From: Bacteroidales bacterium
GTDB lineage: Bacteria > Bacteroidota > Bacteroidia > Bacteroidales > WCHB1-69
Assembly: GCA_024400635.1 (NCBI GenBank)
Contig: JAKSMI010000003.1
Coordinates: forward strand, 1,076 to 65,075
DNA length: 64,000 bases
Direction of reading: 5' to 3'
Made by a program: the position numbers and the translations under genes. Shown piece after piece: positions 1 to 64,000 of this stretch (the stretch's first letter is position 1; each line of letters starts with the position of its first letter). The notes below the pieces were generated by a model. The model ran no database searches and was not told where the DNA came from. It saw only the letters and a list, made by a program, of their open reading frames with translations.

Positions 1-620
1 AGATTCAAGAAGATGGCGAAGAAGATATTAATAATGGAGACTCCGCGCACAGATCCATCTGGAGTTATCCTTATATGTGGTTAGGCGTTTTAGCCATTTT
101 CTTCTACGTCGGTGCAGAAGTCATCGCCATTGATTACTTGAAAATATATGGTAATTCTCTCGGATTTCCCACAGCCGTAACCAATAGGTTGCCTGCCTAT
201 GCTTTGTCAGCTCTGATTGTCGGTTATCTTTTGGGCATAGTCGCAATGCCTCGGTGGGTCTCCCAGCGTCAGGCTTTGGTCATCCAAGTGCTGTTGTCCA
301 TTGCTCTGACGGTCGTAGTACTTTGCACCAGCGGCATCGTTTCCGTGATTGCCGTCATAGCCTTGAGCTTTGCCCACGCCATCATGTGGCCCGCCATCTG
401 GCCACTTTCCATCCACGACCTCGGCCGCCACACCAAACTGGCTTCCGCATTCCTGATTATGGCCATTGCCGGTGGTGCCATTATGCCCATCATCTATAGC
501 CACATGATTGAAAGTTGCGGCAACCAAACAGCGTACGCACTGCTGTTTGTATGCTATGCCTATTTGCTGTTTTTTGCCGTGTCCGGCTGCAAAATTGGGA
601 CTAAGAAATTAAGAAACTAA
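1..620 (+). CDS. MFS sugar:H+ symporter of the FucP/GluP (fucose / glucose-galactose permease) family, C-terminal part; gene starts upstream of the window
   Basis: Frame 3 is open from the window edge (..GDSAHRSIWSYPYMWLGVLAIFFYVGAEVIAIDYL..). Consecutive hydrophobic helices follow, typical of the second half of FucP/GluP permeases. Stop at 618-620. Confidence 0.75.
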   Translation, partial: IQEDGEEDINNGDSAHRSIWSYPYMWLGVLAIFFYVGAEVIAIDYLKIYGNSLGFPTAVTNRLPAYALSALIVGYLLGIVAMPRWVSQRQALVIQVLLSIALTVVVLCTSGIVSVIAVIALSFAHAIMWPAIWPLSIHDLGRHTKLASAFLIMAIAGGAIMPIIYSHMIESCGNQTAYALLFVCYAYLLFFAVSGCKIGTKKLRN

Positions 621-647
621 GAAACTAAGAAACTAAGAAACTAAGAG
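601..647 (+). repeat. 8-bp microsatellite (YTAAGAAA), about 5.9 units, overlapping the stop codon of the transporter gene
   Basis: Direct reading: ctaagaaa ttaagaaa ctaagaaa ctaagaaa ctaagaaa ctaagag. The same octamer array recurs at 9121-9190 and, inverted, at 50351-50375. Confidence 0.9.
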
Positions 648-826
648 CTGCAGAAATCTGCCTGAAGGGCAGTATTGAGTAACCGGTTGCACCGACGTAG
701 GAGGTGCTGCCGGCATTGTGGCACAGAGGCGGCGGTGTCTGAAAGACACCACAACATAGTAACCGGGGACGAAGTCCTCGGATGAAAAAGAAAGACAGAA
801 CACCCTGCCTGAAGGGCAGCACCATA
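648..826 (+). repeat. GC-rich multi-hairpin intergenic element, copy A
   Basis: Hairpins ctgcc-tgaag-ggcag (658-672), gcacc-N9-ggtgc (689-707), ggtgtc-tgaaa-gacacc, ccggggac-gaa-gtcctcgg and ctgcc-tgaag-ggcag. Long identity with 15975-16215, 16438-16494 and 30227-30320. Confidence 0.85.
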
Positions 827-863
827 CAAACGCAATGTACAGCATCTCAAAAGAATAGAAGAC

Positions 864-2144
864 ATGAAGCAAAGCATCAACATCATCACCTTAGGTTGTT
901 CTAAAAACAGCGTAGATTCGGAAGTCATTGCCGCACAATTGGAAAAACAGGGCCATAAGGTCTTCCATGAAACGACAGCCGACACCGACATCGTCATCAT
1001 CAACACCTGCGGTTTCATTGGCGATGCCAAGGAGGAATCCATTGATGAAATTCTCATCCACGCCGAAAGGCGTAAAAAGGGAATCATCAAGAGATTATAT
1101 GTTATCGGCTGCCTGGTACAAAGATATAAAGATGAACTTATCGAGATGATTCCCGAGGTCGATGCTTTTTATACTTTCCCCGAATTGAATCAGCTGCTTG
1201 GCACTGAAAAATTCGACCTATTGGATCATTGCGAGCGGAAATTGTCAACACCTTCACACTATGCCTACCTCAAGATTTCGGAAGGTTGCGACCGCCATTG
1301 CTCCTATTGCGCCATCCCTCTAATTCGTGGCAAGCAAATCTCCAAGCCCATCGACCGCATTGAGATGGAGGCTCGCCAGCTCGTCAAAGGCGGTGTCAAG
1401 GAAATCATGCTCATAGCCCAAGATTTAACCTACTATGGCATCGATCTCAGTGGACACCGTGATCTGGAACAGGTCGTACGCCGTTTGGCACAAATCGACG
1501 GACTGGAATGGATTCGTCTGCATTACGCCTATCCCATGAATTTTCCTTATGAAGTATTGGACGTTATGAACGAATATTCCAACATTTGCAAATATTTGGA
1601 CATTCCCTTGCAGCATATCAGCGACGACATTTTGCAGGATATGCGTCGTGGCGGCAACAGCATGCAAACCTATAAGTTGATTGAGAATATCCGCAACAAA
1701 GTGCCGGGAATCGCCATACGCACCACGCTGATTTCGGGTTATCCCACAGAAACGCGCGCACAGCACAAAGAGCTGGTCGAATTTGTCAAAACGATGAAAT
1801 TCGAACGTTTGGGCGTATTTTCCTACTCGCAGGAAGAAGGAACACCTGCCTATCCGTTGGGCGACCCCATCAAACAGGCCGAGAAAAACCGTCGTTTGGA
1901 GGAACTGATGAGTCTTCAGGAAGAAATCTCATTGGCACACAACGAAAGTCTGGTCGGTAAAATCATGAACGTCATCATTGACTCCAAAGAAGAAGGATAT
2001 TACATTGGCCGCACGGAATTCGATTCGCCCGAAGTCGACAATACCGTTCTCATTCCCAACAAAGAGAAACTGAATATCGGAGAGTTCTTCCCCATTCGCA
2101 TCACCCGCGCCGACTGCTTCGACCTATACGGAACGAAAAGTTAA
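864..2144 (+). CDS. rimO: ribosomal protein S12 methylthiotransferase RimO (radical SAM MTTase)
   Basis: N-terminus MKQSINIITLGCSKNSVDSE, radical SAM CxxxCxxC (CDRHCSYC) and a C-terminal TRAM-like region. Length 426 aa. Confidence 0.9.
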   Translation: MKQSINIITLGCSKNSVDSEVIAAQLEKQGHKVFHETTADTDIVIINTCGFIGDAKEESIDEILIHAERRKKGIIKRLYVIGCLVQRYKDELIEMIPEVDAFYTFPELNQLLGTEKFDLLDHCERKLSTPSHYAYLKISEGCDRHCSYCAIPLIRGKQISKPIDRIEMEARQLVKGGVKEIMLIAQDLTYYGIDLSGHRDLEQVVRRLAQIDGLEWIRLHYAYPMNFPYEVLDVMNEYSNICKYLDIPLQHISDDILQDMRRGGNSMQTYKLIENIRNKVPGIAIRTTLISGYPTETRAQHKELVEFVKTMKFERLGVFSYSQEEGTPAYPLGDPIKQAEKNRRLEELMSLQEEISLAHNESLVGKIMNVIIDSKEEGYYIGRTEFDSPEVDNTVLIPNKEKLNIGEFFPIRITRADCFDLYGTKS

Positions 2145-2235
2145 AAAAGACTCCACCTTGACTTATTTCGAATAAATAGTTTAATACAGGTGCAGCAAGC
2201 ATGACGAGCGGAATGTTAAAGTTAAAGATAAAAAT

Positions 2236-3072
2236 ATGATTATATTCAGAATAATTGGAGCATTAGTAGGAGGACACCTCGGCGGATTTTGGTTTGGGGT
2301 TTTGGGTTTTTTTCTCGGACGCATGCTCGACAACGCCATTGCCGCACGCCGTGGCGGCAGTCGGAGAACGGTTTTCTCATCGCATTACTACAATGGCCTT
2401 TCCCAGAACGAATTTGTGGACACACTGATGCAGCTCACAGCCGTCGTCATCAAATCCGACGACAAAATGCTGAAATCAGAATTGGATTACGTCAAACAGT
2501 ATCTAATAAAAAATTTAGGGACAAGACAAGCTCAGAACGCTGTTTTAAATCTTCGAGACTATCTTAAGCAAAACATTGACTCTGAACAACTTTGCCGCAA
2601 GCTCAGCCAGAATGCCAGTCTACAGGAGCGACTGCTTATCCTCCAATTTTTATTCGGTTTGGCCAAAGCGGATGGCAATGTTGACAACTCGGAAGTGCAA
2701 ACGATTCAAATGATAGCGTCATGGATGGGCATTCCGTCAGCCACATTCGAATCACTGAAAGCAATGTTCTTAGGTTATGGCTATTATTCGGGTTACCAGC
2801 AGCAAGGGTTTGGGTATGGCGGAGGCTACAGTTCTGAAGGAAGTTCTTATTCTTCAACAAGTTACAACCTTGATGAAGATTATAAGATTTTGGAAATTTC
2901 TCCAGACGCCAGTGATGAAGAAGTTAAGAAAGCATTCCGCAAAGCGGCAATGAAGCACCACCCGGATAGGGTTAGTCATCTGGGGGAAGAAGCTCGGAAA
3001 GCGGCTGAAGAAAAATTCGCCAAAGTCAACGAGGCCTATAATCGAATTAAAAAATCCAGAGGCATCAATTAA
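2236..3072 (+). CDS. DjlA-like membrane co-chaperone: N-terminal TM helix, TerB-like domain, Gly/Tyr/Ser-rich linker, C-terminal J domain
   Basis: J-domain signature DYKILEISPDASDEEVKKAFRKAAMKHHPDR at the C-terminus. Hydrophobic N-terminus. Central LFGLAKADGNVDNSE TerB-type motif. Confidence 0.7.
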   Translation: MIIFRIIGALVGGHLGGFWFGVLGFFLGRMLDNAIAARRGGSRRTVFSSHYYNGLSQNEFVDTLMQLTAVVIKSDDKMLKSELDYVKQYLIKNLGTRQAQNAVLNLRDYLKQNIDSEQLCRKLSQNASLQERLLILQFLFGLAKADGNVDNSEVQTIQMIASWMGIPSATFESLKAMFLGYGYYSGYQQQGFGYGGGYSSEGSSYSSTSYNLDEDYKILEISPDASDEEVKKAFRKAAMKHHPDRVSHLGEEARKAAEEKFAKVNEAYNRIKKSRGIN

Positions 3073-3087
3073 TCAAAAAAAAAATTG

Positions 3088-3095
3088 TATTTTTG
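3088..3095 (+). promoter_or_regulatory. candidate Bacteroidota sigma-AB -7 box (TATTTTTG)
   Basis: Matches the TAnnTTTG consensus about 22 nt upstream of the ATG at 3117. No clear -33 TTTG was seen. Confidence 0.35.
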
Positions 3096-3116
3096 CAAAA
3101 TCTACAAACGTAAAAA

Positions 3117-3404
3117 ATGGCATCTTTTTTAAGCATATATAATGATATAGAATACAAAATAAAAAAGGCTAAAATACGTTTAATAGAAGTCCGCAAGGAG
3201 AATCAACAATTAAAGGAACGAAACGAGAAGTTGTCAAGCGAAAATGAAGATTTGAAGAAAAAAGTTGACGAGCTCCAGGAGAATATCAAATTAATGACAA
3301 TAACACAAACTATCATAAAGAAGGAAGATAAAACAGAGACAAAAAGAAAAATTACAGAGTTAGTGCGGGAAATAGACAATTGCATCAAGCTTCTCAACAG
3401 TTAG
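3117..3404 (+). CDS. small coiled-coil protein of unknown function (upstream partner of zapA)
   Basis: 95 aa, heptad-rich and charged (ENQQLKERNEKLSSENEDLKKKVDELQENIK). Tightly spaced, 12 nt before the next gene. Confidence 0.5.
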   Translation: MASFLSIYNDIEYKIKKAKIRLIEVRKENQQLKERNEKLSSENEDLKKKVDELQENIKLMTITQTIIKKEDKTETKRKITELVREIDNCIKLLNS

Positions 3405-3416
3405 AAAACAAAAAAT

Positions 3417-3713
3417 ATGGGGGACGATTACATCAAAATTCAGATAGAAATTGCGCAGCGGAAAATAGAAATCGTCATTAAGAAGGAATGGGAGAGATTT
3501 TACAGGGAAGCTGAAAAAAGAATCAATGACAGCGTACAAGCATTTGCCAAGCGCTTCAATTACACTGACCATCAAGACTTAATCTCTAAAATACTCGTTG
3601 ATTATACGGTAACACTGATAGACACCGAAGAAAGACTGAATGAATACGAAGAGGATTTAATACCTAAGATGGAGAACATGAAACAGTTGGCAGACCAACT
3701 GGACATTGATTAG
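3417..3713 (+). CDS. zapA: cell division protein ZapA-like
   Basis: 98 aa with the pattern I.I.IA.R.....I...E....REA.K.IN typical of Bacteroidota ZapA. Sits directly upstream of rny, as in other Bacteroidales. Confidence 0.6.
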   Translation: MGDDYIKIQIEIAQRKIEIVIKKEWERFYREAEKRINDSVQAFAKRFNYTDHQDLISKILVDYTVTLIDTEERLNEYEEDLIPKMENMKQLADQLDID

Positions 3714-3732
3714 ACACGTTCTTTGAAAAAAC

Positions 3733-3928
3733 ACACTCCCGCATAAGTCAATAACGTTTGTTAAACTCAACACAAAACAAACGAAGGCTCGGCTCGACAT
3801 GTTAAAAAAAGGCCTCACCCGCAAGGGGATGCTGCGGCATCCGGTGGAATTTTGCGATATGCCGGCTCCTTCATCATATTTACATAGGAGTTTAATGAAA
3901 CCCTATGGGCTGTGCGGGAGTTCTTTTT
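3733..3928 (+). ncRNA. ssrS: candidate 6S RNA (ssrS)
   Basis: About 190-nt non-coding gap. Closing stem actcccgca (3735-3743) pairs with tgcgggagt (3913-3921). Internal helices ttaaactc/gagtttaa and gaagg..cggc/gccgg..ccttc flank a large A-rich/U-rich internal loop (aacacaaaacaaac versus atcatatttacat). A T5 run follows. Lies immediately 3' of zapA, as ssrS does in E. coli. Confidence 0.45.
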
Positions 3929-3987
3929 ATATTTAATAGACATCAATATAATTATCAAATTTATAACTAAAAGACAATAAATAACTT

Positions 3988-5529
3988 ATGACAGCAATTT
4001 GGATTATCATCGGTATAATTGTAGGCGGCGGCATTGGCGTTGTCTGCTCTTTTACCGTACTCAAAAACACACTCACGAAAAACAGCCGCGAAATCCTGAA
4101 AAAAGCCGAAGAAGACGGTGAATTATTAAAAAAGGAAAAGATTTTGCAGGCAAAAGAGAAATTCCTTCAATTGAAAAGCGAACACGAAAAGGTTGTCAAC
4201 GATAAAAACCAACAAATCAGTGCCGCTGAAAACCGTATCAAACAAAAAGAAAACACCCTGAATCAGAAGTTGGAAGAAGCCAACAAACGCCTCAACGAGA
4301 ACAACGCCACCAAAGAAAATCTGAAGAAACAACAGGATGCCGTTGCCCAGAAACAAGCCGAACTGGAAAAGCAGACTGCCATTCAGAAACAGAAACTGGA
4401 ATCCATCGCAGAGCTGACATGCGAGCAAGCCAAACAACAGCTCATCGCCTTGATGGAAGAAGAGGCCAAAGCTGATGCAATGGTTTTGATTAAGGACATT
4501 GTGGACGAAGCCAAAACCACCGCCAACAACGAAGCAAAGAAAGTAATCATCAAATCCATTCAGCGTGTTGGCGTAGAAGCTGCCATTGAAAACGCGGTTT
4601 CAGTTTTCAACATTGAAAACGATGAAATCAAAGGTCGTATCATCGGTCGAGAAGGTCGTAACATCCGCACCCTTGAGAACCTCACCGGCGTTGACGTCAT
4701 CATCGACGACTCTCCTGACGCCATCCTCTTATCAAGTTTCGACCCCATCCGCCGCGAAATCGCACGCCAGTCGCTGCAAAAACTTGTCACCGACGGCCGT
4801 ATTCACCCCGCCCGCATCGAAGAAGTTGTGGCAAAGACGAAAAAACAGATTGAACAGGAAATTGCCGAAATCGGGAAACGCACCTGCATTGACTTGGGCA
4901 TTCACAACATCCATCACGACTTGATGCGTATGGTGGGTAAGATGCGCTATCGTTCATCTTACGGACAGAACCTTCTGCAACACTCTAAAGAAGTTGCCAA
5001 TCTCTGCGCCACCATGGCTGCGGAATTGGGCCTGAACCCCAAATTAGCAAAACGTGCCGGTTTGCTGCACGACATCGGCAAAGTTTCCGATACGGAATTG
5101 GAAGTACCCCACGCCATTTATGGTGCGCAGTTGGCAGAACAATACAAGGAACGTCCCGAAGTGGTCAACGCCATCGGTTCACACCACGATGAAATGGAAA
5201 TGGACAACCTCATTGCCCCGTTGGTACAAGTTTGCGATGCCATCTCCGGTGCACGTCCAGGCGCACGCCGCGAAGTTGTGGAAGCCTACATCAAGCGCCT
5301 CAACGACCTCGAAAACCTTGCCCTCACCTATCCTGGCGTTATCAAGACCTTCGCCATCCAGGCTGGCCGCGAACTCCGCGTCATCGTTGGTGCTGAAAAG
5401 GTAAGCGATGAACAAGCCAACCAACTCTCCTTCGATCTTTCGAAGAAAATCCAAAACGAGATGACCTACCCAGGTCAAATCAAGATTACCGTTATCAGAG
5501 AAACACGCTCTGTCAACTACGCAAGATAA
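3988..5529 (+). CDS. rny: ribonuclease Y
   Basis: N-terminal TM helix, long coiled coil, KH domain ([15 protein letters not shown]) and HD domain (LLHDIGK...GSHHD). 513 aa. Confidence 0.95.
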
Positions 5530-5535
5530 CATATT

Positions 5536-5829
5536 GTGGCTTTTGAAATGAACAAAAAGAAATTCTGGATTATCCTGTTTGCGGGAACGTTGGCAGCATT
5601 CCTCATCTATTTCTTTTTCATTTCTGACAACAACTTCAAGAAACATCGCGAACTCAACAAGAAAATCGACAATCTGGAAAAAAGCATCAGCGAAACCAAA
5701 AACAAAATCGAAAACAACTATTCCTATGAACAGCTTTGTCAAGATTCAAGCAAACTGGAAAAATACGGCCGCGAGAATCTGAACATGCAGAAAGATAATG
5801 AGGATGTTTTTGTGATTGTGTACGAATAG
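5536..5829 (+). CDS. septum formation initiator (FtsB/DivIC-like) protein
   Basis: Single TM helix followed by a short coiled coil; about 95 aa. GTG at 5536 or ATG at 5548 are both possible starts. Confidence 0.6.
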   Translation: MAFEMNKKKFWIILFAGTLAAFLIYFFFISDNNFKKHRELNKKIDNLEKSISETKNKIENNYSYEQLCQDSSKLEKYGRENLNMQKDNEDVFVIVYE

Positions 5830-5851
5830 TGTTGAGACAAAACAAACAAAC

Positions 5852-6265
5852 ATGAAAATAGTCATCATCAATGGAGTGAATTTGGGGTGCTTGGGCACAC
5901 GAGAAGTCGACATTTATGGTCACACTTCCTTTGCCGATTATTTTGCCGACTTACAGAAACGATTTTCCGATGTTAACTTGGAATATTTTCAAAGCGATGA
6001 TTTGGCAGAAGTCGTGAATGCGCTGCACCGCTACGACGGATGCGACGGCATCGTCCTCAATCCGGGGGCATTCACTCATACGACCTTGGTATTGGCGGAT
6101 GCAATAGCAACCCTACACACGCCCGTCATTGAAGTTCACATTTCCAACCTTTTCGGTCGCGAAAACTACCGCCGACATTCGATGATTTCTGCCCACTGCG
6201 CCGGTTTCATCAGCGGATTCGGGTTACAAGGTTACCAGTTAGCCATTCAACATTTCATCAATTAA
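5852..6265 (+). CDS. aroQ: type II 3-dehydroquinate dehydratase
   Basis: MKIVIINGVNLGCLGTREVDIYG ... NPGAFTHTT ... EVHISN motifs. I prefer the ATG at 5852 over the ORF-track start at 5816. Confidence 0.9.
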   Translation: MKIVIINGVNLGCLGTREVDIYGHTSFADYFADLQKRFSDVNLEYFQSDDLAEVVNALHRYDGCDGIVLNPGAFTHTTLVLADAIATLHTPVIEVHISNLFGRENYRRHSMISAHCAGFISGFGLQGYQLAIQHFIN

Positions 6266-6325
6266 ACTTTTACAATTCAAAATAGTCTAACATTTGATTT
6301 TTCTTTTTAAAACAACAATAAAATT

Positions 6326-6784
6326 ATGAAAAAGATTTTAAGCATTGCAGTTGTTATGCTGCTCGCCCTTTCATTGACGGCTCAGGACGATCAAACAGCA
6401 AAGCCGAAAAAAGTGAAAGAACCTGAAATCACTTTCGAGACCTTAGTTCACGATTACGGTCAGATTTACCAGAACGACAATGGAGAATGCGAGTTTGTAT
6501 TCAAAAACACAGGTAAAGCTGAATTGATTTTGACCAATTGCCGTTCAAGCTGCGGCTGCACTGTTCCCGAATGGCCCAAAGAACCCATCGCTCCCGGTAA
6601 AAAAGCCAGCATCAAAGTTAAATACAACACTGGCCGTCTGGGCGTGATTAACAAGACCATCACTGTAGAATCCAATGCCACTAACAACCGCGTGGTTTTG
6701 AACATCAAAGGCAATGTGAATGCTCGCCCCGCAGAAGCGACACCTGAAAACAGCGCCAGTCCATTAAACGCACCAAACAATTAA
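6326..6784 (+). CDS. DUF1573 domain-containing secreted protein
   Basis: Signal peptide, then the F.F.N.G...L.I....SCGCT.P.W...PI.PG DUF1573 pattern. Confidence 0.75.
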   Translation: MKKILSIAVVMLLALSLTAQDDQTAKPKKVKEPEITFETLVHDYGQIYQNDNGECEFVFKNTGKAELILTNCRSSCGCTVPEWPKEPIAPGKKASIKVKYNTGRLGVINKTITVESNATNNRVVLNIKGNVNARPAEATPENSASPLNAPNN

Positions 6785-6791
6785 TAGCATC

Positions 6792-7226
6792 ATGAAAAAG
6801 ATAGTGATTCTCAGCACATTACTCTTATTTGTCGCTTTCGGTTTTGCCCAAAACGACAAGGCAAAAAGCGATAAAAAGCCAGCTGCAGCCGCCACCAATT
6901 ACACTGGTGCCGAAATCAAGTTCGACAAGACCACCTTGGATTTAGGAACAGTGAAATTGAATCAAGAAGTGACTGACACCTACACATTCACCAACGTTGG
7001 CAAGAAGCCCTTGTTGCTGTACAATGTAGTAGCAGCCTGCAACTGCACTAAGGTAGAATATTCCAAATCACCAGTGATGCCTGGCCAGAAAGGATCTATC
7101 AAGGTTATATTCAGCGCCACAAAACCTGATGACGTTGGCCAACGCACCAAACGCGTCACCGTTGATTCAAATGCCGAAAGCGACAGAGTAATCTTGACCT
7201 TGAAAGCCAACGTGGTGTTAGAATAA
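6792..7226 (+). CDS. DUF1573 domain-containing secreted protein (tandem paralog)
   Basis: Signal peptide plus YTFTNVGKKPLLLYNVVAACNCT...SPVMPGQKG pattern. Confidence 0.75.
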   Translation: MKKIVILSTLLLFVAFGFAQNDKAKSDKKPAAAATNYTGAEIKFDKTTLDLGTVKLNQEVTDTYTFTNVGKKPLLLYNVVAACNCTKVEYSKSPVMPGQKGSIKVIFSATKPDDVGQRTKRVTVDSNAESDRVILTLKANVVLE

Positions 7227-7241
7227 AGTGAGAAATTCACA

Positions 7242-7629
7242 GGGGTCGTCTGGTTTTGACAGCAGACGTGTGGATTTGTAAGCATGTCGGAGGTTGTGAG
7301 ATGGTTCCGTTAAAAACTAACTCTCCATGCCAATAAATGGCGAATCTTATGCATTCGCAGCTTAATTGCCGCGAATCTCGGGACACGAACAAGGTTCGTA
7401 GTCGCGGGTGCTTCCCCGGAAGCCACGCCCAACGGCGTCCGGACCGAAGTATCGGAAATGATGGGATAGCGACCGCAGGCTTCGATGCGGAAGCGAAACT
7501 TTAGAAGATAAGCGTAAAGCCGGTTGGTCCGGTACCTACTTTATGCCGACAATTAAACTGAGACTAAACATGTAGAAAGCATTTTTGCAGTTTGTTTGGA
7601 CGAGGGTTCGACTCCCTCCGGCTCCACAA
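7242..7629 (+). ncRNA. ssrA: transfer-messenger RNA (tmRNA, SsrA)
   Basis: 5' GGGGTCGTCTGGTTTTGACAGC and 3' GGACGAGGGTTCGACTCCCTCCGGCTCCAC tRNA-like ends. Internal tag reading frame ggc gaa tct tat gca ttc gca gct taa (7339-7365), giving GESYAFAA. Confidence 0.92.
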
Positions 7630-7635
7630 ATAAAA

Positions 7636-7667
7636 ACAGCACCATCCTAAAAGAGTGCTGTTTTTTT
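7636..7667 (+). terminator. intrinsic terminator after ssrA
   Basis: Stem acagcac/gtgctgt followed by a T7 run. Confidence 0.7.
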
Positions 7668-8020
7668 ATTGCAACTGTCTATTCCAAAATAGCGTTACAA
7701 AAAAGAAGGTCGGGAACAAGAAATACAGCAAGCCCTAAAAGAGCTGAGTTTCGTTTGGCACGAAAGTAATGTACCTGGCGACCAAACATGGGTGGATGGC
7801 GTATGGATTTCAAAACCGTCGAAGAGGCCAGATAACAGAGAATTGGGATAATCCAAAACGGGGCTAATTTTTTCCTTCAAACAAATGTAAAATCCACTAT
7901 TTTTTTCGTAAATTTGCCGATGAATCATCAGCATGATACCGTAATGTTTTTTATTATTTTCAATGATAAATTTCAAGACTCGACAATCAATTATAACTAT
8001 CAATAAATAAAGATTATACA

Positions 8021-9124
8021 ATGAAAAAATTATTTTTATCCTTTCTCGTTTTTATCGCGTTTTGCATTGTCAGTTGTCAAAACAAAACCGAGAATGATGT
8101 GACTGCGGAAGAGCCAACTTCGGACGTTTACTTCACCGAAAACATTTCTCCCGAAGGCGTTATGCAGCTTTTTGAATATGTCAAGGCCAATGTGAAAGGC
8201 AATGTGGGCATCAAGGTGCATTTTGGCGAAGACGGCAACACTTATTATGTTCCTGCCTCTATGGTTGAACCCTTGTGTAAGGAGCTGAATGCCACGCTCA
8301 TCGAAACCAATGTGAAATACACCGGTCGCAGAGCCCAAACCGACACCCATATCGAATTGGCCAAGGAACACGGTTTCACCTTTGCGCCCATCGACATTTT
8401 GGATGACGGCGGCACTTTGGAAATTCCTATCGAAAACGGCAAGCAATTCAAGACGGCCCTCATCGGCAAGAATATCGACAAATACGAAACCATCATCTAT
8501 TTCACCCATTTTAAAGGTCACGGTCGTTCCGGTTTCGGCGGCTGCATCAAAAACGCCTCTATGGGCATGGCCACTCCAGAAGGTAAGGGAGCTATGCACT
8601 TCAGCGATTATCCGGAGGTGGTTGCCGAAAACTGCACTTTTTGCAATTCCTGCACCTACGATTGCCCTGCCGATGCCATCACCATTACCGACAAAGGTCC
8701 CGTTATTGACCGCAGCAAATGTATCGGTTGTGGAAAATGCATCTCCACTTGTCCCCACGGCGCCATCCGTCCCGCTTCCGACTCTATGCAAACCCAACGT
8801 TTCCTTGAAGGACTTGTAGAATACGCCAAAGCTGCCACCGACGGTCGTAACAACATCTATTTCAACATCGTCATCAACTTGTCGCCGACCTGCGACTGCG
8901 GCAGCAACCCCCAAGAACCTTTCGCAGCCAACATCGGCATCCTGGCTTCTACCGACATCGTTGCCATCGAAGCAGCAGCCCACGACTTGGTTGACAAAGC
9001 CACCAACAGCGACGACGCTTTCCTGAAAGTCAACTCCATCAGCGGCAAACACCAAATCGAATATGCCGAAAAATTGGGGATGGGAACGAGAAAATACAAT
9101 TTAATCAACATTGACAAGAAATAA
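8021..9124 (+). CDS. DUF362 domain protein with 2x[4Fe-4S] ferredoxin-type insert, probable lipoprotein
   Basis: Lipobox-like FCIVSC. Two CxxCxxCxxxCP motifs (CTFCNSCTYDCP, CIGCGKCISTCP). The flanks resemble the DUF362 family. Confidence 0.7.
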   Translation: MKKLFLSFLVFIAFCIVSCQNKTENDVTAEEPTSDVYFTENISPEGVMQLFEYVKANVKGNVGIKVHFGEDGNTYYVPASMVEPLCKELNATLIETNVKYTGRRAQTDTHIELAKEHGFTFAPIDILDDGGTLEIPIENGKQFKTALIGKNIDKYETIIYFTHFKGHGRSGFGGCIKNASMGMATPEGKGAMHFSDYPEVVAENCTFCNSCTYDCPADAITITDKGPVIDRSKCIGCGKCISTCPHGAIRPASDSMQTQRFLEGLVEYAKAATDGRNNIYFNIVINLSPTCDCGSNPQEPFAANIGILASTDIVAIEAAAHDLVDKATNSDDAFLKVNSISGKHQIEYAEKLGMGTRKYNLINIDKK

Positions 9125-9190
9125 GAAACTAAGAAATTAAGAAACTAAGAAATTAAGAAATTAAGAAATTAAGAAACTAAGTAATTAAGA
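9121..9190 (+). repeat. 8-bp microsatellite (YTAAGAAA), about 8.7 units, beginning at the stop codon of the DUF362 gene
   Basis: ataagaaa ctaagaaa ttaagaaa ctaagaaa ttaagaaa ttaagaaa ttaagaaa ctaagtaa ttaaga. Confidence 0.9.
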
Positions 9191-9239
9191 TGATTTATTG
9201 TTTGGTTTTTAGTTTTCAGTTTTAAATTCTAATAACATT

Positions 9240-10175
9240 ATGGAAAAAGTAAAATGCCTTATCATAGGTTCTGGTCCAGCGGGATACACAGCTGGCATAT
9301 ATGCTTCAAGAGCGGGACTGAAGCCCGTCATTATTGAAGGAATGCAACCGGGTGGACAATTGACCATCACCAGCGAAGTGGAAAATTTTCCCGGTTATCC
9401 AACCGGACAGTCTGGTCCCAACATTATGGACGACATTCGTCAGCAATCCCTCAATGCGGGCAGCGACATTCGTCAAGGATTGGTGACCAAGGTTGACTTT
9501 TCAAAACGTCCCTTCCATTGTCTTGTGGATGATGAACACGAAATTGAAGCCGACACGGTCATTATTGCCACCGGTGCGACCGCTCGCTGGTTGGGTTTGG
9601 AAAGCGAAGCCCAATACCGCGGTTTCGGCGTTTCGGCCTGTGCCACCTGCGACGGTAATTTTTTCAAAGGACGCACCGTGGCCGTTATCGGTGGCGGCGA
9701 TACCGCCTTGGAAGAAGCCATGTATCTTTCCAATCTTTGTCAAAAAGTCTATCTGATTCACCGCCGTGACGCTTTTAGAGCTTCCCAAGCGATGCAGGAC
9801 AAGGTTTTCAACAAAGCCAACATCGACATCCAATGGAACAGCATTCCCGTGGAAATCATAGGCGAAAAGAAAGGATTCGTCAAGACGGTTACCGGAATCA
9901 AATTGCAAAACAAAGTGGATCAATCCGAAAAAATCCTTCCTCTTGACGGCATCTTCGTGGCCATTGGCGTTTCACCGGTTACCGAGCTGTTCAAGGGCCA
10001 AATCGACTTGGATGCCCAGGGCTATATCATCACCGACAAAGGCGGACGCACCAACATTGAAGGCGTGTTTGCCGCCGGCGACGTCCAGGATCCCCATTAC
10101 CGCCAAGCCATCACCGCTGCCGCATCTGGCTGTATCGCAGCTGTTGAAGCCGAACGCTTCCTCAATCAAAACTAA
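9240..10175 (+). CDS. trxB: thioredoxin-disulfide reductase
   Basis: [16 protein letters not shown] motif, redox-active [21 protein letters not shown] motif. 311 aa. Confidence 0.92.
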
Positions 10176-10183
10176 ATTTTACT

Positions 10184-11623
10184 ATGGCTAATCAAAAACA
10201 AATAGAAGAACTAACCAACAAAGAATACGAATACGGCTTTGTATCCGATATCGATGTCGAAGAATTTCCCAAGGGATTGAATGAAGATATCGTTAGAATG
10301 ATTTCAAAGCGAAAGAACGAACCCGAATGGTTGCTTGAATTTCGACTCAAGGCCTTTCGGCACTGGCAAACCTTAGAAGAACCCGATTGGGGACATCTTT
10401 CTTTCAAAAAACCAAATTATCAAGACATAATATATTTGGCTATTCCTAAAAAGAAAAAGCAGTTGTCCTCGATGGACGAAGTGGATCCCGAACTGGTGAA
10501 GACGTTCAACAAACTGGGTATTTCATTGGAAGAGCAAAAGCAATTGGCCGGCGTGGCCGTTGATGCGGTCATCGACTCCGTATCCGTCAAAACCACTTTT
10601 TCAGAAACCCTTGAAAAGCAAGGTATCATCTTTTGTTCGTTTGGCGAAGCCATCAACAAGTATCCGGAATTAGTCAAAAAATACTTAGGCACCGTAGTAC
10701 CCAGCAACGACAACTTCTATGCGGCGTTAAACTCCGCCGTTTTCAGCGAAGGTTCTTTTTGTTATATTCCCAAAGGCGTGCGCTGTCCTATCGAGCTTTC
10801 CACCTATTTCCGTATCAACGCCGCCAACACAGGTCAGTTTGAACGCACGCTGCTGGTTGCAGACGAAGGCGCTTACGTGAGTTATATGGAAGGTTGCACC
10901 GCTCCCCAACGTGACGAAAATCAACTGCACGCCGCCGTCGTTGAACTCATTGCCCTCAAAGACGCGGAAATCAAGTATTCCACCGTTCAGAACTGGTATC
11001 CCGGTGACAAAAACGGCAACGGCGGAATTTATAATCTTGTGACTAAAAGAGGGTTATGCGAAGAAAATGCCAAGATTTCCTGGACCCAAGTCGAAACGGG
11101 TTCGGCCATCACCTGGAAATATCCGGGATGCGTGCTTCGGGGCGACAATGCCGTTGGAGAATTTTACTCCGTGGCCGTCACCAACAACTTCCAACAAGCG
11201 GATACGGGAACCAAAATGATTCATATCGGCAAAAACACCCGCAGCTTAATCGTTTCCAAGGGCATCTCCGCGGGAAAAAGCCAAAACAGTTATCGAGGTT
11301 TAGTCAAGGTTAACAAGCAGGCCACCAACAGTCGCAACTTCTCGCAATGCGACTCGTTGCTGATGGGCGACCAATGCGGGGCGCATACTTGGCCTTATAT
11401 CGAATGCCATAACAAGTCATCGGTGATGGAACACGAAGCCACCACCTCCAAGATTTCCGACGACCAGCTTTTCTACTGCCAACAGCGCGGCATCGACAAG
11501 GAAAGCGCCATCAGCTTGATTGTCAATGGATATGCAAAAGAAGTATTGAATAAATTACCAATGGAATTCGCCGTTGAAGCTCAGAAATTACTGAGTATCA
11601 GCCTCGAAGGAAGTGTTGGCTAA
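10184..11623 (+). CDS. sufB: Fe-S cluster assembly scaffold protein SufB
   Basis: 479 aa with characteristic SufB blocks ([57 protein letters not shown]). Confidence 0.92.
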
Positions 11624-11643
11624 AATATTACAAATTATATTTT

Positions 11644-14600
11644 ATGAATACACCTGATTTCCTATTTGAAACCAGTTGGGAGGTTTGCAACAAGGTTGGT
11701 GGCATTTACACCGTCCTCTCCACCAAGGCATTAACCGCTGTACAAAATTTCAAGAACAATTACATCTGCATTGGTCCGGATTTGTCACGCGAGGATGACG
11801 CTCGCCACGAATTTGTCGAGGATGCATCTTTATTCAAGAATTGGCGCCAACTTGCACAGTCTGAAGGGCTGAGAATCCGCATCGGTCGTTGGCAGATTAA
11901 CGGGAACCCCATTGTCATTTTGGTGGATTTCACTCCTTTCTTTGAGAAAAAGAATGATATTCTGACACAATTTTGGTTGGATTATAAATTGGATTCCATT
12001 TCTGGTCAGTGGGACTACATCGAGCCAGCATTGTTTGGCTACGCTGCCGGACGGGTCATTGAGAGCTTCTACCAGTTTTATTGTTCAGCGCAGGACCATA
12101 TCGTGGCTCATTTTCATGAATGGATGACGGGGACAGGCATTTTACATCTTCGCAAAGCAGCTCCTCAAGTAGCTACGGTTTTCACCACGCACGCCACCGT
12201 CCTTGGTCGCTGCATCGCTGGCAATGGTCTGCCGCTATATGGCAACATCCGCCAATATTCGCCACAAGATACTGCCAACAGCTTCGGGGTTCAATCAAAA
12301 TATTCTCTCGAATTGCTCTCAGCACTCACCGCCGACGCTTTTACAACGGTAAGTGATATCACCAATGTGGAATGTTCTGCCTTTTTCGATAAAGCTGTCG
12401 ATAAAGTTACCATCAACGGCTTTGAAAATCAATTTGTTCCAAAAGAAAACGAATACCAGAAGAAAAGGAAAGCAGCTCGCGAAAAACTCATCAATGTGGC
12501 TTCTGCCTTGACACAGCAAGCCATTGACGAAAACGCCCTTTTAGTCATCAATAGTGGCCGTTATGAATTCCATAACAAAGGCATAGACATGTTTATCAAA
12601 GGGTTAGCAGAGTTGTCGAAGAATGACCAATTGCAACGACAAGTCGTTGGATTCATCTCCGTACCCGCAGGAACCAATGGCAAACGCATCGATTTGTTGA
12701 ACAAACTCAGCCAACGCTCTTGGAGCGAAGCCATCACTGATGATTTTCTGACACATCCTTTATACGATATATCTCATGATCCCATTGTCAACAGTTTGAA
12801 AGAGAATGGACTGCATAATGCAGAAAGCCAGAAGGTTAAAATGGTTTTTGTACCTGTTTACCTCAATGGTGAAGATGGCATTTTTGACATGGATTACTAC
12901 GATTTCCTGACAGGTTTCGACGTGTCGGTATTTCCATCCTATTATGAGCCATGGGGTTATACACCTTTAGAAAGCATTGCTTTTGGCATACCAACAATTA
13001 CCAGTTCTCTGGCTGGTTTCGGACAATGGGTAGCTCGCAATTTTCAAAACCAAAAGTCGGTTGTCGTTGTCGAACGTAATGATGACAATGAAAGACAGGT
13101 GGCTACCGACATCGCCAATGCCGTGGCCAATTATGCTTCGCAAGATGGAACTGCCATGCGGGATATCCGTCGTCAGGCAATGGAAATAGCTCAGAAAGCA
13201 TTATGGAAAAATCTGTATGACAATTATTTAGATAGTTATAACATTGCTCTTTCCCGTAGCCAGCAGCGCGAGGATTTGTACAGCAATAAAGTGTCAAAGA
13301 TTGGGCTTTGGGTTGAAAAAATCAAAAAGCCAGAACCCATTTGGTATCGCATGTCCGTGAAATCGAAATTGCCGGAAGCGCTGCTGAAATTGGAAGAATT
13401 GTCTAAAAACTTATGGTGGAGTTGGAATTACGAAGCCCGCGAACTATTTGAGGAAGCCGCCGGCATCGAACGCTGGAAACAATATGATGAAAATCCTGTG
13501 TACCTACTTCAGGAATTACCTCATTCATGCATAGAAAAATTGCTTAAAAATCAACAATATATTGAAAAGTTAAATCGCGTTTATACTGATTTTCAGCAAT
13601 ATATGAATAAAAAGAGCCATCGAAGCGAAGATCAGGTGGCCTATTTCAGTATGGAATTCGGCATCAGCAACGAACTGAAAATTTTCTCTGGCGGTTTGGG
13701 AATGTTAGCTGGAGATTACCTCAAAGAAGCCAGCGATTGCAATGTCAATATGGTTGGTGTGGGACTGCTATACCGTTATGGCTACTTCACCCAGCAAATT
13801 TCCTCACTCGGCGACCAAGTGAACCTATACCCTGCCCAAAGTTTTTCAAAATTGCCCATCACTCCTTTTAAAGATGCTAACGGCCAATGGGTTACCATTA
13901 GTTTGGCTTTACCGGGAAGAAACTTGTATGCTCGCATTTGGCGTGTCGATGTTGGACGAATTCCACTTTATCTTCTCGACACCGATTTTGCGGACAATAA
14001 CGAGGAAGACCGCAAAACCACCAATGCTTTATATGGCGGGGACAACGAAAATCGTCTGAAACAGGAAATCCTGCTCGGCATTGGCGGCATGAGAATGTTG
14101 CAAATTTTGGGCATCAAGCCCACCATCTTCCACCTGAATGAAGGTCACGCCGCATTTCTGAATCTTGAACGTTTGCGCCGTCTGATGGAAGATCGGAACA
14201 TCTCTTTCACCACGGCGGTCGAGGTAATTCGCAGTTCGTCACTCTTCACGACACACACACCTGTTCCAGCTGGACACGACAGCTTCAGCGAAGACTTGAT
14301 GCGACGCTATTTCTCGTTCTATCCTGACAAGTACAATATTTCCTGGCAGGCATTCATGGGCCTGGGACGCGCCAATATTGATGCTACCAACGACAAGTTC
14401 TCGATGAGCATCCTGGCTTGCAAACTGTCGCAGGAAGTCAATGGCGTCAGTGCCATTCACGGTCGAGTGAGTCGCGAAATGTTTGCCAATCTATACGAGG
14501 GTCATCTTCCTGAAGAACTACACATCAGCCACGTTACCAACGGAGTGCATTATCCGACATGGACCCACAAAAAATGGCAGAAATTTCATGCCCATGTTTT

Positions 14601-15870
14601 TGGCAATGGATTTCTATCCAATCAGTCTGACGAAAATTGGTGGAAGAAAATTTATGATGTCGATGACGCTGAAATCTGGAAAATCAAAGATGATTTGCGC
14701 GGTGAAATGATTGATGCCATCAAACTTCGTTTGGAAGGACAAATGCGCCGCCGCAACGAATCTCCAGCACTGATTGTCAGCACTTTGAAATCAATCCGAA
14801 AGGATGTGCTGACCATCGGTTTTGCTCGTCGCTTTGCCACCTATAAACGGGCACACCTGCTGTTTACCAACGAAGAAAAACTCAATCGCCTGCTGAACAA
14901 CCCGGACCTGCCGATGCAGTTCATATTTGCTGGCAAAGCCCACCCTCACGACAAAGCTGGTCAGGATTTAATCAAGCGCATCATCGAATTTTCACGAAAA
15001 CCCCAGTTTATCGGGAAAATCATCTTCGTTGAAAATTACGATATCATTCTGGCAAAAAAATTAGTGTCAGGCTGTGATGTCTGGATGAATACGCCGACAC
15101 GCCCCTTGGAAGCCTCAGGAACCAGTGGTGAAAAAGCCGTGATGAATGGCGTTCTCAACCTGAGCGTGCTTGACGGCTGGTGGGCTGAAGGTTACAAACC
15201 TGGCGCAGGCTGGGCAATCAACGAATTGCAAACCTATACCGACAATCGCTTGCAAGACGAACTCGATGCTGCCACAATTTATTCACTGCTCGAAGACGAA
15301 ATCGCACCCTGCTTCTACCGCCGTGACGACAAGAATATTGCACACGACTGGGTGGCAATGATGAAGAATTGCTTCTTTAAGATTTCGCCTCATTTTACCA
15401 TGAAACGTCAACTTGATGATTATTACGACAAATTCTACAGAAAACTCGAATGTAGATATAAAACTTTGTCTAATAATAATTTGGAAAATGCCGTCAAACT
15501 GCTCCGCTGGAAAGAAAAAGTCATTTCCGGTTGGGAAAGTTTGGAAGTCGCCGGCGTGGAAAGATTTTCATCAGAGGATGGATTTTGCATTCTGGGTGAG
15601 AAATTCACGCAAACAGTGGATATGAAACTGGGCATTCTCAATCCTGATGACATTAAAATAGAAGTATTGGGTGTCAAAAACTTACAGAACGGACATCGCG
15701 ATTTTAGAAAACAGAAACTGGATTTTATTGAAATGCGTGATGGTAATGCAAGATATGCTTGCACCATTGAGCCTCAGGATGCCGGCGTATGGGATTATGC
15801 CATCCGTGTAATACCCTCCAACGCCTTGCTTCCCCACGATATGGATTTCAATCTTGTAAAGTGGATATAA
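11644..15870 (+). CDS. fusion protein: GT3 (eukaryote-type) glycogen synthase at residues 1 to about 560, plus GT35 alpha-glucan phosphorylase at about 570-1408
   Basis: N-terminus FETSWEVCNKVGGIYTVLSTKA is the GT3 glycogen synthase signature. The C-terminal half has NLWWSWN, the phosphorylase core and the PLP-lysine block EASGTSGEKAVMNG. One uninterrupted 1408-codon ORF. Confidence 0.85.
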   Translation: MNTPDFLFETSWEVCNKVGGIYTVLSTKALTAVQNFKNNYICIGPDLSREDDARHEFVEDASLFKNWRQLAQSEGLRIRIGRWQINGNPIVILVDFTPFFEKKNDILTQFWLDYKLDSISGQWDYIEPALFGYAAGRVIESFYQFYCSAQDHIVAHFHEWMTGTGILHLRKAAPQVATVFTTHATVLGRCIAGNGLPLYGNIRQYSPQDTANSFGVQSKYSLELLSALTADAFTTVSDITNVECSAFFDKAVDKVTINGFENQFVPKENEYQKKRKAAREKLINVASALTQQAIDENALLVINSGRYEFHNKGIDMFIKGLAELSKNDQLQRQVVGFISVPAGTNGKRIDLLNKLSQRSWSEAITDDFLTHPLYDISHDPIVNSLKENGLHNAESQKVKMVFVPVYLNGEDGIFDMDYYDFLTGFDVSVFPSYYEPWGYTPLESIAFGIPTITSSLAGFGQWVARNFQNQKSVVVVERNDDNERQVATDIANAVANYASQDGTAMRDIRRQAMEIAQKALWKNLYDNYLDSYNIALSRSQQREDLYSNKVSKIGLWVEKIKKPEPIWYRMSVKSKLPEALLKLEELSKNLWWSWNYEARELFEEAAGIERWKQYDENPVYLLQELPHSCIEKLLKNQQYIEKLNRVYTDFQQYMNKKSHRSEDQVAYFSMEFGISNELKIFSGGLGMLAGDYLKEASDCNVNMVGVGLLYRYGYFTQQISSLGDQVNLYPAQSFSKLPITPFKDANGQWVTISLALPGRNLYARIWRVDVGRIPLYLLDTDFADNNEEDRKTTNALYGGDNENRLKQEILLGIGGMRMLQILGIKPTIFHLNEGHAAFLNLERLRRLMEDRNISFTTAVEVIRSSSLFTTHTPVPAGHDSFSEDLMRRYFSFYPDKYNISWQAFMGLGRANIDATNDKFSMSILACKLSQEVNGVSAIHGRVSREMFANLYEGHLPEELHISHVTNGVHYPTWTHKKWQKFHAHVFGNGFLSNQSDENWWKKIYDVDDAEIWKIKDDLRGEMIDAIKLRLEGQMRRRNESPALIVSTLKSIRKDVLTIGFARRFATYKRAHLLFTNEEKLNRLLNNPDLPMQFIFAGKAHPHDKAGQDLIKRIIEFSRKPQFIGKIIFVENYDIILAKKLVSGCDVWMNTPTRPLEASGTSGEKAVMNGVLNLSVLDGWWAEGYKPGAGWAINELQTYTDNRLQDELDAATIYSLLEDEIAPCFYRRDDKNIAHDWVAMMKNCFFKISPHFTMKRQLDDYYDKFYRKLECRYKTLSNNNLENAVKLLRWKEKVISGWESLEVAGVERFSSEDGFCILGEKFTQTVDMKLGILNPDDIKIEVLGVKNLQNGHRDFRKQKLDFIEMRDGNARYACTIEPQDAGVWDYAIRVIPSNALLPHDMDFNLVKWI

Positions 15871-15932
15871 ATGGTGACCTATGGCTAATGCAGACTGAAA
15901 AGCCAATGATTCCAGCTCAATGGCTCCGCCTC

Positions 15933-15974
15933 TTTAGTTGTTTAATTGTTTAGTTGTTGAGTTGTTTAATAGTT
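15933..15974 (+). repeat. 8-bp-periodic A/T-rich microsatellite (TTARTTGT-like units)
   Basis: tttagttg tttaattg tttagttg ttgagttg tttaatag. It directly abuts GC-rich element copy B, just as the 601-647 array abuts copy A. Confidence 0.75.
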
Positions 15975-16215
15975 CTACCTGAAAGGCAGTGTTTGAGTAA
16001 CCGATTGCAGCGACGAAGGAGCTGTTGTTGGCATTGTGACGGTGAGGCAGCGGTGTCTGAAGGGCAGTATTTGAGTAACCGATTGCAGCGACGAAGGAGC
16101 TGTTGTTGGCATTGTGACGGTGAGGCAGCGGTGTCTGAAAGACACCACAACATAGTAACCGGGGACGAAGTCTCCGGTGGAAGTGGCGTTGTGGCATCTC
16201 TTGCCTGAAAGGCAA
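15975..16215 (+). repeat. GC-rich multi-hairpin intergenic element, copy B, with an internal 78-bp tandem duplication
   Basis: 78-bp units start at 15979 and 16057, and a third truncated unit starts at 16135. Ends with ggtgtc-tgaaa-gacacc, ccggggac-gaa-gtctccgg and ttgcc-tgaaa-ggcaa hairpins. Confidence 0.9.
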
Positions 16216-16437
16216 TACCATTTCCTGATACTTTCTTTGAGACCCAAAGAAAGTATCGCAAAGAAAGGTTTCCCGCTGAACAAGCCTTTGCTACAAATCG
16301 GGCAGTTGCAGGCTAAACGCAGAAACTCGCAGGCTCCACTCCGTTCCGCCTGCTCAAACAGTCTGCGTTCTTAACGCCTTCACCCGCCACGATTTGTCAC
16401 GCAAAGCGCTTGTAAGGCGGAGGATATAAATGGGGTG

Positions 16438-16494
16438 TTGGAGGTGCTGCCGGCATTGTGACGACAAGACAGCGGTGTCTTTCAGACACCGCTG
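16438..16494 (+). repeat. GC-rich element, partial copy C, with flipped hairpin loop
   Basis: The string aggaggtgctgccggcattgtg is identical to copy A. The hairpin cagcggtgtc-tttca-gacaccgctg (16470-16494) has its loop inverted relative to the other copies. Confidence 0.8.
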
Positions 16495-16500
16495 GATCAT

Positions 16501-16533
16501 AAAAAAAGTCCCGCTCTATAATAGAACGGGACT
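16501..16533 (-). terminator. intrinsic terminator of the 2305-aa gene
   Basis: On the minus strand, agtcccg-N13-cgggact is followed by a U7 run, 24 nt after the stop codon. Confidence 0.75.
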
Positions 16534-16556
16534 TATATTCATACATATTGTTTCTG

Positions 16557-19500
16557 TTATTCAGGATCAACCTCTGGTATCTCATATACTTGAACACAAC
16601 GTACGCTGAGACCTGCCGTCTTTGGATTGAGAATCTCTATCCACTTGTAGCAATGACAGTCGGCTTCGAAAGTTCTAACTTGTCCATCAGTAGAAAGGTC
16701 TGATGACCAGAAGTAGGTGTTACCCAAAAGGTTTTCACAACGGTCTAAGATACTGTTATAACAACCTGCAGGAAGCAAGGTGAAGTCAGTGGTATTGGTA
16801 CCATCGTGTACTAACCAATATTCGGAAGTTCTTAATGTTCTAACATCAATACCCAACATTTTTTCAAATTGAGCGGCATTGGGAACAACCCAACCTTCAG
16901 GACATACACCTTGTACCATTTCACCAGCGTTTTCAGGAACGGTATTATTAACGGTGGCATTCCAAGTGTATAACAAACCAAAGGTCTGGGCATTCTGTGC
17001 AGAATCTGGATATGCCTCATTGCCTTGGTATGCTCTTACATCAGGAACATCAGTACCATCGGCATAATGGGTAGTTCTGAGGTTTTCTTTCATCCAGCAG
17101 TTAAAGCCAATACGAACCGTACCATATACATTTCCATCAATATCGGTTACGGTATGGTCTTCGCCGCAAGGAGGAAGTAACAAGGTAATCTCTTGACTAC
17201 ATTCGTGGGCTGTTCCACAAATATCAGTCACTTGCCAATAAATAGTAGTATTAGGATTATCGACACTTGGAACAAAGACGGAATCCGTTGGCTGATGCCA
17301 AGCTTCTGTAGTATTACGACGATACAAGACAGAGGCAATCATATTTTGAGGAAGCGTATCTTCATTATGAAGCACGGGAGGAGTAATTAATGAATCGGCA
17401 TGCAAGAAATAATCGCCATAATTCATAACATAAGTCGCAGGGCTACAAGACAAATCATCACCTTCAAGATTATAGACCACAATGTTGACACTATCAAGTG
17501 TAGTACAACCATTTTGGTTCACCGTAAGATAATGCATTTTTGAATGGGTCGCTTCAATGGCATCATAATCTAAGGTGTAGATTGAAGTATCAGTTTTGGA
17601 AGCGATAGGACCATCAACGGTTGACCAGATGACACGGTTGGCTTCTGGAACCAAGACGAAATTCAAACCATTCGTATCGATTTGGAATTGCATTTCTGTA
17701 CCTTGGCAAACGGTATCGGCACCTAAGGTAATATTCCATTTAGGTTGCCTACGTACAGTAATAACACCTGTCTTCTGCAAAGGAGCCGCAGGACAACGTA
17801 CATCTGACAATGCTTCTACCATATAACGCGCAGAAGGGACATCGGTCAAAGTACCGCCCATCGTAATAGTGCCTTCTCCGTTGTCGTTGAAGATGACACC
17901 GGCAGGTTTAACATTGCCTTCGGTTAACCAAGTGAAGCTGTATGAAGCGGCATTTTCAATAAGAATTTCGTTGTCAATTTGAACGTCACCGCAAATACCG
18001 TGATCAAGAGAACCGCGAACGTAGGTGATGGTAGGCTGCTTAATCACTTCTACATCAAAGGTCCAAGTGCTGTCGCAATAAGTGATTTGATCCACTGCCC
18101 TGATGGTATAAGTGGTTGTAGTATCAGGATAAATAGTCAATTCTGTGTTACCATCGAATGCGGTTTCTACAGAAGTATTTTCGTTCAAGAGATAGAACTT
18201 CAGATAGTCATCATCCCCTTGACAAGCAAAGGTTACGCCTTCACCTTCACAGATTTCATTATCGCTGCACGTTTGGGCACTACCATCCAAGGTGGTCAAG
18301 GCAGGACGATCAGCCCAAATCATCAAGTTGTCAACTGTAATATAAGAAGGAATGTATTTAGAACCTTTTAAAGTTCCGCAATCTTGCGTATTACCCGGAG
18401 TTCCGCCAGTGAATTCAAGTTTAAGATACAATCCCTCTTTTTCAAGTGAAGCTATGGATGACAGGTCAAATTCTGCCACCGACCAATCGGTTCCGTCGAT
18501 AGTCTTAGAACCCAAGTTGGTATAACTATCACCCTCCGCAAATTTGTAACTATAATTTACGTTATTAAAAGCAGAGCCTCCATTGTTGTTGTCGCGTTTA
18601 TAATCAAATTTCAGTTTTAAGTTATTATAGTTTTCAGGGTTCAATTTGATTTCAAAATAAACGCCATCAAAATATGTATAAGTAGGCGTAACTAAGAATC
18701 CAGAACATGAACTTGACAAATTCGCCCAACGCAACGCTCCATTGTTTCCGCCATCGGAATAACAATAGTCGGCAGATGGCGCATGACCCGTCACATTGTC
18801 AAATTCGGAAGTTTCATGCACAGCAAACTTAGCACCAACCGTTCTCGCGCCACAAGTGGGCTTGAAATTATTGACACCCGTATTCATATCCCAGGCAGTC
18901 AAAATCACGTTGCTTTCAGAAGAAAGAATTTGTTGTACGCTATTGGTAATCACCGTAACACGGTAAATACTGTCGCAACCGGTTGAACACTTCCAATCTT
19001 CAGGTGAAATCAAATATTCCACACCTTCTTCGGTTGGGGTGAAGTTGAAACCAAAATCGGTATAACTTTCGCCCAAGCAGAGGTAAGCCACCACGGTGGT
19101 GTCGAATGCCTTGCGTACATCCAACATTAATGTAATAACGCTATCGCAAGGATTGGTTTCGGAAGGAATACTCAATTGGCATTCGTGCAAACCCACTTCA
19201 CGCAATTCTTCTACCGAAGGAGTTACGATAAACATACCTGGAACATATTCACACTCATCAGTAAAAGTAATATTGGCCACCTGATCCACTTCATTGGAGC
19301 AAACATAACCGTTACGGACGATGTCCAAACGATAGGCCGGACGAATACCCACTACATCCAAAGTATCGGAAAGAATACATTCTCCTTCACCCACGCTGAC
19401 CACATATTGGAAATCACCTTCAGGAATATTTCCTTCATCGGTAATAATATAATCGTGACCTTCCAATGGAGTACTTGCTCCATTAAATATTCGTTCCCAA

Positions 19501-22500
19501 TTGTAATTGACAGGAGTGGTTACGCTTGGTTCAACAGTAGTGTTTTCGTAAGGAGCGGTAGCCACCAGCGTGATACCCTGGTTGGTACACACTTCGCTTT
19601 CTCCCGTAATGGTAATTTCATCCACGGCCTTCGTACCGGAAATGCAAATATTGTCGAGCATAGAATATTCCGTAAAAGCCGACAAACACAAAGCTTCACT
19701 TTTTGCCGCACCATTAAACGTAATTTTAATATACAAATTATCTTGGTTATCAACAGCGTTTGAAAATTCGGAAGACAAGTCCAATTCGAAATGACCATCC
19801 ACTCTCGTACCACTTGTCATCTCAACAGTTTTGGCCTGTCCCAAATTTTGATACGTACCACCATCAGTACTAAACGCAAATTGATATTGAGTGAAACCGT
19901 GGTCATTATCACCCAAATACTCACGTTCTATGCCATAATCCAATTTCAGTTTAATCTGGCTATAATCTTTGGTAGAGGTTTTAATAATGATATTTTTGCC
20001 GTTATTCATGTATTTTGTACAAGAATTATATGTACCATTAATCAAACCCAAGGAGTTTCCTGAAGCGGGAACCAAGCCTGAAGTGCTGGCAAGATTGTCT
20101 GCCGATTTATTATCTCCGTTCCAACCGCTATAGGAAATAGTGGAATTGGGTTTTGAACCTGCCACATCCGCTGAAATTGGAGAGCTCACGTTGGAGAAGG
20201 AAGTCCAGCCGGCAATGAGGGTTTCGTTTTCTTCGTAGCCAAACTGGTTCCATTCCTGAACATAAAGGTCGAGGGTGACAATACTGTCGCATCCGTTCAC
20301 TGATTGCAAATTGACAACATACACACCCGAAGTAGTGAAGGTTTCGCTGTGTCCTTTACTGTCGCTCACGGTATAGCTTGCACCGGCGCAGATTGACTGT
20401 ACATCGGTAACATTATACACAGGATTTACAGTAATTTTTCCATCATAATAATTAGGAGCCGCACACTTGGTTTGTTCATCACGAAGCAAAGCTACGTGGT
20501 AGGTAAATGTTCCCGCTTCAGTTGGCATACCGGTAATAGCGGTTTGACCTGGAACAGATTTGTCGATTGTAACATCCTCAGGCATATAAGGATCGAAGGT
20601 GATTTGAGGTTCGCAATCGCCACCGTGTTTGAACTGAATGTCATCGATGGGCTCGTTTTGGCAAACAGCTTGTACCGTATCACCAGAAGCGTCAACATAT
20701 TGCAAGTGGGCACTATAGGTAATATAAATAGCATCTGGAACACGGGCACTCACACAACCGTTGGCGTACTGAGCCGCATACATCGTGGTATCCAACTCGT
20801 TGGTCATAGAAACCGTTGGGGTCTCGGAAGAAAATTCAGTCGTTGTTGAATTTTCATACCAACGCAAAGAGTATTGTTGATCGGTAGTAGTCGCTTTGAA
20901 TGCGATAAATTTGCCTTCTTCGGGGCAAACCGTAGTATCGAGACGCACGATAGGAACGGGCACTTCAATTACGTGCAAAACAGTATCTAAAGAATAGGCA
21001 TCGCAACCACGATCGTTGCTCACGAAAGTTCTATATTTAAGATTTCCCGTAACGAAGAAATTCGACGCATTGATTACATTATTATGATAGGTATCGTAAG
21101 TGGCTTCATTGGCCGAAATGGTATCCCATTCGGTTTGGTCTCCAACTTTCAATTCCCAAGTATAGGTATAGGTTGCCCCTGGTCCCGAAGCAATACCACC
21201 CGTAATGCTTCCTGCTGTCAATTCAACCGTACCATTAGGACAGGTCTCTTTTGATGAAAGCATAGGTTTTCCCAAAGTAGGATCTGAAACTGCCGTAACT
21301 GAGACCTGTTCAGTAGCGACCTTACACTCTTCTTGATTGAAATAAATCAGTTCCGCACGAATCACATAAGTACCTGCTGCCAACAATACCTGATTCAAAG
21401 TATCGTTCTGACTTGCCAATTGGGCAGATCCACCATTCATAGATACCATCCAACGGTATTCTGTCGGGAAAGCATAACCTCCAGACAAGCTTTCCAATTT
21501 CCAATCATCGCTTGGATCAACTACCACTTGGCCACCCACACAGAATTGATCGTAATTAGCCGTTGGTGCCTCATAAATATCCGGCAATCCTGCAACATGA
21601 ATGATAGCTGAATCCTCACTTACCTTCCAGTCTGAGCAGGCCACCTTGGCATAACGTTTCAATATATACTTGCCATTAAGTTCGCTTATGTCTAAATCGC
21701 TATTGTCAATGCTGTCTTTATTATTGGTGATAAATCGTTCCGTACCACTTTCATCAGTATAAGACCATTGATATTCAATGGTTCCTGCTGGAGTAATGGA
21801 GGCCTTGGTTACATTTTTCACCTTCCAGGCACCATTATGGCAGGTATAAATGGTTGTAGCTTCAATTTTCCCAGGATTGACTTCAGCAACCTCAACAGTA
21901 TAGGTATTTTCGGAAGCGATGGAATCCATAGAACAGCCGTTTACCTTGGCATAACGTTGGTAGGTATGCGTGCCAGAGCACAACACATTGGCATCAATAT
22001 ATAAGTTGTGATCAATGGCGCCAGGAACAAGCTCGCCATTATGAATCCAGAAATAGTCATTGCCGGCTGACAATTCGGAACCAGTGATAGAAACCGGAGC
22101 ACCAGGGACAATCGTAGTGCTGACATTTTCAATATTACCTGCGTTATAGGTTACTTCAACCTTATATTCGCCAGCAGATTTGGGTTCTTCACCACCGATT
22201 TTAACCACACGCTTCACGCTATAGTTACCTGGATTGGCCGTGTATTGGGCAAAAACACCTGATGCCAAGGTAGGCGTTGTAGGAGTAGCATCGTATGAAG
22301 CGATAGGAGTAGAAACACCATTAATATATAAATACCATTTATAAGTAAAGCCCACACCATTGGTAGTGCTTGCCGGAGTTTGATTTTCAACACCGAAATT
22401 GGCGCAAGAGGTTATACTCGTTGTTCCGGAGATAGTACCCATATAAAGCCATTGGGCATAGATGGTATAATTATTTGTTTTTTTGCAGACGCTATCGGTA

Positions 22501-23474
22501 GTAAGATACTTTTGACCTGCCTGGTCGGTAGTCCAACCGAGGAAGAAATAGCCGTCGCGGGTTGGGGTTGGCAGATCGGCTTCTTTATAATTATCATAAT
22601 AAAGAATGGTAAAGTTCTCCGTTGGAGCACCATCGTAATTCAGGTTACGGGTAACTTGCAGGGTGAGGGTTTCGTAAGTGATACGGATAGCACCTTGGGC
22701 ACCGGTACCACCAGATTCTGTACCAATAGACCAACAATTACGGACAGCGCCACTGCCGCCGCCACCATAAAGGTTTCCATCACGACCAGAAGCTGTATTT
22801 GTTGTACTAGGATATCCATCCGCGCCATTTCCTCCCCCATCAGCAGTTCCTACACCGGCAGTATTGGCATTGGCATTTCCGCCAATTCCATTAGAGCCGG
22901 CAGCACCTCCGCCACCACCAGAGATGACAGATCCCCCAATTCCAACCATATTAGGATTAGTCAATGTTGCAGTACCACCAGTGCCTCCATTATGCTTTAT
23001 AATTCCTAAAGTAGCGACACCTCCTCCACCTCCTCCAATAGACCCCTTCCCAGTTTGATTTTTACCAGCCTTACCACCTCCTGCTTCAACTTTAACAGAA
23101 CCATTGAACGAAGCCACACTCGCCCCTCCATCATTTCCAGAGGTTCCACCCTCGCCAACCGCATAAGATAATGAACGAATTGACGATAAAGTAATTAGAT
23201 CGGTATATGCAGCGTATGCACCGCCACCGCCACCAGAACCACCACCATGCTTAGCTGCGGAAGATGTTGCGTTACCGCCGCCGCCACCGCCGCCCCAAGC
23301 TTCAAGCTTGGTGATTTTCCATGCCCCCACAGGCGCGTTCCAAGTTCCTGTACCAACGGTGGTTACCATTGTTGTATCGCTTTTCGTCTTCGGATAGGTT
23401 TGCTGCGCTGTTGCCGTGCCTACCAAGAGGCAGAGGGACAGCGTCAGGATTGAGAAAATAAATCTCTTTTTCAT
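16557..23474 (-). CDS. giant secreted protein (2305 aa): signal peptide, polyglycine-rich N-domain, Listeria-Bacteroides repeat, many Cys-containing Ig-like modules, two jelly-roll-like about 200-aa modules, C-terminal FISUMP domain
   Basis: MKKRFIFSILTLSLCLLVGTATAQ signal. G5-G7 runs across residues about 60-270. LPTPTRDGYFFLGWTT repeat. GCDS..TL.L.V modules. C-terminal CGEDHTVTDIDGNVYGTVRIGFNCWMKENL...YTWN...GVCPEGW.VP...F..L...LPAG...YFWSS...VRCV FISUMP pattern. Confidence 0.85.
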   Translation of the reverse strand: MKKRFIFSILTLSLCLLVGTATAQQTYPKTKSDTTMVTTVGTGTWNAPVGAWKITKLEAWGGGGGGGNATSSAAKHGGGSGGGGGAYAAYTDLITLSSIRSLSYAVGEGGTSGNDGGASVASFNGSVKVEAGGGKAGKNQTGKGSIGGGGGGVATLGIIKHNGGTGGTATLTNPNMVGIGGSVISGGGGGAAGSNGIGGNANANTAGVGTADGGGNGADGYPSTTNTASGRDGNLYGGGGSGAVRNCWSIGTESGGTGAQGAIRITYETLTLQVTRNLNYDGAPTENFTILYYDNYKEADLPTPTRDGYFFLGWTTDQAGQKYLTTDSVCKKTNNYTIYAQWLYMGTISGTTSITSCANFGVENQTPASTTNGVGFTYKWYLYINGVSTPIASYDATPTTPTLASGVFAQYTANPGNYSVKRVVKIGGEEPKSAGEYKVEVTYNAGNIENVSTTIVPGAPVSITGSELSAGNDYFWIHNGELVPGAIDHNLYIDANVLCSGTHTYQRYAKVNGCSMDSIASENTYTVEVAEVNPGKIEATTIYTCHNGAWKVKNVTKASITPAGTIEYQWSYTDESGTERFITNNKDSIDNSDLDISELNGKYILKRYAKVACSDWKVSEDSAIIHVAGLPDIYEAPTANYDQFCVGGQVVVDPSDDWKLESLSGGYAFPTEYRWMVSMNGGSAQLASQNDTLNQVLLAAGTYVIRAELIYFNQEECKVATEQVSVTAVSDPTLGKPMLSSKETCPNGTVELTAGSITGGIASGPGATYTYTWELKVGDQTEWDTISANEATYDTYHNNVINASNFFVTGNLKYRTFVSNDRGCDAYSLDTVLHVIEVPVPIVRLDTTVCPEEGKFIAFKATTTDQQYSLRWYENSTTTEFSSETPTVSMTNELDTTMYAAQYANGCVSARVPDAIYITYSAHLQYVDASGDTVQAVCQNEPIDDIQFKHGGDCEPQITFDPYMPEDVTIDKSVPGQTAITGMPTEAGTFTYHVALLRDEQTKCAAPNYYDGKITVNPVYNVTDVQSICAGASYTVSDSKGHSETFTTSGVYVVNLQSVNGCDSIVTLDLYVQEWNQFGYEENETLIAGWTSFSNVSSPISADVAGSKPNSTISYSGWNGDNKSADNLASTSGLVPASGNSLGLINGTYNSCTKYMNNGKNIIIKTSTKDYSQIKLKLDYGIEREYLGDNDHGFTQYQFAFSTDGGTYQNLGQAKTVEMTSGTRVDGHFELDLSSEFSNAVDNQDNLYIKITFNGAAKSEALCLSAFTEYSMLDNICISGTKAVDEITITGESEVCTNQGITLVATAPYENTTVEPSVTTPVNYNWERIFNGASTPLEGHDYIITDEGNIPEGDFQYVVSVGEGECILSDTLDVVGIRPAYRLDIVRNGYVCSNEVDQVANITFTDECEYVPGMFIVTPSVEELREVGLHECQLSIPSETNPCDSVITLMLDVRKAFDTTVVAYLCLGESYTDFGFNFTPTEEGVEYLISPEDWKCSTGCDSIYRVTVITNSVQQILSSESNVILTAWDMNTGVNNFKPTCGARTVGAKFAVHETSEFDNVTGHAPSADYCYSDGGNNGALRWANLSSSCSGFLVTPTYTYFDGVYFEIKLNPENYNNLKLKFDYKRDNNNGGSAFNNVNYSYKFAEGDSYTNLGSKTIDGTDWSVAEFDLSSIASLEKEGLYLKLEFTGGTPGNTQDCGTLKGSKYIPSYITVDNLMIWADRPALTTLDGSAQTCSDNEICEGEGVTFACQGDDDYLKFYLLNENTSVETAFDGNTELTIYPDTTTTYTIRAVDQITYCDSTWTFDVEVIKQPTITYVRGSLDHGICGDVQIDNEILIENAASYSFTWLTEGNVKPAGVIFNDNGEGTITMGGTLTDVPSARYMVEALSDVRCPAAPLQKTGVITVRRQPKWNITLGADTVCQGTEMQFQIDTNGLNFVLVPEANRVIWSTVDGPIASKTDTSIYTLDYDAIEATHSKMHYLTVNQNGCTTLDSVNIVVYNLEGDDLSCSPATYVMNYGDYFLHADSLITPPVLHNEDTLPQNMIASVLYRRNTTEAWHQPTDSVFVPSVDNPNTTIYWQVTDICGTAHECSQEITLLLPPCGEDHTVTDIDGNVYGTVRIGFNCWMKENLRTTHYADGTDVPDVRAYQGNEAYPDSAQNAQTFGLLYTWNATVNNTVPENAGEMVQGVCPEGWVVPNAAQFEKMLGIDVRTLRTSEYWLVHDGTNTTDFTLLPAGCYNSILDRCENLLGNTYFWSSDLSTDGQVRTFEADCHCYKWIEILNPKTAGLSVRCVQVYEIPEVDPE

Positions 23475-23539
23475 AATTTGATGTTTTAGTTTATATTTTA
23501 TTTTGTCTTTTTCTTCTACGCCTTAATATATGTAATCGG

Positions 23540-23547
23540 CAAAAATA
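23540..23547 (-). promoter_or_regulatory. candidate -7 box (TATTTTTG) of the 2305-aa gene
   Basis: The reverse complement of caaaaata matches TAnnTTTG. The surrounding block gcaaaaata.aa.t.atttctttacaaaat.aaca is conserved upstream of the paralog at 30026-30060. Confidence 0.5.
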
Positions 23548-23659
23548 CAACTAATTTCTTTACAAAATCAACATTTTTTCTAAAAAAAAAACAAATATGC
23601 TTGATTATCAACGTATTAAATATGTTAAAAAAAGTTAAGTATAACTGAGTGGGGAGGAT

Positions 23660-24090
23660 TGTTAAACCACCACCCCGCCCTTCGGGCACGAGTGAGACCT
23701 ACGGTCTCTTTCTCCTTTTCGCTCAACAGAGCCCAAGCAAGCTTGGCTCTGTGTTCGCTCATGCGTCAATTCCTTAAAAGGAGGGGAAGTTTGACCACCC
23801 CGCCCTTCGGTTAGCAGCCTTTCCCGGTCAGCAGCAACCACCCCGCCCTTCGGGCACCCCTCCTTGCAAGCAAGGATGGGAAGTTTGACCACCCCGCCCT
23901 TCGGGCACCCCTCCTTAAAAGGAGGGGAATTAAGCGGCTTCTTGGCTTCCTTCACGTCTGAACCCTTAACTGAACCCTGAAAAGGAGGGGAAGTTTAGAA
24001 CGGTTGCCATTGTGTCGTGTGCTTGCGGTACGGGAAACGGCACCATTTCCCCTCCTTGATAGGAGGGGAGGCACGAAGTGCGGGGTGGTA
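23660..24090. repeat. cluster of GC-rich palindromic repeat units (box ACCACCCCGCCCTTCGGGCAC plus hairpin CCCCTCCTT-loop-AAGGAGGGG)
   Basis: Box copies at about 23668, 23795, 23837 and 23888 (forward) and 24070-24090 (inverted). Hairpins at 23857-23880, 23908-23927 and 24050-24069. Extra palindromes gagacc-tac-ggtctc and cagagcc..ggctctg. Confidence 0.85.
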
Positions 24091-24371
24091 GAATCCTTAA
24101 AAAATTCTATGATATCGACTTTACACGACAATTTGTAATCGGCAATTTTATCGTTGATTTTTATATCCGAAAATTGCAGATTGTCATTGAAATTGACGGT
24201 GGGTCGCATAACGACAAGTTTGATTACGACAAAAAAAGGGAGAATTACCTAACGAATTTGGGACTGAAAGTGTTTCGAACAACAGATTGGGATGTTATGC
24301 ACAATCTTGACATTGTTCTCGGGGATTTGAAGCAATTCATTCTTGACCATTGCGAGAAGGGGGAAGTTTGA
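24078..24371 (+). CDS. DUF559 (Vsr/restriction-endonuclease-like fold) protein, N-terminally truncated, possibly a pseudogene
   Basis: KFYDIDFTRQFVIGNFIVDFYIRKLQIVIEIDGGSHND....R...L...G..V.R matches the DUF559 core. The usual N-terminal roughly 30-aa helix (..LR...T.AE..LW..) is missing. The GTG start lies inside an inverted repeat box, and the stop TGA lies inside a gaagtttgac repeat box. Confidence 0.55.
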   Translation: MRGGRILKKFYDIDFTRQFVIGNFIVDFYIRKLQIVIEIDGGSHNDKFDYDKKRENYLTNLGLKVFRTTDWDVMHNLDIVLGDLKQFILDHCEKGEV

Positions 24372-24433
24372 CTACCCCGGCCTGACGGCAACAATACGGC
24401 TTGAAAAGAAAATTAGCTCTTACATAAACCCAC

Positions 24434-24478
24434 AAAAAAAAGGGCTTCGCACTACCTTTCGCACGAAGCCCTTTTTTT
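24434..24478. terminator. bidirectional intrinsic terminator between the DUF559 gene and the 1810-aa gene
   Basis: A8 run, stem gggcttcg/cgaagccc (24442-24449 / 24464-24471), T7 run. Confidence 0.75.
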
Positions 24479-24519
24479 ATAATCTGTAATCAGAAAAATG
24501 TATGCTGTTTGGAATATGA

Positions 24520-27500
24520 TTAATTATTCACGGGATTTAACACACAGCGAACAGAGTAAACTTCATAATCTATATGGTTGCCATAATTTAAAGTAGCACT
24601 GTTATTTTGAAGATACGGCACTGATTGGCCATCAGTTGTTGTACTCCAAAAATAAGCTTTACTTTCATAACCCTCAGCTTGGGCTCTTATTCGACCACTT
24701 CCTTGTGAAGCACCTCGAGTTATTTTACCAGCTGGATAAGCATTGAAACGAGAAGCATTGTTAGTAGTTCCTTGATTATAACCAACATTACAAGCGCCAG
24801 TAGTAACGTTAGTCCAATCCGAAGTGGAAGCCAAGGCCTTAGCAATATTATTCTCTATATCATTACAACGATAACCAGTTTGGGATTTTACAAATTGAAC
24901 CATCACATTCCATTCTGCGAGAGAAGGCACGTGCCAGCCGTTAGGACATACACCTTGCACTCCACTCGGGTTAGCATTAGTGGCCGGTGCTCCGTTCATA
25001 ACGGCATACCAATTGTACAGATAACCATAGGTTCCAACATCTTCGTTATTCACAGCATTTGGAGCATAACGACCTGGGTTATTATAGTCGTTATTATAAT
25101 AATGGAATTCAATTGCAGTTCCATTAGCGAAGTGTTTTGTACGCAAGTTCTCAGCCATCCAACATTGATTTCCAAGTAACACAGTGTTGTATTGGTTATT
25201 ATCAAAGTCAACCACTTTTTCAGTTCCACAAGCGAACATTGTAGTAAAGCTCATTACGTTGCCATAAACGGTGTCGGTTCCGTTAGCAACAAAGGCCTTG
25301 AAATAATACTGGGTATTTTCAGCAAGACCGTTAAGCGTGCAATTGTAAGAGCCAGTAGCCGCAACAGGAGCAGCAGCATTAACCAATGTTTCTAAAGCAT
25401 CTTCGCTTGTTCCGTATTTGAATCCGGCATGTACAGATGAAAGTTTAGCCAAATCTTTCACATTACCATATAATTTAGCACCTCTCATCATAATGCTGCT
25501 GGCACTGTCGGTAGTAACAGCCATCACAAGTGTCTTGAAAGACTTCACCTCACCATAAACGGTGTCGGTTCCGTTGGCTTCAAAAGCTTTATAATAATAG
25601 GTGGTATTGGCAGTAAGACCGTTAAGCGTGCAGTTGTAAGAGCCGGTAGCCGCAACAGGAGCAGCAGCATTAACCAATGTTTCTAAAGCATCTTCGCTTG
25701 TTCCGTATTTGAATCCGGCATGTACAGATGAAAGTTTAGCCAAATCTTTCACATTACCATATAATTTAGCACCTCTCATCATAATGCTGCTGGCACTGTC
25801 GGTAGTAACAGCCATCACAAGTGTCTTGAAAGACTTCACCTCACCATAAACGGTGTCGGTTCCGTTGGCTTCAAAAGCTTTATAATAATAGGTGGTATTG
25901 GCAGTAAGACCGTTAAGCGTGCAGTTGTAAGAGCCGGTAGCCGCAACAGGAGCAGCAGCATTAACCAATGTTTCTAAAGCATCTTCGCTTGTTCCGTATT
26001 TGAATCCGGCATGTACAGATGAAAGTTTAGCCAAATCTTTCACATTACCATATAATTTAGCACCTCTCATCATAATGCTGCTGGCACTGTCGGTAGTAAC
26101 AGCCATAGTGGCGATGACAAAATGCTTAATATCACCATAAACCGTATCAAGACCGTAAGCTTCAAAAGCTTTATATGAATACTTAACACCAACTGAAAGA
26201 CCGCTAAGGTCGCAGGTGAAAGCACCTGGCGCATTCATAGCTTCATTCTTTACAATGATAGAATTCATTTCGGCATCACTAACACCATATTTGAAACCAA
26301 CATTGACGGAAGACACACCGCTCATATCAAGAACAGTACCGTATAAGGTTGCGTTGGTTTCGTCAACAAACGCAGTATCAGTCTTAACCGACAATGAAAC
26401 CGGCGAAACTTCTTCAGCTTGAATACAACGAACGCTGAAAGCATTTGTTTTTGAGGCGTGGATTTCCTGCCATTGGTAGCAGTGGCAATCGGCTTCAAAA
26501 GTTCTTGCCTCGGTTTCACTGTAGGAATCTGAAGTCCAGAAGTAGGCATTACCCAGGAGGTTTTCATAACGGTTATGAACATGATTGTAGCAACCGCCAG
26601 GAAGCATAGAGAAGTCTGTCGTATTCGTACCATCGAGAGTTAACCAATAGTCTTGAGTTCTCATAGATTTAACATCAATAGAAATCATTTTTTCGAATTG
26701 GGCCGCATTTGGCAAATACCAACCATCGGGGCAAATACCCTGAATCAGTTCGTCTGAACCAGAAGAAATTGTATTTTTAACCGCATCGTTCCAAGTGTAT
26801 AACAAACCAAAGGTTTGGGCATTCTGTGCAGAATCTGGATATGCCTCATTGCCTTGGTATGCTCTTACATCAGGAACATCAGTACCATCGGCATAACGTG
26901 TGGTCTTCAAGTTTTCTTTCATCCAGCAGTTGAAACCGACACGAACGGTCTGATATTCATTACCGTCAATATCGACTACAGTATGACCTTCGCCGCAATT
27001 AGGCAATTCGCAGGTAACTTCCTGATCTTTTTCGTGAATAAAACCGCATTTGTCTTTGATTTTCCAATGAACAGTGACTTTCATTGTAGCAGGATCAGGA
27101 TAGATCTTTGCCGCAGGTGAAAGGACAGTATCAATCCAATCCGTTCTTTTCACGCCCCTGTGCCACAAGGCAGGAACAGGCAAACTATCTCTATAAATGA
27201 AATTTTCACCATAATTGTAAGTAACATTAATAGCCGGTGCAGCCAGGGTGTCATTTTCCATATCCATAAAATAAACCTTTACAGAACCTTTTGACGCAAC
27301 GGAATCCATTTCGCAATTGGTCAACTTGGCATATCTGCGAATAATGTAGGTATCGTCATCTTGAACATCACTACAGATGCCCGCTAATTGCTCTTTTGAC
27401 AAACCTTCGCTGGCGTATTCAGATTTTACAAATGCGGCGCCATTCTTGCTATACATCCAAATATACTCGAAATTCTGAGCCACGGCAGGTTCAATACTGA

Positions 27501-29952
27501 CGATAGACTTATCCTCGGGAATGTTAATACCGCAAATATCAATAGCGGAAGAGTCAATGGCTCCCGTAGGGAATGTGACGGTTACCTTGTATGCTTTTTC
27601 TGAAATTTTATATTTTTTATTGCAGATGCTACTAATAACCTTACGGGTATAAGTATAGCTACCCGGGCACATATTGGCTGCGTTCAATTCGTAATTTTGA
27701 GTAGCAACGGAAGTACTTACTCCATTTTGCAACCATTCGTAAGTCACATTGCTACCCATATTTTCACCATTGATGGTAAGACTTACCTTAGTAGTAATTG
27801 TAGTGTCTTCCTTTGCATCAATGCGACCCGGATCTAACTGCACCCTCAACGTGTAGGTATTGGCTGAAACTTTCCATTTCGCATTATCGTGAGTGCTTAC
27901 TTTTACTTTTCGGGTGAAGACATAAGTGCTGTCCGGACAAAGACTGGCAGGAATAGAATAATCCTTAGACTCTGCAGCAGGTATTTCCATATTATTGCAG
28001 AACCACTTGTAATCTACATTAGCAATTGCTGTACCCTCGATTGTAATTGTTCCGTAATTATGAGCCACTGTACTATCGCCACCAACAATGCTGCCCGCAT
28101 CGGTACTTATGTTCACCTTGTACGTACCAGCAGAACGTGAGGAACCTCCGTCGTACTGACATTGCCCCGAAGACACGACGTTACGAGTGAACTCATACGT
28201 GCTGTCGGGACAAAGCGAATTTGCTGAAATGGTCAAGTCCTGACTACTTGCACCTGGTACAGGATGATTTTGACAATTCCAAGAATATACACTAGTTGGC
28301 ACATTTTCTCCGTGAATGGTTATTTCAGGATGATTGTGGGTATAAGATACAGTTTTGCTTTCAATGGTATCAAGAGCAATGCTTATTTTATAAACATTAT
28401 CACTTGATTGCCAACCACAAGGAGCGGCCATAACTTCGCGCTGATATTGCGATTGCTTATTTGGACAAATTAGAGAAGATGATCCCACAGTTAAATTCTG
28501 CCCAGTTGCTCCGTCAAGAACATCAGCGTCTTTTTTCCATCTATAAGTTGCACCAGTAATTGCGGAACCTTGAATAGAGAAACCATTGTTGAGGGCTCTT
28601 GCCGTAGTATCCTTGGCGGTAATGGCATTCGTTTCCACTTTATAAACAATGGTATAAGCGCCTTTAGACATTACCGTATCGCTCCAGTCACCATATTGGT
28701 TATTTCTAAAAGCAACAGAACGCTTAAACACGTAGGTACCTGCCTGGGTTAATATGCTGCTGCCCACCGGGCATTCGTTCACACCACTATTATTAATAGT
28801 ATGAGATTGGCCGCCATTATAAGTATAGTACCAAGTATATCTGAAATAAGACGCTCCCGTGGGATCGGCCAGACTTTTAACGGTATCCTTACCGCATACA
28901 GAGGACAATTCTCTAGTAGAAGTTGTAATTTCACCCGCATAGCACCAATGGGCATAAATATTGTGGTTTTCATTTTGAGTGCATTTCGTTGTAGCAGTTA
29001 CCTGCGTACCACTCGTAGCATGGGTAAACCAACCTAAGAATAGGTAACCTGGGCGAGTAGGGGTAGGCAAAGTACCATAATTGGTATTATATCTGACCTC
29101 TTTAGACGTAGGACTTACCGTTCCTCCACCGTTGAGATCAAATGTTACGGTAAGAATACGTATCTGGTAGGTAATGTGAACAGCACCGTTAGCACCGTTA
29201 CCGCCCTTAAAACTGCTGCTACCGTTTCTTCTACAAGCACCAGAACCGCCACCACCATAAGGTGTTCCCGCAGCACCATTAGAATTCGAATTACTAATTC
29301 CAGCGGCACCATCTCCTGAGTTATTAGCCACACCTGTTTTTCCATCACCTTTAGTTGCATTTGAGGCATCACCACCATTCGCTTCAGGTCCAGCTGCACC
29401 GCCGCCACCACCAGAATACGTACCAGCACTTCGACCACCCTTTCCGCCATTCTTATTTACTGTTCCATTGGAGGCTACACCGCCAGCACCTTGAGAACTA
29501 GTTGAGGTACTAGTACCGCCACCGCTACCGCCTGTTGCACGAACATAATAACTGTTTCCTGAAGATGGCCGAACATACGATTCTCCGCCGCCAGCACCCG
29601 CTGCAGCAGAATTACCAATACCTCCTTGCCCCACTATATAACGCACCGATGTAGATGTAGATGTACCTATACTAATAGCAGGGGTAGAAGCAGAGTATGC
29701 ACCACCGCCGCCACCACCTGCGCCACGGTTACTATTGACACCACCGCCGCCGCCACCAGCACCCCAGGCTTCCACCTTGGTAATTTGGTAAGCACCTGCA
29801 GGATGCGTGTTCCAAGTTTGTGCGGTATTAGTAGGATTCGTGAATCTCACCACGGTATCCTTTGTCGCATAGTTTTGCGGCTGCGCTGTTGCCGTACCTA
29901 TCAAGAGGCAGAGGAACAGCGTTAAGATTGAGGAAATAAATCCTTTTTTCAT
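24520..29952 (-). CDS. giant secreted protein (1810 aa), paralog of 16557-23474: signal peptide, polyglycine-rich N-domain, Listeria-Bacteroides repeat, Ig-like modules, internal FISUMP domain, four Fn3-like repeats, second C-terminal FISUMP domain
   Basis: MKKGFISSILTLFLCLLIGTATAQ signal. WNTHPAGAYQITKVEAWGAGGGGGG. LPTPTRPGYLFLGWFT. Internal CGEGHTVVDIDGNEYQTVRVGFNCWMKENL and C-terminal CGTEKVVDFDNNQYNTVLLGNQCWMAENL FISUMP starts. Confidence 0.85.
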   Translation of the reverse strand: MKKGFISSILTLFLCLLIGTATAQPQNYATKDTVVRFTNPTNTAQTWNTHPAGAYQITKVEAWGAGGGGGGVNSNRGAGGGGGGAYSASTPAISIGTSTSTSVRYIVGQGGIGNSAAAGAGGGESYVRPSSGNSYYVRATGGSGGGTSTSTSSQGAGGVASNGTVNKNGGKGGRSAGTYSGGGGGAAGPEANGGDASNATKGDGKTGVANNSGDGAAGISNSNSNGAAGTPYGGGGSGACRRNGSSSFKGGNGANGAVHITYQIRILTVTFDLNGGGTVSPTSKEVRYNTNYGTLPTPTRPGYLFLGWFTHATSGTQVTATTKCTQNENHNIYAHWCYAGEITTSTRELSSVCGKDTVKSLADPTGASYFRYTWYYTYNGGQSHTINNSGVNECPVGSSILTQAGTYVFKRSVAFRNNQYGDWSDTVMSKGAYTIVYKVETNAITAKDTTARALNNGFSIQGSAITGATYRWKKDADVLDGATGQNLTVGSSSLICPNKQSQYQREVMAAPCGWQSSDNVYKISIALDTIESKTVSYTHNHPEITIHGENVPTSVYSWNCQNHPVPGASSQDLTISANSLCPDSTYEFTRNVVSSGQCQYDGGSSRSAGTYKVNISTDAGSIVGGDSTVAHNYGTITIEGTAIANVDYKWFCNNMEIPAAESKDYSIPASLCPDSTYVFTRKVKVSTHDNAKWKVSANTYTLRVQLDPGRIDAKEDTTITTKVSLTINGENMGSNVTYEWLQNGVSTSVATQNYELNAANMCPGSYTYTRKVISSICNKKYKISEKAYKVTVTFPTGAIDSSAIDICGINIPEDKSIVSIEPAVAQNFEYIWMYSKNGAAFVKSEYASEGLSKEQLAGICSDVQDDDTYIIRRYAKLTNCEMDSVASKGSVKVYFMDMENDTLAAPAINVTYNYGENFIYRDSLPVPALWHRGVKRTDWIDTVLSPAAKIYPDPATMKVTVHWKIKDKCGFIHEKDQEVTCELPNCGEGHTVVDIDGNEYQTVRVGFNCWMKENLKTTRYADGTDVPDVRAYQGNEAYPDSAQNAQTFGLLYTWNDAVKNTISSGSDELIQGICPDGWYLPNAAQFEKMISIDVKSMRTQDYWLTLDGTNTTDFSMLPGGCYNHVHNRYENLLGNAYFWTSDSYSETEARTFEADCHCYQWQEIHASKTNAFSVRCIQAEEVSPVSLSVKTDTAFVDETNATLYGTVLDMSGVSSVNVGFKYGVSDAEMNSIIVKNEAMNAPGAFTCDLSGLSVGVKYSYKAFEAYGLDTVYGDIKHFVIATMAVTTDSASSIMMRGAKLYGNVKDLAKLSSVHAGFKYGTSEDALETLVNAAAPVAATGSYNCTLNGLTANTTYYYKAFEANGTDTVYGEVKSFKTLVMAVTTDSASSIMMRGAKLYGNVKDLAKLSSVHAGFKYGTSEDALETLVNAAAPVAATGSYNCTLNGLTANTTYYYKAFEANGTDTVYGEVKSFKTLVMAVTTDSASSIMMRGAKLYGNVKDLAKLSSVHAGFKYGTSEDALETLVNAAAPVAATGSYNCTLNGLAENTQYYFKAFVANGTDTVYGNVMSFTTMFACGTEKVVDFDNNQYNTVLLGNQCWMAENLRTKHFANGTAIEFHYYNNDYNNPGRYAPNAVNNEDVGTYGYLYNWYAVMNGAPATNANPSGVQGVCPNGWHVPSLAEWNVMVQFVKSQTGYRCNDIENNIAKALASTSDWTNVTTGACNVGYNQGTTNNASRFNAYPAGKITRGASQGSGRIRAQAEGYESKAYFWSTTTDGQSVPYLQNNSATLNYGNHIDYEVYSVRCVLNPVNN
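25230..26102 (-). repeat. in-frame 291-bp (97-aa) tandem repeat, 3 copies; copies at 25521-25811 and 25812-26102 are identical by eye
   Basis: The marker ccatcacaag recurs at 25521 and 25812, a 291-bp period. The third copy (25230-25520) is identical from about 25351 onward. A fourth, diverged copy follows at 26103 to about 26395. Confidence 0.9.
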
Positions 29953-30025
29953 AATTTAAATGTTTTAGTTAATATTTTTGGTTTTTATATTTCATCTTAC
30001 ACTTTACATCTATTTAGTTGTCGTG

Positions 30026-30033
30026 CAAAAATA
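30026..30033 (-). promoter_or_regulatory. candidate -7 box (TATTTTTG) of the 1810-aa gene
   Basis: The reverse complement of caaaaata matches TAnnTTTG. The context is conserved with 23540-23575. Confidence 0.5.
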
Positions 30034-30226
30034 AAAATTTTTCTTTACAAAATTAACAGTTTCTGTAAAAAAATATTAAAATACGTATTTTACTAATATT
30101 AAACACATTATGCTTATATTTAAGACTTTATGAACTTTAAAAACACACATTCTAACATATGTGGTCGTTGGAAAAAAGAAATATATTTTGCATTTGTTAC
30201 ATAGACACGTTTTTAGGGATATTACC

Positions 30227-30320
30227 TAACCGCTTGCAGCGACGAAGGAGGTGCTGGCGGCGGTGTGACGGTGAGGCGGCGGTGTGACGGTGAGACGGCG
30301 GTGTCTGAAAGACACCACGG
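30227..30320 (+). repeat. GC-rich multi-hairpin intergenic element, copy D
   Basis: taaccgcttgcagcgacgaaggaggtgctgg..., tandem ggcggtgtgacggtgag x2, and terminal ggtgtc-tgaaa-gacacc (30300-30316). Confidence 0.85.
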
Positions 30321-30377
30321 TTTCACCATTTACATCCTCCTACTAAACAATAAAATATCGTTCTACAATGAGGTAAA

Positions 30378-33300
30378 TTAATTATATAGAATCGTCACGT
30401 TGCCGCGCTTTTGGAAAGTGTCTCCATTAAGGCAAGTCCCTTCGAAATAATAATCGTAAACACCTTGTTCACAGTATTTTCCTTTAAAAGTTCCGTTCCA
30501 TCCCTTTTCCAACGAAGTGGTTTCAAACAGCAGCTCGCCCCAGCGGTTGTAAATCCGCAATACAAAGTTTTCCAAAATGCCGCTTCTGACATATAGCACA
30601 TCGTTTTTGCCATCGCCATTGGGTGTAAAAGTGTTGGGAATGAACACCAAAGGCTCTCCACAAATCAATGGTTCAACTTCAACTTCCACTTGTTTCGACA
30701 ATGTACAACCAAACTCATCCGTCACCGCGACAGTGTACATTCTTGTTTCGGAAGGTGTTGCATTAGTACTCGGACTGTGAGCATCGGTGAGCTCCGTGGC
30801 TGGCGTCCATTCGTAGGTATAATTTTGTCCATAATAGGTTGCCGTCAGCTGCGTTATTTCGCCTTCAACAATATGATTGGGTTCTGCCATTGCCTCCAAG
30901 GGATTTGGGAACGTCCCCACCCGTTTTATTACTGGGATATCTGCTGTTGCAGAGCATCCATATTCATTGGTAATCAAGATATTATAAGTCACAGATGCCG
31001 AAGGATGGACCCAAATATGTGCTGTTCCTTGCCCCGAAGAAACTTCGGTTTCCGGCTGCCAAAGATAGTTCAGTTGCAGGCCACCACTTGCCTGCACCGA
31101 CAAGCGAATACTATCTTCAAAGCAAATGCGTTGCGTTTCAGTCGGTTCAACATTTACTTGCGACACACTCACCATAATTTCACGTTCTATCGAACAAATA
31201 TCGCCATCAACTTTCAAAAAATAGTGCGTTTCAGAAGTAGGATTTACAGTAATACTATTCACATTTTCAGCAATAATCGTTGAGAAATCGGGTGTTGAAG
31301 ACCATTGAACATGTGATGGCAAGCCCGCAGTAACGACAAATGACAAAGTAACGGATTCGCCTAGGCAAATCGTTGTATCGTTGATGTTCGAAATTTGCAA
31401 ATCCTCAACTTCGACCGTTTGCATTAAAGTATCAGAACAAAAAGGCGTACTGATTATCAAAGTATAAGTAGTTGTTTGCAAAGGACTTGCGATAGGATTT
31501 GAGATAGTAGGGTTGCTCAAAGTCGCAGCGGGGTTCCAAAGATAACTAACGCCAGCTTCGCCACTGGGGGCGACACCTATCTGGGTAAAACTGCCTTTGC
31601 AAATGGCCTTTCCTTCGATAGTCTGACGACCACCTGTGAGCACCAGAATCGTACGAGCCACTGAATCGCTAATGTTGCAGCTGGCACTATCGACAATCGT
31701 CAGCACGGCGCGGTAAGTTCCTCCATGGGCATAAACGTGAGCCGGATTTCTTTCCGCAGAGAAAGTGCCGTCGCCAAAATTCCAATTAATCTGATAATTA
31801 TCACTTTGTGATTGAGAATGTTGTATAAAAAAAGCCGTATCGGGATAACAGACAATACTGGGGGCGTCGAAATCCGCAATAATCAGGGGGAGTTTGAAAT
31901 CCATTTTAACGACACCGAGATTGCAATTGGCACTTCCATTGGTTTCCGACCAAGCGCCGGGTGTCGTCGGGAAATTGTCGTCACCGCCGCAGCCGGCGCA
32001 GATGGCCTGGTAGATGCGACCCTTGCGATCAAAACGGCTGGTACCGCCATCAACATGCTCCCGAGAATGGGAACTTCCGAAAAACGAAGCATATAACGGA
32101 GACGTTCCGTCTTCGCGAAGGCAGAAAAAATAATAGTCGCTACCATCTGTCGTTGATTGGAAAGCGTCGGAAGTTGGGGGCAAGCCACTGGTACCGCCAA
32201 AGCCGTTGAGTTGCTGGCTCCCCCACCCTGACATATAAACCGTATTGCACAAATCGACGAGCAAGGCGGTGGGAGAAATGTCGGGTTGACCGCTGCCTGT
32301 TCCAAAAGCCGTTGACCAAAGTGCATTGTCGAGCTGCGGGCTCAAATGCGTCAGGAATTGTCCGCCCGATGGTTGGCTATAGAGCGCGTTCACCATCCAG
32401 GCACTGCCCTGACAGGCAGTTTGACCAAACACATAAGGATGACCTGAGCGGCTAAGTTTCAGCAAATAGCTTTGGTCGTAATCGTCTTTACCTATGTATG
32501 TCAATTGTAAAATGGCGTCACCATTTTCACTGACGTGTGCCACAAAACCGTCACAAGCGCCACCACCGAACTGCTGCTGCCAGGCCTGGCTGTGTACCGG
32601 CAAATCCTGCGAAGTGGTGCCACCGCACAGAAAGATGGTCTTGTCGGCGGCGACATCCAAACTATAGCAGGCGTCATCGCCCGAAGCGCCAATATAGGAA
32701 GACCATATCAGATGATTTAGATTTTGGTCGAATTTAAAGACACATCCCTCTTTGCCTTGCCCGAATAGGGGCTGAAAACTCTGTGCCGTCGTTGGGAAAT
32801 CATCCGAATAGGTACAGCTCACGACATAGACATTACTTTGGTCATCAATGACAATTTCGCCACGGGATTCGTCGGCATAATTCTTGCGCAACGGGCTGCC
32901 GGTATTCAAGCCGTCGTTGCTTGAGCCACCCAAAAAAGTCGAGGCAAGCAAGCTGTCGCCATCGGCACTGAATTTGGAAATGAAAATATCGCTGCCGTTA
33001 TTGTAAACCACCGCCGTGTTAACTATCAGATAAGATCCGCCGTTATATAGGGTATCATAAGCATTACGAGTTACGGGAAAAGTATAGGAACTTGTCGTTC
33101 CCAAAACATAAAGTTCGTCATTATCGTTGACAAACAGACTATGGGGACATTCCGACGACGTACCGCCCAAATAGGTAGCGTAGAGCAACTGGGTTCCCGT
33201 AGAGTCGAATTTGGAGATGGCCACGTCGCAGGCACCACCACCGTAGTCCACTTGGTAATGGTGAGGCGTATAAGGCGTTGGATAGCCCACACCAAAAGCG

Positions 33301-34172
33301 ATACCACCGCCATACAAGTTGCCATGATTATCATAGGTGGCGGTAAATCCCCAGTTATCGGCAGCAGAGCCACTATAGCTCGAAAAAATCAACTCAGGAT
33401 CGATGACCAAAGGGCGTTCTTCATCGTAAAATCCCAATTTGTAGGTAACAATATTTTTCTTCAACAGATATTGGCAATTCACAGGGATGGTATCACCTTG
33501 GTGCGAAAGCTGATAGGCAAACGGTGCCAGCTCGAGGGTTTGACCGACAGCGGTTTTCACCAGCAGGTTGCCATTCACAAGCGAGATGCGCTCTTGTCCA
33601 TCATACTGCAATTGAATCTTACTCACATCGGCGCCAGCCTCCACTTCAAAAGCATATTTCAGCAATCTATCATTCTGATAATAAACAAGATGAATACCAT
33701 CATACAAATTCTGGTAGCGAATACTTTCGAAAGCCGGCACATGAGAGGCCCAGCCGTTTGGATTCTTTCCATAGAAAAAATTGTAGTGATGAAAACAAGG
33801 AGAAGAACCTATGACTTTTGTATTCGGGTTTGGTTTTATGAATTTCAGTTGATAGTACGCGGCATCAATGAATTGCGGAGCTTTGACTTTTGAATCGAAC
33901 TTGGATTCGTAGAAGTCGGCAAGTTGCGAGCCGTTGAGGAAGACAAAAGTAATGCGGTCGGTTTCTGCGAAAAGGGCGCCGCCATTGAGTTTGGCTTTGT
34001 ACAGGACCTGTGATTCCCACTGTCCTTTGTTGGCAACGAATTCGAGACGGGAAACAGAGAGCGAATCGGCCTTATGAGCCACCGCCACATCACCGAAGGC
34101 AAAAAAAAGAATAAAACACATAAAAAAAATCGTCTTAGCGTTCATTTTTCCGATGCATTTATTCCTTTTCAT
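30378..34172 (-). CDS. T9SS type B sorting-domain (gliding-motility-associated C-terminal domain) cargo protein with SBBP beta-propeller repeats, a PKD domain and Ig-like repeats
   Basis: C-terminus VFIPNTFTPNGDGKNDVLYV....RIYNRWGELLFE....GWNGT..G....QGVYDYYF. YLGG(T/S)S.D repeats. NFGDGT....NP.H.Y..GGTY PKD motif. Confidence 0.85.
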   Translation of the reverse strand: MKRNKCIGKMNAKTIFFMCFILFFAFGDVAVAHKADSLSVSRLEFVANKGQWESQVLYKAKLNGGALFAETDRITFVFLNGSQLADFYESKFDSKVKAPQFIDAAYYQLKFIKPNPNTKVIGSSPCFHHYNFFYGKNPNGWASHVPAFESIRYQNLYDGIHLVYYQNDRLLKYAFEVEAGADVSKIQLQYDGQERISLVNGNLLVKTAVGQTLELAPFAYQLSHQGDTIPVNCQYLLKKNIVTYKLGFYDEERPLVIDPELIFSSYSGSAADNWGFTATYDNHGNLYGGGIAFGVGYPTPYTPHHYQVDYGGGACDVAISKFDSTGTQLLYATYLGGTSSECPHSLFVNDNDELYVLGTTSSYTFPVTRNAYDTLYNGGSYLIVNTAVVYNNGSDIFISKFSADGDSLLASTFLGGSSNDGLNTGSPLRKNYADESRGEIVIDDQSNVYVVSCTYSDDFPTTAQSFQPLFGQGKEGCVFKFDQNLNHLIWSSYIGASGDDACYSLDVAADKTIFLCGGTTSQDLPVHSQAWQQQFGGGACDGFVAHVSENGDAILQLTYIGKDDYDQSYLLKLSRSGHPYVFGQTACQGSAWMVNALYSQPSGGQFLTHLSPQLDNALWSTAFGTGSGQPDISPTALLVDLCNTVYMSGWGSQQLNGFGGTSGLPPTSDAFQSTTDGSDYYFFCLREDGTSPLYASFFGSSHSREHVDGGTSRFDRKGRIYQAICAGCGGDDNFPTTPGAWSETNGSANCNLGVVKMDFKLPLIIADFDAPSIVCYPDTAFFIQHSQSQSDNYQINWNFGDGTFSAERNPAHVYAHGGTYRAVLTIVDSASCNISDSVARTILVLTGGRQTIEGKAICKGSFTQIGVAPSGEAGVSYLWNPAATLSNPTISNPIASPLQTTTYTLIISTPFCSDTLMQTVEVEDLQISNINDTTICLGESVTLSFVVTAGLPSHVQWSSTPDFSTIIAENVNSITVNPTSETHYFLKVDGDICSIEREIMVSVSQVNVEPTETQRICFEDSIRLSVQASGGLQLNYLWQPETEVSSGQGTAHIWVHPSASVTYNILITNEYGCSATADIPVIKRVGTFPNPLEAMAEPNHIVEGEITQLTATYYGQNYTYEWTPATELTDAHSPSTNATPSETRMYTVAVTDEFGCTLSKQVEVEVEPLICGEPLVFIPNTFTPNGDGKNDVLYVRSGILENFVLRIYNRWGELLFETTSLEKGWNGTFKGKYCEQGVYDYYFEGTCLNGDTFQKRGNVTILYN

Positions 34173-34216
34173 ACTTGCGAAATAAGCTGATGTTTTCCAT
34201 TATTGAATTACGGTTG

Positions 34217-34224
34217 CAAATATA
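34217..34224 (-). promoter_or_regulatory. candidate -7 box (TATATTTG) for the T9SS type B cargo gene
   Basis: The reverse complement of caaatata matches TAnnTTTG, about 45 nt upstream of the ATG at 34172. Confidence 0.4.
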
Positions 34225-34271
34225 GTCAATTCTTTTAATATTATTTAATACGATATCTCAAGTTTTTTATG

Positions 34272-34279
34272 TACTTTTG
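34272..34279 (+). promoter_or_regulatory. candidate -7 box (TACTTTTG) for the SpoIIE-family phosphatase gene
   Basis: TAnnTTTG match about 55 nt upstream of the ATG at 34334. Confidence 0.4.
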
Positions 34280-34333
34280 CTGCTTGATATTATTATTCAT
34301 AATCACCTTTAGAAACAAACAACAGCAGCATCG

Positions 34334-36232
34334 ATGGGAGTACACAAATCATTTTCCACCAAACTGACAATCAGGATATTAACAGTCATCTCAATCTTAT
34401 TCATTCTAACCCTGTTATGTGTATCCATCACCTCTGGCATACTTCTATCCAGGGAAGCCTCAAGGTCGGCGAACAATGCGCTACAAGCATCCATCAACGA
34501 CATTGAGGAATCCATCAGTTCCATTGAAATCATCACTCAAAATTATGGCAACATCGCTGCTGAAAAGCTCAGAGATTCTTGTTTCACAAAAATCGTCACG
34601 GCAAAGATGGTCAAGAACAACAAATACATCTACGGCAGCACCATTGCCTTTGTCGTTTCGGACACCAATGGCACGGGGAAATACTCTCCATACTCCTACC
34701 AAGACGCTGATGGCAACATCCACCAACATCAGTTGGAAGACAATTACGATTATTGGAAATCCGAATGGTATTTGGAACCTCTCACAACCGGCAAGGCCAC
34801 TTGGAGCGAACCTTATTTCGACGAGGGCGGTGGAGAATGTCTGATGAGTACATACAGTTACCCATTAAAAGACATGAATGGGAATATCAATGCCATCATC
34901 ACGGCCGACATTCCGTTGGATTGGATTAAGAACAAGACAGATAAAGTCCATCCCTACGAACATAGTTTTGCCACAATGCTCAGCAAGAGCGGGTATTTTC
35001 TATCAACCAACAAAGAAGCCCTTGACAGCAATTTCACGGTGCTGGAAATGTGCGAGAAGATGGGTAACCCCAAAGTGACGGAAATGATTAACAATATGCT
35101 TGCCGGGAAAACGGGCAAGGCCATTTTCTCGGACAATGGGAAGAGCTACTTTGCGGTTTACGGACCCTTCAAGAACGGCTGGTCCATGTCCATCACCAGC
35201 GAACACGAGGATGTACTATCAGACATGCACAAGATGCACCTCATGCTGATCATCATCGGCATCATCGGTTTGATTATCATGATTGTCATATGCAACCATA
35301 TGATCCGGCACATCACGCAGCCACTGACGGAATTCTCCGTTTCGGCCATGAACATGGCGAAAGGCAATTTCAATGCACAGCTGCCAGAAATCAAGTCGGA
35401 AGACGAGATGCGACGGATGCATGATTCTTTGTCCTACATGCAGAAATCCATCAACACTTACATCAGCGAGTTGAAGGCCACCTCAAGCGCCAACGAACGC
35501 ATGGAAAGCGAGCTCAACATTGCCCGTAACATCCAGTTGGGCATGCTTCCCAAGGACTTTCCCAACAGCGAACTGTGCCGTATCCACGCTATGTTGATAC
35601 CAGCCAAAGAGGTCGGTGGAGACCTATACGACTTCAACATCAACAAAGACTATCTGTATCTGACCGTTGGCGATGTGTCGGGCAAAGGTGTGCCGGCATC
35701 CTTGGTGATGGCAATTATATTGTCAGCCCTACGTTTCTTCTACAGCCTTGATTTTTCGATGAAGAGAATCATAGAAGTCGTCAACAGCAATGTAGCGCAC
35801 AACAACGACACAGGGATGTTCTGTACGATGTTTTTAGCACGTATCAATCTAAAAACCAAGAAGATGGAATACTGCAATGCAGGACACAACCCCATTATCA
35901 TCATACCAGCCGACCCACAGGAGAAGCCATATTATCACAAAGCAAAATCTAATCTCGCCCTTGGTTTGATTGAAGATTTTACCTACGAAGAAGAGTATAT
36001 GGAACTTGCTCCCGGCACGCGTCTGATACTTTATACCGATGGCGTCACCGAAGCGGAAACCAGGAAAAAGTTACTTTTAGGTGAAGAGCGACTTTTAGAG
36101 TTAATTTCCACTGATGAATTCCGCCAACTCAATCCGGAAGGAATGGTCAATGCCATTTACGCTGCTGTTAAGAATTTTACGAATAATATTGAAGCCAACG
36201 ATGACATAACCCTTTTGGTCGTTGAATTATAA
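34334..36232 (+). CDS. membrane sensor PP2C (SpoIIE/RsbU-type) serine phosphatase with extracytoplasmic Cache-like domain and HAMP linker
   Basis: Two TM helices flank a roughly 270-aa sensor domain. The C-terminal ..GGDLYDF....YLYLTVGDVSGKGV...NAGHNP....LILYTDGVTEA pattern matches the SpoIIE/PP2C family. Confidence 0.8.
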   Translation: MGVHKSFSTKLTIRILTVISILFILTLLCVSITSGILLSREASRSANNALQASINDIEESISSIEIITQNYGNIAAEKLRDSCFTKIVTAKMVKNNKYIYGSTIAFVVSDTNGTGKYSPYSYQDADGNIHQHQLEDNYDYWKSEWYLEPLTTGKATWSEPYFDEGGGECLMSTYSYPLKDMNGNINAIITADIPLDWIKNKTDKVHPYEHSFATMLSKSGYFLSTNKEALDSNFTVLEMCEKMGNPKVTEMINNMLAGKTGKAIFSDNGKSYFAVYGPFKNGWSMSITSEHEDVLSDMHKMHLMLIIIGIIGLIIMIVICNHMIRHITQPLTEFSVSAMNMAKGNFNAQLPEIKSEDEMRRMHDSLSYMQKSINTYISELKATSSANERMESELNIARNIQLGMLPKDFPNSELCRIHAMLIPAKEVGGDLYDFNINKDYLYLTVGDVSGKGVPASLVMAIILSALRFFYSLDFSMKRIIEVVNSNVAHNNDTGMFCTMFLARINLKTKKMEYCNAGHNPIIIIPADPQEKPYYHKAKSNLALGLIEDFTYEEEYMELAPGTRLILYTDGVTEAETRKKLLLGEERLLELISTDEFRQLNPEGMVNAIYAAVKNFTNNIEANDDITLLVVEL

Positions 36233-36243
36233 ATGATACTGCT

Positions 36244-37173
36244 ATGAAATTTTTCTTCATCATTAACGGACGAAAAGACAAAGCCATCATTGGGCAGGAG
36301 GTTAGGAAGCAATTGCGTATGCTTGCCGCCAGTTTTGAAGAATGGGATGATCAATTCGACATCTACCTTACGACAGGCGAAGGCGATGCCACACGTTTTG
36401 TGCGACTATACTGCGATTTGCATCCGGCAGAAAAAATATGTTTCATTGCCTGCGGTGGTGATGGCACCATCAACGAAGTGGCCTCCGGACTGGTTGGATT
36501 TCCCGGCAAGTCAATGTCCGTTTTAAACATTGGCGGCAACAGCGACTTTGTCAAATACTTTCCCGACCGTAATTTCAAATCGATTCACGACATTTTGGCC
36601 GGTGAAAATATCGCATTAGACATCATCAAAGTCAACGACAGCTATTCTTTTAATGTCGCGGATGTTGGTTTTGATGCCGACGTCAGTAATTTCGCCAACG
36701 AATATTCGCTTCTAGGTAAGAAAGAACCCTTCAAGCGCGGCATTGCACGGGCCTTGCTATTTTCGCGTTTCAACAAGATTACCGTCATCGCCGATGGCGA
36801 GAAATTAGGGAATCGCCTATTACTCTGCATATTGGCCAATGGTCGAATTTATGGTGACGGCATGATATGCGCCCCTAAAGCGAGCATGACGGATGGTCTT
36901 ATCGACGTTTGCCTTCTACGACCCATGTTGCTATGGCGTTTTCTGTACTTGTTGCCCATCTACAGCCGCGGAGAACATCTTGAAAACAAATTATTCAAGA
37001 ACAAAATCATCTATCGCCAGGCCAAGCACATTGACATAGCATCGAAAAAAGACCTTATCAACATTGGTCTTGACGGGGAAGTGATGCCTGGTACCAAATT
37101 CACGGTTGACATTCTGCCCCAAGCCATCAATTTCCGATTGCCAGCGGCAAAAGATCCAGCAGACGAGCGCTAA
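36244..37173 (+). CDS. diacylglycerol/lipid kinase family protein (YegS/BmrU-like)
   Basis: ACGGDGTINEV catalytic motif; about 300 aa, the typical length. Confidence 0.75.
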   Translation: MKFFFIINGRKDKAIIGQEVRKQLRMLAASFEEWDDQFDIYLTTGEGDATRFVRLYCDLHPAEKICFIACGGDGTINEVASGLVGFPGKSMSVLNIGGNSDFVKYFPDRNFKSIHDILAGENIALDIIKVNDSYSFNVADVGFDADVSNFANEYSLLGKKEPFKRGIARALLFSRFNKITVIADGEKLGNRLLLCILANGRIYGDGMICAPKASMTDGLIDVCLLRPMLLWRFLYLLPIYSRGEHLENKLFKNKIIYRQAKHIDIASKKDLINIGLDGEVMPGTKFTVDILPQAINFRLPAAKDPADER

Positions 37174-37819
37174 GATACGCCATCCATAAAGAAAAGGCGA
37201 CAAACAGCAGAGACCACAAAAATGCCGGCACATGCGTAAACTTCGTCAGATTTGTGGCATCTCCCGCTTTTCCTGAATCCTTAATGCTCAACGCCAACAA
37301 AATGAATGACGATGAGACTGCTTCCATTATGATTACAACGGAATAAAACAATGCCGCCATATTAACATACAAGGCCTCACCATCATAAAGCAGCCACGCA
37401 TTCAATCCGCAGAAAAGGATAATCCATATCAAGCCATAGACATTTCTGACCCATAATACCAGCATGAAGAGGAAAATCACCGAAAGCAGTATTATCAAGC
37501 CCTTTTGATAGCCGACATGATTGAGGTAGCAACAGAAGCAGCCCATCGCGGCAGCAAAAATATAACCAGAAAGTGACACCAGGATATTTCCAAAATTCGT
37601 TGGCGTTTGAGTTACCGTTGTTCCCGATGTATCACTCAGCAGCTCAATTTTATGAACTTTACCTTGCATCAGCAAAGCCATCAAGGCATGACCCAGCTCG
37701 TGTAATCCCGTATTGATAATGTTGAAGAACTTTCCAACGACAGGGATTCTTGGCAAGATGATGGCAATGACAATAAAGAAATAAACGGCAGGGATGCCCC
37801 AAAAAGATAGTGTTGTCAT
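37127..37819 (-). CDS. M50B-like integral membrane metallopeptidase
   Basis: HELGH zinc motif in the first cytoplasmic loop and six predicted TM helices. Its 3' end overlaps the convergent lipid kinase gene by 47 bp. Confidence 0.6.
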   Translation of the reverse strand: MTTLSFWGIPAVYFFIVIAIILPRIPVVGKFFNIINTGLHELGHALMALLMQGKVHKIELLSDTSGTTVTQTPTNFGNILVSLSGYIFAAAMGCFCCYLNHVGYQKGLIILLSVIFLFMLVLWVRNVYGLIWIILFCGLNAWLLYDGEALYVNMAALFYSVVIIMEAVSSSFILLALSIKDSGKAGDATNLTKFTHVPAFLWSLLFVAFSLWMAYLSARLLDLLPLAIGN

Positions 37820-37843
37820 TCTATTTCCTTATTGAGGATGCCA

Positions 37844-40144
37844 TTAATCAAAATCAAGTGGTTTTCGTTTTTCCTGGGCGGCTGGGTCTTCGCAACCTGT
37901 TGCCGGATCGCCACGAAAAGCATCGGGAACGGTAAAGGCATAACCATTGCCTTGAGTTTCGGCAATTTTCTTGTAAGGGAGTTCTGGATCGTTATAGCAT
38001 TTCTGCATGAACAAACCGAAGACTGGCAATGCGGTACGGGCACCCTGCCCTAACGCCGTGGAACGGAAGTGTGCGGCACGATCTTCGCAACCCACCCAGA
38101 TGCCACAGGTCAGCATGGGTGTATAACCGACAAACCAACCATCCGACTGGTTATCGGTAGTACCCGTTTTGCCGCCTAACGGGAACGACAGTTGATATTG
38201 TCCACGCAGACGGCGGCCAGTACCAAAATCTACCACGCCCTGCATCAGACGCACCGTTTTGAATGCCGTCACTTGGTCGATAGCCTCATTCGTCTTCGGA
38301 ACGTAGGTAAAAATGACATTACCTTCCTTATCGCAGATTTTGGTAATGAAAGTAGGTTCGACATACACGCCCTGATTGGGGAAGCAGTTGATAGCGCCGA
38401 CCTGCTCATACAATGACAATTCGCAGGCGCCGAGACAAATAGCAGGCACGGCAGGAATATCGGAAGTCATCCCCATACGGCGCACCAACTCGATGATAGC
38501 ATCCGGTCCATATTGTTTCATGATGTAGGCAGAAACCTGGTTGAGCGACTGCGCCAAGGCCTCTCGCAAAGGCATCATCTGACCTTCCTTATAATGACCC
38601 GAGTTGCGGGGCGTCCAGGTACGACCGTCAGGCAAGTGAATGGTTACCGGTATGTTCGGCACCATCGTACAAGGAGAGTAATCGCCCGTTGACATGGCAA
38701 CGGTATAGACATAGGGCTTGAAGGTCGAGCCCACCTGACGACGTGACAATTTCACGTGATCGTATTGGAAATACCTGTAATTGGTTCCGCCAACGTATGC
38801 TTTCACGTGACCGCTATTGACATCGACGGCCATCAAACCACAATGGAGGAATGATTTGTAATAGCGAATGGAGTCCATGGGAGTCATCACGGTATCCTTC
38901 ATGCCATTCCACGAAAAAACCTTCATTTCGACTTTCGTATTAAAAGCCTTTTTGATTTGTTCTTCGCTTGCACCGGCATCCTTCATACGCTGATAGCGAT
39001 CGGAACGTTTCATGGCAGAATTCAAGATACGATTGGTTTCCTCTTCGCTCAAATTGGCGAAAGGAGCATTTTCCTTACCCCGCCAATGTTCGAAAAACAT
39101 CGGTTGCAGATATTGACAGACATGCTCATACACAGCTTCTTCCGCGTGTCTTTGCATACGAGAGTCAATGGTGGTATAAATGCGAAGCCCATCGCTGTAG
39201 ATGTCGTAATGGGAGCCATCTGGTTTTGGATTTTCGCGGCACCACTCCGTCAGGTACTGTCGCAGATACTCACGGAAATAAGTAGCCAAGCCGGCGGTAT
39301 GGTCCTGAACAGAGAAGTTAGACATGTCAATCGGCAACTTCTGCAAGGAATCGCATTCCTCATCGGTAAGATAATCATACTTATTCATCTGTGAAAGAAC
39401 GGTATTTCGACGTTCACAGGAGGCATTGGGATTGCGTACGGGGCTGTATTTGGTAGGAGCCTTCAGCATTCCGACCAAAAGAGCAGCTTCCTCGGTATTC
39501 AAACCAATAGGTTCCTTATTGAAATAGGTTTTACTGGCGGATTTAATACCCATGGAATTATTACCAAAATCAACGGTATTAAAATAGAGTGCCATGATTT
39601 CGTTCTTCGAAAATTCGCGTTCCAGTTTAACAGCGACGACCCATTCCTTGAACTTTGTCAAAACGAGTTTCGCCTTGCTGGCATAAGGATCGCGGGGGAA
39701 AAGGTTTTTGGCCAACTGCTGGGTGATGGTACTTCCCCCGCCCCTATGGTCGTGGGTCAGCAGACCGAAAGAAACGCGGAACAAAGCACGGACATCGATA
39801 CCTGAATGTTTGTAAAAGCGGGCGTCTTCCGTAGCAATCAGGGCATTAACCAAAGCAGGAGAAATTTCCTCGAACTTACAATTCGAGCGATTTTCGAAGA
39901 AGTACTTGCCCAACAACACGCCATCTTCAGAATATATTTCGGTGGCCTGATTGGTTTCGGGATTTTCCAAATCAGCGAACGAAGGCATAAAGCCCAACCA
40001 TCCCATCGAAATCATCGAGAAGAGGAGTACCAAAGTTACCACGCCAGCGCCATAAATGATCCAAAATGGCTTAATCCACTTGCTGTACGGACCTTTATTC
40101 TTAACGTTTTTCTTTGTTTTCTTTTGCGTTTCTGATGTATACAT
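37844..40144 (-). CDS. mrcA: penicillin-binding protein 1A (bifunctional glycosyltransferase/transpeptidase)
   Basis: GT51 motifs (ATEDARFYKHSGID, GGSTITQQLAKN) and transpeptidase STFKP. I prefer the ATG at 40144 (MYTSETQKK) because a -7 box lies inside the longer ORF that starts at 40177. Confidence 0.88.
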   Translation of the reverse strand: MYTSETQKKTKKNVKNKGPYSKWIKPFWIIYGAGVVTLVLLFSMISMGWLGFMPSFADLENPETNQATEIYSEDGVLLGKYFFENRSNCKFEEISPALVNALIATEDARFYKHSGIDVRALFRVSFGLLTHDHRGGGSTITQQLAKNLFPRDPYASKAKLVLTKFKEWVVAVKLEREFSKNEIMALYFNTVDFGNNSMGIKSASKTYFNKEPIGLNTEEAALLVGMLKAPTKYSPVRNPNASCERRNTVLSQMNKYDYLTDEECDSLQKLPIDMSNFSVQDHTAGLATYFREYLRQYLTEWCRENPKPDGSHYDIYSDGLRIYTTIDSRMQRHAEEAVYEHVCQYLQPMFFEHWRGKENAPFANLSEEETNRILNSAMKRSDRYQRMKDAGASEEQIKKAFNTKVEMKVFSWNGMKDTVMTPMDSIRYYKSFLHCGLMAVDVNSGHVKAYVGGTNYRYFQYDHVKLSRRQVGSTFKPYVYTVAMSTGDYSPCTMVPNIPVTIHLPDGRTWTPRNSGHYKEGQMMPLREALAQSLNQVSAYIMKQYGPDAIIELVRRMGMTSDIPAVPAICLGACELSLYEQVGAINCFPNQGVYVEPTFITKICDKEGNVIFTYVPKTNEAIDQVTAFKTVRLMQGVVDFGTGRRLRGQYQLSFPLGGKTGTTDNQSDGWFVGYTPMLTCGIWVGCEDRAAHFRSTALGQGARTALPVFGLFMQKCYNDPELPYKKIAETQGNGYAFTVPDAFRGDPATGCEDPAAQEKRKPLDFD

Positions 40145-40174
40145 ACTACTACGACATATTAAAAAAAACATCAG

Positions 40175-40182
40175 CAAAGGTA
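40175..40182 (-). promoter_or_regulatory. candidate -7 box (TACCTTTG) for PBP1A
   Basis: The reverse complement of caaaggta matches TAnnTTTG, 31 nt upstream of the ATG at 40144. Confidence 0.45.
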
Positions 40183-40264
40183 CAACATAAATTAAAGAAA
40201 TACCACCTTGGAGAATATTTTTTTCAACATTGGTTCGTGAATAGAAACCATTCGTATTCGCGCA

Positions 40265-40303
40265 ACAAAAAATTCCGTGGAGTCTGTCGAGTCCACGGAA
40301 TTT
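40265..40303 (-). terminator. intrinsic terminator of thrS
   Basis: On the minus strand, attccgtgga-N10-tccacggaat is followed by a U6 run. Confidence 0.75.
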
Positions 40304-40352
40304 CGTACTATCATTAATTTTAAAAATGCTTTAGTATCTCAATAAAATCCCA

Positions 40353-42299
40353 TTAGAATGGTTTGATATTTTTATTATTGATATCTTCCTGGATCAGTTT
40401 TACAAATTCTTCCACAGAAGAACTGCCTCTTTCGCCACTGATACGGCTCCATACGGAAACCGTATTTTCGTCGGCTTCCTTCTGGCCCACAATAAGCGCG
40501 TATGGCAAGCGATCCATACGGGTTTCGCGCAGTTTATAGCCAATCTTTTCCGAACGGGTATCAACGGTAACGCGGATACCGGCCTTAGCTAACTGAAGAC
40601 GGATTTGTTCGGCATAATCGTGGAATTTGTCAGAGATAGGAAGTATTCGCACCTGTTCGGGGCACAACCAAGTTGGGAATTTACCCTCGTATTTTTCAAT
40701 CAGCCAGGCGAGGGTTCTCTCATAGCAGCCCATGCTGGTGCGGTGGATGATATATGGACGGACCTTCTGACCATCAGTATCAATGTAATACATGTCAAAT
40801 TGTTCTGCCAAGAGAGCATCCCACTGAACCGTAATCATCGTATCTTCCTTGCCATAAACATTCTTGGCATTGATGTCAACTTTAGGACCATAGAAAGCGG
40901 CTTCACCCACATCCTCGGTAAAATTGATATTCAATTCCGTAAGAATTTCACGGATATGCTGTTCTGAGGAGTTCCATGCTTCGGGAGTGCCGATGTATTT
41001 TTTCGTATCTGCGGGATCCCATTTCGACAAATGATACGTCACATCTTCTTCAACGCCGAGCACTGTCAAGCAATGTTTAGCCAAAGCCAAGCATTTTTTG
41101 AATTCGTCCACCATCTGGTCAGGACGAACAATAAGGTGGCCTTCAGTGATTGTAAATTGGCGAACGCGGGTCAAGCCGTGCATTTCGCCAGAGTCTTCGT
41201 TACGGAACAAGGTTGAAGTTTCGCTGTAGCGCTTGGGCAGGTCACGGTATGATTTTTGCGAAGCCTTGTACACGTAATACTGGAATGGGCAGGTCATTGG
41301 ACGGAGAGCGAACACTTCATCGTCTTTTTCCTCGTCACCCATCACGAACATGCCATCTTTATAATGATCCCAGTGTCCAGAAATCTTATACAGGTCGCTC
41401 TTTGCCATCAACGGAGTTTTCGTACGGGTATAGCCCCATTCATTATCTTCCAGGTCTTCAATCCAGCGTTGGAGTGTCTGCACGATTTTAGCGCCCTTAG
41501 GCATCAACAACGGCAAGCCCTGGCCAATGACATCGACAGTGGTGAAGAGTTCCATTTCGCGGCCCAATTTGTTATGGTCGCGATTCCTGATATTTTCCAG
41601 GTACTCCAAATGAGCCTCCAAATCCTCCTTGCTGAAGAAAGCGACACCATGAATACGGTTCAGAGACTTGTTGTTGCGGTCGCCTCTCCAATAGGTTGCT
41701 GACGAGGACAACAGTTTGAAAGCCTTGATCAATCTTGTATTCAGCAAATGAGGGCCTGTACAAAGGTCGATATAATCATCTTGTGCATAAGTAGTTATAC
41801 GTTCACCTTCGGGAACAGCGTCCAGCAATTCGATTTTATAAGGTTCATCCTTTTCAGTAAAAATCTGGCGAGCTTCCTCGCGGGAAACGATTTTACGTTC
41901 CAGTCTGGTGGCCTTTTTAATGATGCTCTTCATTTCCTTTTCGATGGCATCTAAGTCTGCACGGCTGAAAGGTTGTTCACTATCAAAATCATAGAAGAAG
42001 CCTTTATCAGTAGAAGGGCCGATGGTGATTTTTGCCGTAGGGTAAAGATGTTTCACGGCCTCAGCCATGATATGAGCGGTGGTGTGGCGCAGCACAGCCA
42101 ATGATTCCGGAGCATCCTTGTCAAGAAGTTCGATTTCGCAATCGCCCGTCACCACATCGCGCAAGTCAACGAGACGGCCGTCTATCTTTGCGGCACAGAA
42201 AGAATTGAGGACTTCGGGATTAACGCGGAGAATCAAATCAATAATTGAACAAGGTTCGTCAAAAGTAACTTGACCTAAATTTTTTAATGTTGCAATCAT
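40353..42299 (-). CDS. thrS: threonine--tRNA ligase
   Basis: 648 aa with a TGS N-domain, editing-domain HTTAH motif, class II core and C-terminal anticodon-binding domain. Confidence 0.95.
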   Translation of the reverse strand: MIATLKNLGQVTFDEPCSIIDLILRVNPEVLNSFCAAKIDGRLVDLRDVVTGDCEIELLDKDAPESLAVLRHTTAHIMAEAVKHLYPTAKITIGPSTDKGFFYDFDSEQPFSRADLDAIEKEMKSIIKKATRLERKIVSREEARQIFTEKDEPYKIELLDAVPEGERITTYAQDDYIDLCTGPHLLNTRLIKAFKLLSSSATYWRGDRNNKSLNRIHGVAFFSKEDLEAHLEYLENIRNRDHNKLGREMELFTTVDVIGQGLPLLMPKGAKIVQTLQRWIEDLEDNEWGYTRTKTPLMAKSDLYKISGHWDHYKDGMFVMGDEEKDDEVFALRPMTCPFQYYVYKASQKSYRDLPKRYSETSTLFRNEDSGEMHGLTRVRQFTITEGHLIVRPDQMVDEFKKCLALAKHCLTVLGVEEDVTYHLSKWDPADTKKYIGTPEAWNSSEQHIREILTELNINFTEDVGEAAFYGPKVDINAKNVYGKEDTMITVQWDALLAEQFDMYYIDTDGQKVRPYIIHRTSMGCYERTLAWLIEKYEGKFPTWLCPEQVRILPISDKFHDYAEQIRLQLAKAGIRVTVDTRSEKIGYKLRETRMDRLPYALIVGQKEADENTVSVWSRISGERGSSSVEEFVKLIQEDINNKNIKPF

Positions 42300-42327
42300 T
42301 ACTAATATTTTTTACAAAAATTGTGTG

Positions 42328-42335
42328 CAAAGATA
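42328..42335 (-). promoter_or_regulatory. candidate -7 box (TATCTTTG) for thrS
   Basis: The reverse complement of caaagata matches TAnnTTTG, 29 nt upstream of the ATG. Confidence 0.45.
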
Positions 42336-42481
42336 CAACTTTTTCACTGAAAAACATTGGGCTTCCTAAATTTTAAGAAAAATATTTCGAAGATTGAATT
42401 TTCCGAATTCTAAAGTTAAACCGACCCTTTCAGCTTGGCAAAGGATTAGAAATGTTGGTTATCCCCCCCTGGAAACAAAAC

Positions 42482-42513
42482 AAAAAAGCACTTGCCGTTT
42501 TACTTACAAGTGC
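42482..42513 (-). terminator. intrinsic terminator after tRNA-Ala
   Basis: On the minus strand, gcacttg-N12-caagtgc is followed by a U6 run. Confidence 0.7.
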
Positions 42514-42526
42514 TTGATTTTGAGAG

Positions 42527-42600
42527 TGGAGCGTATGAGAATCGAACTCACGACCTCTTGACTGCCAGTCAAACGCTCTAGCCAACTGAGCTAACGCCCC
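42527..42600 (-). tRNA. tRNA-Ala (anticodon GGC)
   Basis: Cloverleaf folded by hand from GGGGCGTTAGCTCAGTTGGCTAGAGCGTTTGACTGGCAGTCAAGAGGTCGTGAGTTCGATTCTCATACGCTCCA. It carries the G3:U70 alanine identity pair and anticodon loop CTGGCAG. Confidence 0.9.
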
Positions 42601-42620
42601 ATCTTTGCTAAATGCGGGTG

Positions 42621-42628
42621 CAAAAATA
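42621..42628 (-). promoter_or_regulatory. candidate -7 box (TATTTTTG) for tRNA-Ala
   Basis: The reverse complement of caaaaata lies 21 nt upstream of the tRNA 5' end. Confidence 0.45.
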
Positions 42629-42764
42629 CAAATTTTTTCGTTACAAAAATAATGTTTGGGATTTTTTGGCAATAAAATTTCAATTATCAAAAAACTGATG
42701 ATTGGAATTTATGGTTCTGTATTCTACGGAACAACAGGTCTCATTCCTCCAGCACGCTTTTCAA

Positions 42765-42813
42765 AACCGAAAGGCAAAACCTTGTAACTTGCTTACTTGC
42801 AGGGTTTTGCCTT
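42765..42813 (-). terminator. hairpin/terminator after tRNA-Glu
   Basis: On the minus strand, ggcaaaacc-N21-ggttttgcc is followed by a U-rich tract (uucgguuuu). Confidence 0.5.
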
Positions 42814-42819
42814 TACTTG

Positions 42820-42893
42820 TACTGCATGCGGGATTCGAACCCGCGATCCTCAGACTGAGAATCTGATGTCCTGGACCACTAGACGAATGCAGC
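42820..42893 (-). tRNA. tRNA-Glu (anticodon CTC)
   Basis: Hand-folded cloverleaf from GCTGCATTCGTCTAGTGGTCCAGGACATCAGATTCTCAGTCTGAGGATCGCGGGTTCGAATCCCGCATGCAGTA, with anticodon loop TTCTCAG. Confidence 0.8.
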
Positions 42894-42908
42894 TTTCGAA
42901 ATCGGCGG

Positions 42909-42916
42909 CAAAAGTA
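42909..42916 (-). promoter_or_regulatory. candidate -7 box (TACTTTTG) for tRNA-Glu
   Basis: The reverse complement of caaaagta lies 16 nt upstream of the tRNA 5' end. Confidence 0.45.
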
Positions 42917-43052
42917 CAACTTTTTTTCTAATTGGCAATTGATATCTATGATTTTTATTTTCCATGTTACTTGGGGTTCAGACTTCCACACTGGCCAACT
43001 TCACATCTTAACATCACATTTTATAATTTAGTCAAAATTCAGGTCCAACATT

Positions 43053-44168
43053 TCACAATTCTATTTTCTTCCTGTAACACCGCCTCCGGAAATAAGGTTC
43101 CGCCTCATAGCGATCCCAGATGCGTGTAGCCACATTGGTTTCCAACTGCTGTGAAGTGAAAGCATATTCGAAGCCTTTGGCAATGAAATTTTCATGCAAC
43201 TGCTTATGATAAATCACATGAATTCCCGTATGCTGATACTCCGGCAACAACCCCGTCAAATACATATCCACATTTTTGTTGTGTTTCAGCGCCCGCAAAA
43301 CGTGAAACCACCCACAGGGAAACAGTTTGCCGCCAGCCTTATGAAACGCCTCGCTCAACGATGGCAGACAAAAGGCAAAACCCACAATCCGACCTTCCTT
43401 ATCCTCCAAGACCGACGACAACTTCAAATCCGCCACCTGGAAATTCTCGGCAATAGTCCACTGTATCTCTTCATCCGTCAGTGGAATGAAATTGAAAATA
43501 TTGACATAGCTGCGATTCAACACATGAAAGAACTCTAAACCGCACTGCTTTAGTTCCTCTTTCGTAGCAAACTTCCGCAGTCTGACTTGATACTTTTCCG
43601 AAAGCATTTTCGACAGCTGGTCAAATTTTTCCGGGACAGATCCAATTTTTATCTTGTATTGAATATAATCAACTTCTTTTTCAAAATGAAGATTATCAAG
43701 CAATTGCGGATAATACGGATAATTATAATCGGCACCGACATTCGGCATGTGGTCAAAGCCGTCGACCAACATTGCCTGCTTCTCCATGTTGGAAAATCGC
43801 GATGGACCGCAAATTTCCACAAGATTTTGTGCTCTCCCCCACTCTTCCACAACGGCAAACAAAGCTCTTGCCACATTGATATCATCAACGGCATCGAACC
43901 ACGAAAAGCGAATACGCCGTTGCTGCTTTATCTCGTTGCATTTATGGTTGATGAGGCCGGCGATACGTCCTACGATTTCACCATCACGGTAGGCCAGCCA
44001 CATGCGCAAATCGCAGAAAGCCATTGCAGGATGACGCGTCAAACACGCAAACTCTCCCCTGTCCAATGGTGGCACAAAACACGTACAGTCTTTATACAAA
44101 AGCTTTGGGAACTCAATAAATTTCCAAATTTCCTTCTCTGTCAAGACTTCTTTGATAATGACGTTCAT
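43053..44168 (-). CDS. conserved hypothetical protein, probable GNAT-fold acyltransferase family
   Basis: About 371 aa starting at MNVIIKEV. The longer ORF to 44222 would overlap galE. Resembles the Bacteroidota roughly 370-aa N-acetyltransferase-like family; no catalytic motif verified. Confidence 0.45.
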   Translation of the reverse strand: MNVIIKEVLTEKEIWKFIEFPKLLYKDCTCFVPPLDRGEFACLTRHPAMAFCDLRMWLAYRDGEIVGRIAGLINHKCNEIKQQRRIRFSWFDAVDDINVARALFAVVEEWGRAQNLVEICGPSRFSNMEKQAMLVDGFDHMPNVGADYNYPYYPQLLDNLHFEKEVDYIQYKIKIGSVPEKFDQLSKMLSEKYQVRLRKFATKEELKQCGLEFFHVLNRSYVNIFNFIPLTDEEIQWTIAENFQVADLKLSSVLEDKEGRIVGFAFCLPSLSEAFHKAGGKLFPCGWFHVLRALKHNKNVDMYLTGLLPEYQHTGIHVIYHKQLHENFIAKGFEYAFTSQQLETNVATRIWDRYEAEPYFRRRCYRKKIEL

Positions 44169-44202
44169 TAGGGTAGAGAACTGAGAACAATAATTTTGTT
44201 TC

Positions 44203-45240
44203 TTAATTTCGTTGCTCCCCATTGAGCTGTTTTTCCCACTTCCAAGCCGACTCTACCATATCGTTGATGTCGTGTTGGCAACGCCAGCCGAGAAGCTGGT
44301 TGGCGCGCTGGCTGTCGCTGTAGATGGCAGGCACATCGCCTGGCCGGCGCTCACCGAAAACGCAATTCAGCTTTATGCCGTTGACTTTCTCGAATGCATC
44401 AATCATTTCGATGACCGACACACCCTTTCCACTTCCCAAATTGAAAGTTTCACAGTTGCTCGCATTCTTGCCATCCAGCAAGAACTGCAAAGCTTTGACG
44501 TGGGCATCGGCAATATCGCAAACGTGAATGTAATCACGGATACATGAACCATCTCGCGTATCGTAATCCGTTCCGAAAACCGTTAGCTTGGGAAGTTTCC
44601 CGATAGCCACCTGCGTGACAATAGGCATCAGATTATTGGGCTTGTCGGGAGATAATTCTCCAATCAAACCGCTCATATCGTTTCCTACAGGATTGAAATA
44701 ACGAAGGATGACACTTTGCAATTCCGGATTCTGTTCCGCACAAAAGTGAATCATCTGCTCACCAATTTGCTTGGTATGCGCATAAGGACAAAATGGAACA
44801 CCCAACGGCGTGTTTTCGGTTACGGGCAAATCCTTCACGTCGCCATATACTGATGCCGAGGATGAGAAAATCAGATTGCGCACACCGAATTTTCCGCAAG
44901 CGTCCAAAACATTCTCCAACGAGCCCAAATTGTTGCGGTAATACATCAGTGGCTGCGCCACCGACTCTGGGACACATTTGAATGCCGCAAAATGGATAAC
45001 ACCCGCAATATCTTCTTCTTTTTTAAAAATATCGAAAAAAGATTTTTTATCACAAATGTCTATTTTATAGTGTTTTACACGAATACCCGTAACTTTTTCT
45101 ATACGATCTAATGTTTCTGGTGTAGAGCGGATGCAACTATCTACAGCAATAGGCTCAAAAAGTCCACTGCGCAAAAGCTCAATGATGGTGTGAGAACCAA
45201 TATATCCAGTACCACCGCTGACTAATATTTTATGTTTCAT
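44203..45240 (-). CDS. galE: UDP-glucose 4-epimerase
   Basis: GGTGYIGSH Rossmann motif, the YxxxK region and 345 aa. Confidence 0.9.
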   Translation of the reverse strand: MKHKILVSGGTGYIGSHTIIELLRSGLFEPIAVDSCIRSTPETLDRIEKVTGIRVKHYKIDICDKKSFFDIFKKEEDIAGVIHFAAFKCVPESVAQPLMYYRNNLGSLENVLDACGKFGVRNLIFSSSASVYGDVKDLPVTENTPLGVPFCPYAHTKQIGEQMIHFCAEQNPELQSVILRYFNPVGNDMSGLIGELSPDKPNNLMPIVTQVAIGKLPKLTVFGTDYDTRDGSCIRDYIHVCDIADAHVKALQFLLDGKNASNCETFNLGSGKGVSVIEMIDAFEKVNGIKLNCVFGERRPGDVPAIYSDSQRANQLLGWRCQHDINDMVESAWKWEKQLNGEQRN

Positions 45241-45251
45241 AAGATTAGATT

Positions 45252-45980
45252 TTACATATACAAACCACCGTTCACCGAAATCACTTCCCCAGTTATATAG
45301 GAAGCATCGTCAGAAGCAAGAAAACCCACCACCGCGGCAATTTCTTCCGGTTGCGCAAATCGTCCAACAGGAATCATCTTCTTCAGCGTAGCTTCATCGA
45401 GGTCCTTGGTCATATCCGTGGCGACAAATCCCGGGGCAACGGCATTGACCGTAATCTTACGGCTGGCAAGCTCCTGAGCCAAAGCCTTTGTCGCGCCAAT
45501 CAAGCCAGCCTTTGCGGCAGAATAATTCACCTGGCCCTTCTGACCAGAGATACCCGACAAAGAGGCAATGTTGACAATACGTCCATTGCGCTGCGAAATC
45601 ATATCCTTCACCACCGATTTGGCCATATTGAAAAAGCCGTTCAAATGAGTATTCAAGACCGTATGCCAATCTTCATCGCTCATAAAAGCCAAGAGCGTAT
45701 CCCGGCGAATGCCGGCATTGTTGACGAGAACAGAGATATGATCTTCAGGGTGGCCTTCTCTCCATTTTGAAATGGCAGCATCGACAGACTCGCGACTCGC
45801 CACATCAAAAGGAAGCAACTCGGCTTTTCCACCAGCTTCTTCTATCATCGACCTTGTCTCATCAGCCGCAGTACTATTGCTGCTGAAATTGATAAGAATG
45901 GGATATCCCATTTTTGACAACTTTACACAAACGGCACGACCTATTCCGCGAGAGCCACCTGTTACCAATGCATAATTCAT
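45252..45980 (-). CDS. fabG: 3-oxoacyl-[ACP] reductase (SDR family)
   Basis: TGGSRGIGRA, NNAG and YSAAKAG motifs. 242 aa. Confidence 0.8.
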   Translation of the reverse strand: MNYALVTGGSRGIGRAVCVKLSKMGYPILINFSSNSTAADETRSMIEEAGGKAELLPFDVASRESVDAAISKWREGHPEDHISVLVNNAGIRRDTLLAFMSDEDWHTVLNTHLNGFFNMAKSVVKDMISQRNGRIVNIASLSGISGQKGQVNYSAAKAGLIGATKALAQELASRKITVNAVAPGFVATDMTKDLDEATLKKMIPVGRFAQPEEIAAVVGFLASDDASYITGEVISVNGGLYM

Positions 45981-45997
45981 AATACTTGCTTTTATAC

Positions 45998-46032
45998 AAT
46001 AAATGACTTTGTCAAGGGCAAAGTCATTTATT
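45998..46032. terminator. 14-bp-stem hairpin between atpF and fabG (probable atpBEF terminator)
   Basis: aataaatgactttg-tcaaggg-caaagtcatttatt, a perfect palindromic stem. Only a weak U tract follows on the minus strand. Confidence 0.5.
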
Positions 46033-46129
46033 CATTATCACGATTTCCTATTTTTTCAATTTTTCTTCAGAAGGAAACACCTTATTTTCTTTCCTTGAAA
46101 TTATTTTCAACATCTTAAAAGTCAAAGAC

Positions 46130-46636
46130 TTAATTCATATTCAATTCTTTAATCCAACTCTCGATAAGCTCTTCTTGTTTTTGCTTATCCGAAAGTTCCT
46201 TGCGCAGCACTTTTTCCGCAATGACGATTGAAAGGTTGGCAATTTCGTTTTTGATATCAGTCATTGCCTTTTTCTTTTCAAAATCAATGGACTTCTTTGC
46301 ATCTTCCAACATTCTGGCAGTTTCCGCAGCAGCTTTTGCCTTAGCATCGTCATACATTTTCTCACTGATTTTGCGAGCATCCGACAAAACCTTGTCGCGT
46401 TCGTTCTTGGCTTCTTCCAACTTCTGGGCATATTTTTGTTCGAGGGTTGCCAATTCTCTATTAATACGTTCTGCTTCAGCTAATTGTGACGAAATATATT
46501 CTTCTCTTTTGGCAATGCTTTTCGTAATGACGGGCCAGGCGAATTTAGCCAGGATAAAGACCAAAATGGCAAAACCGACGACCATCCAGAACAATAAACC
46601 AAACGATGGAGAAATAAGAGAGGCTAATAGTGTCAT
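46130..46636 (-). CDS. atpF: F0F1 ATP synthase subunit b
   Basis: Single N-terminal TM helix followed by a long charged helix. 168 aa. Follows atpE. Confidence 0.85.
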   Translation of the reverse strand: MTLLASLISPSFGLLFWMVVGFAILVFILAKFAWPVITKSIAKREEYISSQLAEAERINRELATLEQKYAQKLEEAKNERDKVLSDARKISEKMYDDAKAKAAAETARMLEDAKKSIDFEKKKAMTDIKNEIANLSIVIAEKVLRKELSDKQKQEELIESWIKELNMN

Positions 46637-46720
46637 AATTATATATTGTTTTTATTTAACTGTTTTAATGATGAAAAGGGAAAGGCTGCCAACCGCAGCG
46701 ATTCCCTTGTCGTGTTTTGA

Positions 46721-46981
<261 letters not shown>

Positions 46982-47006
46982 TTAGTTTTAAGTGAATAAA
47001 TTTATG

Positions 47007-48152
47007 TTATTGCATAACAATTTCTGAGTTTTTCTCTTCGTGATGCGGCTCCTCAATTGCCATTCCGATATAGATGGCTGAAAGCAGCGTGAACACGAAG
47101 GCCTGGATGAAGGCCACCAGTAATTCGAGGAGACCCATAAACAGGTAAAAGAAGATGGAAACGGGAGAAACCGCATAACCAATGGCGGGACTCATCGCTC
47201 CGAAAATGAATATCAAACCCAAGAAACCCAACACGATGATGTGGCCTGCCGTAATGTTGGCAAAAAGTCGGATCATCAAAACAAAAGGCTTGGTAAACAC
47301 ACCGATGAATTCAACGATGGGCATCAATGGAATAGGAATTTTCAGCCACCAAGGAACGCCGGGGGCATTGAAAATATCTTTCCAGTAATGCTTGTTTGCC
47401 GAAATGTTGGTGATGAAGAACGTGATGATAGCCAAAACAGCCGTAACGGTAATGTTGCCTGTCAAATTCGCACCACCAGGAAAAATAGGAATCAAACCCA
47501 TCAAATTGTTGACCAAGATGAAAAAGAACAAGGTCAGCAGGTATGGGAAGAATTTCTGGTATTTATCTTCACCAATAGAAGGGATAGCGATGTCGTCACG
47601 AACAAACAAAATCAAAGGTTCGAGCAGCGACTGCAAGCCTTTGGGCGCCTTCATCGGACCGTCTTTGTAACGCTTTGCCACAGAGAGGAATATCCAGCAT
47701 AACAGAATGATGGAAACAAGCAAAGCACACACGTTTTTGGTAATGGATATATCGTATTTGCAAACGTGATCGATAGGATAAACGACGCCTTCCTCCAATT
47801 CACCGCTGTAGTCGGCATATTCGCCGCCCAACTTAACGATGGATCCAGACGTTTCTTCGGTAAAGCCCAAAGCATAGCCGTTGTAGGCCTTTTCTCCATG
47901 GTGCAACTTGCCAGATGAGAAGCAGGTCAAACCATTATCAATCAAAATAACGGGCAATGGAACGGAAATGGAATGGTCATTGATGGTGGTGATATGCCAT
48001 CCATATTCATCGGTGATGTGACCCATAATGTACTCTCCGGGAACGAATTCTTCTTCTTCCGCCTTAGCATTCTGCGAGAAAATGGGAGAAAAAATGAAAA
48101 AAATGACAAGAACAAGGCTTGTTGCCACCTGTCTGATTTTTCCGTAAGTCAT
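47007..48152 (-). CDS. atpB: F0F1 ATP synthase subunit a (long Bacteroidota form)
   Basis: Conserved LMIRLFANITAGH arginine motif. N-terminal extension with signal-like helix. 381 aa. Confidence 0.88.
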   Translation of the reverse strand: MTYGKIRQVATSLVLVIFFIFSPIFSQNAKAEEEEFVPGEYIMGHITDEYGWHITTINDHSISVPLPVILIDNGLTCFSSGKLHHGEKAYNGYALGFTEETSGSIVKLGGEYADYSGELEEGVVYPIDHVCKYDISITKNVCALLVSIILLCWIFLSVAKRYKDGPMKAPKGLQSLLEPLILFVRDDIAIPSIGEDKYQKFFPYLLTLFFFILVNNLMGLIPIFPGGANLTGNITVTAVLAIITFFITNISANKHYWKDIFNAPGVPWWLKIPIPLMPIVEFIGVFTKPFVLMIRLFANITAGHIIVLGFLGLIFIFGAMSPAIGYAVSPVSIFFYLFMGLLELLVAFIQAFVFTLLSAIYIGMAIEEPHHEEKNSEIVMQ

Positions 48153-48523
48153 AATATATCAGTTTGTTATACGAGTTATCAATTACTATGCCCTTTGTTT
48201 TTTTTAGAGCCCTCTAATATACGTTTTTTTTGAATACCGACTCTGCCTTTTTCTATTTTATTTAAACCATGACCATAGAGACGGCGTGCGCGCCGTTTCT
48301 ATGGTTGAATATTGTCTTCCCAACAAAGGAGGCCATCCAGGAATCTCTTGCCCGCAGCACCAGGCAAGTTGGGTGACTCATAGTCAAAGTCAGGACAGAA
48401 AAAAATCGGATTCATTAAGAGTTACAATTTTTTCAACTATTTTTGTATGCGAAAAAATGGTTGACTTTTTATTAGATTAAATTCATAAAAACTGAAAGTC
48501 CCAGTAAAGAATAAGGAGGCATA

Positions 48524-50323
48524 ATGAAACATATCAGCAAAAAATTATTTTTAACACTTTTTACGAGCATCAATTTTATCGTTTTAACGTTTTTTGTGAC
48601 GATTAACGCGTCTTTTGCACAAACTCATCCCGTTAAAATTTCTAAAAATTGCAATTTCTTCCAATATCAAGTCTATGATTACGGGGAAAGCATCGATACA
48701 TCCTTAACCAACATACAATTGGGGATCCATCAGAATTACCGCATTTTTACCCCACAGAAAAAAGGACCTTTTGTGCCTGGCTATGCTACCGAAAACACAA
48801 TTGTCAGTTGTGCTCAAGATAGCGTTTTCAATTATTATCAATTTGAAGGAAATGACAACGATTGCTATTGGGTTACCACGGCATTCAGTCGCAACGACAT
48901 CGAATTTGACACCGCCAAAGTCAACGGACTGACACGCTACACCTGCCACATCAACAGCAACAAAATGGAATTTTACGTTCAAGATTATCCAGTGGACATC
49001 AATCCGATTCCATACTATGGTCGATTCGGGGGTCTGCTGGTCAGCTTTTGGCGAAACGGTCAAGTAAAGATGCGACTGCATCAGACTTCTTTTGTCAGGG
49101 AAAATTGGGAATCTTCGGATTTTCTTTCTAAATCTGGCAATCTGCAAAGAGTCAATGCTCGTCAAATGTCGCAAATCAAGAAGGAGAAACTGGTCATCAC
49201 GCACCGTATTTTCGACCAAGTGCAATTGAACTGGGGCAAGGCCAACGACCATATCAATGACAATCAAATCACGTCAATTCCCTATGACAGCGTTTTGCAT
49301 TATGCCGGCGGCACATTAGCGTTAAAAAAGGTTAAATTACCCGCTTTACCAAAGCACTACCAGACGTTCATCGAACTGCACCAGCAATCGAATGGCGATG
49401 CCTACGACCGCACCGGAAGTGTTTTTGTAATTCCGCAAGGCTATTTCGGGCCCACATTTTTTGACGGCATTAACCAGCACCCTGATTCTCTGCCTTTATT
49501 TTACGACAAAAATGGAGGAAAATATCAAGGCATTGCCTATAAGCGCGAAGAAATTGGCGAATGGGTGGTGTATTACCAGCCGCCCGTGGAACTGATGCGT
49601 TTCTTTACGCCGTTTGGCGTAGGCCATTTCAACGACCGCGTAAAAATCGACGGATTAGAATGGGAAGACAAGACCTTTTACAAGCAGGAAGTTACTGACC
49701 TCAGTGGCTATTTGCAAGGCGACGACGTACTGATTGGCGTTTGGATTGGCAACTACGACGGCGGTGGGCACAAGGTCACCCTCGACATCAAATCCTACCC
49801 TGGCGATGACATCTGGACAGATGACAATTCTCTTGGCGACGACGAAATTTGCAAGTCGCTGTTTAACACTTGCAATGTGTTGGAAATGGCCGGGCAGAAT
49901 TACGGCAAATTATTCGGCACAGACACGCTGTTTGTCGATTTTTATCTTCACAATCCCGAGAATGCGCGTTTGCGTTTCATCAGCACGGGACATGGCGGCT
50001 GGGAAGGCGGTGACGAATTCAACCCCAAGCCCAACACCATCCTCATTGATGGGAAAGTGGAGTATATCTACACCCCTTGGCGCCAGGATTGCGGATGCTA
50101 CCGCGAATGGAATCCAGTGAGCGGCAATTTCTGGAACGGCATGTCAAGCAGCGACTATTCGCGTAGCGGCTGGTGTCCCGGCACTGCCACGCAACCCGTC
50201 TATTTCGACCTCAGCCATCTGCCTGCCGGAAAGCACACCCTTGGCATCGCCATCCCGCAAGGCGAATCGCAAGCCGGCAGCTTCAGCCACTGGTCCGTAA
50301 GTGGAGTGCTGCTGGGGAACTGA
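48524..50323 (+). CDS. secreted peptide-N-glycosidase F (PNGase F)-related protein with an extra N-terminal domain
   Basis: The C-terminal pattern ISTGHGGW.GGDEF...C......NP..GNFW.....SRSGWCPG and the earlier DAYDRTGSVFVIP resemble Elizabethkingia PNGase F blocks (SGWGH...CAEWC...NP..GNW..DRAGWCPG; DEWDRYANVYV). Signal peptide present. Confidence 0.6.
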   Translation: MKHISKKLFLTLFTSINFIVLTFFVTINASFAQTHPVKISKNCNFFQYQVYDYGESIDTSLTNIQLGIHQNYRIFTPQKKGPFVPGYATENTIVSCAQDSVFNYYQFEGNDNDCYWVTTAFSRNDIEFDTAKVNGLTRYTCHINSNKMEFYVQDYPVDINPIPYYGRFGGLLVSFWRNGQVKMRLHQTSFVRENWESSDFLSKSGNLQRVNARQMSQIKKEKLVITHRIFDQVQLNWGKANDHINDNQITSIPYDSVLHYAGGTLALKKVKLPALPKHYQTFIELHQQSNGDAYDRTGSVFVIPQGYFGPTFFDGINQHPDSLPLFYDKNGGKYQGIAYKREEIGEWVVYYQPPVELMRFFTPFGVGHFNDRVKIDGLEWEDKTFYKQEVTDLSGYLQGDDVLIGVWIGNYDGGGHKVTLDIKSYPGDDIWTDDNSLGDDEICKSLFNTCNVLEMAGQNYGKLFGTDTLFVDFYLHNPENARLRFISTGHGGWEGGDEFNPKPNTILIDGKVEYIYTPWRQDCGCYREWNPVSGNFWNGMSSSDYSRSGWCPGTATQPVYFDLSHLPAGKHTLGIAIPQGESQAGSFSHWSVSGVLLGN

Positions 50324-50350
50324 ATGATGAAAGAATTGCAAAACTTAATT

Positions 50351-50375
50351 TCTCAGTTTCTTAATTTCTTAATTT
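50351..50375 (-). repeat. inverted short copy of the YTAAGAAA microsatellite (about 3 units)
   Basis: The reverse complement reads aaaattaagaaattaagaaactgag. Confidence 0.7.
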
Positions 50376-50382
50376 TAAAATT

Positions 50383-50390
50383 GTATCTTT
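50383..50390 (+). promoter_or_regulatory. candidate -7 box (TATCTTTG) for ansA
   Basis: TAnnTTTG match 26 nt upstream of the ATG at 50416. Confidence 0.5.
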
Positions 50391-50415
50391 GCAAATTGTT
50401 TTAGAATCTTAATTC

Positions 50416-51444
50416 ATGAAAAAGAAAATATTAATCATATACACGGGCGGCACCATCGGTATGATTCAAAACCAAGAGAATGGAGCCTTAGAGCCTTTCG
50501 AGTTCAGCGACATTTATTCTCAGCTTCCCATGCTGAAGCTGATTAACGGGGACATCGATTTCAAGACTTTGCTTCCGCTCATCGACTCTTCGGACACGAA
50601 CCCGGACTTTTGGATTCGCTTGGCCAATTTCATCGGTGAAAACTACAACAACTACGATGGTTTTGTCATTTTACACGGCACCGACACCATGGCCTATACC
50701 GCATCGGCACTGAGTTTCATGCTTGAAAATCTGGCGAAGCCCGTCATCTTAACAGGTTCGCAATTGCCTCTGGGCGTGGTCCGTTCCGACGGTCGCGACA
50801 ACATTATGGCAGCCGTGGAAATTGCCACCGACGAATTCGAAGGCGAGCCCCGCATTCAGGAAGTGTGCATTTATTTCGAGAACGGGCTTTACCGCGGCAA
50901 CCGCACCTACAAAGCCAATGCCGAGAAATTCAATGCTTTCGCCTCGCCGAATTTCCACAAAATCGCCAAGGTTGGCGTTAGCATCACCTACAATTTGAGC
51001 GACATTCACTACAAAAACACAGGGCTTCCGTTGATAGTCCATACAGAATTGGATTCCCACATTGCCCTCATAAAATTGTATCCCGGCATTCAAACGCAAA
51101 TGCTGCGTTCCGTGCTGACAATTCCAGATCTGCATGGGGTAGTTCTCGAAACTTTCGGTGCCGGCAATGCACCCTCTGACGAAAATTTCCTTTCACTCAT
51201 CAAGGAAGCTTCTGAAAAAGGCATCGTCTTTGTGAATGTCAGCCAATGCAAGGATGGCGGTAGCGTGAAGATGGGGCTTTACGAAGCCAGCGTCGGACTC
51301 AACAAGTGCGGTGTTGTCAGCGGTGCCGACATGACTACCGAAGCAGCCGTCTCGAAGTTAATGTATCTTTTCGGAACGAAAATGCCTATTGAAGAGATAA
51401 AATACTGGCTCCAACGTCCCATCCGAGGAGAGATGACGGTATAA
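50416..51444 (+). CDS. ansA: type I L-asparaginase
   Basis: IIYTGGTIGM catalytic threonine motif, HGTDTM, and 342 aa without a signal peptide. Confidence 0.88.
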   Translation: MKKKILIIYTGGTIGMIQNQENGALEPFEFSDIYSQLPMLKLINGDIDFKTLLPLIDSSDTNPDFWIRLANFIGENYNNYDGFVILHGTDTMAYTASALSFMLENLAKPVILTGSQLPLGVVRSDGRDNIMAAVEIATDEFEGEPRIQEVCIYFENGLYRGNRTYKANAEKFNAFASPNFHKIAKVGVSITYNLSDIHYKNTGLPLIVHTELDSHIALIKLYPGIQTQMLRSVLTIPDLHGVVLETFGAGNAPSDENFLSLIKEASEKGIVFVNVSQCKDGGSVKMGLYEASVGLNKCGVVSGADMTTEAAVSKLMYLFGTKMPIEEIKYWLQRPIRGEMTV

Positions 51445-51455
51445 ATTATTGCAAA

Positions 51456-52472
51456 TCACACCATTCTTTTGGTAAAATTCTTTGGCAGAGAAAAGAAGAA
51501 CTCCAATCCTCCGCCTTCTCTATTATGAGCACTAATGGAGCCTTGATGGAAGGCTATGGAATTCTTCACAATTGACAATCCCAACCCTGAACCTCCAGCC
51601 TGAGAATCACGGCCTTCGTCAACACGGAAAAACCGCTCGAATATCTTATTGACGTACTGTTCCGGAACTCCTTTCCCTGTATCATAATAAACAAAATGCA
51701 GAAATTTGTCTCCTTGGACACTGCACTCGATGTGAATCTCACAAGCTTCACCTCCATACTTTACGGAATTTTCCAACAGATTCCGAAAAAGCGAATAAAG
51801 CAAGCCATAATTACCTGACACAGACAGGTCTATAGGTAATTTATTAATAACCGACTGCTTATTCTGCTCTATCTTTTGAGAAAATTCTTCTGCGATTTCC
51901 TCAACGATATTGAATAAATTAACTTCCTCTATGGAAAATTGTTCTGGAGCTTCTTCTATCTTGTTGATAATGGAAATATCGTTTAAGAGTTCAGACAAAC
52001 GAAGTGTCTGATTGTAAGATCTTTCGATGTAAACACGTCGGCGTTCCTCATCAATATCAGGGTGTTCGGACAAAGTTTCCAAATAACCTCTGATGCTGCT
52101 GACTGGCGTTTTCAGTTCGTGCGAAATATTGTTGGTCATTTGTTGTTTGAGCAAACGTATCCTTTTCTCTTCAGCCTCTTTTGTCTTTTCATTATAACGC
52201 CCCATTAGAAGTATGGCGCACAAAAGCAAAACAACGAAAATCAAAAAGATAGTGACAAGAATCACCCAATTGGAACGAAAAAAATTCTGAGAGTTGGCTA
52301 AAGGTTGTGCCAGACGGATGATTTCGTCACCTTGAAGTTGTTGATAATTGAGTTCAATAGTCGCTTCCACAAAAATAATGCCTGAGGACAGCAACAGAAA
52401 CAGAATAAAAAAAATTATCCAAAGTTTATATTTGTATTTCATGAATTTCATTTTTGGGGATGAAGTAGCCAA
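51456..52472 (-). CDS. two-component sensor histidine kinase (two TM helices, HisKA, HATPase_c)
   Basis: H-box SHELKTPVSSIRGY, N-box LLENSVKY and G2 box GGSGLGLSIV. The start may be the ATG at 52442 (MKYKYKLW). Confidence 0.85.
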   Translation of the reverse strand: MATSSPKMKFMKYKYKLWIIFFILFLLLSSGIIFVEATIELNYQQLQGDEIIRLAQPLANSQNFFRSNWVILVTIFLIFVVLLLCAILLMGRYNEKTKEAEEKRIRLLKQQMTNNISHELKTPVSSIRGYLETLSEHPDIDEERRRVYIERSYNQTLRLSELLNDISIINKIEEAPEQFSIEEVNLFNIVEEIAEEFSQKIEQNKQSVINKLPIDLSVSGNYGLLYSLFRNLLENSVKYGGEACEIHIECSVQGDKFLHFVYYDTGKGVPEQYVNKIFERFFRVDEGRDSQAGGSGLGLSIVKNSIAFHQGSISAHNREGGGLEFFFSLPKNFTKRMV

Positions 52473-53118
52473 AACCTGTCTTGTTTTGAATCATATCGTG
52501 GTACTTTCCAAGCTTGTTGCGAATGCGGGCGATATGAACATCGACAGTTCTGTCCACAATATAAGGCGTTTCTTTCCATAAAATGGAAATAAGTTCAGTG
52601 CGTGAAAAATAGGTACCTGGATGTTGCGCCAAAGTGTAAAGCAAGTCAAATTCCTTTCGGGACAACTCCACTGGGAGACCATCCACCGTGATTTTTTTCG
52701 ATTTTTTGTCTATACACAAGGGTCCTATGACTATAACATCGGAAATGACGTTCGGAATGGTAGTTCTTTTGAGTATTGCCTTAATCCGAGCAAGCACTTC
52801 ATGCAATGAAAACGGCTTTGTGATGAAGTCATCGCCGCCTGTAGAAAATCCTGTCAGCAAATCGTTTTCTGTCGACTTTGCCGTCAAAAAGATGATTGGA
52901 ACATTGTTCTTGAGTTGCTTACGCAAACAATCAGCCATATGAAACCCTGACATTCCAGGAAGCATCACATCCAAAAGAATAAGCGAAGTATCGGGTGTTA
53001 ATATCTCCAAGGCTTCTTCTGCCGAAGCAGCGGCATAAGTTTCATAACCAGCAGCTTCCAGATTGAAAGACAAGATTTCTCGAAGATCCGCTTCGTCATC
53101 AACAATAAGTATTTTCAT
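52426..53118 (-). CDS. OmpR/PhoB-family response regulator
   Basis: Receiver domain (MKILIVDDE ... LLDVMLPGMSG) plus winged-helix output (LSRKEFDLL....VDVHIARIRNKL). Confidence 0.9.
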   Translation of the reverse strand: MKILIVDDEADLREILSFNLEAAGYETYAAASAEEALEILTPDTSLILLDVMLPGMSGFHMADCLRKQLKNNVPIIFLTAKSTENDLLTGFSTGGDDFITKPFSLHEVLARIKAILKRTTIPNVISDVIVIGPLCIDKKSKKITVDGLPVELSRKEFDLLYTLAQHPGTYFSRTELISILWKETPYIVDRTVDVHIARIRNKLGKYHDMIQNKTGFGYFIPKNEIHEIQI

Positions 53119-53137
53119 CTTTTTCCTTTTAATTTTG

Positions 53138-53145
53138 CAAACATA
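53138..53145 (-). promoter_or_regulatory. candidate -7 box (TATGTTTG) for the response regulator / kinase operon
   Basis: The reverse complement of caaacata matches TAnnTTTG, 20 nt upstream of the ATG at 53118. Confidence 0.45.
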
Positions 53146-53275
53146 CAGAAAAAATCAATGTTTCATCACATTGTCAGAAACATTTTGTTACAATTTTGTT
53201 ACAAGAAATCAAGTCTTGTTAAGTTTGGGTTAAAACTTTAACAAATAGCAAATTAACCTTTTTATTGTAGTAATT

Positions 53276-54994
53276 TTGCATTCGAAAAAAAAACAGAAAG
53301 AAGTGAGCATTACTGCAATAATCACCGCATTTTTAAGTTTGTTTGCCGGCATCGGTATTTTCTTGATTGCCTGCCAAATGATGAGTACAAACTTGGAATC
53401 AGCAAGTTCCAACAAGTTAAAATCTTTGTTTTCGAAAGCATCGGGCAGCAAGTTGCTGGGTGTTGGTATTGGGGCAATAGGCACAGCAGCCATTCAAAGT
53501 TCCGGAGCCACCACCGTCATGACCATCGGTTTTGTGAATGCCGGCATCATTTCGCTGACGCAAGCCGCTACCATTATTTACGGTGCAAACATTGGAACAA
53601 CCATCACAGCCCAAATTGTTGCCATGGGCATGTTTGGTGGAGATAGCATATCCACCTCTGTAATATTTTCCGCATTCGTTGGACTTGGGGCATTCATCGC
53701 ACTGTTTGCCAACAAGGATTTTTGGAAAAAAATCGGTGGCATTTTTTCAGGATTCGGTATGTTGTTCGTCGGATTATGTCTGATGAGCAGCTCTATGACC
53801 GATTTCGCCGCCATGGAATCGGTAAAGACCTTCTTGGCAAGCATATCAGATCCATTGTTACTTGTCTTGGTCGGAGCATTGCTCACTGCCATCATTCAGA
53901 GTTCATCGGTGATGACATCCATAGCTCTCGCAATGGTAGTGGCAGGGCTCGTCAATATAGATCAGGGCATTTTTCTGACCATGGGTTCCAACATCGGTTC
54001 CTGCATCGTGGCAATAATTGCAGGTGTGACTTCCGGCCGCAATGCCAAAAGGACCGCTCTCATACACCTGTTCTTCAATGTTAGCGGTGTCGTCATCTTC
54101 TTACTGTTGGAAGGAATTCTATGGCTGATAACGGCAGGTCATTTCTCATATGGTGTGCTGTTCAACCAATGGTTCCCCGGCGTTCCTCAGGTACAGTTGG
54201 CCATGTTCCACACCATATTCAACGTGCTTACAGTCATCATCATGCTACCATTGACAAGTTTGTTGGTTGGCACTGTTTGCAAAATCATCCCGGACGATTC
54301 GTGCCCAGTCGATCCTGACGCGCCCCACTGCTATTTTATCGACGACCATTTATTGTCCACACCGCCTGTTGCACTTCAGCAGACAAAAATGGAAATCATG
54401 AATATGGCATCCTTGGCCAAAGAAAATTTCGATCGTTCATTGCATATCATTTGCTCTATGGACTTTTCTGAAGAATCCAACTTCAAAAAACAAGAAATTG
54501 AATTGAACTTTCTGAATCAAGCCATCATTGATTTTGTGGTAAAGCTATCCGAAAAGATACAGTTGAGCCAACGCGACCGCCAATATATATCCACGACATA
54601 TCGTACGGTTCGTGATTTAGAACGTGTAGGAGATTATGCCGAGAATATTGTTGAATATGCCGATAGTTTACGTGCCAACAATCAGCATTTTTCCCAAAAC
54701 GCAGTAGAAGAGATTCAACAGCTGCGTGCACTGATCAACGCACTGTACGAGCAGATTATGCTGGCCTATAAGAATGAGGATTTCGATGCGTTGGACAAAG
54801 CCTATCTGCTGGAAGACCAAATCGATGATTTGAGCAAGGCCATGGAAGACAACCATATTTTACGCTTAACGGAAGGCATTTGCACGCCAACGGTTGGAGC
54901 TCAGTATTTGTCATTGGCAACGAATGCCGAAAGAATCGCCGACCACTTCATCAATGTTGGTAAAACCATCAGGAGCTATGCGGAGCAGGAATAA
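53276..54994 (+). CDS. Na+/phosphate cotransporter family protein with C-terminal PhoU-like repeats
   Basis: Duplicated NaPi-II motifs (TAAIQSSGATTVMTIGFV / TAIIQSSSVMTSIALAMV) and C-terminal PhoU-type helices (ERVGDYAENI, ERIADHFINV). The TTG at 53276 overlaps a TAATTTTG box, so the GTG at 53303 is a plausible true start. Confidence 0.85.
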   Translation: MHSKKKQKEVSITAIITAFLSLFAGIGIFLIACQMMSTNLESASSNKLKSLFSKASGSKLLGVGIGAIGTAAIQSSGATTVMTIGFVNAGIISLTQAATIIYGANIGTTITAQIVAMGMFGGDSISTSVIFSAFVGLGAFIALFANKDFWKKIGGIFSGFGMLFVGLCLMSSSMTDFAAMESVKTFLASISDPLLLVLVGALLTAIIQSSSVMTSIALAMVVAGLVNIDQGIFLTMGSNIGSCIVAIIAGVTSGRNAKRTALIHLFFNVSGVVIFLLLEGILWLITAGHFSYGVLFNQWFPGVPQVQLAMFHTIFNVLTVIIMLPLTSLLVGTVCKIIPDDSCPVDPDAPHCYFIDDHLLSTPPVALQQTKMEIMNMASLAKENFDRSLHIICSMDFSEESNFKKQEIELNFLNQAIIDFVVKLSEKIQLSQRDRQYISTTYRTVRDLERVGDYAENIVEYADSLRANNQHFSQNAVEEIQQLRALINALYEQIMLAYKNEDFDALDKAYLLEDQIDDLSKAMEDNHILRLTEGICTPTVGAQYLSLATNAERIADHFINVGKTIRSYAEQE

Positions 54995-54995
54995 A

Positions 54996-56015
54996 TCAAC
55001 AAGATCTGCGTTGGCGTAAAATATCTATAGCCAAATAGATAGCGCTACGCAACGACTGCTCATCGGCAATGTTTTTCCCAGCAATATCGTAGCCCGTACC
55101 ATGAGCCGGAGAAGTGCGAACCACTGGCAAACCCGCCGTAAAATTCACACCTTCATTGTCTGCCAACACCTTAAAAGGTGCCATTCCCTGATCGTGATAC
55201 ATCGCCAAAACAGCATCAAACTTGCTAAAGTTTCCAGAACCAAAAAATCCGTCTGCCGGAAATGGCCCGAAAGCATTGATTTTAGCATCAAAAGCCTCTC
55301 GAATGGCGGGCAGAATGATTTGTTCTTCCTCATTACCCAACAAACCATTATCACCAGAATGAGGATTCAACGACAGAACCGCAATGGTTGGATTCGAACA
55401 GCCAAAATCATAAATCAAAGATTGTTTTAATACTTTTAATTTATTAACAATCAATTCTTTAGACAAGTTTGCGGCAACATCGTGAATCGCCAGATGATTG
55501 GTTGCGAAAGCCACTTTCAAACCGGGAGAAACCATCATCATCAAAGCATCATTACATTCAAAAGTAGAAGCAAGAAATTCGGTATGACCAGTAAAATGAA
55601 AATCATCGGACTGGATATTGTTCTTATTGATAGGAGCAGTAACGATGGCATCGAGAAGACCGTTCTTCAAGTCATTGCAAGCCACCTTCAATGCCATGGC
55701 TGCATATTTTCCCGCTATTTCGGTCGATTCGCCCACGTTGACAGGAACTTCAGCATCGGCGAGATTGATGATATTCACCTTTTTCTGTGAAGCTTGATCG
55801 GGAGATTTTATATTCTGGAAAGAAAAATCCTGAATCTGCAACATCTTTTTGTAAAAGCCAACTACCCGTGACTGACCGTACACCACTGGTGTGCAAAAAT
55901 CAAGCAACTTGTTATCAGCTAATGTTTTGATGATAATTTCATAACTCACGCCATTCAAGTCGCCGTGCGTGATGCCGATTCTGAAATTTGTTCTTTCCGC
56001 TGCCATAATATTCAA
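54996..56015 (-). CDS. pdxA: 4-hydroxythreonine-4-phosphate dehydrogenase
   Basis: ITHGDLNGVSYEI, GHTEFL and RTSPAHGTGYDIAGK motifs. 339 aa. Confidence 0.88.
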   Translation of the reverse strand: MNIMAAERTNFRIGITHGDLNGVSYEIIIKTLADNKLLDFCTPVVYGQSRVVGFYKKMLQIQDFSFQNIKSPDQASQKKVNIINLADAEVPVNVGESTEIAGKYAAMALKVACNDLKNGLLDAIVTAPINKNNIQSDDFHFTGHTEFLASTFECNDALMMMVSPGLKVAFATNHLAIHDVAANLSKELIVNKLKVLKQSLIYDFGCSNPTIAVLSLNPHSGDNGLLGNEEEQIILPAIREAFDAKINAFGPFPADGFFGSGNFSKFDAVLAMYHDQGMAPFKVLADNEGVNFTAGLPVVRTSPAHGTGYDIAGKNIADEQSLRSAIYLAIDILRQRRSC

Positions 56016-56017
56016 TT

Positions 56018-58894
56018 TTACAATGTTACCTTAACCTCGTATTCCTCGTAACCTTCAATGATATCGCCGACTTTGATATCGTTGAAGTTTTCGATATTCA
56101 AACCGCAATCCTGGCCAGCAACGACTTCCTTGACATCGTCTTTAAAACGGCGGAGGGAGCCCAATTTGCCAGTATAGATAACGATACCATCACGAATCAG
56201 GCGGACTTTCGTATTGCGCTGCAATTTACCATCAAGGACCATACAACCTGCCACATTACCAACCTTCGTAATTTTAAAGACTTCACGGATTTCGATGTTG
56301 CAAAGCACTTTCTCGCGAATTTCGGGAGAGTGCATACCTGCGATAGCATCCTTGATTTCGTTGATGGCAGTATAAATAATGGAATAGGTACGAATATCAA
56401 TCTGTTCCTGTTCTGCCAGTTTTCTCGAACCCGGTGAAGGACGTACCTGGAAGGCCACGATAATCGCATTGGAAGCTGTTGCCAGCAAAACGTCACTTTC
56501 TGTAACCTGTCCAACGGATTTGTGAATGACGTTGACCTGCACCTGCTCGGTGGACAGTTTAAGCAATGAATCCGACAGAGCTTCAACAGAGCCGTCAACG
56601 TCACCTTTGACGATGATGTTCAATTCCTTGAAGTCGCCGATGGCTATACGGCGGCCGATTTCATCGAGCGTGATGTGTTTCTGGGTACGCAAGCCCATTT
56701 CACGATTCAACTGGGCACGCTTGGTAGCTGTAATGCGAGCTTCATGTTCCGAAGCAGCCACCTTAAAGAGATCGCCAGCCTGCGGAGCCCCGTTGAGACC
56801 CAAGAGCAACACAGGAGTCGCTGGACCAGCAGACTGCACCTGCTGACCACGTTCATTATACAATGCTTTAACCTTACCATAGCAAGGACCGGCAATGATA
56901 GGATCGCCAACACTCAAAGTGCCATTCTGCACCAGAACTTTGGCAACATAACCTTTACCCTTATCCAATGAAGATTCGATGACGGTACCGATACCCAAAC
57001 GGGATGGGTTGGCCTTCAAGTCAAGCAATTCGGCTTCCAGCAATACTTTTTCAAGCAATTCATTGACATTGGTACCGTGCTTGGCATCAATTTCCTGACA
57101 CTGGAACTTACCGCCCCACTCTTCCACCAGAATATTCATTTTTGCCAAACCTTCCTTGATTTTATCAGGATTAGCCTGTGGCTTATCAATCTTGGTGATG
57201 GCGAAAACCATCGGCACGCCTGCGGCTTGTGCGTGATTGATAGCCTCAATAGTCTGGGGCATGATATTGTCATCTGCGGCGATGACGATGATACACACGT
57301 CGGTGATTTTGGCACCACGGGCACGCATGGCGGTAAATGCTTCGTGACCGGGCGTATCCAAGAATGTAATCTTTCTTTCATCGGGAAGTGTTACTTCGTA
57401 TGCACCAATGTGCTGCGTGATACCACCAGCTTCACCGGCAATTACGTTTGACTTGCGGATGTAGTCCAACAAAGACGTTTTACCATGGTCAACGTGGCCC
57501 ATGACGGTAATGATAGGATGGCGTGGCGACAAATCCTCCGGATTGTCAACATCGTTGATGGATTGTTCTTCTTCAACATCAGCGCCAACGAATTCCACCT
57601 GAAATCCGTATTCGTCTGCCAGCAAGGAAATGGTTTCAGCATCCAGACGCTGGTTGATGGAAACGAACAAACCCACGCTCATACAAGTAGCGATAATCTT
57701 ATTGACGTTCACATTCATCAGCGTAGCCAACTCGTTGGCGGTCAAGAATTCCGTAACCTTTAGAATTCTCTGTTGCTCGAGTTCCATCTGTTCTTGTTCA
57801 AGCATTTCGGCGTGGATATGCTGACGTTTTTCCCTTCTACGCTTTGATGTCTTTGATTTTCCAAGAGGTTCGAGACGCATCATAGTCTCTTTAATCTGGC
57901 GTTGAATATCCTCTTCTGAAATTTCAACTTTGGGAGCCATCTGTTTTTTCGGCTTTTCTTCCTTTGTCTGAGCCTTCACCGCCTGCTGCTTGATACGCTT
58001 ACGTTTTTTCTTCAAGTCAGCCGCATTTTCGGTGTTCTTTGGCTGCGGCTTCTCGGCACGATGTTTTTCCGCACTACCCAAATCAATTTTTCCCAAAATC
58101 TTTGGACCTTGCAAAGTCTCAACTTTGGTTTCGATATGTTCTGGGACTTTAACGTCAGAAACCTCAACATTCACTTCTTCGACAACAGGTTCGTCCTGAA
58201 CGGGTTCCTCCTGAGGTATATCTTCGACCGGTGCTTCTTCAACCACAGGTTTTTCAGCGGTTTTGCTATGTTTTTTACCTTTTTTAGAGATGCTATCCAG
58301 ATCGATTTTACCCACGGTGACAATATTATCAGCAAGGTTTTCAACCACGGTTTCAATATGTTCCACGACATGGATTTCTTCTGGAACAGCAGGTTCTTCC
58401 GCTTGCTTTTGCTCTTCAACGACAGGACTGGCAGCACTCTCATCCTGAGCTGGCTTTTCTTCAACCGAAGATTTGTGGGCAGAAGGTTTTTTCTTTTCTT
58501 CGATATCGATTTTGCCAACGATTTTAGGCTGTTTTTTTTCAACAGTGACTGGAATCTTTTCTGTTTCAATCACATTGACACGCTTGATGAGCACATCTTC
58601 CACAACAGGATCGCTTTCCTTTTCGTCCTTAGCGACACGCGGAGCTTCAACAGGCTCTTCTTCTTTCTTGAAAGTGCCTATTTCAATGGACTTGGACTCT
58701 TCCTTTACCAATTTTTCGCCTTGGAATTCCTTAACGATGACAGCGTACATTTCCTCTGTAAGCTTACTATTGGGACTTTCAAGCGCACTAATATCAATAT
58801 TTTTCTTTACAAGTAACGACTTAATAGTATCGATAGCGACGTTAAATTCGCTCGCCGCCTTGCTTAAACGTGGTATTTTCTTTCCTTCTGCCAT
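56018..58894 (-). CDS. infB: translation initiation factor IF-2
   Basis: Charged low-complexity N-terminal region and GTPase core [14 protein letters not shown]...DTPGHEAF...NKID. 958 aa. Confidence 0.95.
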
Positions 58895-58983
58895 AAAGTT
58901 ATTATATTTTTCTTTGTAATCAATGAGTTAATTTTCAGCATCTAAAATGCATACAGTATGCAACGAGAACCTAAGCCAAAACC

Positions 58984-60228
58984 TTATTCAATATCAAGTT
59001 CCTTCTTGATGGAAGCCAAGACTTCGTCAACGGTTTCTTCTTCAAGATCTGTACGTTGAATCAGTTCATTGCGGCTAATGGCGAGTACACTCTTGGCGGT
59101 ATCGCAACCAATACGTTTGAAGGCATCGATAACCCAGCCGTCGAATTCGTCTTTGAATTCGTCGAGGTCAACGTCTTCTTCTTCCACAACATCATCTCTG
59201 AAGACATCGATGTCGTAGCCAGCCAATTTGCTCGCCAACTTGATATTGTAACCGCCTTTACCGATAGCCAATGACACCTGGTCGGATTTCATATATACAT
59301 TTGCAGTTTTGTTTTCTTCATTAATTTCGATAGAAGAAATCTTAGCGGGACTCAAAGCTCTGCTAATCAGCAATTCGATATTTGAAGTGTAGTTGATGAC
59401 GTCGATATTTTCATTGCGCAGTTCGTGAACAATGCTATGAATACGGCTACCCTTCATTCCCACGCAAGCGCCAACGGGGTCAATACGGTCGTCATAAGAT
59501 TCGACGAGCACCTTGGCTCTTTCACCGGGAGCGCGAACCACGTTCTTAATCGTGATAAGGCCATCGCTGATTTCTGGAATTTCGTGTTCCATCAATCTTT
59601 CCAAGAAAGTAGGAGCGGTACGAGAGATGATGATCAATGGTGTTGAAGAATGAACGTCAACGCGCAAAACGACAGCGGTCAAGGTATCGCCTTTTTTATA
59701 TTTGTCGGCAGGAATCTGTTCTGCCTTGGGCAGCACCAATTCAACGCCTTCTTCATCCTGGATAAGGATTTCCTTACGCCAAACCTGACTAACTTCACCA
59801 GAAACGATTTCACCGATACGATGTTCGTATTTCTTGTAAACCAAATCTTTTTCATATTCCATAACCTTGGTAATCAGGTTCTGACGGAGGGTCAGGATTT
59901 CACGGCGGGCAAAGTCTGCCAGACGAATTTTCTCCATCACTTCCTCACCCACTTCAAAGTCGGGTTCAATCTTGATAGCTTCCGAGAGGGCAATCTGAGT
60001 GAAGTCGTTTTCCACTTCACCATCTTCCACGATTTCGCGATAGCGCTGGATTTCCAAATCGCCACGGTCCACATTGACGATGATATCGAAATTGGCGTCA
60101 GGACCATATTTTTTTGTTAAAGCTGAGCGGAAAACATCCTCCAAGATACGCATCAACGTTTCTCTATCGATATTTTTAAACTCCTTGAATTCCGCAAAGG
60201 TTTCAATCAAATTCAAATTTTCTTCCAT
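58984..60228 (-). CDS. nusA: transcription termination/antitermination factor NusA
   Basis: N-terminal domain, S1 domain (GEIVSGEV), two KH domains (ACVGMKGSRI, AIGKGGYNIKLA). 414 aa, directly upstream of infB. Confidence 0.95.
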   Translation of the reverse strand: MEENLNLIETFAEFKEFKNIDRETLMRILEDVFRSALTKKYGPDANFDIIVNVDRGDLEIQRYREIVEDGEVENDFTQIALSEAIKIEPDFEVGEEVMEKIRLADFARREILTLRQNLITKVMEYEKDLVYKKYEHRIGEIVSGEVSQVWRKEILIQDEEGVELVLPKAEQIPADKYKKGDTLTAVVLRVDVHSSTPLIIISRTAPTFLERLMEHEIPEISDGLITIKNVVRAPGERAKVLVESYDDRIDPVGACVGMKGSRIHSIVHELRNENIDVINYTSNIELLISRALSPAKISSIEINEENKTANVYMKSDQVSLAIGKGGYNIKLASKLAGYDIDVFRDDVVEEEDVDLDEFKDEFDGWVIDAFKRIGCDTAKSVLAISRNELIQRTDLEEETVDEVLASIKKELDIE

Positions 60229-60302
60229 TGTTATTGTTTTTTTATTGTTTATATTAACGATTTAAAATAAGAGGGAGCAAACGCCCCCTCTACCTGTCTT
60301 TA

Positions 60303-60334
60303 CAAAAAACTCCCACCTTGTGAGAAGTGAGAGT
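60303..60334 (-). terminator. intrinsic terminator after tRNA-Gln
   Basis: On the minus strand, acucucac-N10-gugggagu (one G:U pair) is followed by a U6 run, 8 nt after the tRNA 3' end. Confidence 0.65.
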
Positions 60335-60342
60335 TCGTGGAG

Positions 60343-60413
60343 TTGACCAACCAGGATTCGAACCTAGACAGACAGTACCAAAAACTGTAGTGCTACCATT
60401 ACACCATTGGTCA
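60343..60413 (-). tRNA. tRNA-Gln (anticodon TTG)
   Basis: Hand-folded cloverleaf from TGACCAATGGTGTAATGGTAGCACTACAGTTTTTGGTACTGTCTGTCTAGGTTCGAATCCTGGTTGGTCAA, with a U1:A72 pair and anticodon loop TTTTGGT. Confidence 0.85.
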
Positions 60414-60427
60414 TCGTTTTGAGATTG

Positions 60428-60435
60428 CAAAAATA
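60428..60435 (-). promoter_or_regulatory. candidate -7 box (TATTTTTG) for tRNA-Gln
   Basis: The reverse complement of caaaaata lies 15 nt upstream of the tRNA 5' end. Confidence 0.45.
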
Positions 60436-60635
60436 CGATTTTTTTTATTCTTTACAAATATATTTTCCAAAAAAGACTTTTGACACAATACACTGACTTT
60501 CAATTACATAAATTAATTGCAAATAATTTTAGCATCTGTTTTCTTTAATAATGGCCAATAAAAATAGAAATTTTCGAAATGATTTTCCATTTTAGGGGGT
60601 TCTTCGTTTAAGACGCCTTAAAGTAGCATAGACTT

Positions 60636-62456
60636 CTATCTTTTGTCCACTTTCAGATTTTTCTTCACCTTACACTTGTCGCCATTCCGCACCGTGTTGT
60701 GCTTATTGTCGTCAACATCGGTAACAGTGTCCGCACTGGAACATGGCTGACCATCGATATTTTGGAATATCAGTTGCGAGGGATCAAAGGCAAGTTCCCA
60801 TTCGGTAATCCAGCCATTATCACCACCCCATCCATCAATGACTTCGATACCCCAAGCCCCATTCATCGGGCAACCAATCAATGATTCAAATGATCCATCA
60901 GGACGATATACCTGCGTCATATCGCCCACATTGGTAGAGTCAACACGGTTATTGTGAATGTTACCATATTCATAAACAAAACCACTCCCGTAGGCATATT
61001 GATAGCCTTGGGTAGTGTTGCTTGACCAGCAATAATTCCAGGTAGTACCCATAGGATTTGTAAGTTCATCACACTTGTCGGCACTATTATCAGATGGACC
61101 AGCAACGCCAAAATCAGCGGTGCTGCTGTTCATTGCGGCCGTAGGAGCCCATCCCCAAGGCAATGGAATTGAAGAAGCGCAACCCGTTGAAGGTGTACCA
61201 TAACCATATTTATTCAAAATCTTCGCAGATTGTCCATTGGGGCAAGTCAAGTTGATGTACAAATCACCAATGGAAGAGTGTTCTAGTTTAATACGTGCGA
61301 ATAAAATATCATTAGCACTTTGGATGGTTGCGGTAGGCTGAAAATCAGTGAATACAACATAAGACTGATAGGCACAGCCATTGCCACAGTCAATTCCATC
61401 GGGCAAGAAAACCACATCAGCAACAGTTTTGCTGGAAACACCTTCATTGATTTTTGTAAATTCAATTTCATTTCCATAAGCAGTTCCCGCAATATTAGTG
61501 GCATAAGCCCGAGCATAGTACGTGACATCATTCGTCAATCCTGTCATTGTAGATGTGTATTCACCCAGACCGGCACTATCAGTTGTATGGCTGTTGGCAA
61601 TCGTTGGATTTTGTGTCGTACTCCAACATACGCCGCGGGCAGTAACGGGAGCACCACCGTCAGCCAACACTTCGCCGCCAGCGATGACGGAAGTCTGCGT
61701 CATAAGCGTCACGGGCCGGGTGTTTACGGTAGGTAATTGAGCTGGAACCTCAGCAAACTGCAATGTGATATTTTCGGATCCATTAGCCGCAAGCTGAACG
61801 TGCTGGCTTTCCACTTCCTCTCCGTTGATGAGGGCATAGCCCACATATTCCATCTGATCGCCGATGGAAAATGCATTATTGGAACTTCCCTTGGTTTGTA
61901 CAGGTGTTTGTTTCGTATTTCCCATGCCAACGTATTCCACCAGATTCACATTCCCATGGCCATTATTCACCATCTTAATTGTTGAAGATTGGGCATTTTG
62001 GCGGGCAGTCATGAAGTATATGCCTGCGTCAGCAATCTGCACGCGATACTTATGCAAACCTGCCTGCAATGCGTTCATCGCCTTGGCAATCAGTCTTCCA
62101 TTCACATCGGATATTTCCACATTCACCTCACCATTTTCCGCAACATTCAAGCTGGCTTCTGTCGAGCCGCTGAATGGATTAGGATTGTTCTGAGAGAGGG
62201 CAAACGCACCTTCCTTCGCATAGTCCTCTATTCCCGTTCCAACATGCATGGTCATAACCGTATCGGGCCAATAGATGGTTTCCTGCCAGTCCTTCGACAG
62301 GTTGATTATTAGCACTCTTTCCAGTTGACAATAGTCATTGTTGCCATCGCGACCAGTGAAGGTCTGCGTCAGCGTCTGGGAAAATGCTGAAAGCACTGAT
62401 ACCAGCAACACGAAAAATGATAAAACTTTTTTCATAAAATTAATTTTTTGATTCAC
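60636..62456 (-). CDS. secreted multidomain protein: signal peptide, N-proximal T9SS-type-A-sorting-domain-like module, Fn3-like domain, proprotein-convertase P-domain-like module, truncated FISUMP start at the C-terminus
   Basis: Residues about 85-165, FALSQNNPNPFSGSTEASLNV...VEISDVNGRLIA......AGLHKYRV....AGIYFMTAR......TIKMV, match the Por secretion tail pattern. GVCWST...P....S.....GLGEYTSTMTGLTNDVTYYARAYATN..GTAYG. IKLEHSSIGDLYINLTCPNG. Ends ..TVTDVDDNKHNTVRNGDKCKVKKNLKVDKR*. Confidence 0.7.
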   Translation of the reverse strand: MNQKINFMKKVLSFFVLLVSVLSAFSQTLTQTFTGRDGNNDYCQLERVLIINLSKDWQETIYWPDTVMTMHVGTGIEDYAKEGAFALSQNNPNPFSGSTEASLNVAENGEVNVEISDVNGRLIAKAMNALQAGLHKYRVQIADAGIYFMTARQNAQSSTIKMVNNGHGNVNLVEYVGMGNTKQTPVQTKGSSNNAFSIGDQMEYVGYALINGEEVESQHVQLAANGSENITLQFAEVPAQLPTVNTRPVTLMTQTSVIAGGEVLADGGAPVTARGVCWSTTQNPTIANSHTTDSAGLGEYTSTMTGLTNDVTYYARAYATNIAGTAYGNEIEFTKINEGVSSKTVADVVFLPDGIDCGNGCAYQSYVVFTDFQPTATIQSANDILFARIKLEHSSIGDLYINLTCPNGQSAKILNKYGYGTPSTGCASSIPLPWGWAPTAAMNSSTADFGVAGPSDNSADKCDELTNPMGTTWNYCWSSNTTQGYQYAYGSGFVYEYGNIHNNRVDSTNVGDMTQVYRPDGSFESLIGCPMNGAWGIEVIDGWGGDNGWITEWELAFDPSQLIFQNIDGQPCSSADTVTDVDDNKHNTVRNGDKCKVKKNLKVDKR

Positions 62457-62522
62457 TAATATGACGCAGAAAAAATATATTACGTTACAAAAACACAGAA
62501 AAAAATTCTAAACTTCATTGAC

Positions 62523-64000
62523 CTATCTGCAAATCAGCTTCTTCACTTCGAGAGTGCCATTTTCGTCACGGGCCTGGATGAAATACATCCCTTTGGCCCA
62601 ATTGACAGTGGAAATGACCGCTTTGCTGCTTTTGGAAATCACCGTATCCAAAACCAATTTCCCCGTGAAATCAAAAACCTGAATGTTCTGATTTTTATTT
62701 GAATTATTGACAATATTGAATTGATGTCCACAAGGATTAGGGTAAACCTGCAAATCGTTAACGACAGTCCGCGATTCAATGCTCGTTCCCTGATGATGGT
62801 CCAAATAGGCCTGATAAAAATCAGGAATACCATAGCCCATCACAGAGTCGGGTGTTTCGTATTGATGCGACACTTCGCGAATGAACTCCATGATTTCAAG
62901 CGAAGTATACTGCGGCATAGCCTGCCACAAACAGGTGGCAAGTCCTGCCAGGCAAGGCGTTGCGTAAGAAGTTCCATTGCCCGCATTCGGAAAAGTCATC
63001 AACTGATACCATTGCTGGTCGGGACTTGGAGATTCAACTTCCATCGTGAACGAAGTTATCACATTGGTATTAACACCGACAGAGGTCACATCAGGTTTCA
63101 CGCGATTGTCGTATGACGGTCCATAACTCGAAAAAGAACCTGGAACCCTATTGACATCCATTGCTCCAACGGCAAGAATGTCTTCAGCATCGGATGGGCG
63201 GGAAATGCGATGCCAGGGTTTGCTGGCGTCATTGCCTGCTGCCACACACACAATCATGCCTTTGTGTGCCGCCAAGGAAGCCGCACGAGAAACCAAAGAT
63301 TGTCCATTCAAAGAACTGTGATTTCTTGGGAAAGCCTCTTTATCATCAAATTCAGCATAGCCCAATGATGATGTTATCACATCTGCTCCCAAACTGTCGG
63401 CCAACTCGGCACCCGCAATCCAGTAATCCTCTTCGATGGGCTGCTCCGTCCTACCATCTTCCGTACGTATAAAAACCATATTGGCATTGGGGGCGGTTCC
63501 GACAAACGATGAAACAGAACCTTCGTTGTCAGAATATTTCACATTCGTCAAAATAATTGAGGCACAAGCACTTCCGTGCGATTCTTTCCAATATACATTA
63601 GGCTGTCCTGGAACGAAGTTATAAGTTCCCCAAATCTGTCCATTCTCATACAAATTGGCCAAATAGGGATTGATATCGAAGCCGAGCCAACCGGCATCCA
63701 GCATGGCTATCAACATTCCCTCTCCAGCAAATCCTTCAGCATGAAGCATTTGTCCATTATGAACAGCAATCTGGTTGTAGCCGACGCCATAATCCAGTGT
63801 GTCTGCGGTAGGTTCCAAAATCGAACCACTTATAACCACCTCTAAAGAATCTGGCAATGTTTCCTGAGCAAGATTTTCATAATAGCCCACCGCAGTAACG
63901 CTATCCACGAAACCCATATTTCGCACCAAGCCCATCTTTACCGTATCAGGGCACCACAGCACCACGGTATTCATCCATTTAGATGTACAAAGAACTTGCA
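62523..64000 (-). CDS. S8 (subtilisin-family) serine peptidase with C-terminal T9SS type A sorting domain; 5' end lies beyond the window
   Basis: Catalytic triad blocks MLDAGW (Asp), SHGSACAS (His) and GTSYATPCLAG (Ser). C-terminal LQVYPNPCGHQFNI.....NIQVFDFTGKLV.......MYFIQARDENG..EVKKLI. The frame stays open past 63974 to the window edge. Confidence 0.88.
   Translation of the reverse strand, partial: QVLCTSKWMNTVVLWCPDTVKMGLVRNMGFVDSVTAVGYYENLAQETLPDSLEVVISGSILEPTADTLDYGVGYNQIAVHNGQMLHAEGFAGEGMLIAMLDAGWLGFDINPYLANLYENGQIWGTYNFVPGQPNVYWKESHGSACASIILTNVKYSDNEGSVSSFVGTAPNANMVFIRTEDGRTEQPIEEDYWIAGAELADSLGADVITSSLGYAEFDDKEAFPRNHSSLNGQSLVSRAASLAAHKGMIVCVAAGNDASKPWHRISRPSDAEDILAVGAMDVNRVPGSFSSYGPSYDNRVKPDVTSVGVNTNVITSFTMEVESPSPDQQWYQLMTFPNAGNGTSYATPCLAGLATCLWQAMPQYTSLEIMEFIREVSHQYETPDSVMGYGIPDFYQAYLDHHQGTSIESRTVVNDLQVYPNPCGHQFNIVNNSNKNQNIQVFDFTGKLVLDTVISKSSKAVISTVNWAKGMYFIQARDENGTLEVKKLICR

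What the first reader, a model, noticed from the sequence alone, without database searches (positions are those of the whole stretch)
16557..29952. Two adjacent giant paralogs pairing a polyglycine-rich N-domain with FISUMP C-domains; function and export route unknown
Seen in the sequence. Two same-strand ORFs of 2305 and 1810 aa share a near-identical signal peptide (MKK.FI.SILTL.LCLL.GTATAQ). Each then has a roughly 230-aa domain dominated by G5-G7 runs, introduced by W(N).....GA(W/Y).ITK.EAWG.GGGGG and ending ..GA(I/V).ITY. A Listeria-Bacteroides repeat follows (LPTPTR.GY.FLGW.T), then long arrays of Cys-containing Ig-like modules, then one or two FISUMP domains (Fibrobacter succinogenes major paralogous domain). 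Neither protein has a lipobox or a T9SS sorting domain, although T9SS cargo genes lie nearby at 30378, 60636 and 62523. The mechanism of surface delivery is therefore unclear. Inference: the glycine-rich domain resembles the bacterial Gly_rich family that is related to the polyglycine-II lattice domain of ALK/LTK receptors. I do not know of a characterised protein that combines it with a FISUMP lectin-like module. Together with the repeat-mediated variability listed separately, this looks like a fast-evolving surface adhesin or receptor-binding system.
Basis: partly seen in the sequence, partly recalled or inferred. Interest (0 to 1): 0.7.

Follow-up and report, generated by a model that had tools for sequence, protein, structure and literature searches.

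The report
Giant adhesin pair with phage-fibre-like heads
Two neighbouring giant secreted proteins of a rumen-type Bacteroidales bacterium carry at their front end a glycine-rich domain with the fold that phages use at tail-fibre tips to recognise hosts, and a FISUMP domain at the back; they look like modular adhesins whose two ends are swapped by recombination, but how they would reach the cell surface is unknown.

Summary
Two intact same-strand ORFs (2305 and 1810 aa) share a signal peptide (20/24 identical), a Pfam Gly_rich_2 domain (30-32% Gly, G4-G7 runs), a Listeria-Bacteroides repeat and one or two C-terminal FISUMP domains. Neither has a lipobox or a T9SS sorting domain.

New here:
- **Head fold.** The glycine-rich domain is predicted with high confidence. 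It matches the TNF-like plus glycine-rich receptor-binding tip of phage tail fibres (Pam3 gp24, Bxb1 tail tip) much better than ALK.
- **Distribution.** The domain occurs in more than 5600 representative proteins, often as the N-terminal head of 1000-5400-aa proteins. At least 62 of the 188 proteins scanned (148 of them from this search) end in a T9SS sorting domain.
- **FISUMP ending.** Only three others (an orthologue and two more distant proteins) end in FISUMP instead.
- **Mosaic evolution.** Against the one orthologue found, synonymous divergence is 0.05-0.2 in the stalk and about 1.2-1.7 in the head and the FISUMP tail. dN/dS is below 1 everywhere except one short domain.

FISUMP is not itself a T9SS signal, and its lectin fold was not confirmed here. 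Most of the stalk has no family assignment. The best reading is a modular ligand-binding adhesin with an unresolved outer-membrane route. It is an unusual variant built from known domains; moderate interest.

The parts
16557..23474 (-). Gene A, 2305 aa, intact ORF
   Evidence: Pfam
23403..23474 (-). A signal peptide (residues 1-24). SPI-type, predicted cleavage TATA|QQ, with Gln at +1. The Cys at residue 15 lies inside the hydrophobic core, so it is not a lipobox.
   Evidence: sequence; 20/24 identical to B
22674..23363 (-). A Gly_rich_2 domain (residues 38-267), a TNF-like plus glycine-rich head
   Evidence: Pfam 27.9 bits against a cut-off of 24.3; PHROG tail families; 31.7% Gly
22452..22601 (-). 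A Listeria-Bacteroides repeat (Flg_new, residues 292-341)
17505..22442 (-). A stalk (residues 345-1990). It has Cys-containing ~90-100-aa modules and a duplicated ~450-aa super-module with an unassigned ~100-150-aa domain (X1 1155-1257, X2 1604-1748). There is no family assignment except a sub-threshold Ig_7 hit at 841-916.
17178..17459 (-). A Ig-like beta-sandwich (residues ~2006-2099) that precedes FISUMP; B has the same domain at 885-985
   Evidence: AlphaFold pLDDT above 90; Foldseek hits to Ig, PKD and cadherin domains only at E about 1e-2; A/B similarity
16590..17117 (-). A FISUMP domain (residues 2120-2295), the last domain of the protein
   Evidence: PF09603 E 2.8e-23 and TIGR02145; alpha/beta model with pLDDT above 90
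24520..29952 (-). Gene B, 1810 aa, intact ORF
   Evidence: recorded in assembly GCA_024500545.1
29881..29952 (-). B signal peptide (residues 1-24), predicted cleavage TATA|QP
29164..29820 (-). B Gly_rich_2 domain (residues 45-263)
   Evidence: Pfam 40.3 bits. In the AlphaFold model most 10-residue blocks of this domain have mean pLDDT above 90. Foldseek matches Pam3 fibre 7ypx_A at E 2e-7 and Bxb1 tail tip 9d93 at E 1e-6. 171 viral models match at E <= 1e-3. phrog_863 (tail) matches at E 2e-9.
28948..29151 (-). B Listeria-Bacteroides repeat (Flg_new, residues 268-335)
   Evidence: InlB B-repeat match in the PDB
27313..28935 (-). B stalk: about six Cys-containing modules of ~90-100 aa (residues 340-880)
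   Evidence: self-comparison; weak K319L-like PKD hit; no PDB or NCBIfam hit
26419..26967 (-). B FISUMP 1 (residues 996-1178), 68% identical to the A FISUMP with one 30-aa stretch 100% identical
25183..26400 (-). B four FN3-like units (residues 1185-1590). Three form a 291-bp tandem array with 97% matches (window 25262-26106). The orthologue has a single unit.
24541..25176 (-). B FISUMP 2 (residues 1593-1804), the last domain of the protein
23480..23600 (-). Promoter-like region of A (TTTG ... TATTTTTG), duplicated upstream of B
   Evidence: (families D10, D13)
29958..30085 (-). Promoter-like region of B (TTTG ... TATTTTTG)
24435..24478 (-). Terminator-like hairpin with T run just after the B stop codon, so A and B are probably separate transcription units
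   Evidence: I8: 15-nt arms, 100% complementary

Best explanation
A and B are paralogous, Sec-exported, modular ligand-binding proteins (fibrillar adhesins) of a rumen or herbivore-gut Bacteroidales bacterium.

**Architecture.** Each protein has three parts:
- An N-terminal head with the TNF-like plus glycine-rich fold. Phages place this fold at the distal, receptor-binding tip of their tail fibres.
- A long stalk of Cys-containing beta modules. It differs between A and B and carries repeats whose copy number varies.
- One or two C-terminal FISUMP domains, which serve as extracytoplasmic ligand-binding or sensor modules in other proteins.

**How specificity changes.** It is diversified by recombination, not by point mutation. 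Head and tail cassettes are exchanged between paralogues and alleles, using the conserved signal-peptide and stalk sequences as flanks. Tandem FN3 units expand and contract.

**Shown here:** the domain composition, the predicted fold of the head, the wide use of this head on large T9SS cargo, the mosaic dS pattern, purifying selection, and the absence of the known sorting signals.

**Inferred:** adhesin function, surface or extracellular location, and the ligands.

**Unknown:** how the proteins cross the outer membrane. I consider surface or extracellular exposure by an unrecognised or non-canonical route somewhat more likely than periplasmic retention.
For: - **Pfam and NCBIfam assignments:**
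- **Head model:** most 10-residue blocks have mean pLDDT above 90.
- **Foldseek against the PDB:** best matches are cyanophage Pam3 fibre gp24 (E 2e-7, target TM 0.60, 244 columns) and the Bxb1 tail tip (E 1e-6). ALK matches only at E about 1e-2.
- **Viral models:** 171 match at E <= 1e-3, including tail-fibre proteins.
- **PHROG tail families:** match at E 2e-9.
- **Pam3 gp24 literature:** this domain is described as the receptor-binding tip, with a conserved glycine stem and a hypervariable distal end (PMC9608196).
- **Exhaustive HMMER search:** 5623 representative proteins at E <= 1e-3. Many are 1000-5400 aa with the domain at residues ~25-260.
- **T9SS endings:** 60 of the 188 proteins scanned (40 plus 148) end in a type A sorting domain and 2 in a type B domain. 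In those proteins an N-terminal head would be the end farthest from the cell.
- **FISUMP partners:** FISUMP is fused to Ser/Thr kinases and to T9SS cargo.
- **Mosaicism against the orthologue:** dS is 0.18 in the stalk and 0.05 in the Ig-like domain. It is 1.17 in the head, 1.73 in Flg_new and 1.16 in FISUMP1. The orthologue's Flg_new is closer to A (dS 0.44). dN/dS is 0.16-0.58.
- **Repeat variation:** 3 against 1 near-identical FN3 units.
- **Transcription signals:** each gene has its own promoter-like box, and a terminator follows B.
Against: - No lipobox, no type A or type B T9SS sorting domain and no other recognisable anchor was found. By current knowledge of Bacteroidota these proteins would stop in the periplasm.
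- There are no expression or localisation data.
- About 70% of A and 35% of B has no family assignment.
- The FISUMP fold, and hence any lectin function, was not confirmed.
- In phage fibres the glycine-rich domain is C-terminal and part of a trimer. Here it is N-terminal and its oligomeric state is unknown.
- Only one close relative exists in the collections searched, so the evolutionary inference rests on a single comparison.
- tblastn found no phage sequence relative.
Confidence: 0.55

Rival explanations
1. A and B are T9SS cargo that use a non-canonical C-terminal signal. The terminal FISUMP domain, or its last strands, would be recognised by the T9SS, and the proteins would be displayed like the many Gly_rich_2-headed cargo proteins.
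For: - The genome has T9SS cargo, including the gene immediately upstream.
- At least 62 of the 188 Gly_rich_2 proteins scanned carry T9SS sorting domains.
- A has a near-threshold hit to Ig_7, the 'CHU_C-associated' Ig domain.
- From my own knowledge, not tested here: Flavobacterium johnsoniae ChiA is secreted by the T9SS through a C-terminal region unlike either sorting-domain family.
Against: - FISUMP proteins that are T9SS cargo carry a separate Por_Secre_tail domain after FISUMP (P0229, P0230, P0233, P0244, P0259 and others). FISUMP is therefore not itself the signal.
- FISUMP also occurs on Ser/Thr kinases, where it cannot be a secretion signal.
- My sorting-domain HMMs score A and B only at noise level.
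Confidence: 0.15
2. A and B are periplasmic or OMV-lumen proteins that never reach the surface. An example would be envelope-associated scaffolds whose FISUMP domains bind a cell-envelope glycan.
For: - They have an SPI signal and none of the known Bacteroidota surface-export signals.
- FISUMP occurs as the non-kinase part of Ser/Thr kinases. If those proteins have the usual kinase, membrane-span, sensor topology, which I did not check, it would lie in the periplasm.
Against: - The head is homologous to receptor-binding tips of phage fibres.
- The head sits on many T9SS-secreted proteins.
- Multi-kilodalton Ig-like stalks, copy-number-variable repeats and cassette exchange at both binding ends are typical of exposed adhesins, not of periplasmic housekeeping proteins.
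- The family is very sparsely distributed.
Confidence: 0.2
3. The FISUMP domains are variable regions of a diversity-generating retroelement (DGR), which would account for the variability.
For: DGR surveys list Fib_succ_major, with DUF1566, as one class of target domain (PMC5758913; PMC4159848).
Against: - No reverse transcriptase was found in any ORF of at least 150 aa that I scanned in the 64-kb window. That is all the non-overlapping ones; ORFs nested on the opposite strand were skipped.
- No template-repeat-like copy of a FISUMP 3' end exists in the window. The only repeats are the paralogous domains themselves.
- FISUMP dN/dS is 0.16-0.21, the lowest of all regions.
Confidence: 0.03
4. 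The genes are remnants of prophage or tailocin tail-fibre genes, not cellular genes.
For: Fold and profile similarity of the head to phage tail-fibre and minor tail proteins.
Against: - Both have Sec signal peptides.
- The neighbours are housekeeping genes, with no phage genes in 64 kb.
- tblastn found no match in 50,697 phage records or in IMG/VR.
- The domain is common at the N-terminus of cellular T9SS cargo.
Confidence: 0.03

Closest known systems
Cyanophage Pam3 tail fibre gp24 (PDB 7YPX/7YFW), TNF-like plus glycine-rich receptor-binding tip
   Same: It is the best structural match to the predicted head: Foldseek E 2e-7, probability 1.0, TM 0.60 on the target, 244 of 250 residues aligned. 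Both have glycine-rich motifs such as GGGGxGG packed in a lattice between beta strands, and more variable inter-motif segments (PMC9608196).
   Different: - gp24 is a 250-aa phage protein with the domain at the C-terminal, distal end of a trimer. An N-terminal helical bundle holds the trimer together and a dedicated chaperone is needed.
- Here the domain follows a signal peptide at the N-terminus of 1800-2300-aa cellular proteins.
- Sequence identity is about 22%.
- tblastn finds no phage relative.
Mycobacteriophage Bxb1 tail-tip chains Qa/Qb (PDB 9D93)
   Same: Second-best structural match, E 1e-6 to 5e-6 and probability 1.0. It is also a phage tail-tip component.
   Different: It is a phage virion protein. 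I could not read a description of its function (the Bxb1 paper was not opened). The RMSD is higher, 7-8 A.
ALK/LTK glycine-rich domain (PDB 7NX3, 7LS0, 9G5I; Pfam Gly_rich PF12810)
   Same: Both combine a polyglycine-II lattice with a TNF-like sandwich.
   Different: The match is only marginal: Foldseek E 1e-2 to 1e-1, TM about 0.2-0.26. Pfam reported Gly_rich_2, not PF12810, at E <= 0.01. ALK is a metazoan receptor kinase ectodomain that binds cytokines.
Gly_rich_2-headed T9SS cargo proteins of Bacteroidota (for example P0010, P0022, P0043, P0048, P0059)
   Same: Same Pfam domain at the same place, directly after the signal peptide. Many are also 1000-3900 aa with Ig-like stalks.
   Different: They end in a type A or type B T9SS sorting domain. 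A and B end in FISUMP and have none. I found no paper on any of them in four text searches.
FISUMP (Fib_succ_major, PF09603/TIGR02145) proteins
   Same: Strong family membership of the C-terminal domains, with the conserved Cys, Trp and 'SVRC' end. As in most members, the domain is C-terminal.
   Different: - In the homologue list most members are 200-550-aa proteins. Some carry a T9SS tail after FISUMP or a Ser/Thr kinase domain. The literature notes that many have a lipoprotein signal (PMC5758913).
- Only 3 of the 188 Gly_rich_2 proteins scanned combine the two domains.
- The family has no solved structure and no tested function.
Salmonella phage S16 gp38 adhesin (PDB 6F45), polyglycine-II sandwich with hypervariable loops
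   Same: Both work on the same principle: a conserved glycine scaffold presents variable loops for receptor recognition (PMC9608196; bioRxiv 10.1101/2023.11.25.568672).
   Different: It is not among the 50 Foldseek PDB matches shown. gp38 has a beta-helix rather than a TNF-like sandwich.

Membership tests
Pfam Gly_rich_2 (PF21722) | Score above the curated gathering cut-off, with near full-length model coverage | tested here: met
   A 27.9 bits and B 40.3 bits against 24.3; model positions 1-225 and 4-226 of 226
Phage tail-fibre TNF-like + glycine-rich tip (Pam3 gp24 type) | The same fold over the whole domain | tested here: met
   The model has mean pLDDT above 90 in most blocks. Foldseek E 2e-7, TM 0.60 on the target, 244 columns. 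PHROG tail families match at E 2e-9. This rests on a predicted structure, not a solved one.
Phage tail-fibre TNF-like + glycine-rich tip (Pam3 gp24 type) | Part of a phage virion: trimeric fibre, phage gene context, C-terminal position | tested here: not met
   The domain is N-terminal after a signal peptide. The neighbours are housekeeping genes. No phage sequence match was found. Oligomeric state cannot be tested with these tools.
ALK/LTK glycine-rich domain (Pfam Gly_rich PF12810) | Profile match to PF12810 or a significant structural match to the ALK domain | tested here: not met
   PF12810 was not reported at E <= 0.01. Foldseek to 7nx3, 7ls0 and 9g5i gives E 1e-2 to 1e-1 and TM 0.2-0.26. 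The folds are related, but A and B are not members.
FISUMP / Fib_succ_major (PF09603, TIGR02145) | Profile score above the cut-off | tested here: met
   A 83.6 bits; B 178.1 bits over two domains; cut-off 33.9. TIGR02145 gives 82.8 and 182.7 bits against 41.65.
FISUMP as a C-type-lectin-fold domain | Structural similarity to C-type lectin, FGE or DUF1566-type structures | tested here: inconclusive
   The model has pLDDT 91 and is alpha/beta. Foldseek against the PDB gave no hit at E <= 1e-3, and the hits shown were to the Ig-like part. There is no PDB sequence or profile hit. The only support is literature grouping with DUF1566 and co-hits of PF07603 in some homologues.
T9SS cargo, type A | C-terminal Por_Secre_tail / TIGR04183 domain | tested here: not met
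   No Pfam or NCBIfam hit. My own HMM, which finds the window's two positive controls at E 1e-13 to 1e-15, gives only noise for A and B and for the downstream frames.
T9SS cargo, type B | C-terminal CHU_C / TIGR04131 domain | tested here: not met
   No hit in A or B. The upstream neighbour scores 63 bits in Pfam and E 4e-22 with my HMM.
Bacteroidota surface lipoprotein | Lipobox with Cys at +1, followed by a polar or acidic export signal | tested here: not met
   The only early Cys (residue 15) is preceded by S-L and followed by the hydrophobic LLVGTATA. An AxA-type site with Gln at +1 follows. This was judged by eye; no predictor was run.
DGR target protein | Nearby reverse transcriptase and a template repeat matching the 3' end of the target, with adenine-specific differences | tested here: not met
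   No RT in the 64 kb, no template-repeat-like copy, and FISUMP dN/dS of 0.16-0.21. A trans-acting element elsewhere in the genome could not be tested.
Listeria-Bacteroides repeat (Flg_new PF09479 / TIGR02543) | Profile score above the cut-off | tested here: met
   A 31.8 bits and B 59.2 bits against 27; InlB B-repeat match in the PDB at E 1e-3

The most novel reading that the evidence does not exclude
The TNF-like plus glycine-rich receptor-binding tip of phage tail fibres may be used very widely by bacteria as the distal head of cell-surface fibrils, in thousands of protein families, many of them T9SS cargo. In this lineage, head and tail cassettes would be shuffled between paralogues in the way phages swap fibre tips to change host range. 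The FISUMP-terminated members, which lack every known sorting signal, would reach or attach to the surface by a route or anchoring mode not yet recognised in Bacteroidota, for example FISUMP binding to a cell-surface glycan.
Probability: 0.25. Interest if true: 0.7.

Novelty: new variant of a known kind. Interest (0 to 1): 0.45.

Why it matters
- **Scale of the fold.** Reviews of glycine-rich polyproline-II bundle domains list only a handful of examples: antifreeze proteins, a translation factor, carboxylating enzymes, S16 gp38 and ALK/LTK. The search here shows the same kind of domain in thousands of bacterial protein families, typically as the N-terminal head of very large secreted proteins. 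None of these appears to have been studied.
- **A tractable case.** This locus has two paralogues with different stalks, exchangeable heads and tails, and an orthologue that is a mosaic of both.
- **If the heads bind receptors.** They would form a new class of bacterial adhesin tips related to phage host-recognition modules. That could explain strain-level differences in attachment in the rumen or gut.
- **Export.** The absence of any known sorting signal in a T9SS-bearing organism gives a concrete test of whether Bacteroidota have another way to display large proteins.

Tried and rejected
- **Word-indexed homologue searches.** The search with the head was saturated by poly-Gly words and returned mostly Flg_new matches. 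The search with the B stalk returned only one weak hit and not even the orthologue, so it says little about the stalk.
- **Related loci.** Scans of GTDB representative genomes with A 1-700 and with a B/orthologue alignment found only one MAG. The JGI metagenome scan found only distant FISUMP matches. The IMG/VR scan found nothing.
- **Phage sequence relatives.** tblastn of the head against 50,697 phage records gave no match.
- **PDB by sequence.** The head gave only the InlB B-repeat, for the Flg_new part. FISUMP gave nothing as a single sequence or as a 7-sequence profile. The X domain and the B stalk gave nothing.
- **Stalk segments at relaxed thresholds.** Pfam gave only sub-threshold Ig_7, PKD and HYR_4C hints, and NCBIfam gave nothing.
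- **FISUMP fold.** Foldseek with the Ig-like plus FISUMP model found no PDB match at E <= 1e-3, so the C-type-lectin assignment could not be verified.
- **DGR hypothesis.** Rejected for this window.
- **Cryptic or frameshifted T9SS domain downstream of the stop codons.** Rejected.
- **Invertible promoter.** No convincing flanking inverted repeats. The A-B spacer is instead filled with GC-rich hairpin repeats and a DUF559-like remnant.
- **Synteny with the orthologue's contig.** None outside the gene itself.
Full report
**Observation**

- The signal peptides are 20/24 identical and every quoted motif is present.
- The glycine-rich stretch has 30-32% Gly against 7.5% in the rest of each protein, with G runs of 4-7 residues.
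- Pfam assigns both proteins, above the curated cut-offs, to Gly_rich_2 (PF21722; A 38-267, B 45-263, nearly full model length), Flg_new and Fib_succ_major. A has one FISUMP domain and B has two. NCBIfam agrees for FISUMP and the Listeria-Bacteroides repeat.
- B also has four FN3-like units. Three of them form a 291-bp tandem array with 97% matches.
- The neighbouring T9SS cargo genes are real. Gene 30378-34172 has DUF7948, PKD, Ig_7 and CHU_C. Genes 60636 and 62523 have Por_Secre_tail.

**Context**

- The window is ordinary chromosome. It carries SufB, a glycogen synthase/phosphorylase fusion, PBP1, ThrRS, ATP synthase subunits, IF-2, NusA and others. No phage genes and no reverse transcriptase were found.
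- Both proteins are on record only in NCBI assembly GCA_024500545.1.
- ThrRS is 82% identical to yak-rumen and ruminal Bacteroidales MAGs and 79% to a Paludibacteraceae MAG. The organism is therefore a rumen or herbivore-gut Bacteroidales lineage.
- A and B each have a duplicated promoter-like region (TTTG ... TATTTTTG), and a strong hairpin terminator follows B. They are probably separate transcription units.

**The head**

- AlphaFold2 was run on B 24-345 with a 31-sequence alignment. [quoted passage not shown] The Flg_new part was poorly predicted.
- Foldseek against the PDB gave four significant matches, all phage tail components. They are cyanophage Pam3 fibre gp24 (7ypx_A, E 2e-7, TM 0.60 on the target, 244 columns; 7yfw_a) and two chains of the mycobacteriophage Bxb1 tail tip (9d93, E 1e-6 and 5e-6).
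- ALK ectodomain entries follow only at E 1e-2 to 1e-1.
- Against predicted viral structures, 171 models match at E <= 1e-3. Many are named glycine-rich domain or tail-fibre proteins. Giant-virus collagen-like proteins also appear.
- At the sequence-profile level the heads hit PHROG tail families: phrog_863 at E 2e-9 and phrog_356 at E 2e-4.
- The Pam3 paper describes this unit as a TNF-like sandwich that extends into a four-layer lattice of glycine-rich motifs. The stem is conserved and the distal tip is variable and proposed to bind the receptor. The paper also notes its similarity to S16 gp38 and to ALK (PMC9608196).
tblastn found no phage sequence relative, so there is no sign of recent exchange with phages.

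**How common is it?**

- An exhaustive HMMER search with a head profile found 5623 representative proteins at E <= 1e-3 and 1995 at E <= 1e-10.
- Among the best 150, most are 700-5400 aa with the domain at residues ~25-260. Some have 2-7 tandem copies.
- I scanned the 188 proteins held at that point (40 and 148) with HMMs built from known sorting domains. Sixty end in a type A T9SS domain and two in a type B domain. This is a lower bound, because several others have similar-looking tails or are truncated.
- Only three end in FISUMP: P0071, P0142 (NVO21228.1, a Bacteroidetes MAG) and P0127. All three have the same order of SPI signal, head, Cys-rich modules and terminal FISUMP, with no T9SS domain.
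- The architecture is rare but recurrent.
- I found no paper that characterises a cellular Gly_rich_2 protein or a FISUMP protein. A review of polyproline-II bundle domains lists only a handful of examples.

**The tail**

- FISUMP membership is beyond doubt.
- A homologue search found 834 proteins at E <= 1e-8. Their partners are informative. Many ~450-475-aa proteins have a Por_Secre_tail after FISUMP. Many 521-aa proteins fuse FISUMP to a Ser/Thr kinase. Some regions also hit DUF1566.
- FISUMP is thus an extracytoplasmic ligand-binding or sensor module, not a secretion signal.
- AlphaFold2 of A 1990-2305 gave mean pLDDT 91.4. The model is an Ig-like beta domain followed by an alpha/beta domain.
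- Foldseek found no PDB match at E <= 1e-3, and the hits shown align to the Ig-like part. PDB sequence and profile searches found nothing.
- The 'lectin-like' label therefore rests only on the DGR literature, which groups FISUMP with DUF1566.

**The stalk**

- A and B share only the head region (1-390) and the tail (A 1991-2305 with B 885-1185).
- B has about six ~90-100-aa modules, two of which also occur in A.
- A has a duplicated ~450-aa super-module that contains an unassigned domain, X1 at 1155-1257 and X2 at 1604-1748.
- Apart from a sub-threshold Ig_7 hit and a weak PKD hit, nothing in Pfam, NCBIfam or the PDB matches these regions.

**Evolution**

- The only close relative found in 185,579 species genomes and the JGI metagenomes is a 1494-aa protein of a Bacteroidales MAG, locus L001. 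Its flanks are not syntenic with the window.
- It is an orthologue of B with one FN3 unit instead of three.
- Its Flg_new region is 76% identical to A and 40% to B (dS 0.44 against 1.73).
- Nei-Gojobori estimates for B against this orthologue are:

| Region | dS | dN/dS |
|---|---|---|
| Signal peptide | 0.20 | 0.40 |
| Glycine-rich head | 1.17 | 0.41 |
| Flg_new | 1.73 | 0.36 |
| Stalk | 0.18 | 0.58 |
| Ig-like domain | 0.05 | 1.82 |
| FISUMP1 | 1.16 | 0.16 |

- The high dN/dS of the short, little-diverged Ig-like domain rests on very few substitutions.
- The two binding ends are much older than the stalk that joins them. This indicates replacement of head and tail cassettes by recombination, with purifying selection on each cassette.
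- A 30-residue stretch that is 100% identical between the A FISUMP and B FISUMP1 points to gene conversion within the locus.

**Export**

- Both proteins have an SPI-type signal with Gln at +1.
- They have no lipobox and no type A or B T9SS domain, and no cryptic domain lies in any frame downstream of the stop codons.
- Current knowledge of Bacteroidota would therefore leave them in the periplasm.
- Set against this are the homology of the head to receptor-binding fibre tips, its frequent use on T9SS cargo, and the adhesin-like evolutionary pattern.
- I conclude that the route is unresolved. Surface or extracellular exposure by an unrecognised or non-canonical route seems somewhat more likely than periplasmic retention.

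**Verdict**

- These are modular, recombining, probably ligand-binding giant proteins built from known but uncharacterised domain families.
- The new points are the phage-fibre-tip nature of the head, its wide use on large bacterial secreted proteins, the cassette mosaicism, and the absence of any known sorting signal.
- It is a new variant of a known kind, of moderate interest.

Noticed in passing
window 673-786, 15991-16182, 16413-16492, 30220-30318: An intergenic repeat family of ~66-112 nt ends in the hairpin GGTGTCTGAAAGACACC. Copies sit just downstream of stop codons, including those of gene A and of the T9SS cargo gene 30378-34172. It looks like a REP-like or terminator-associated element.
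   Followed up: partly
window 586-672, 9098-9208, 15933-15968, 50344-50418 (inverted): Tandem arrays of the octamer TAAGAAAC/TAAGAAAT (TTTAGTTG on the other strand) occur in several intergenic regions.
   Followed up: no
window 23475-24519: The A-B spacer holds a DUF559-like endonuclease remnant on the + strand (...IVIEIDGGSHNDKFDYDKKRENYLTNLGLKVFRTTDWDV...). It also holds five copies of a GC-rich element (ACCACCCCGCCCTTCGGGCA next to the palindrome CCCCTCCTTAAAAGGAGGGG).
   Followed up: partly
window 60636-62456 (-): In this 606-aa GTG-started ORF the Por_Secre_tail match lies at residues 92-163, ahead of a P_proprotein match at 387-420. A C-terminal sorting domain should not be there. The ORF may merge two genes, or the true start may be later.
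   Followed up: no
window 11644-15870 (+): A 1408-aa fusion of a glycogen synthase (GT5/GT4-like) with an alpha-glucan phosphorylase and DUF3417.
   Followed up: no
proteins P0062, P0094, P0103, P0104; P0111, P0140, P0159; P0115, P0134, P0174, P0176: Several Gly_rich_2 proteins without a recognised T9SS domain end in recurring short motifs...LP(T/I)TSxIYH(R/Q)...(W/Y/F)G(V/I)P(N/D)T(S/G)(E/D)I(T/N)T(D/N)...(M/I)PxxGxF(N/D). These could be unrecognised sorting signals or conserved truncation points.
   Followed up: no
proteins P0226, P0228, P0231, P0235-P0238 and others: A large group of ~521-aa proteins fuses a Ser/Thr protein kinase domain to a FISUMP domain. This suggests FISUMP serves as the sensor domain of transmembrane kinases in Bacteroidota.
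   Followed up: no
protein P0142 (NVO21228.1), residues ~1380-1440: This other Gly_rich_2...FISUMP protein contains dockerin-like calcium-binding repeats (DINQDGIVDGTDMAAVDN ... DANGDGIVDGSDMALVDN) between its stalk and its FN3-FISUMP units.
   Followed up: no
window 30378-34172 (-): The type B (CHU_C) T9SS cargo gene directly upstream of B has no adjacent PorP/SprF-like gene. From my own knowledge such a partner often accompanies type B cargo. Its downstream neighbour is gene B.
   Followed up: no
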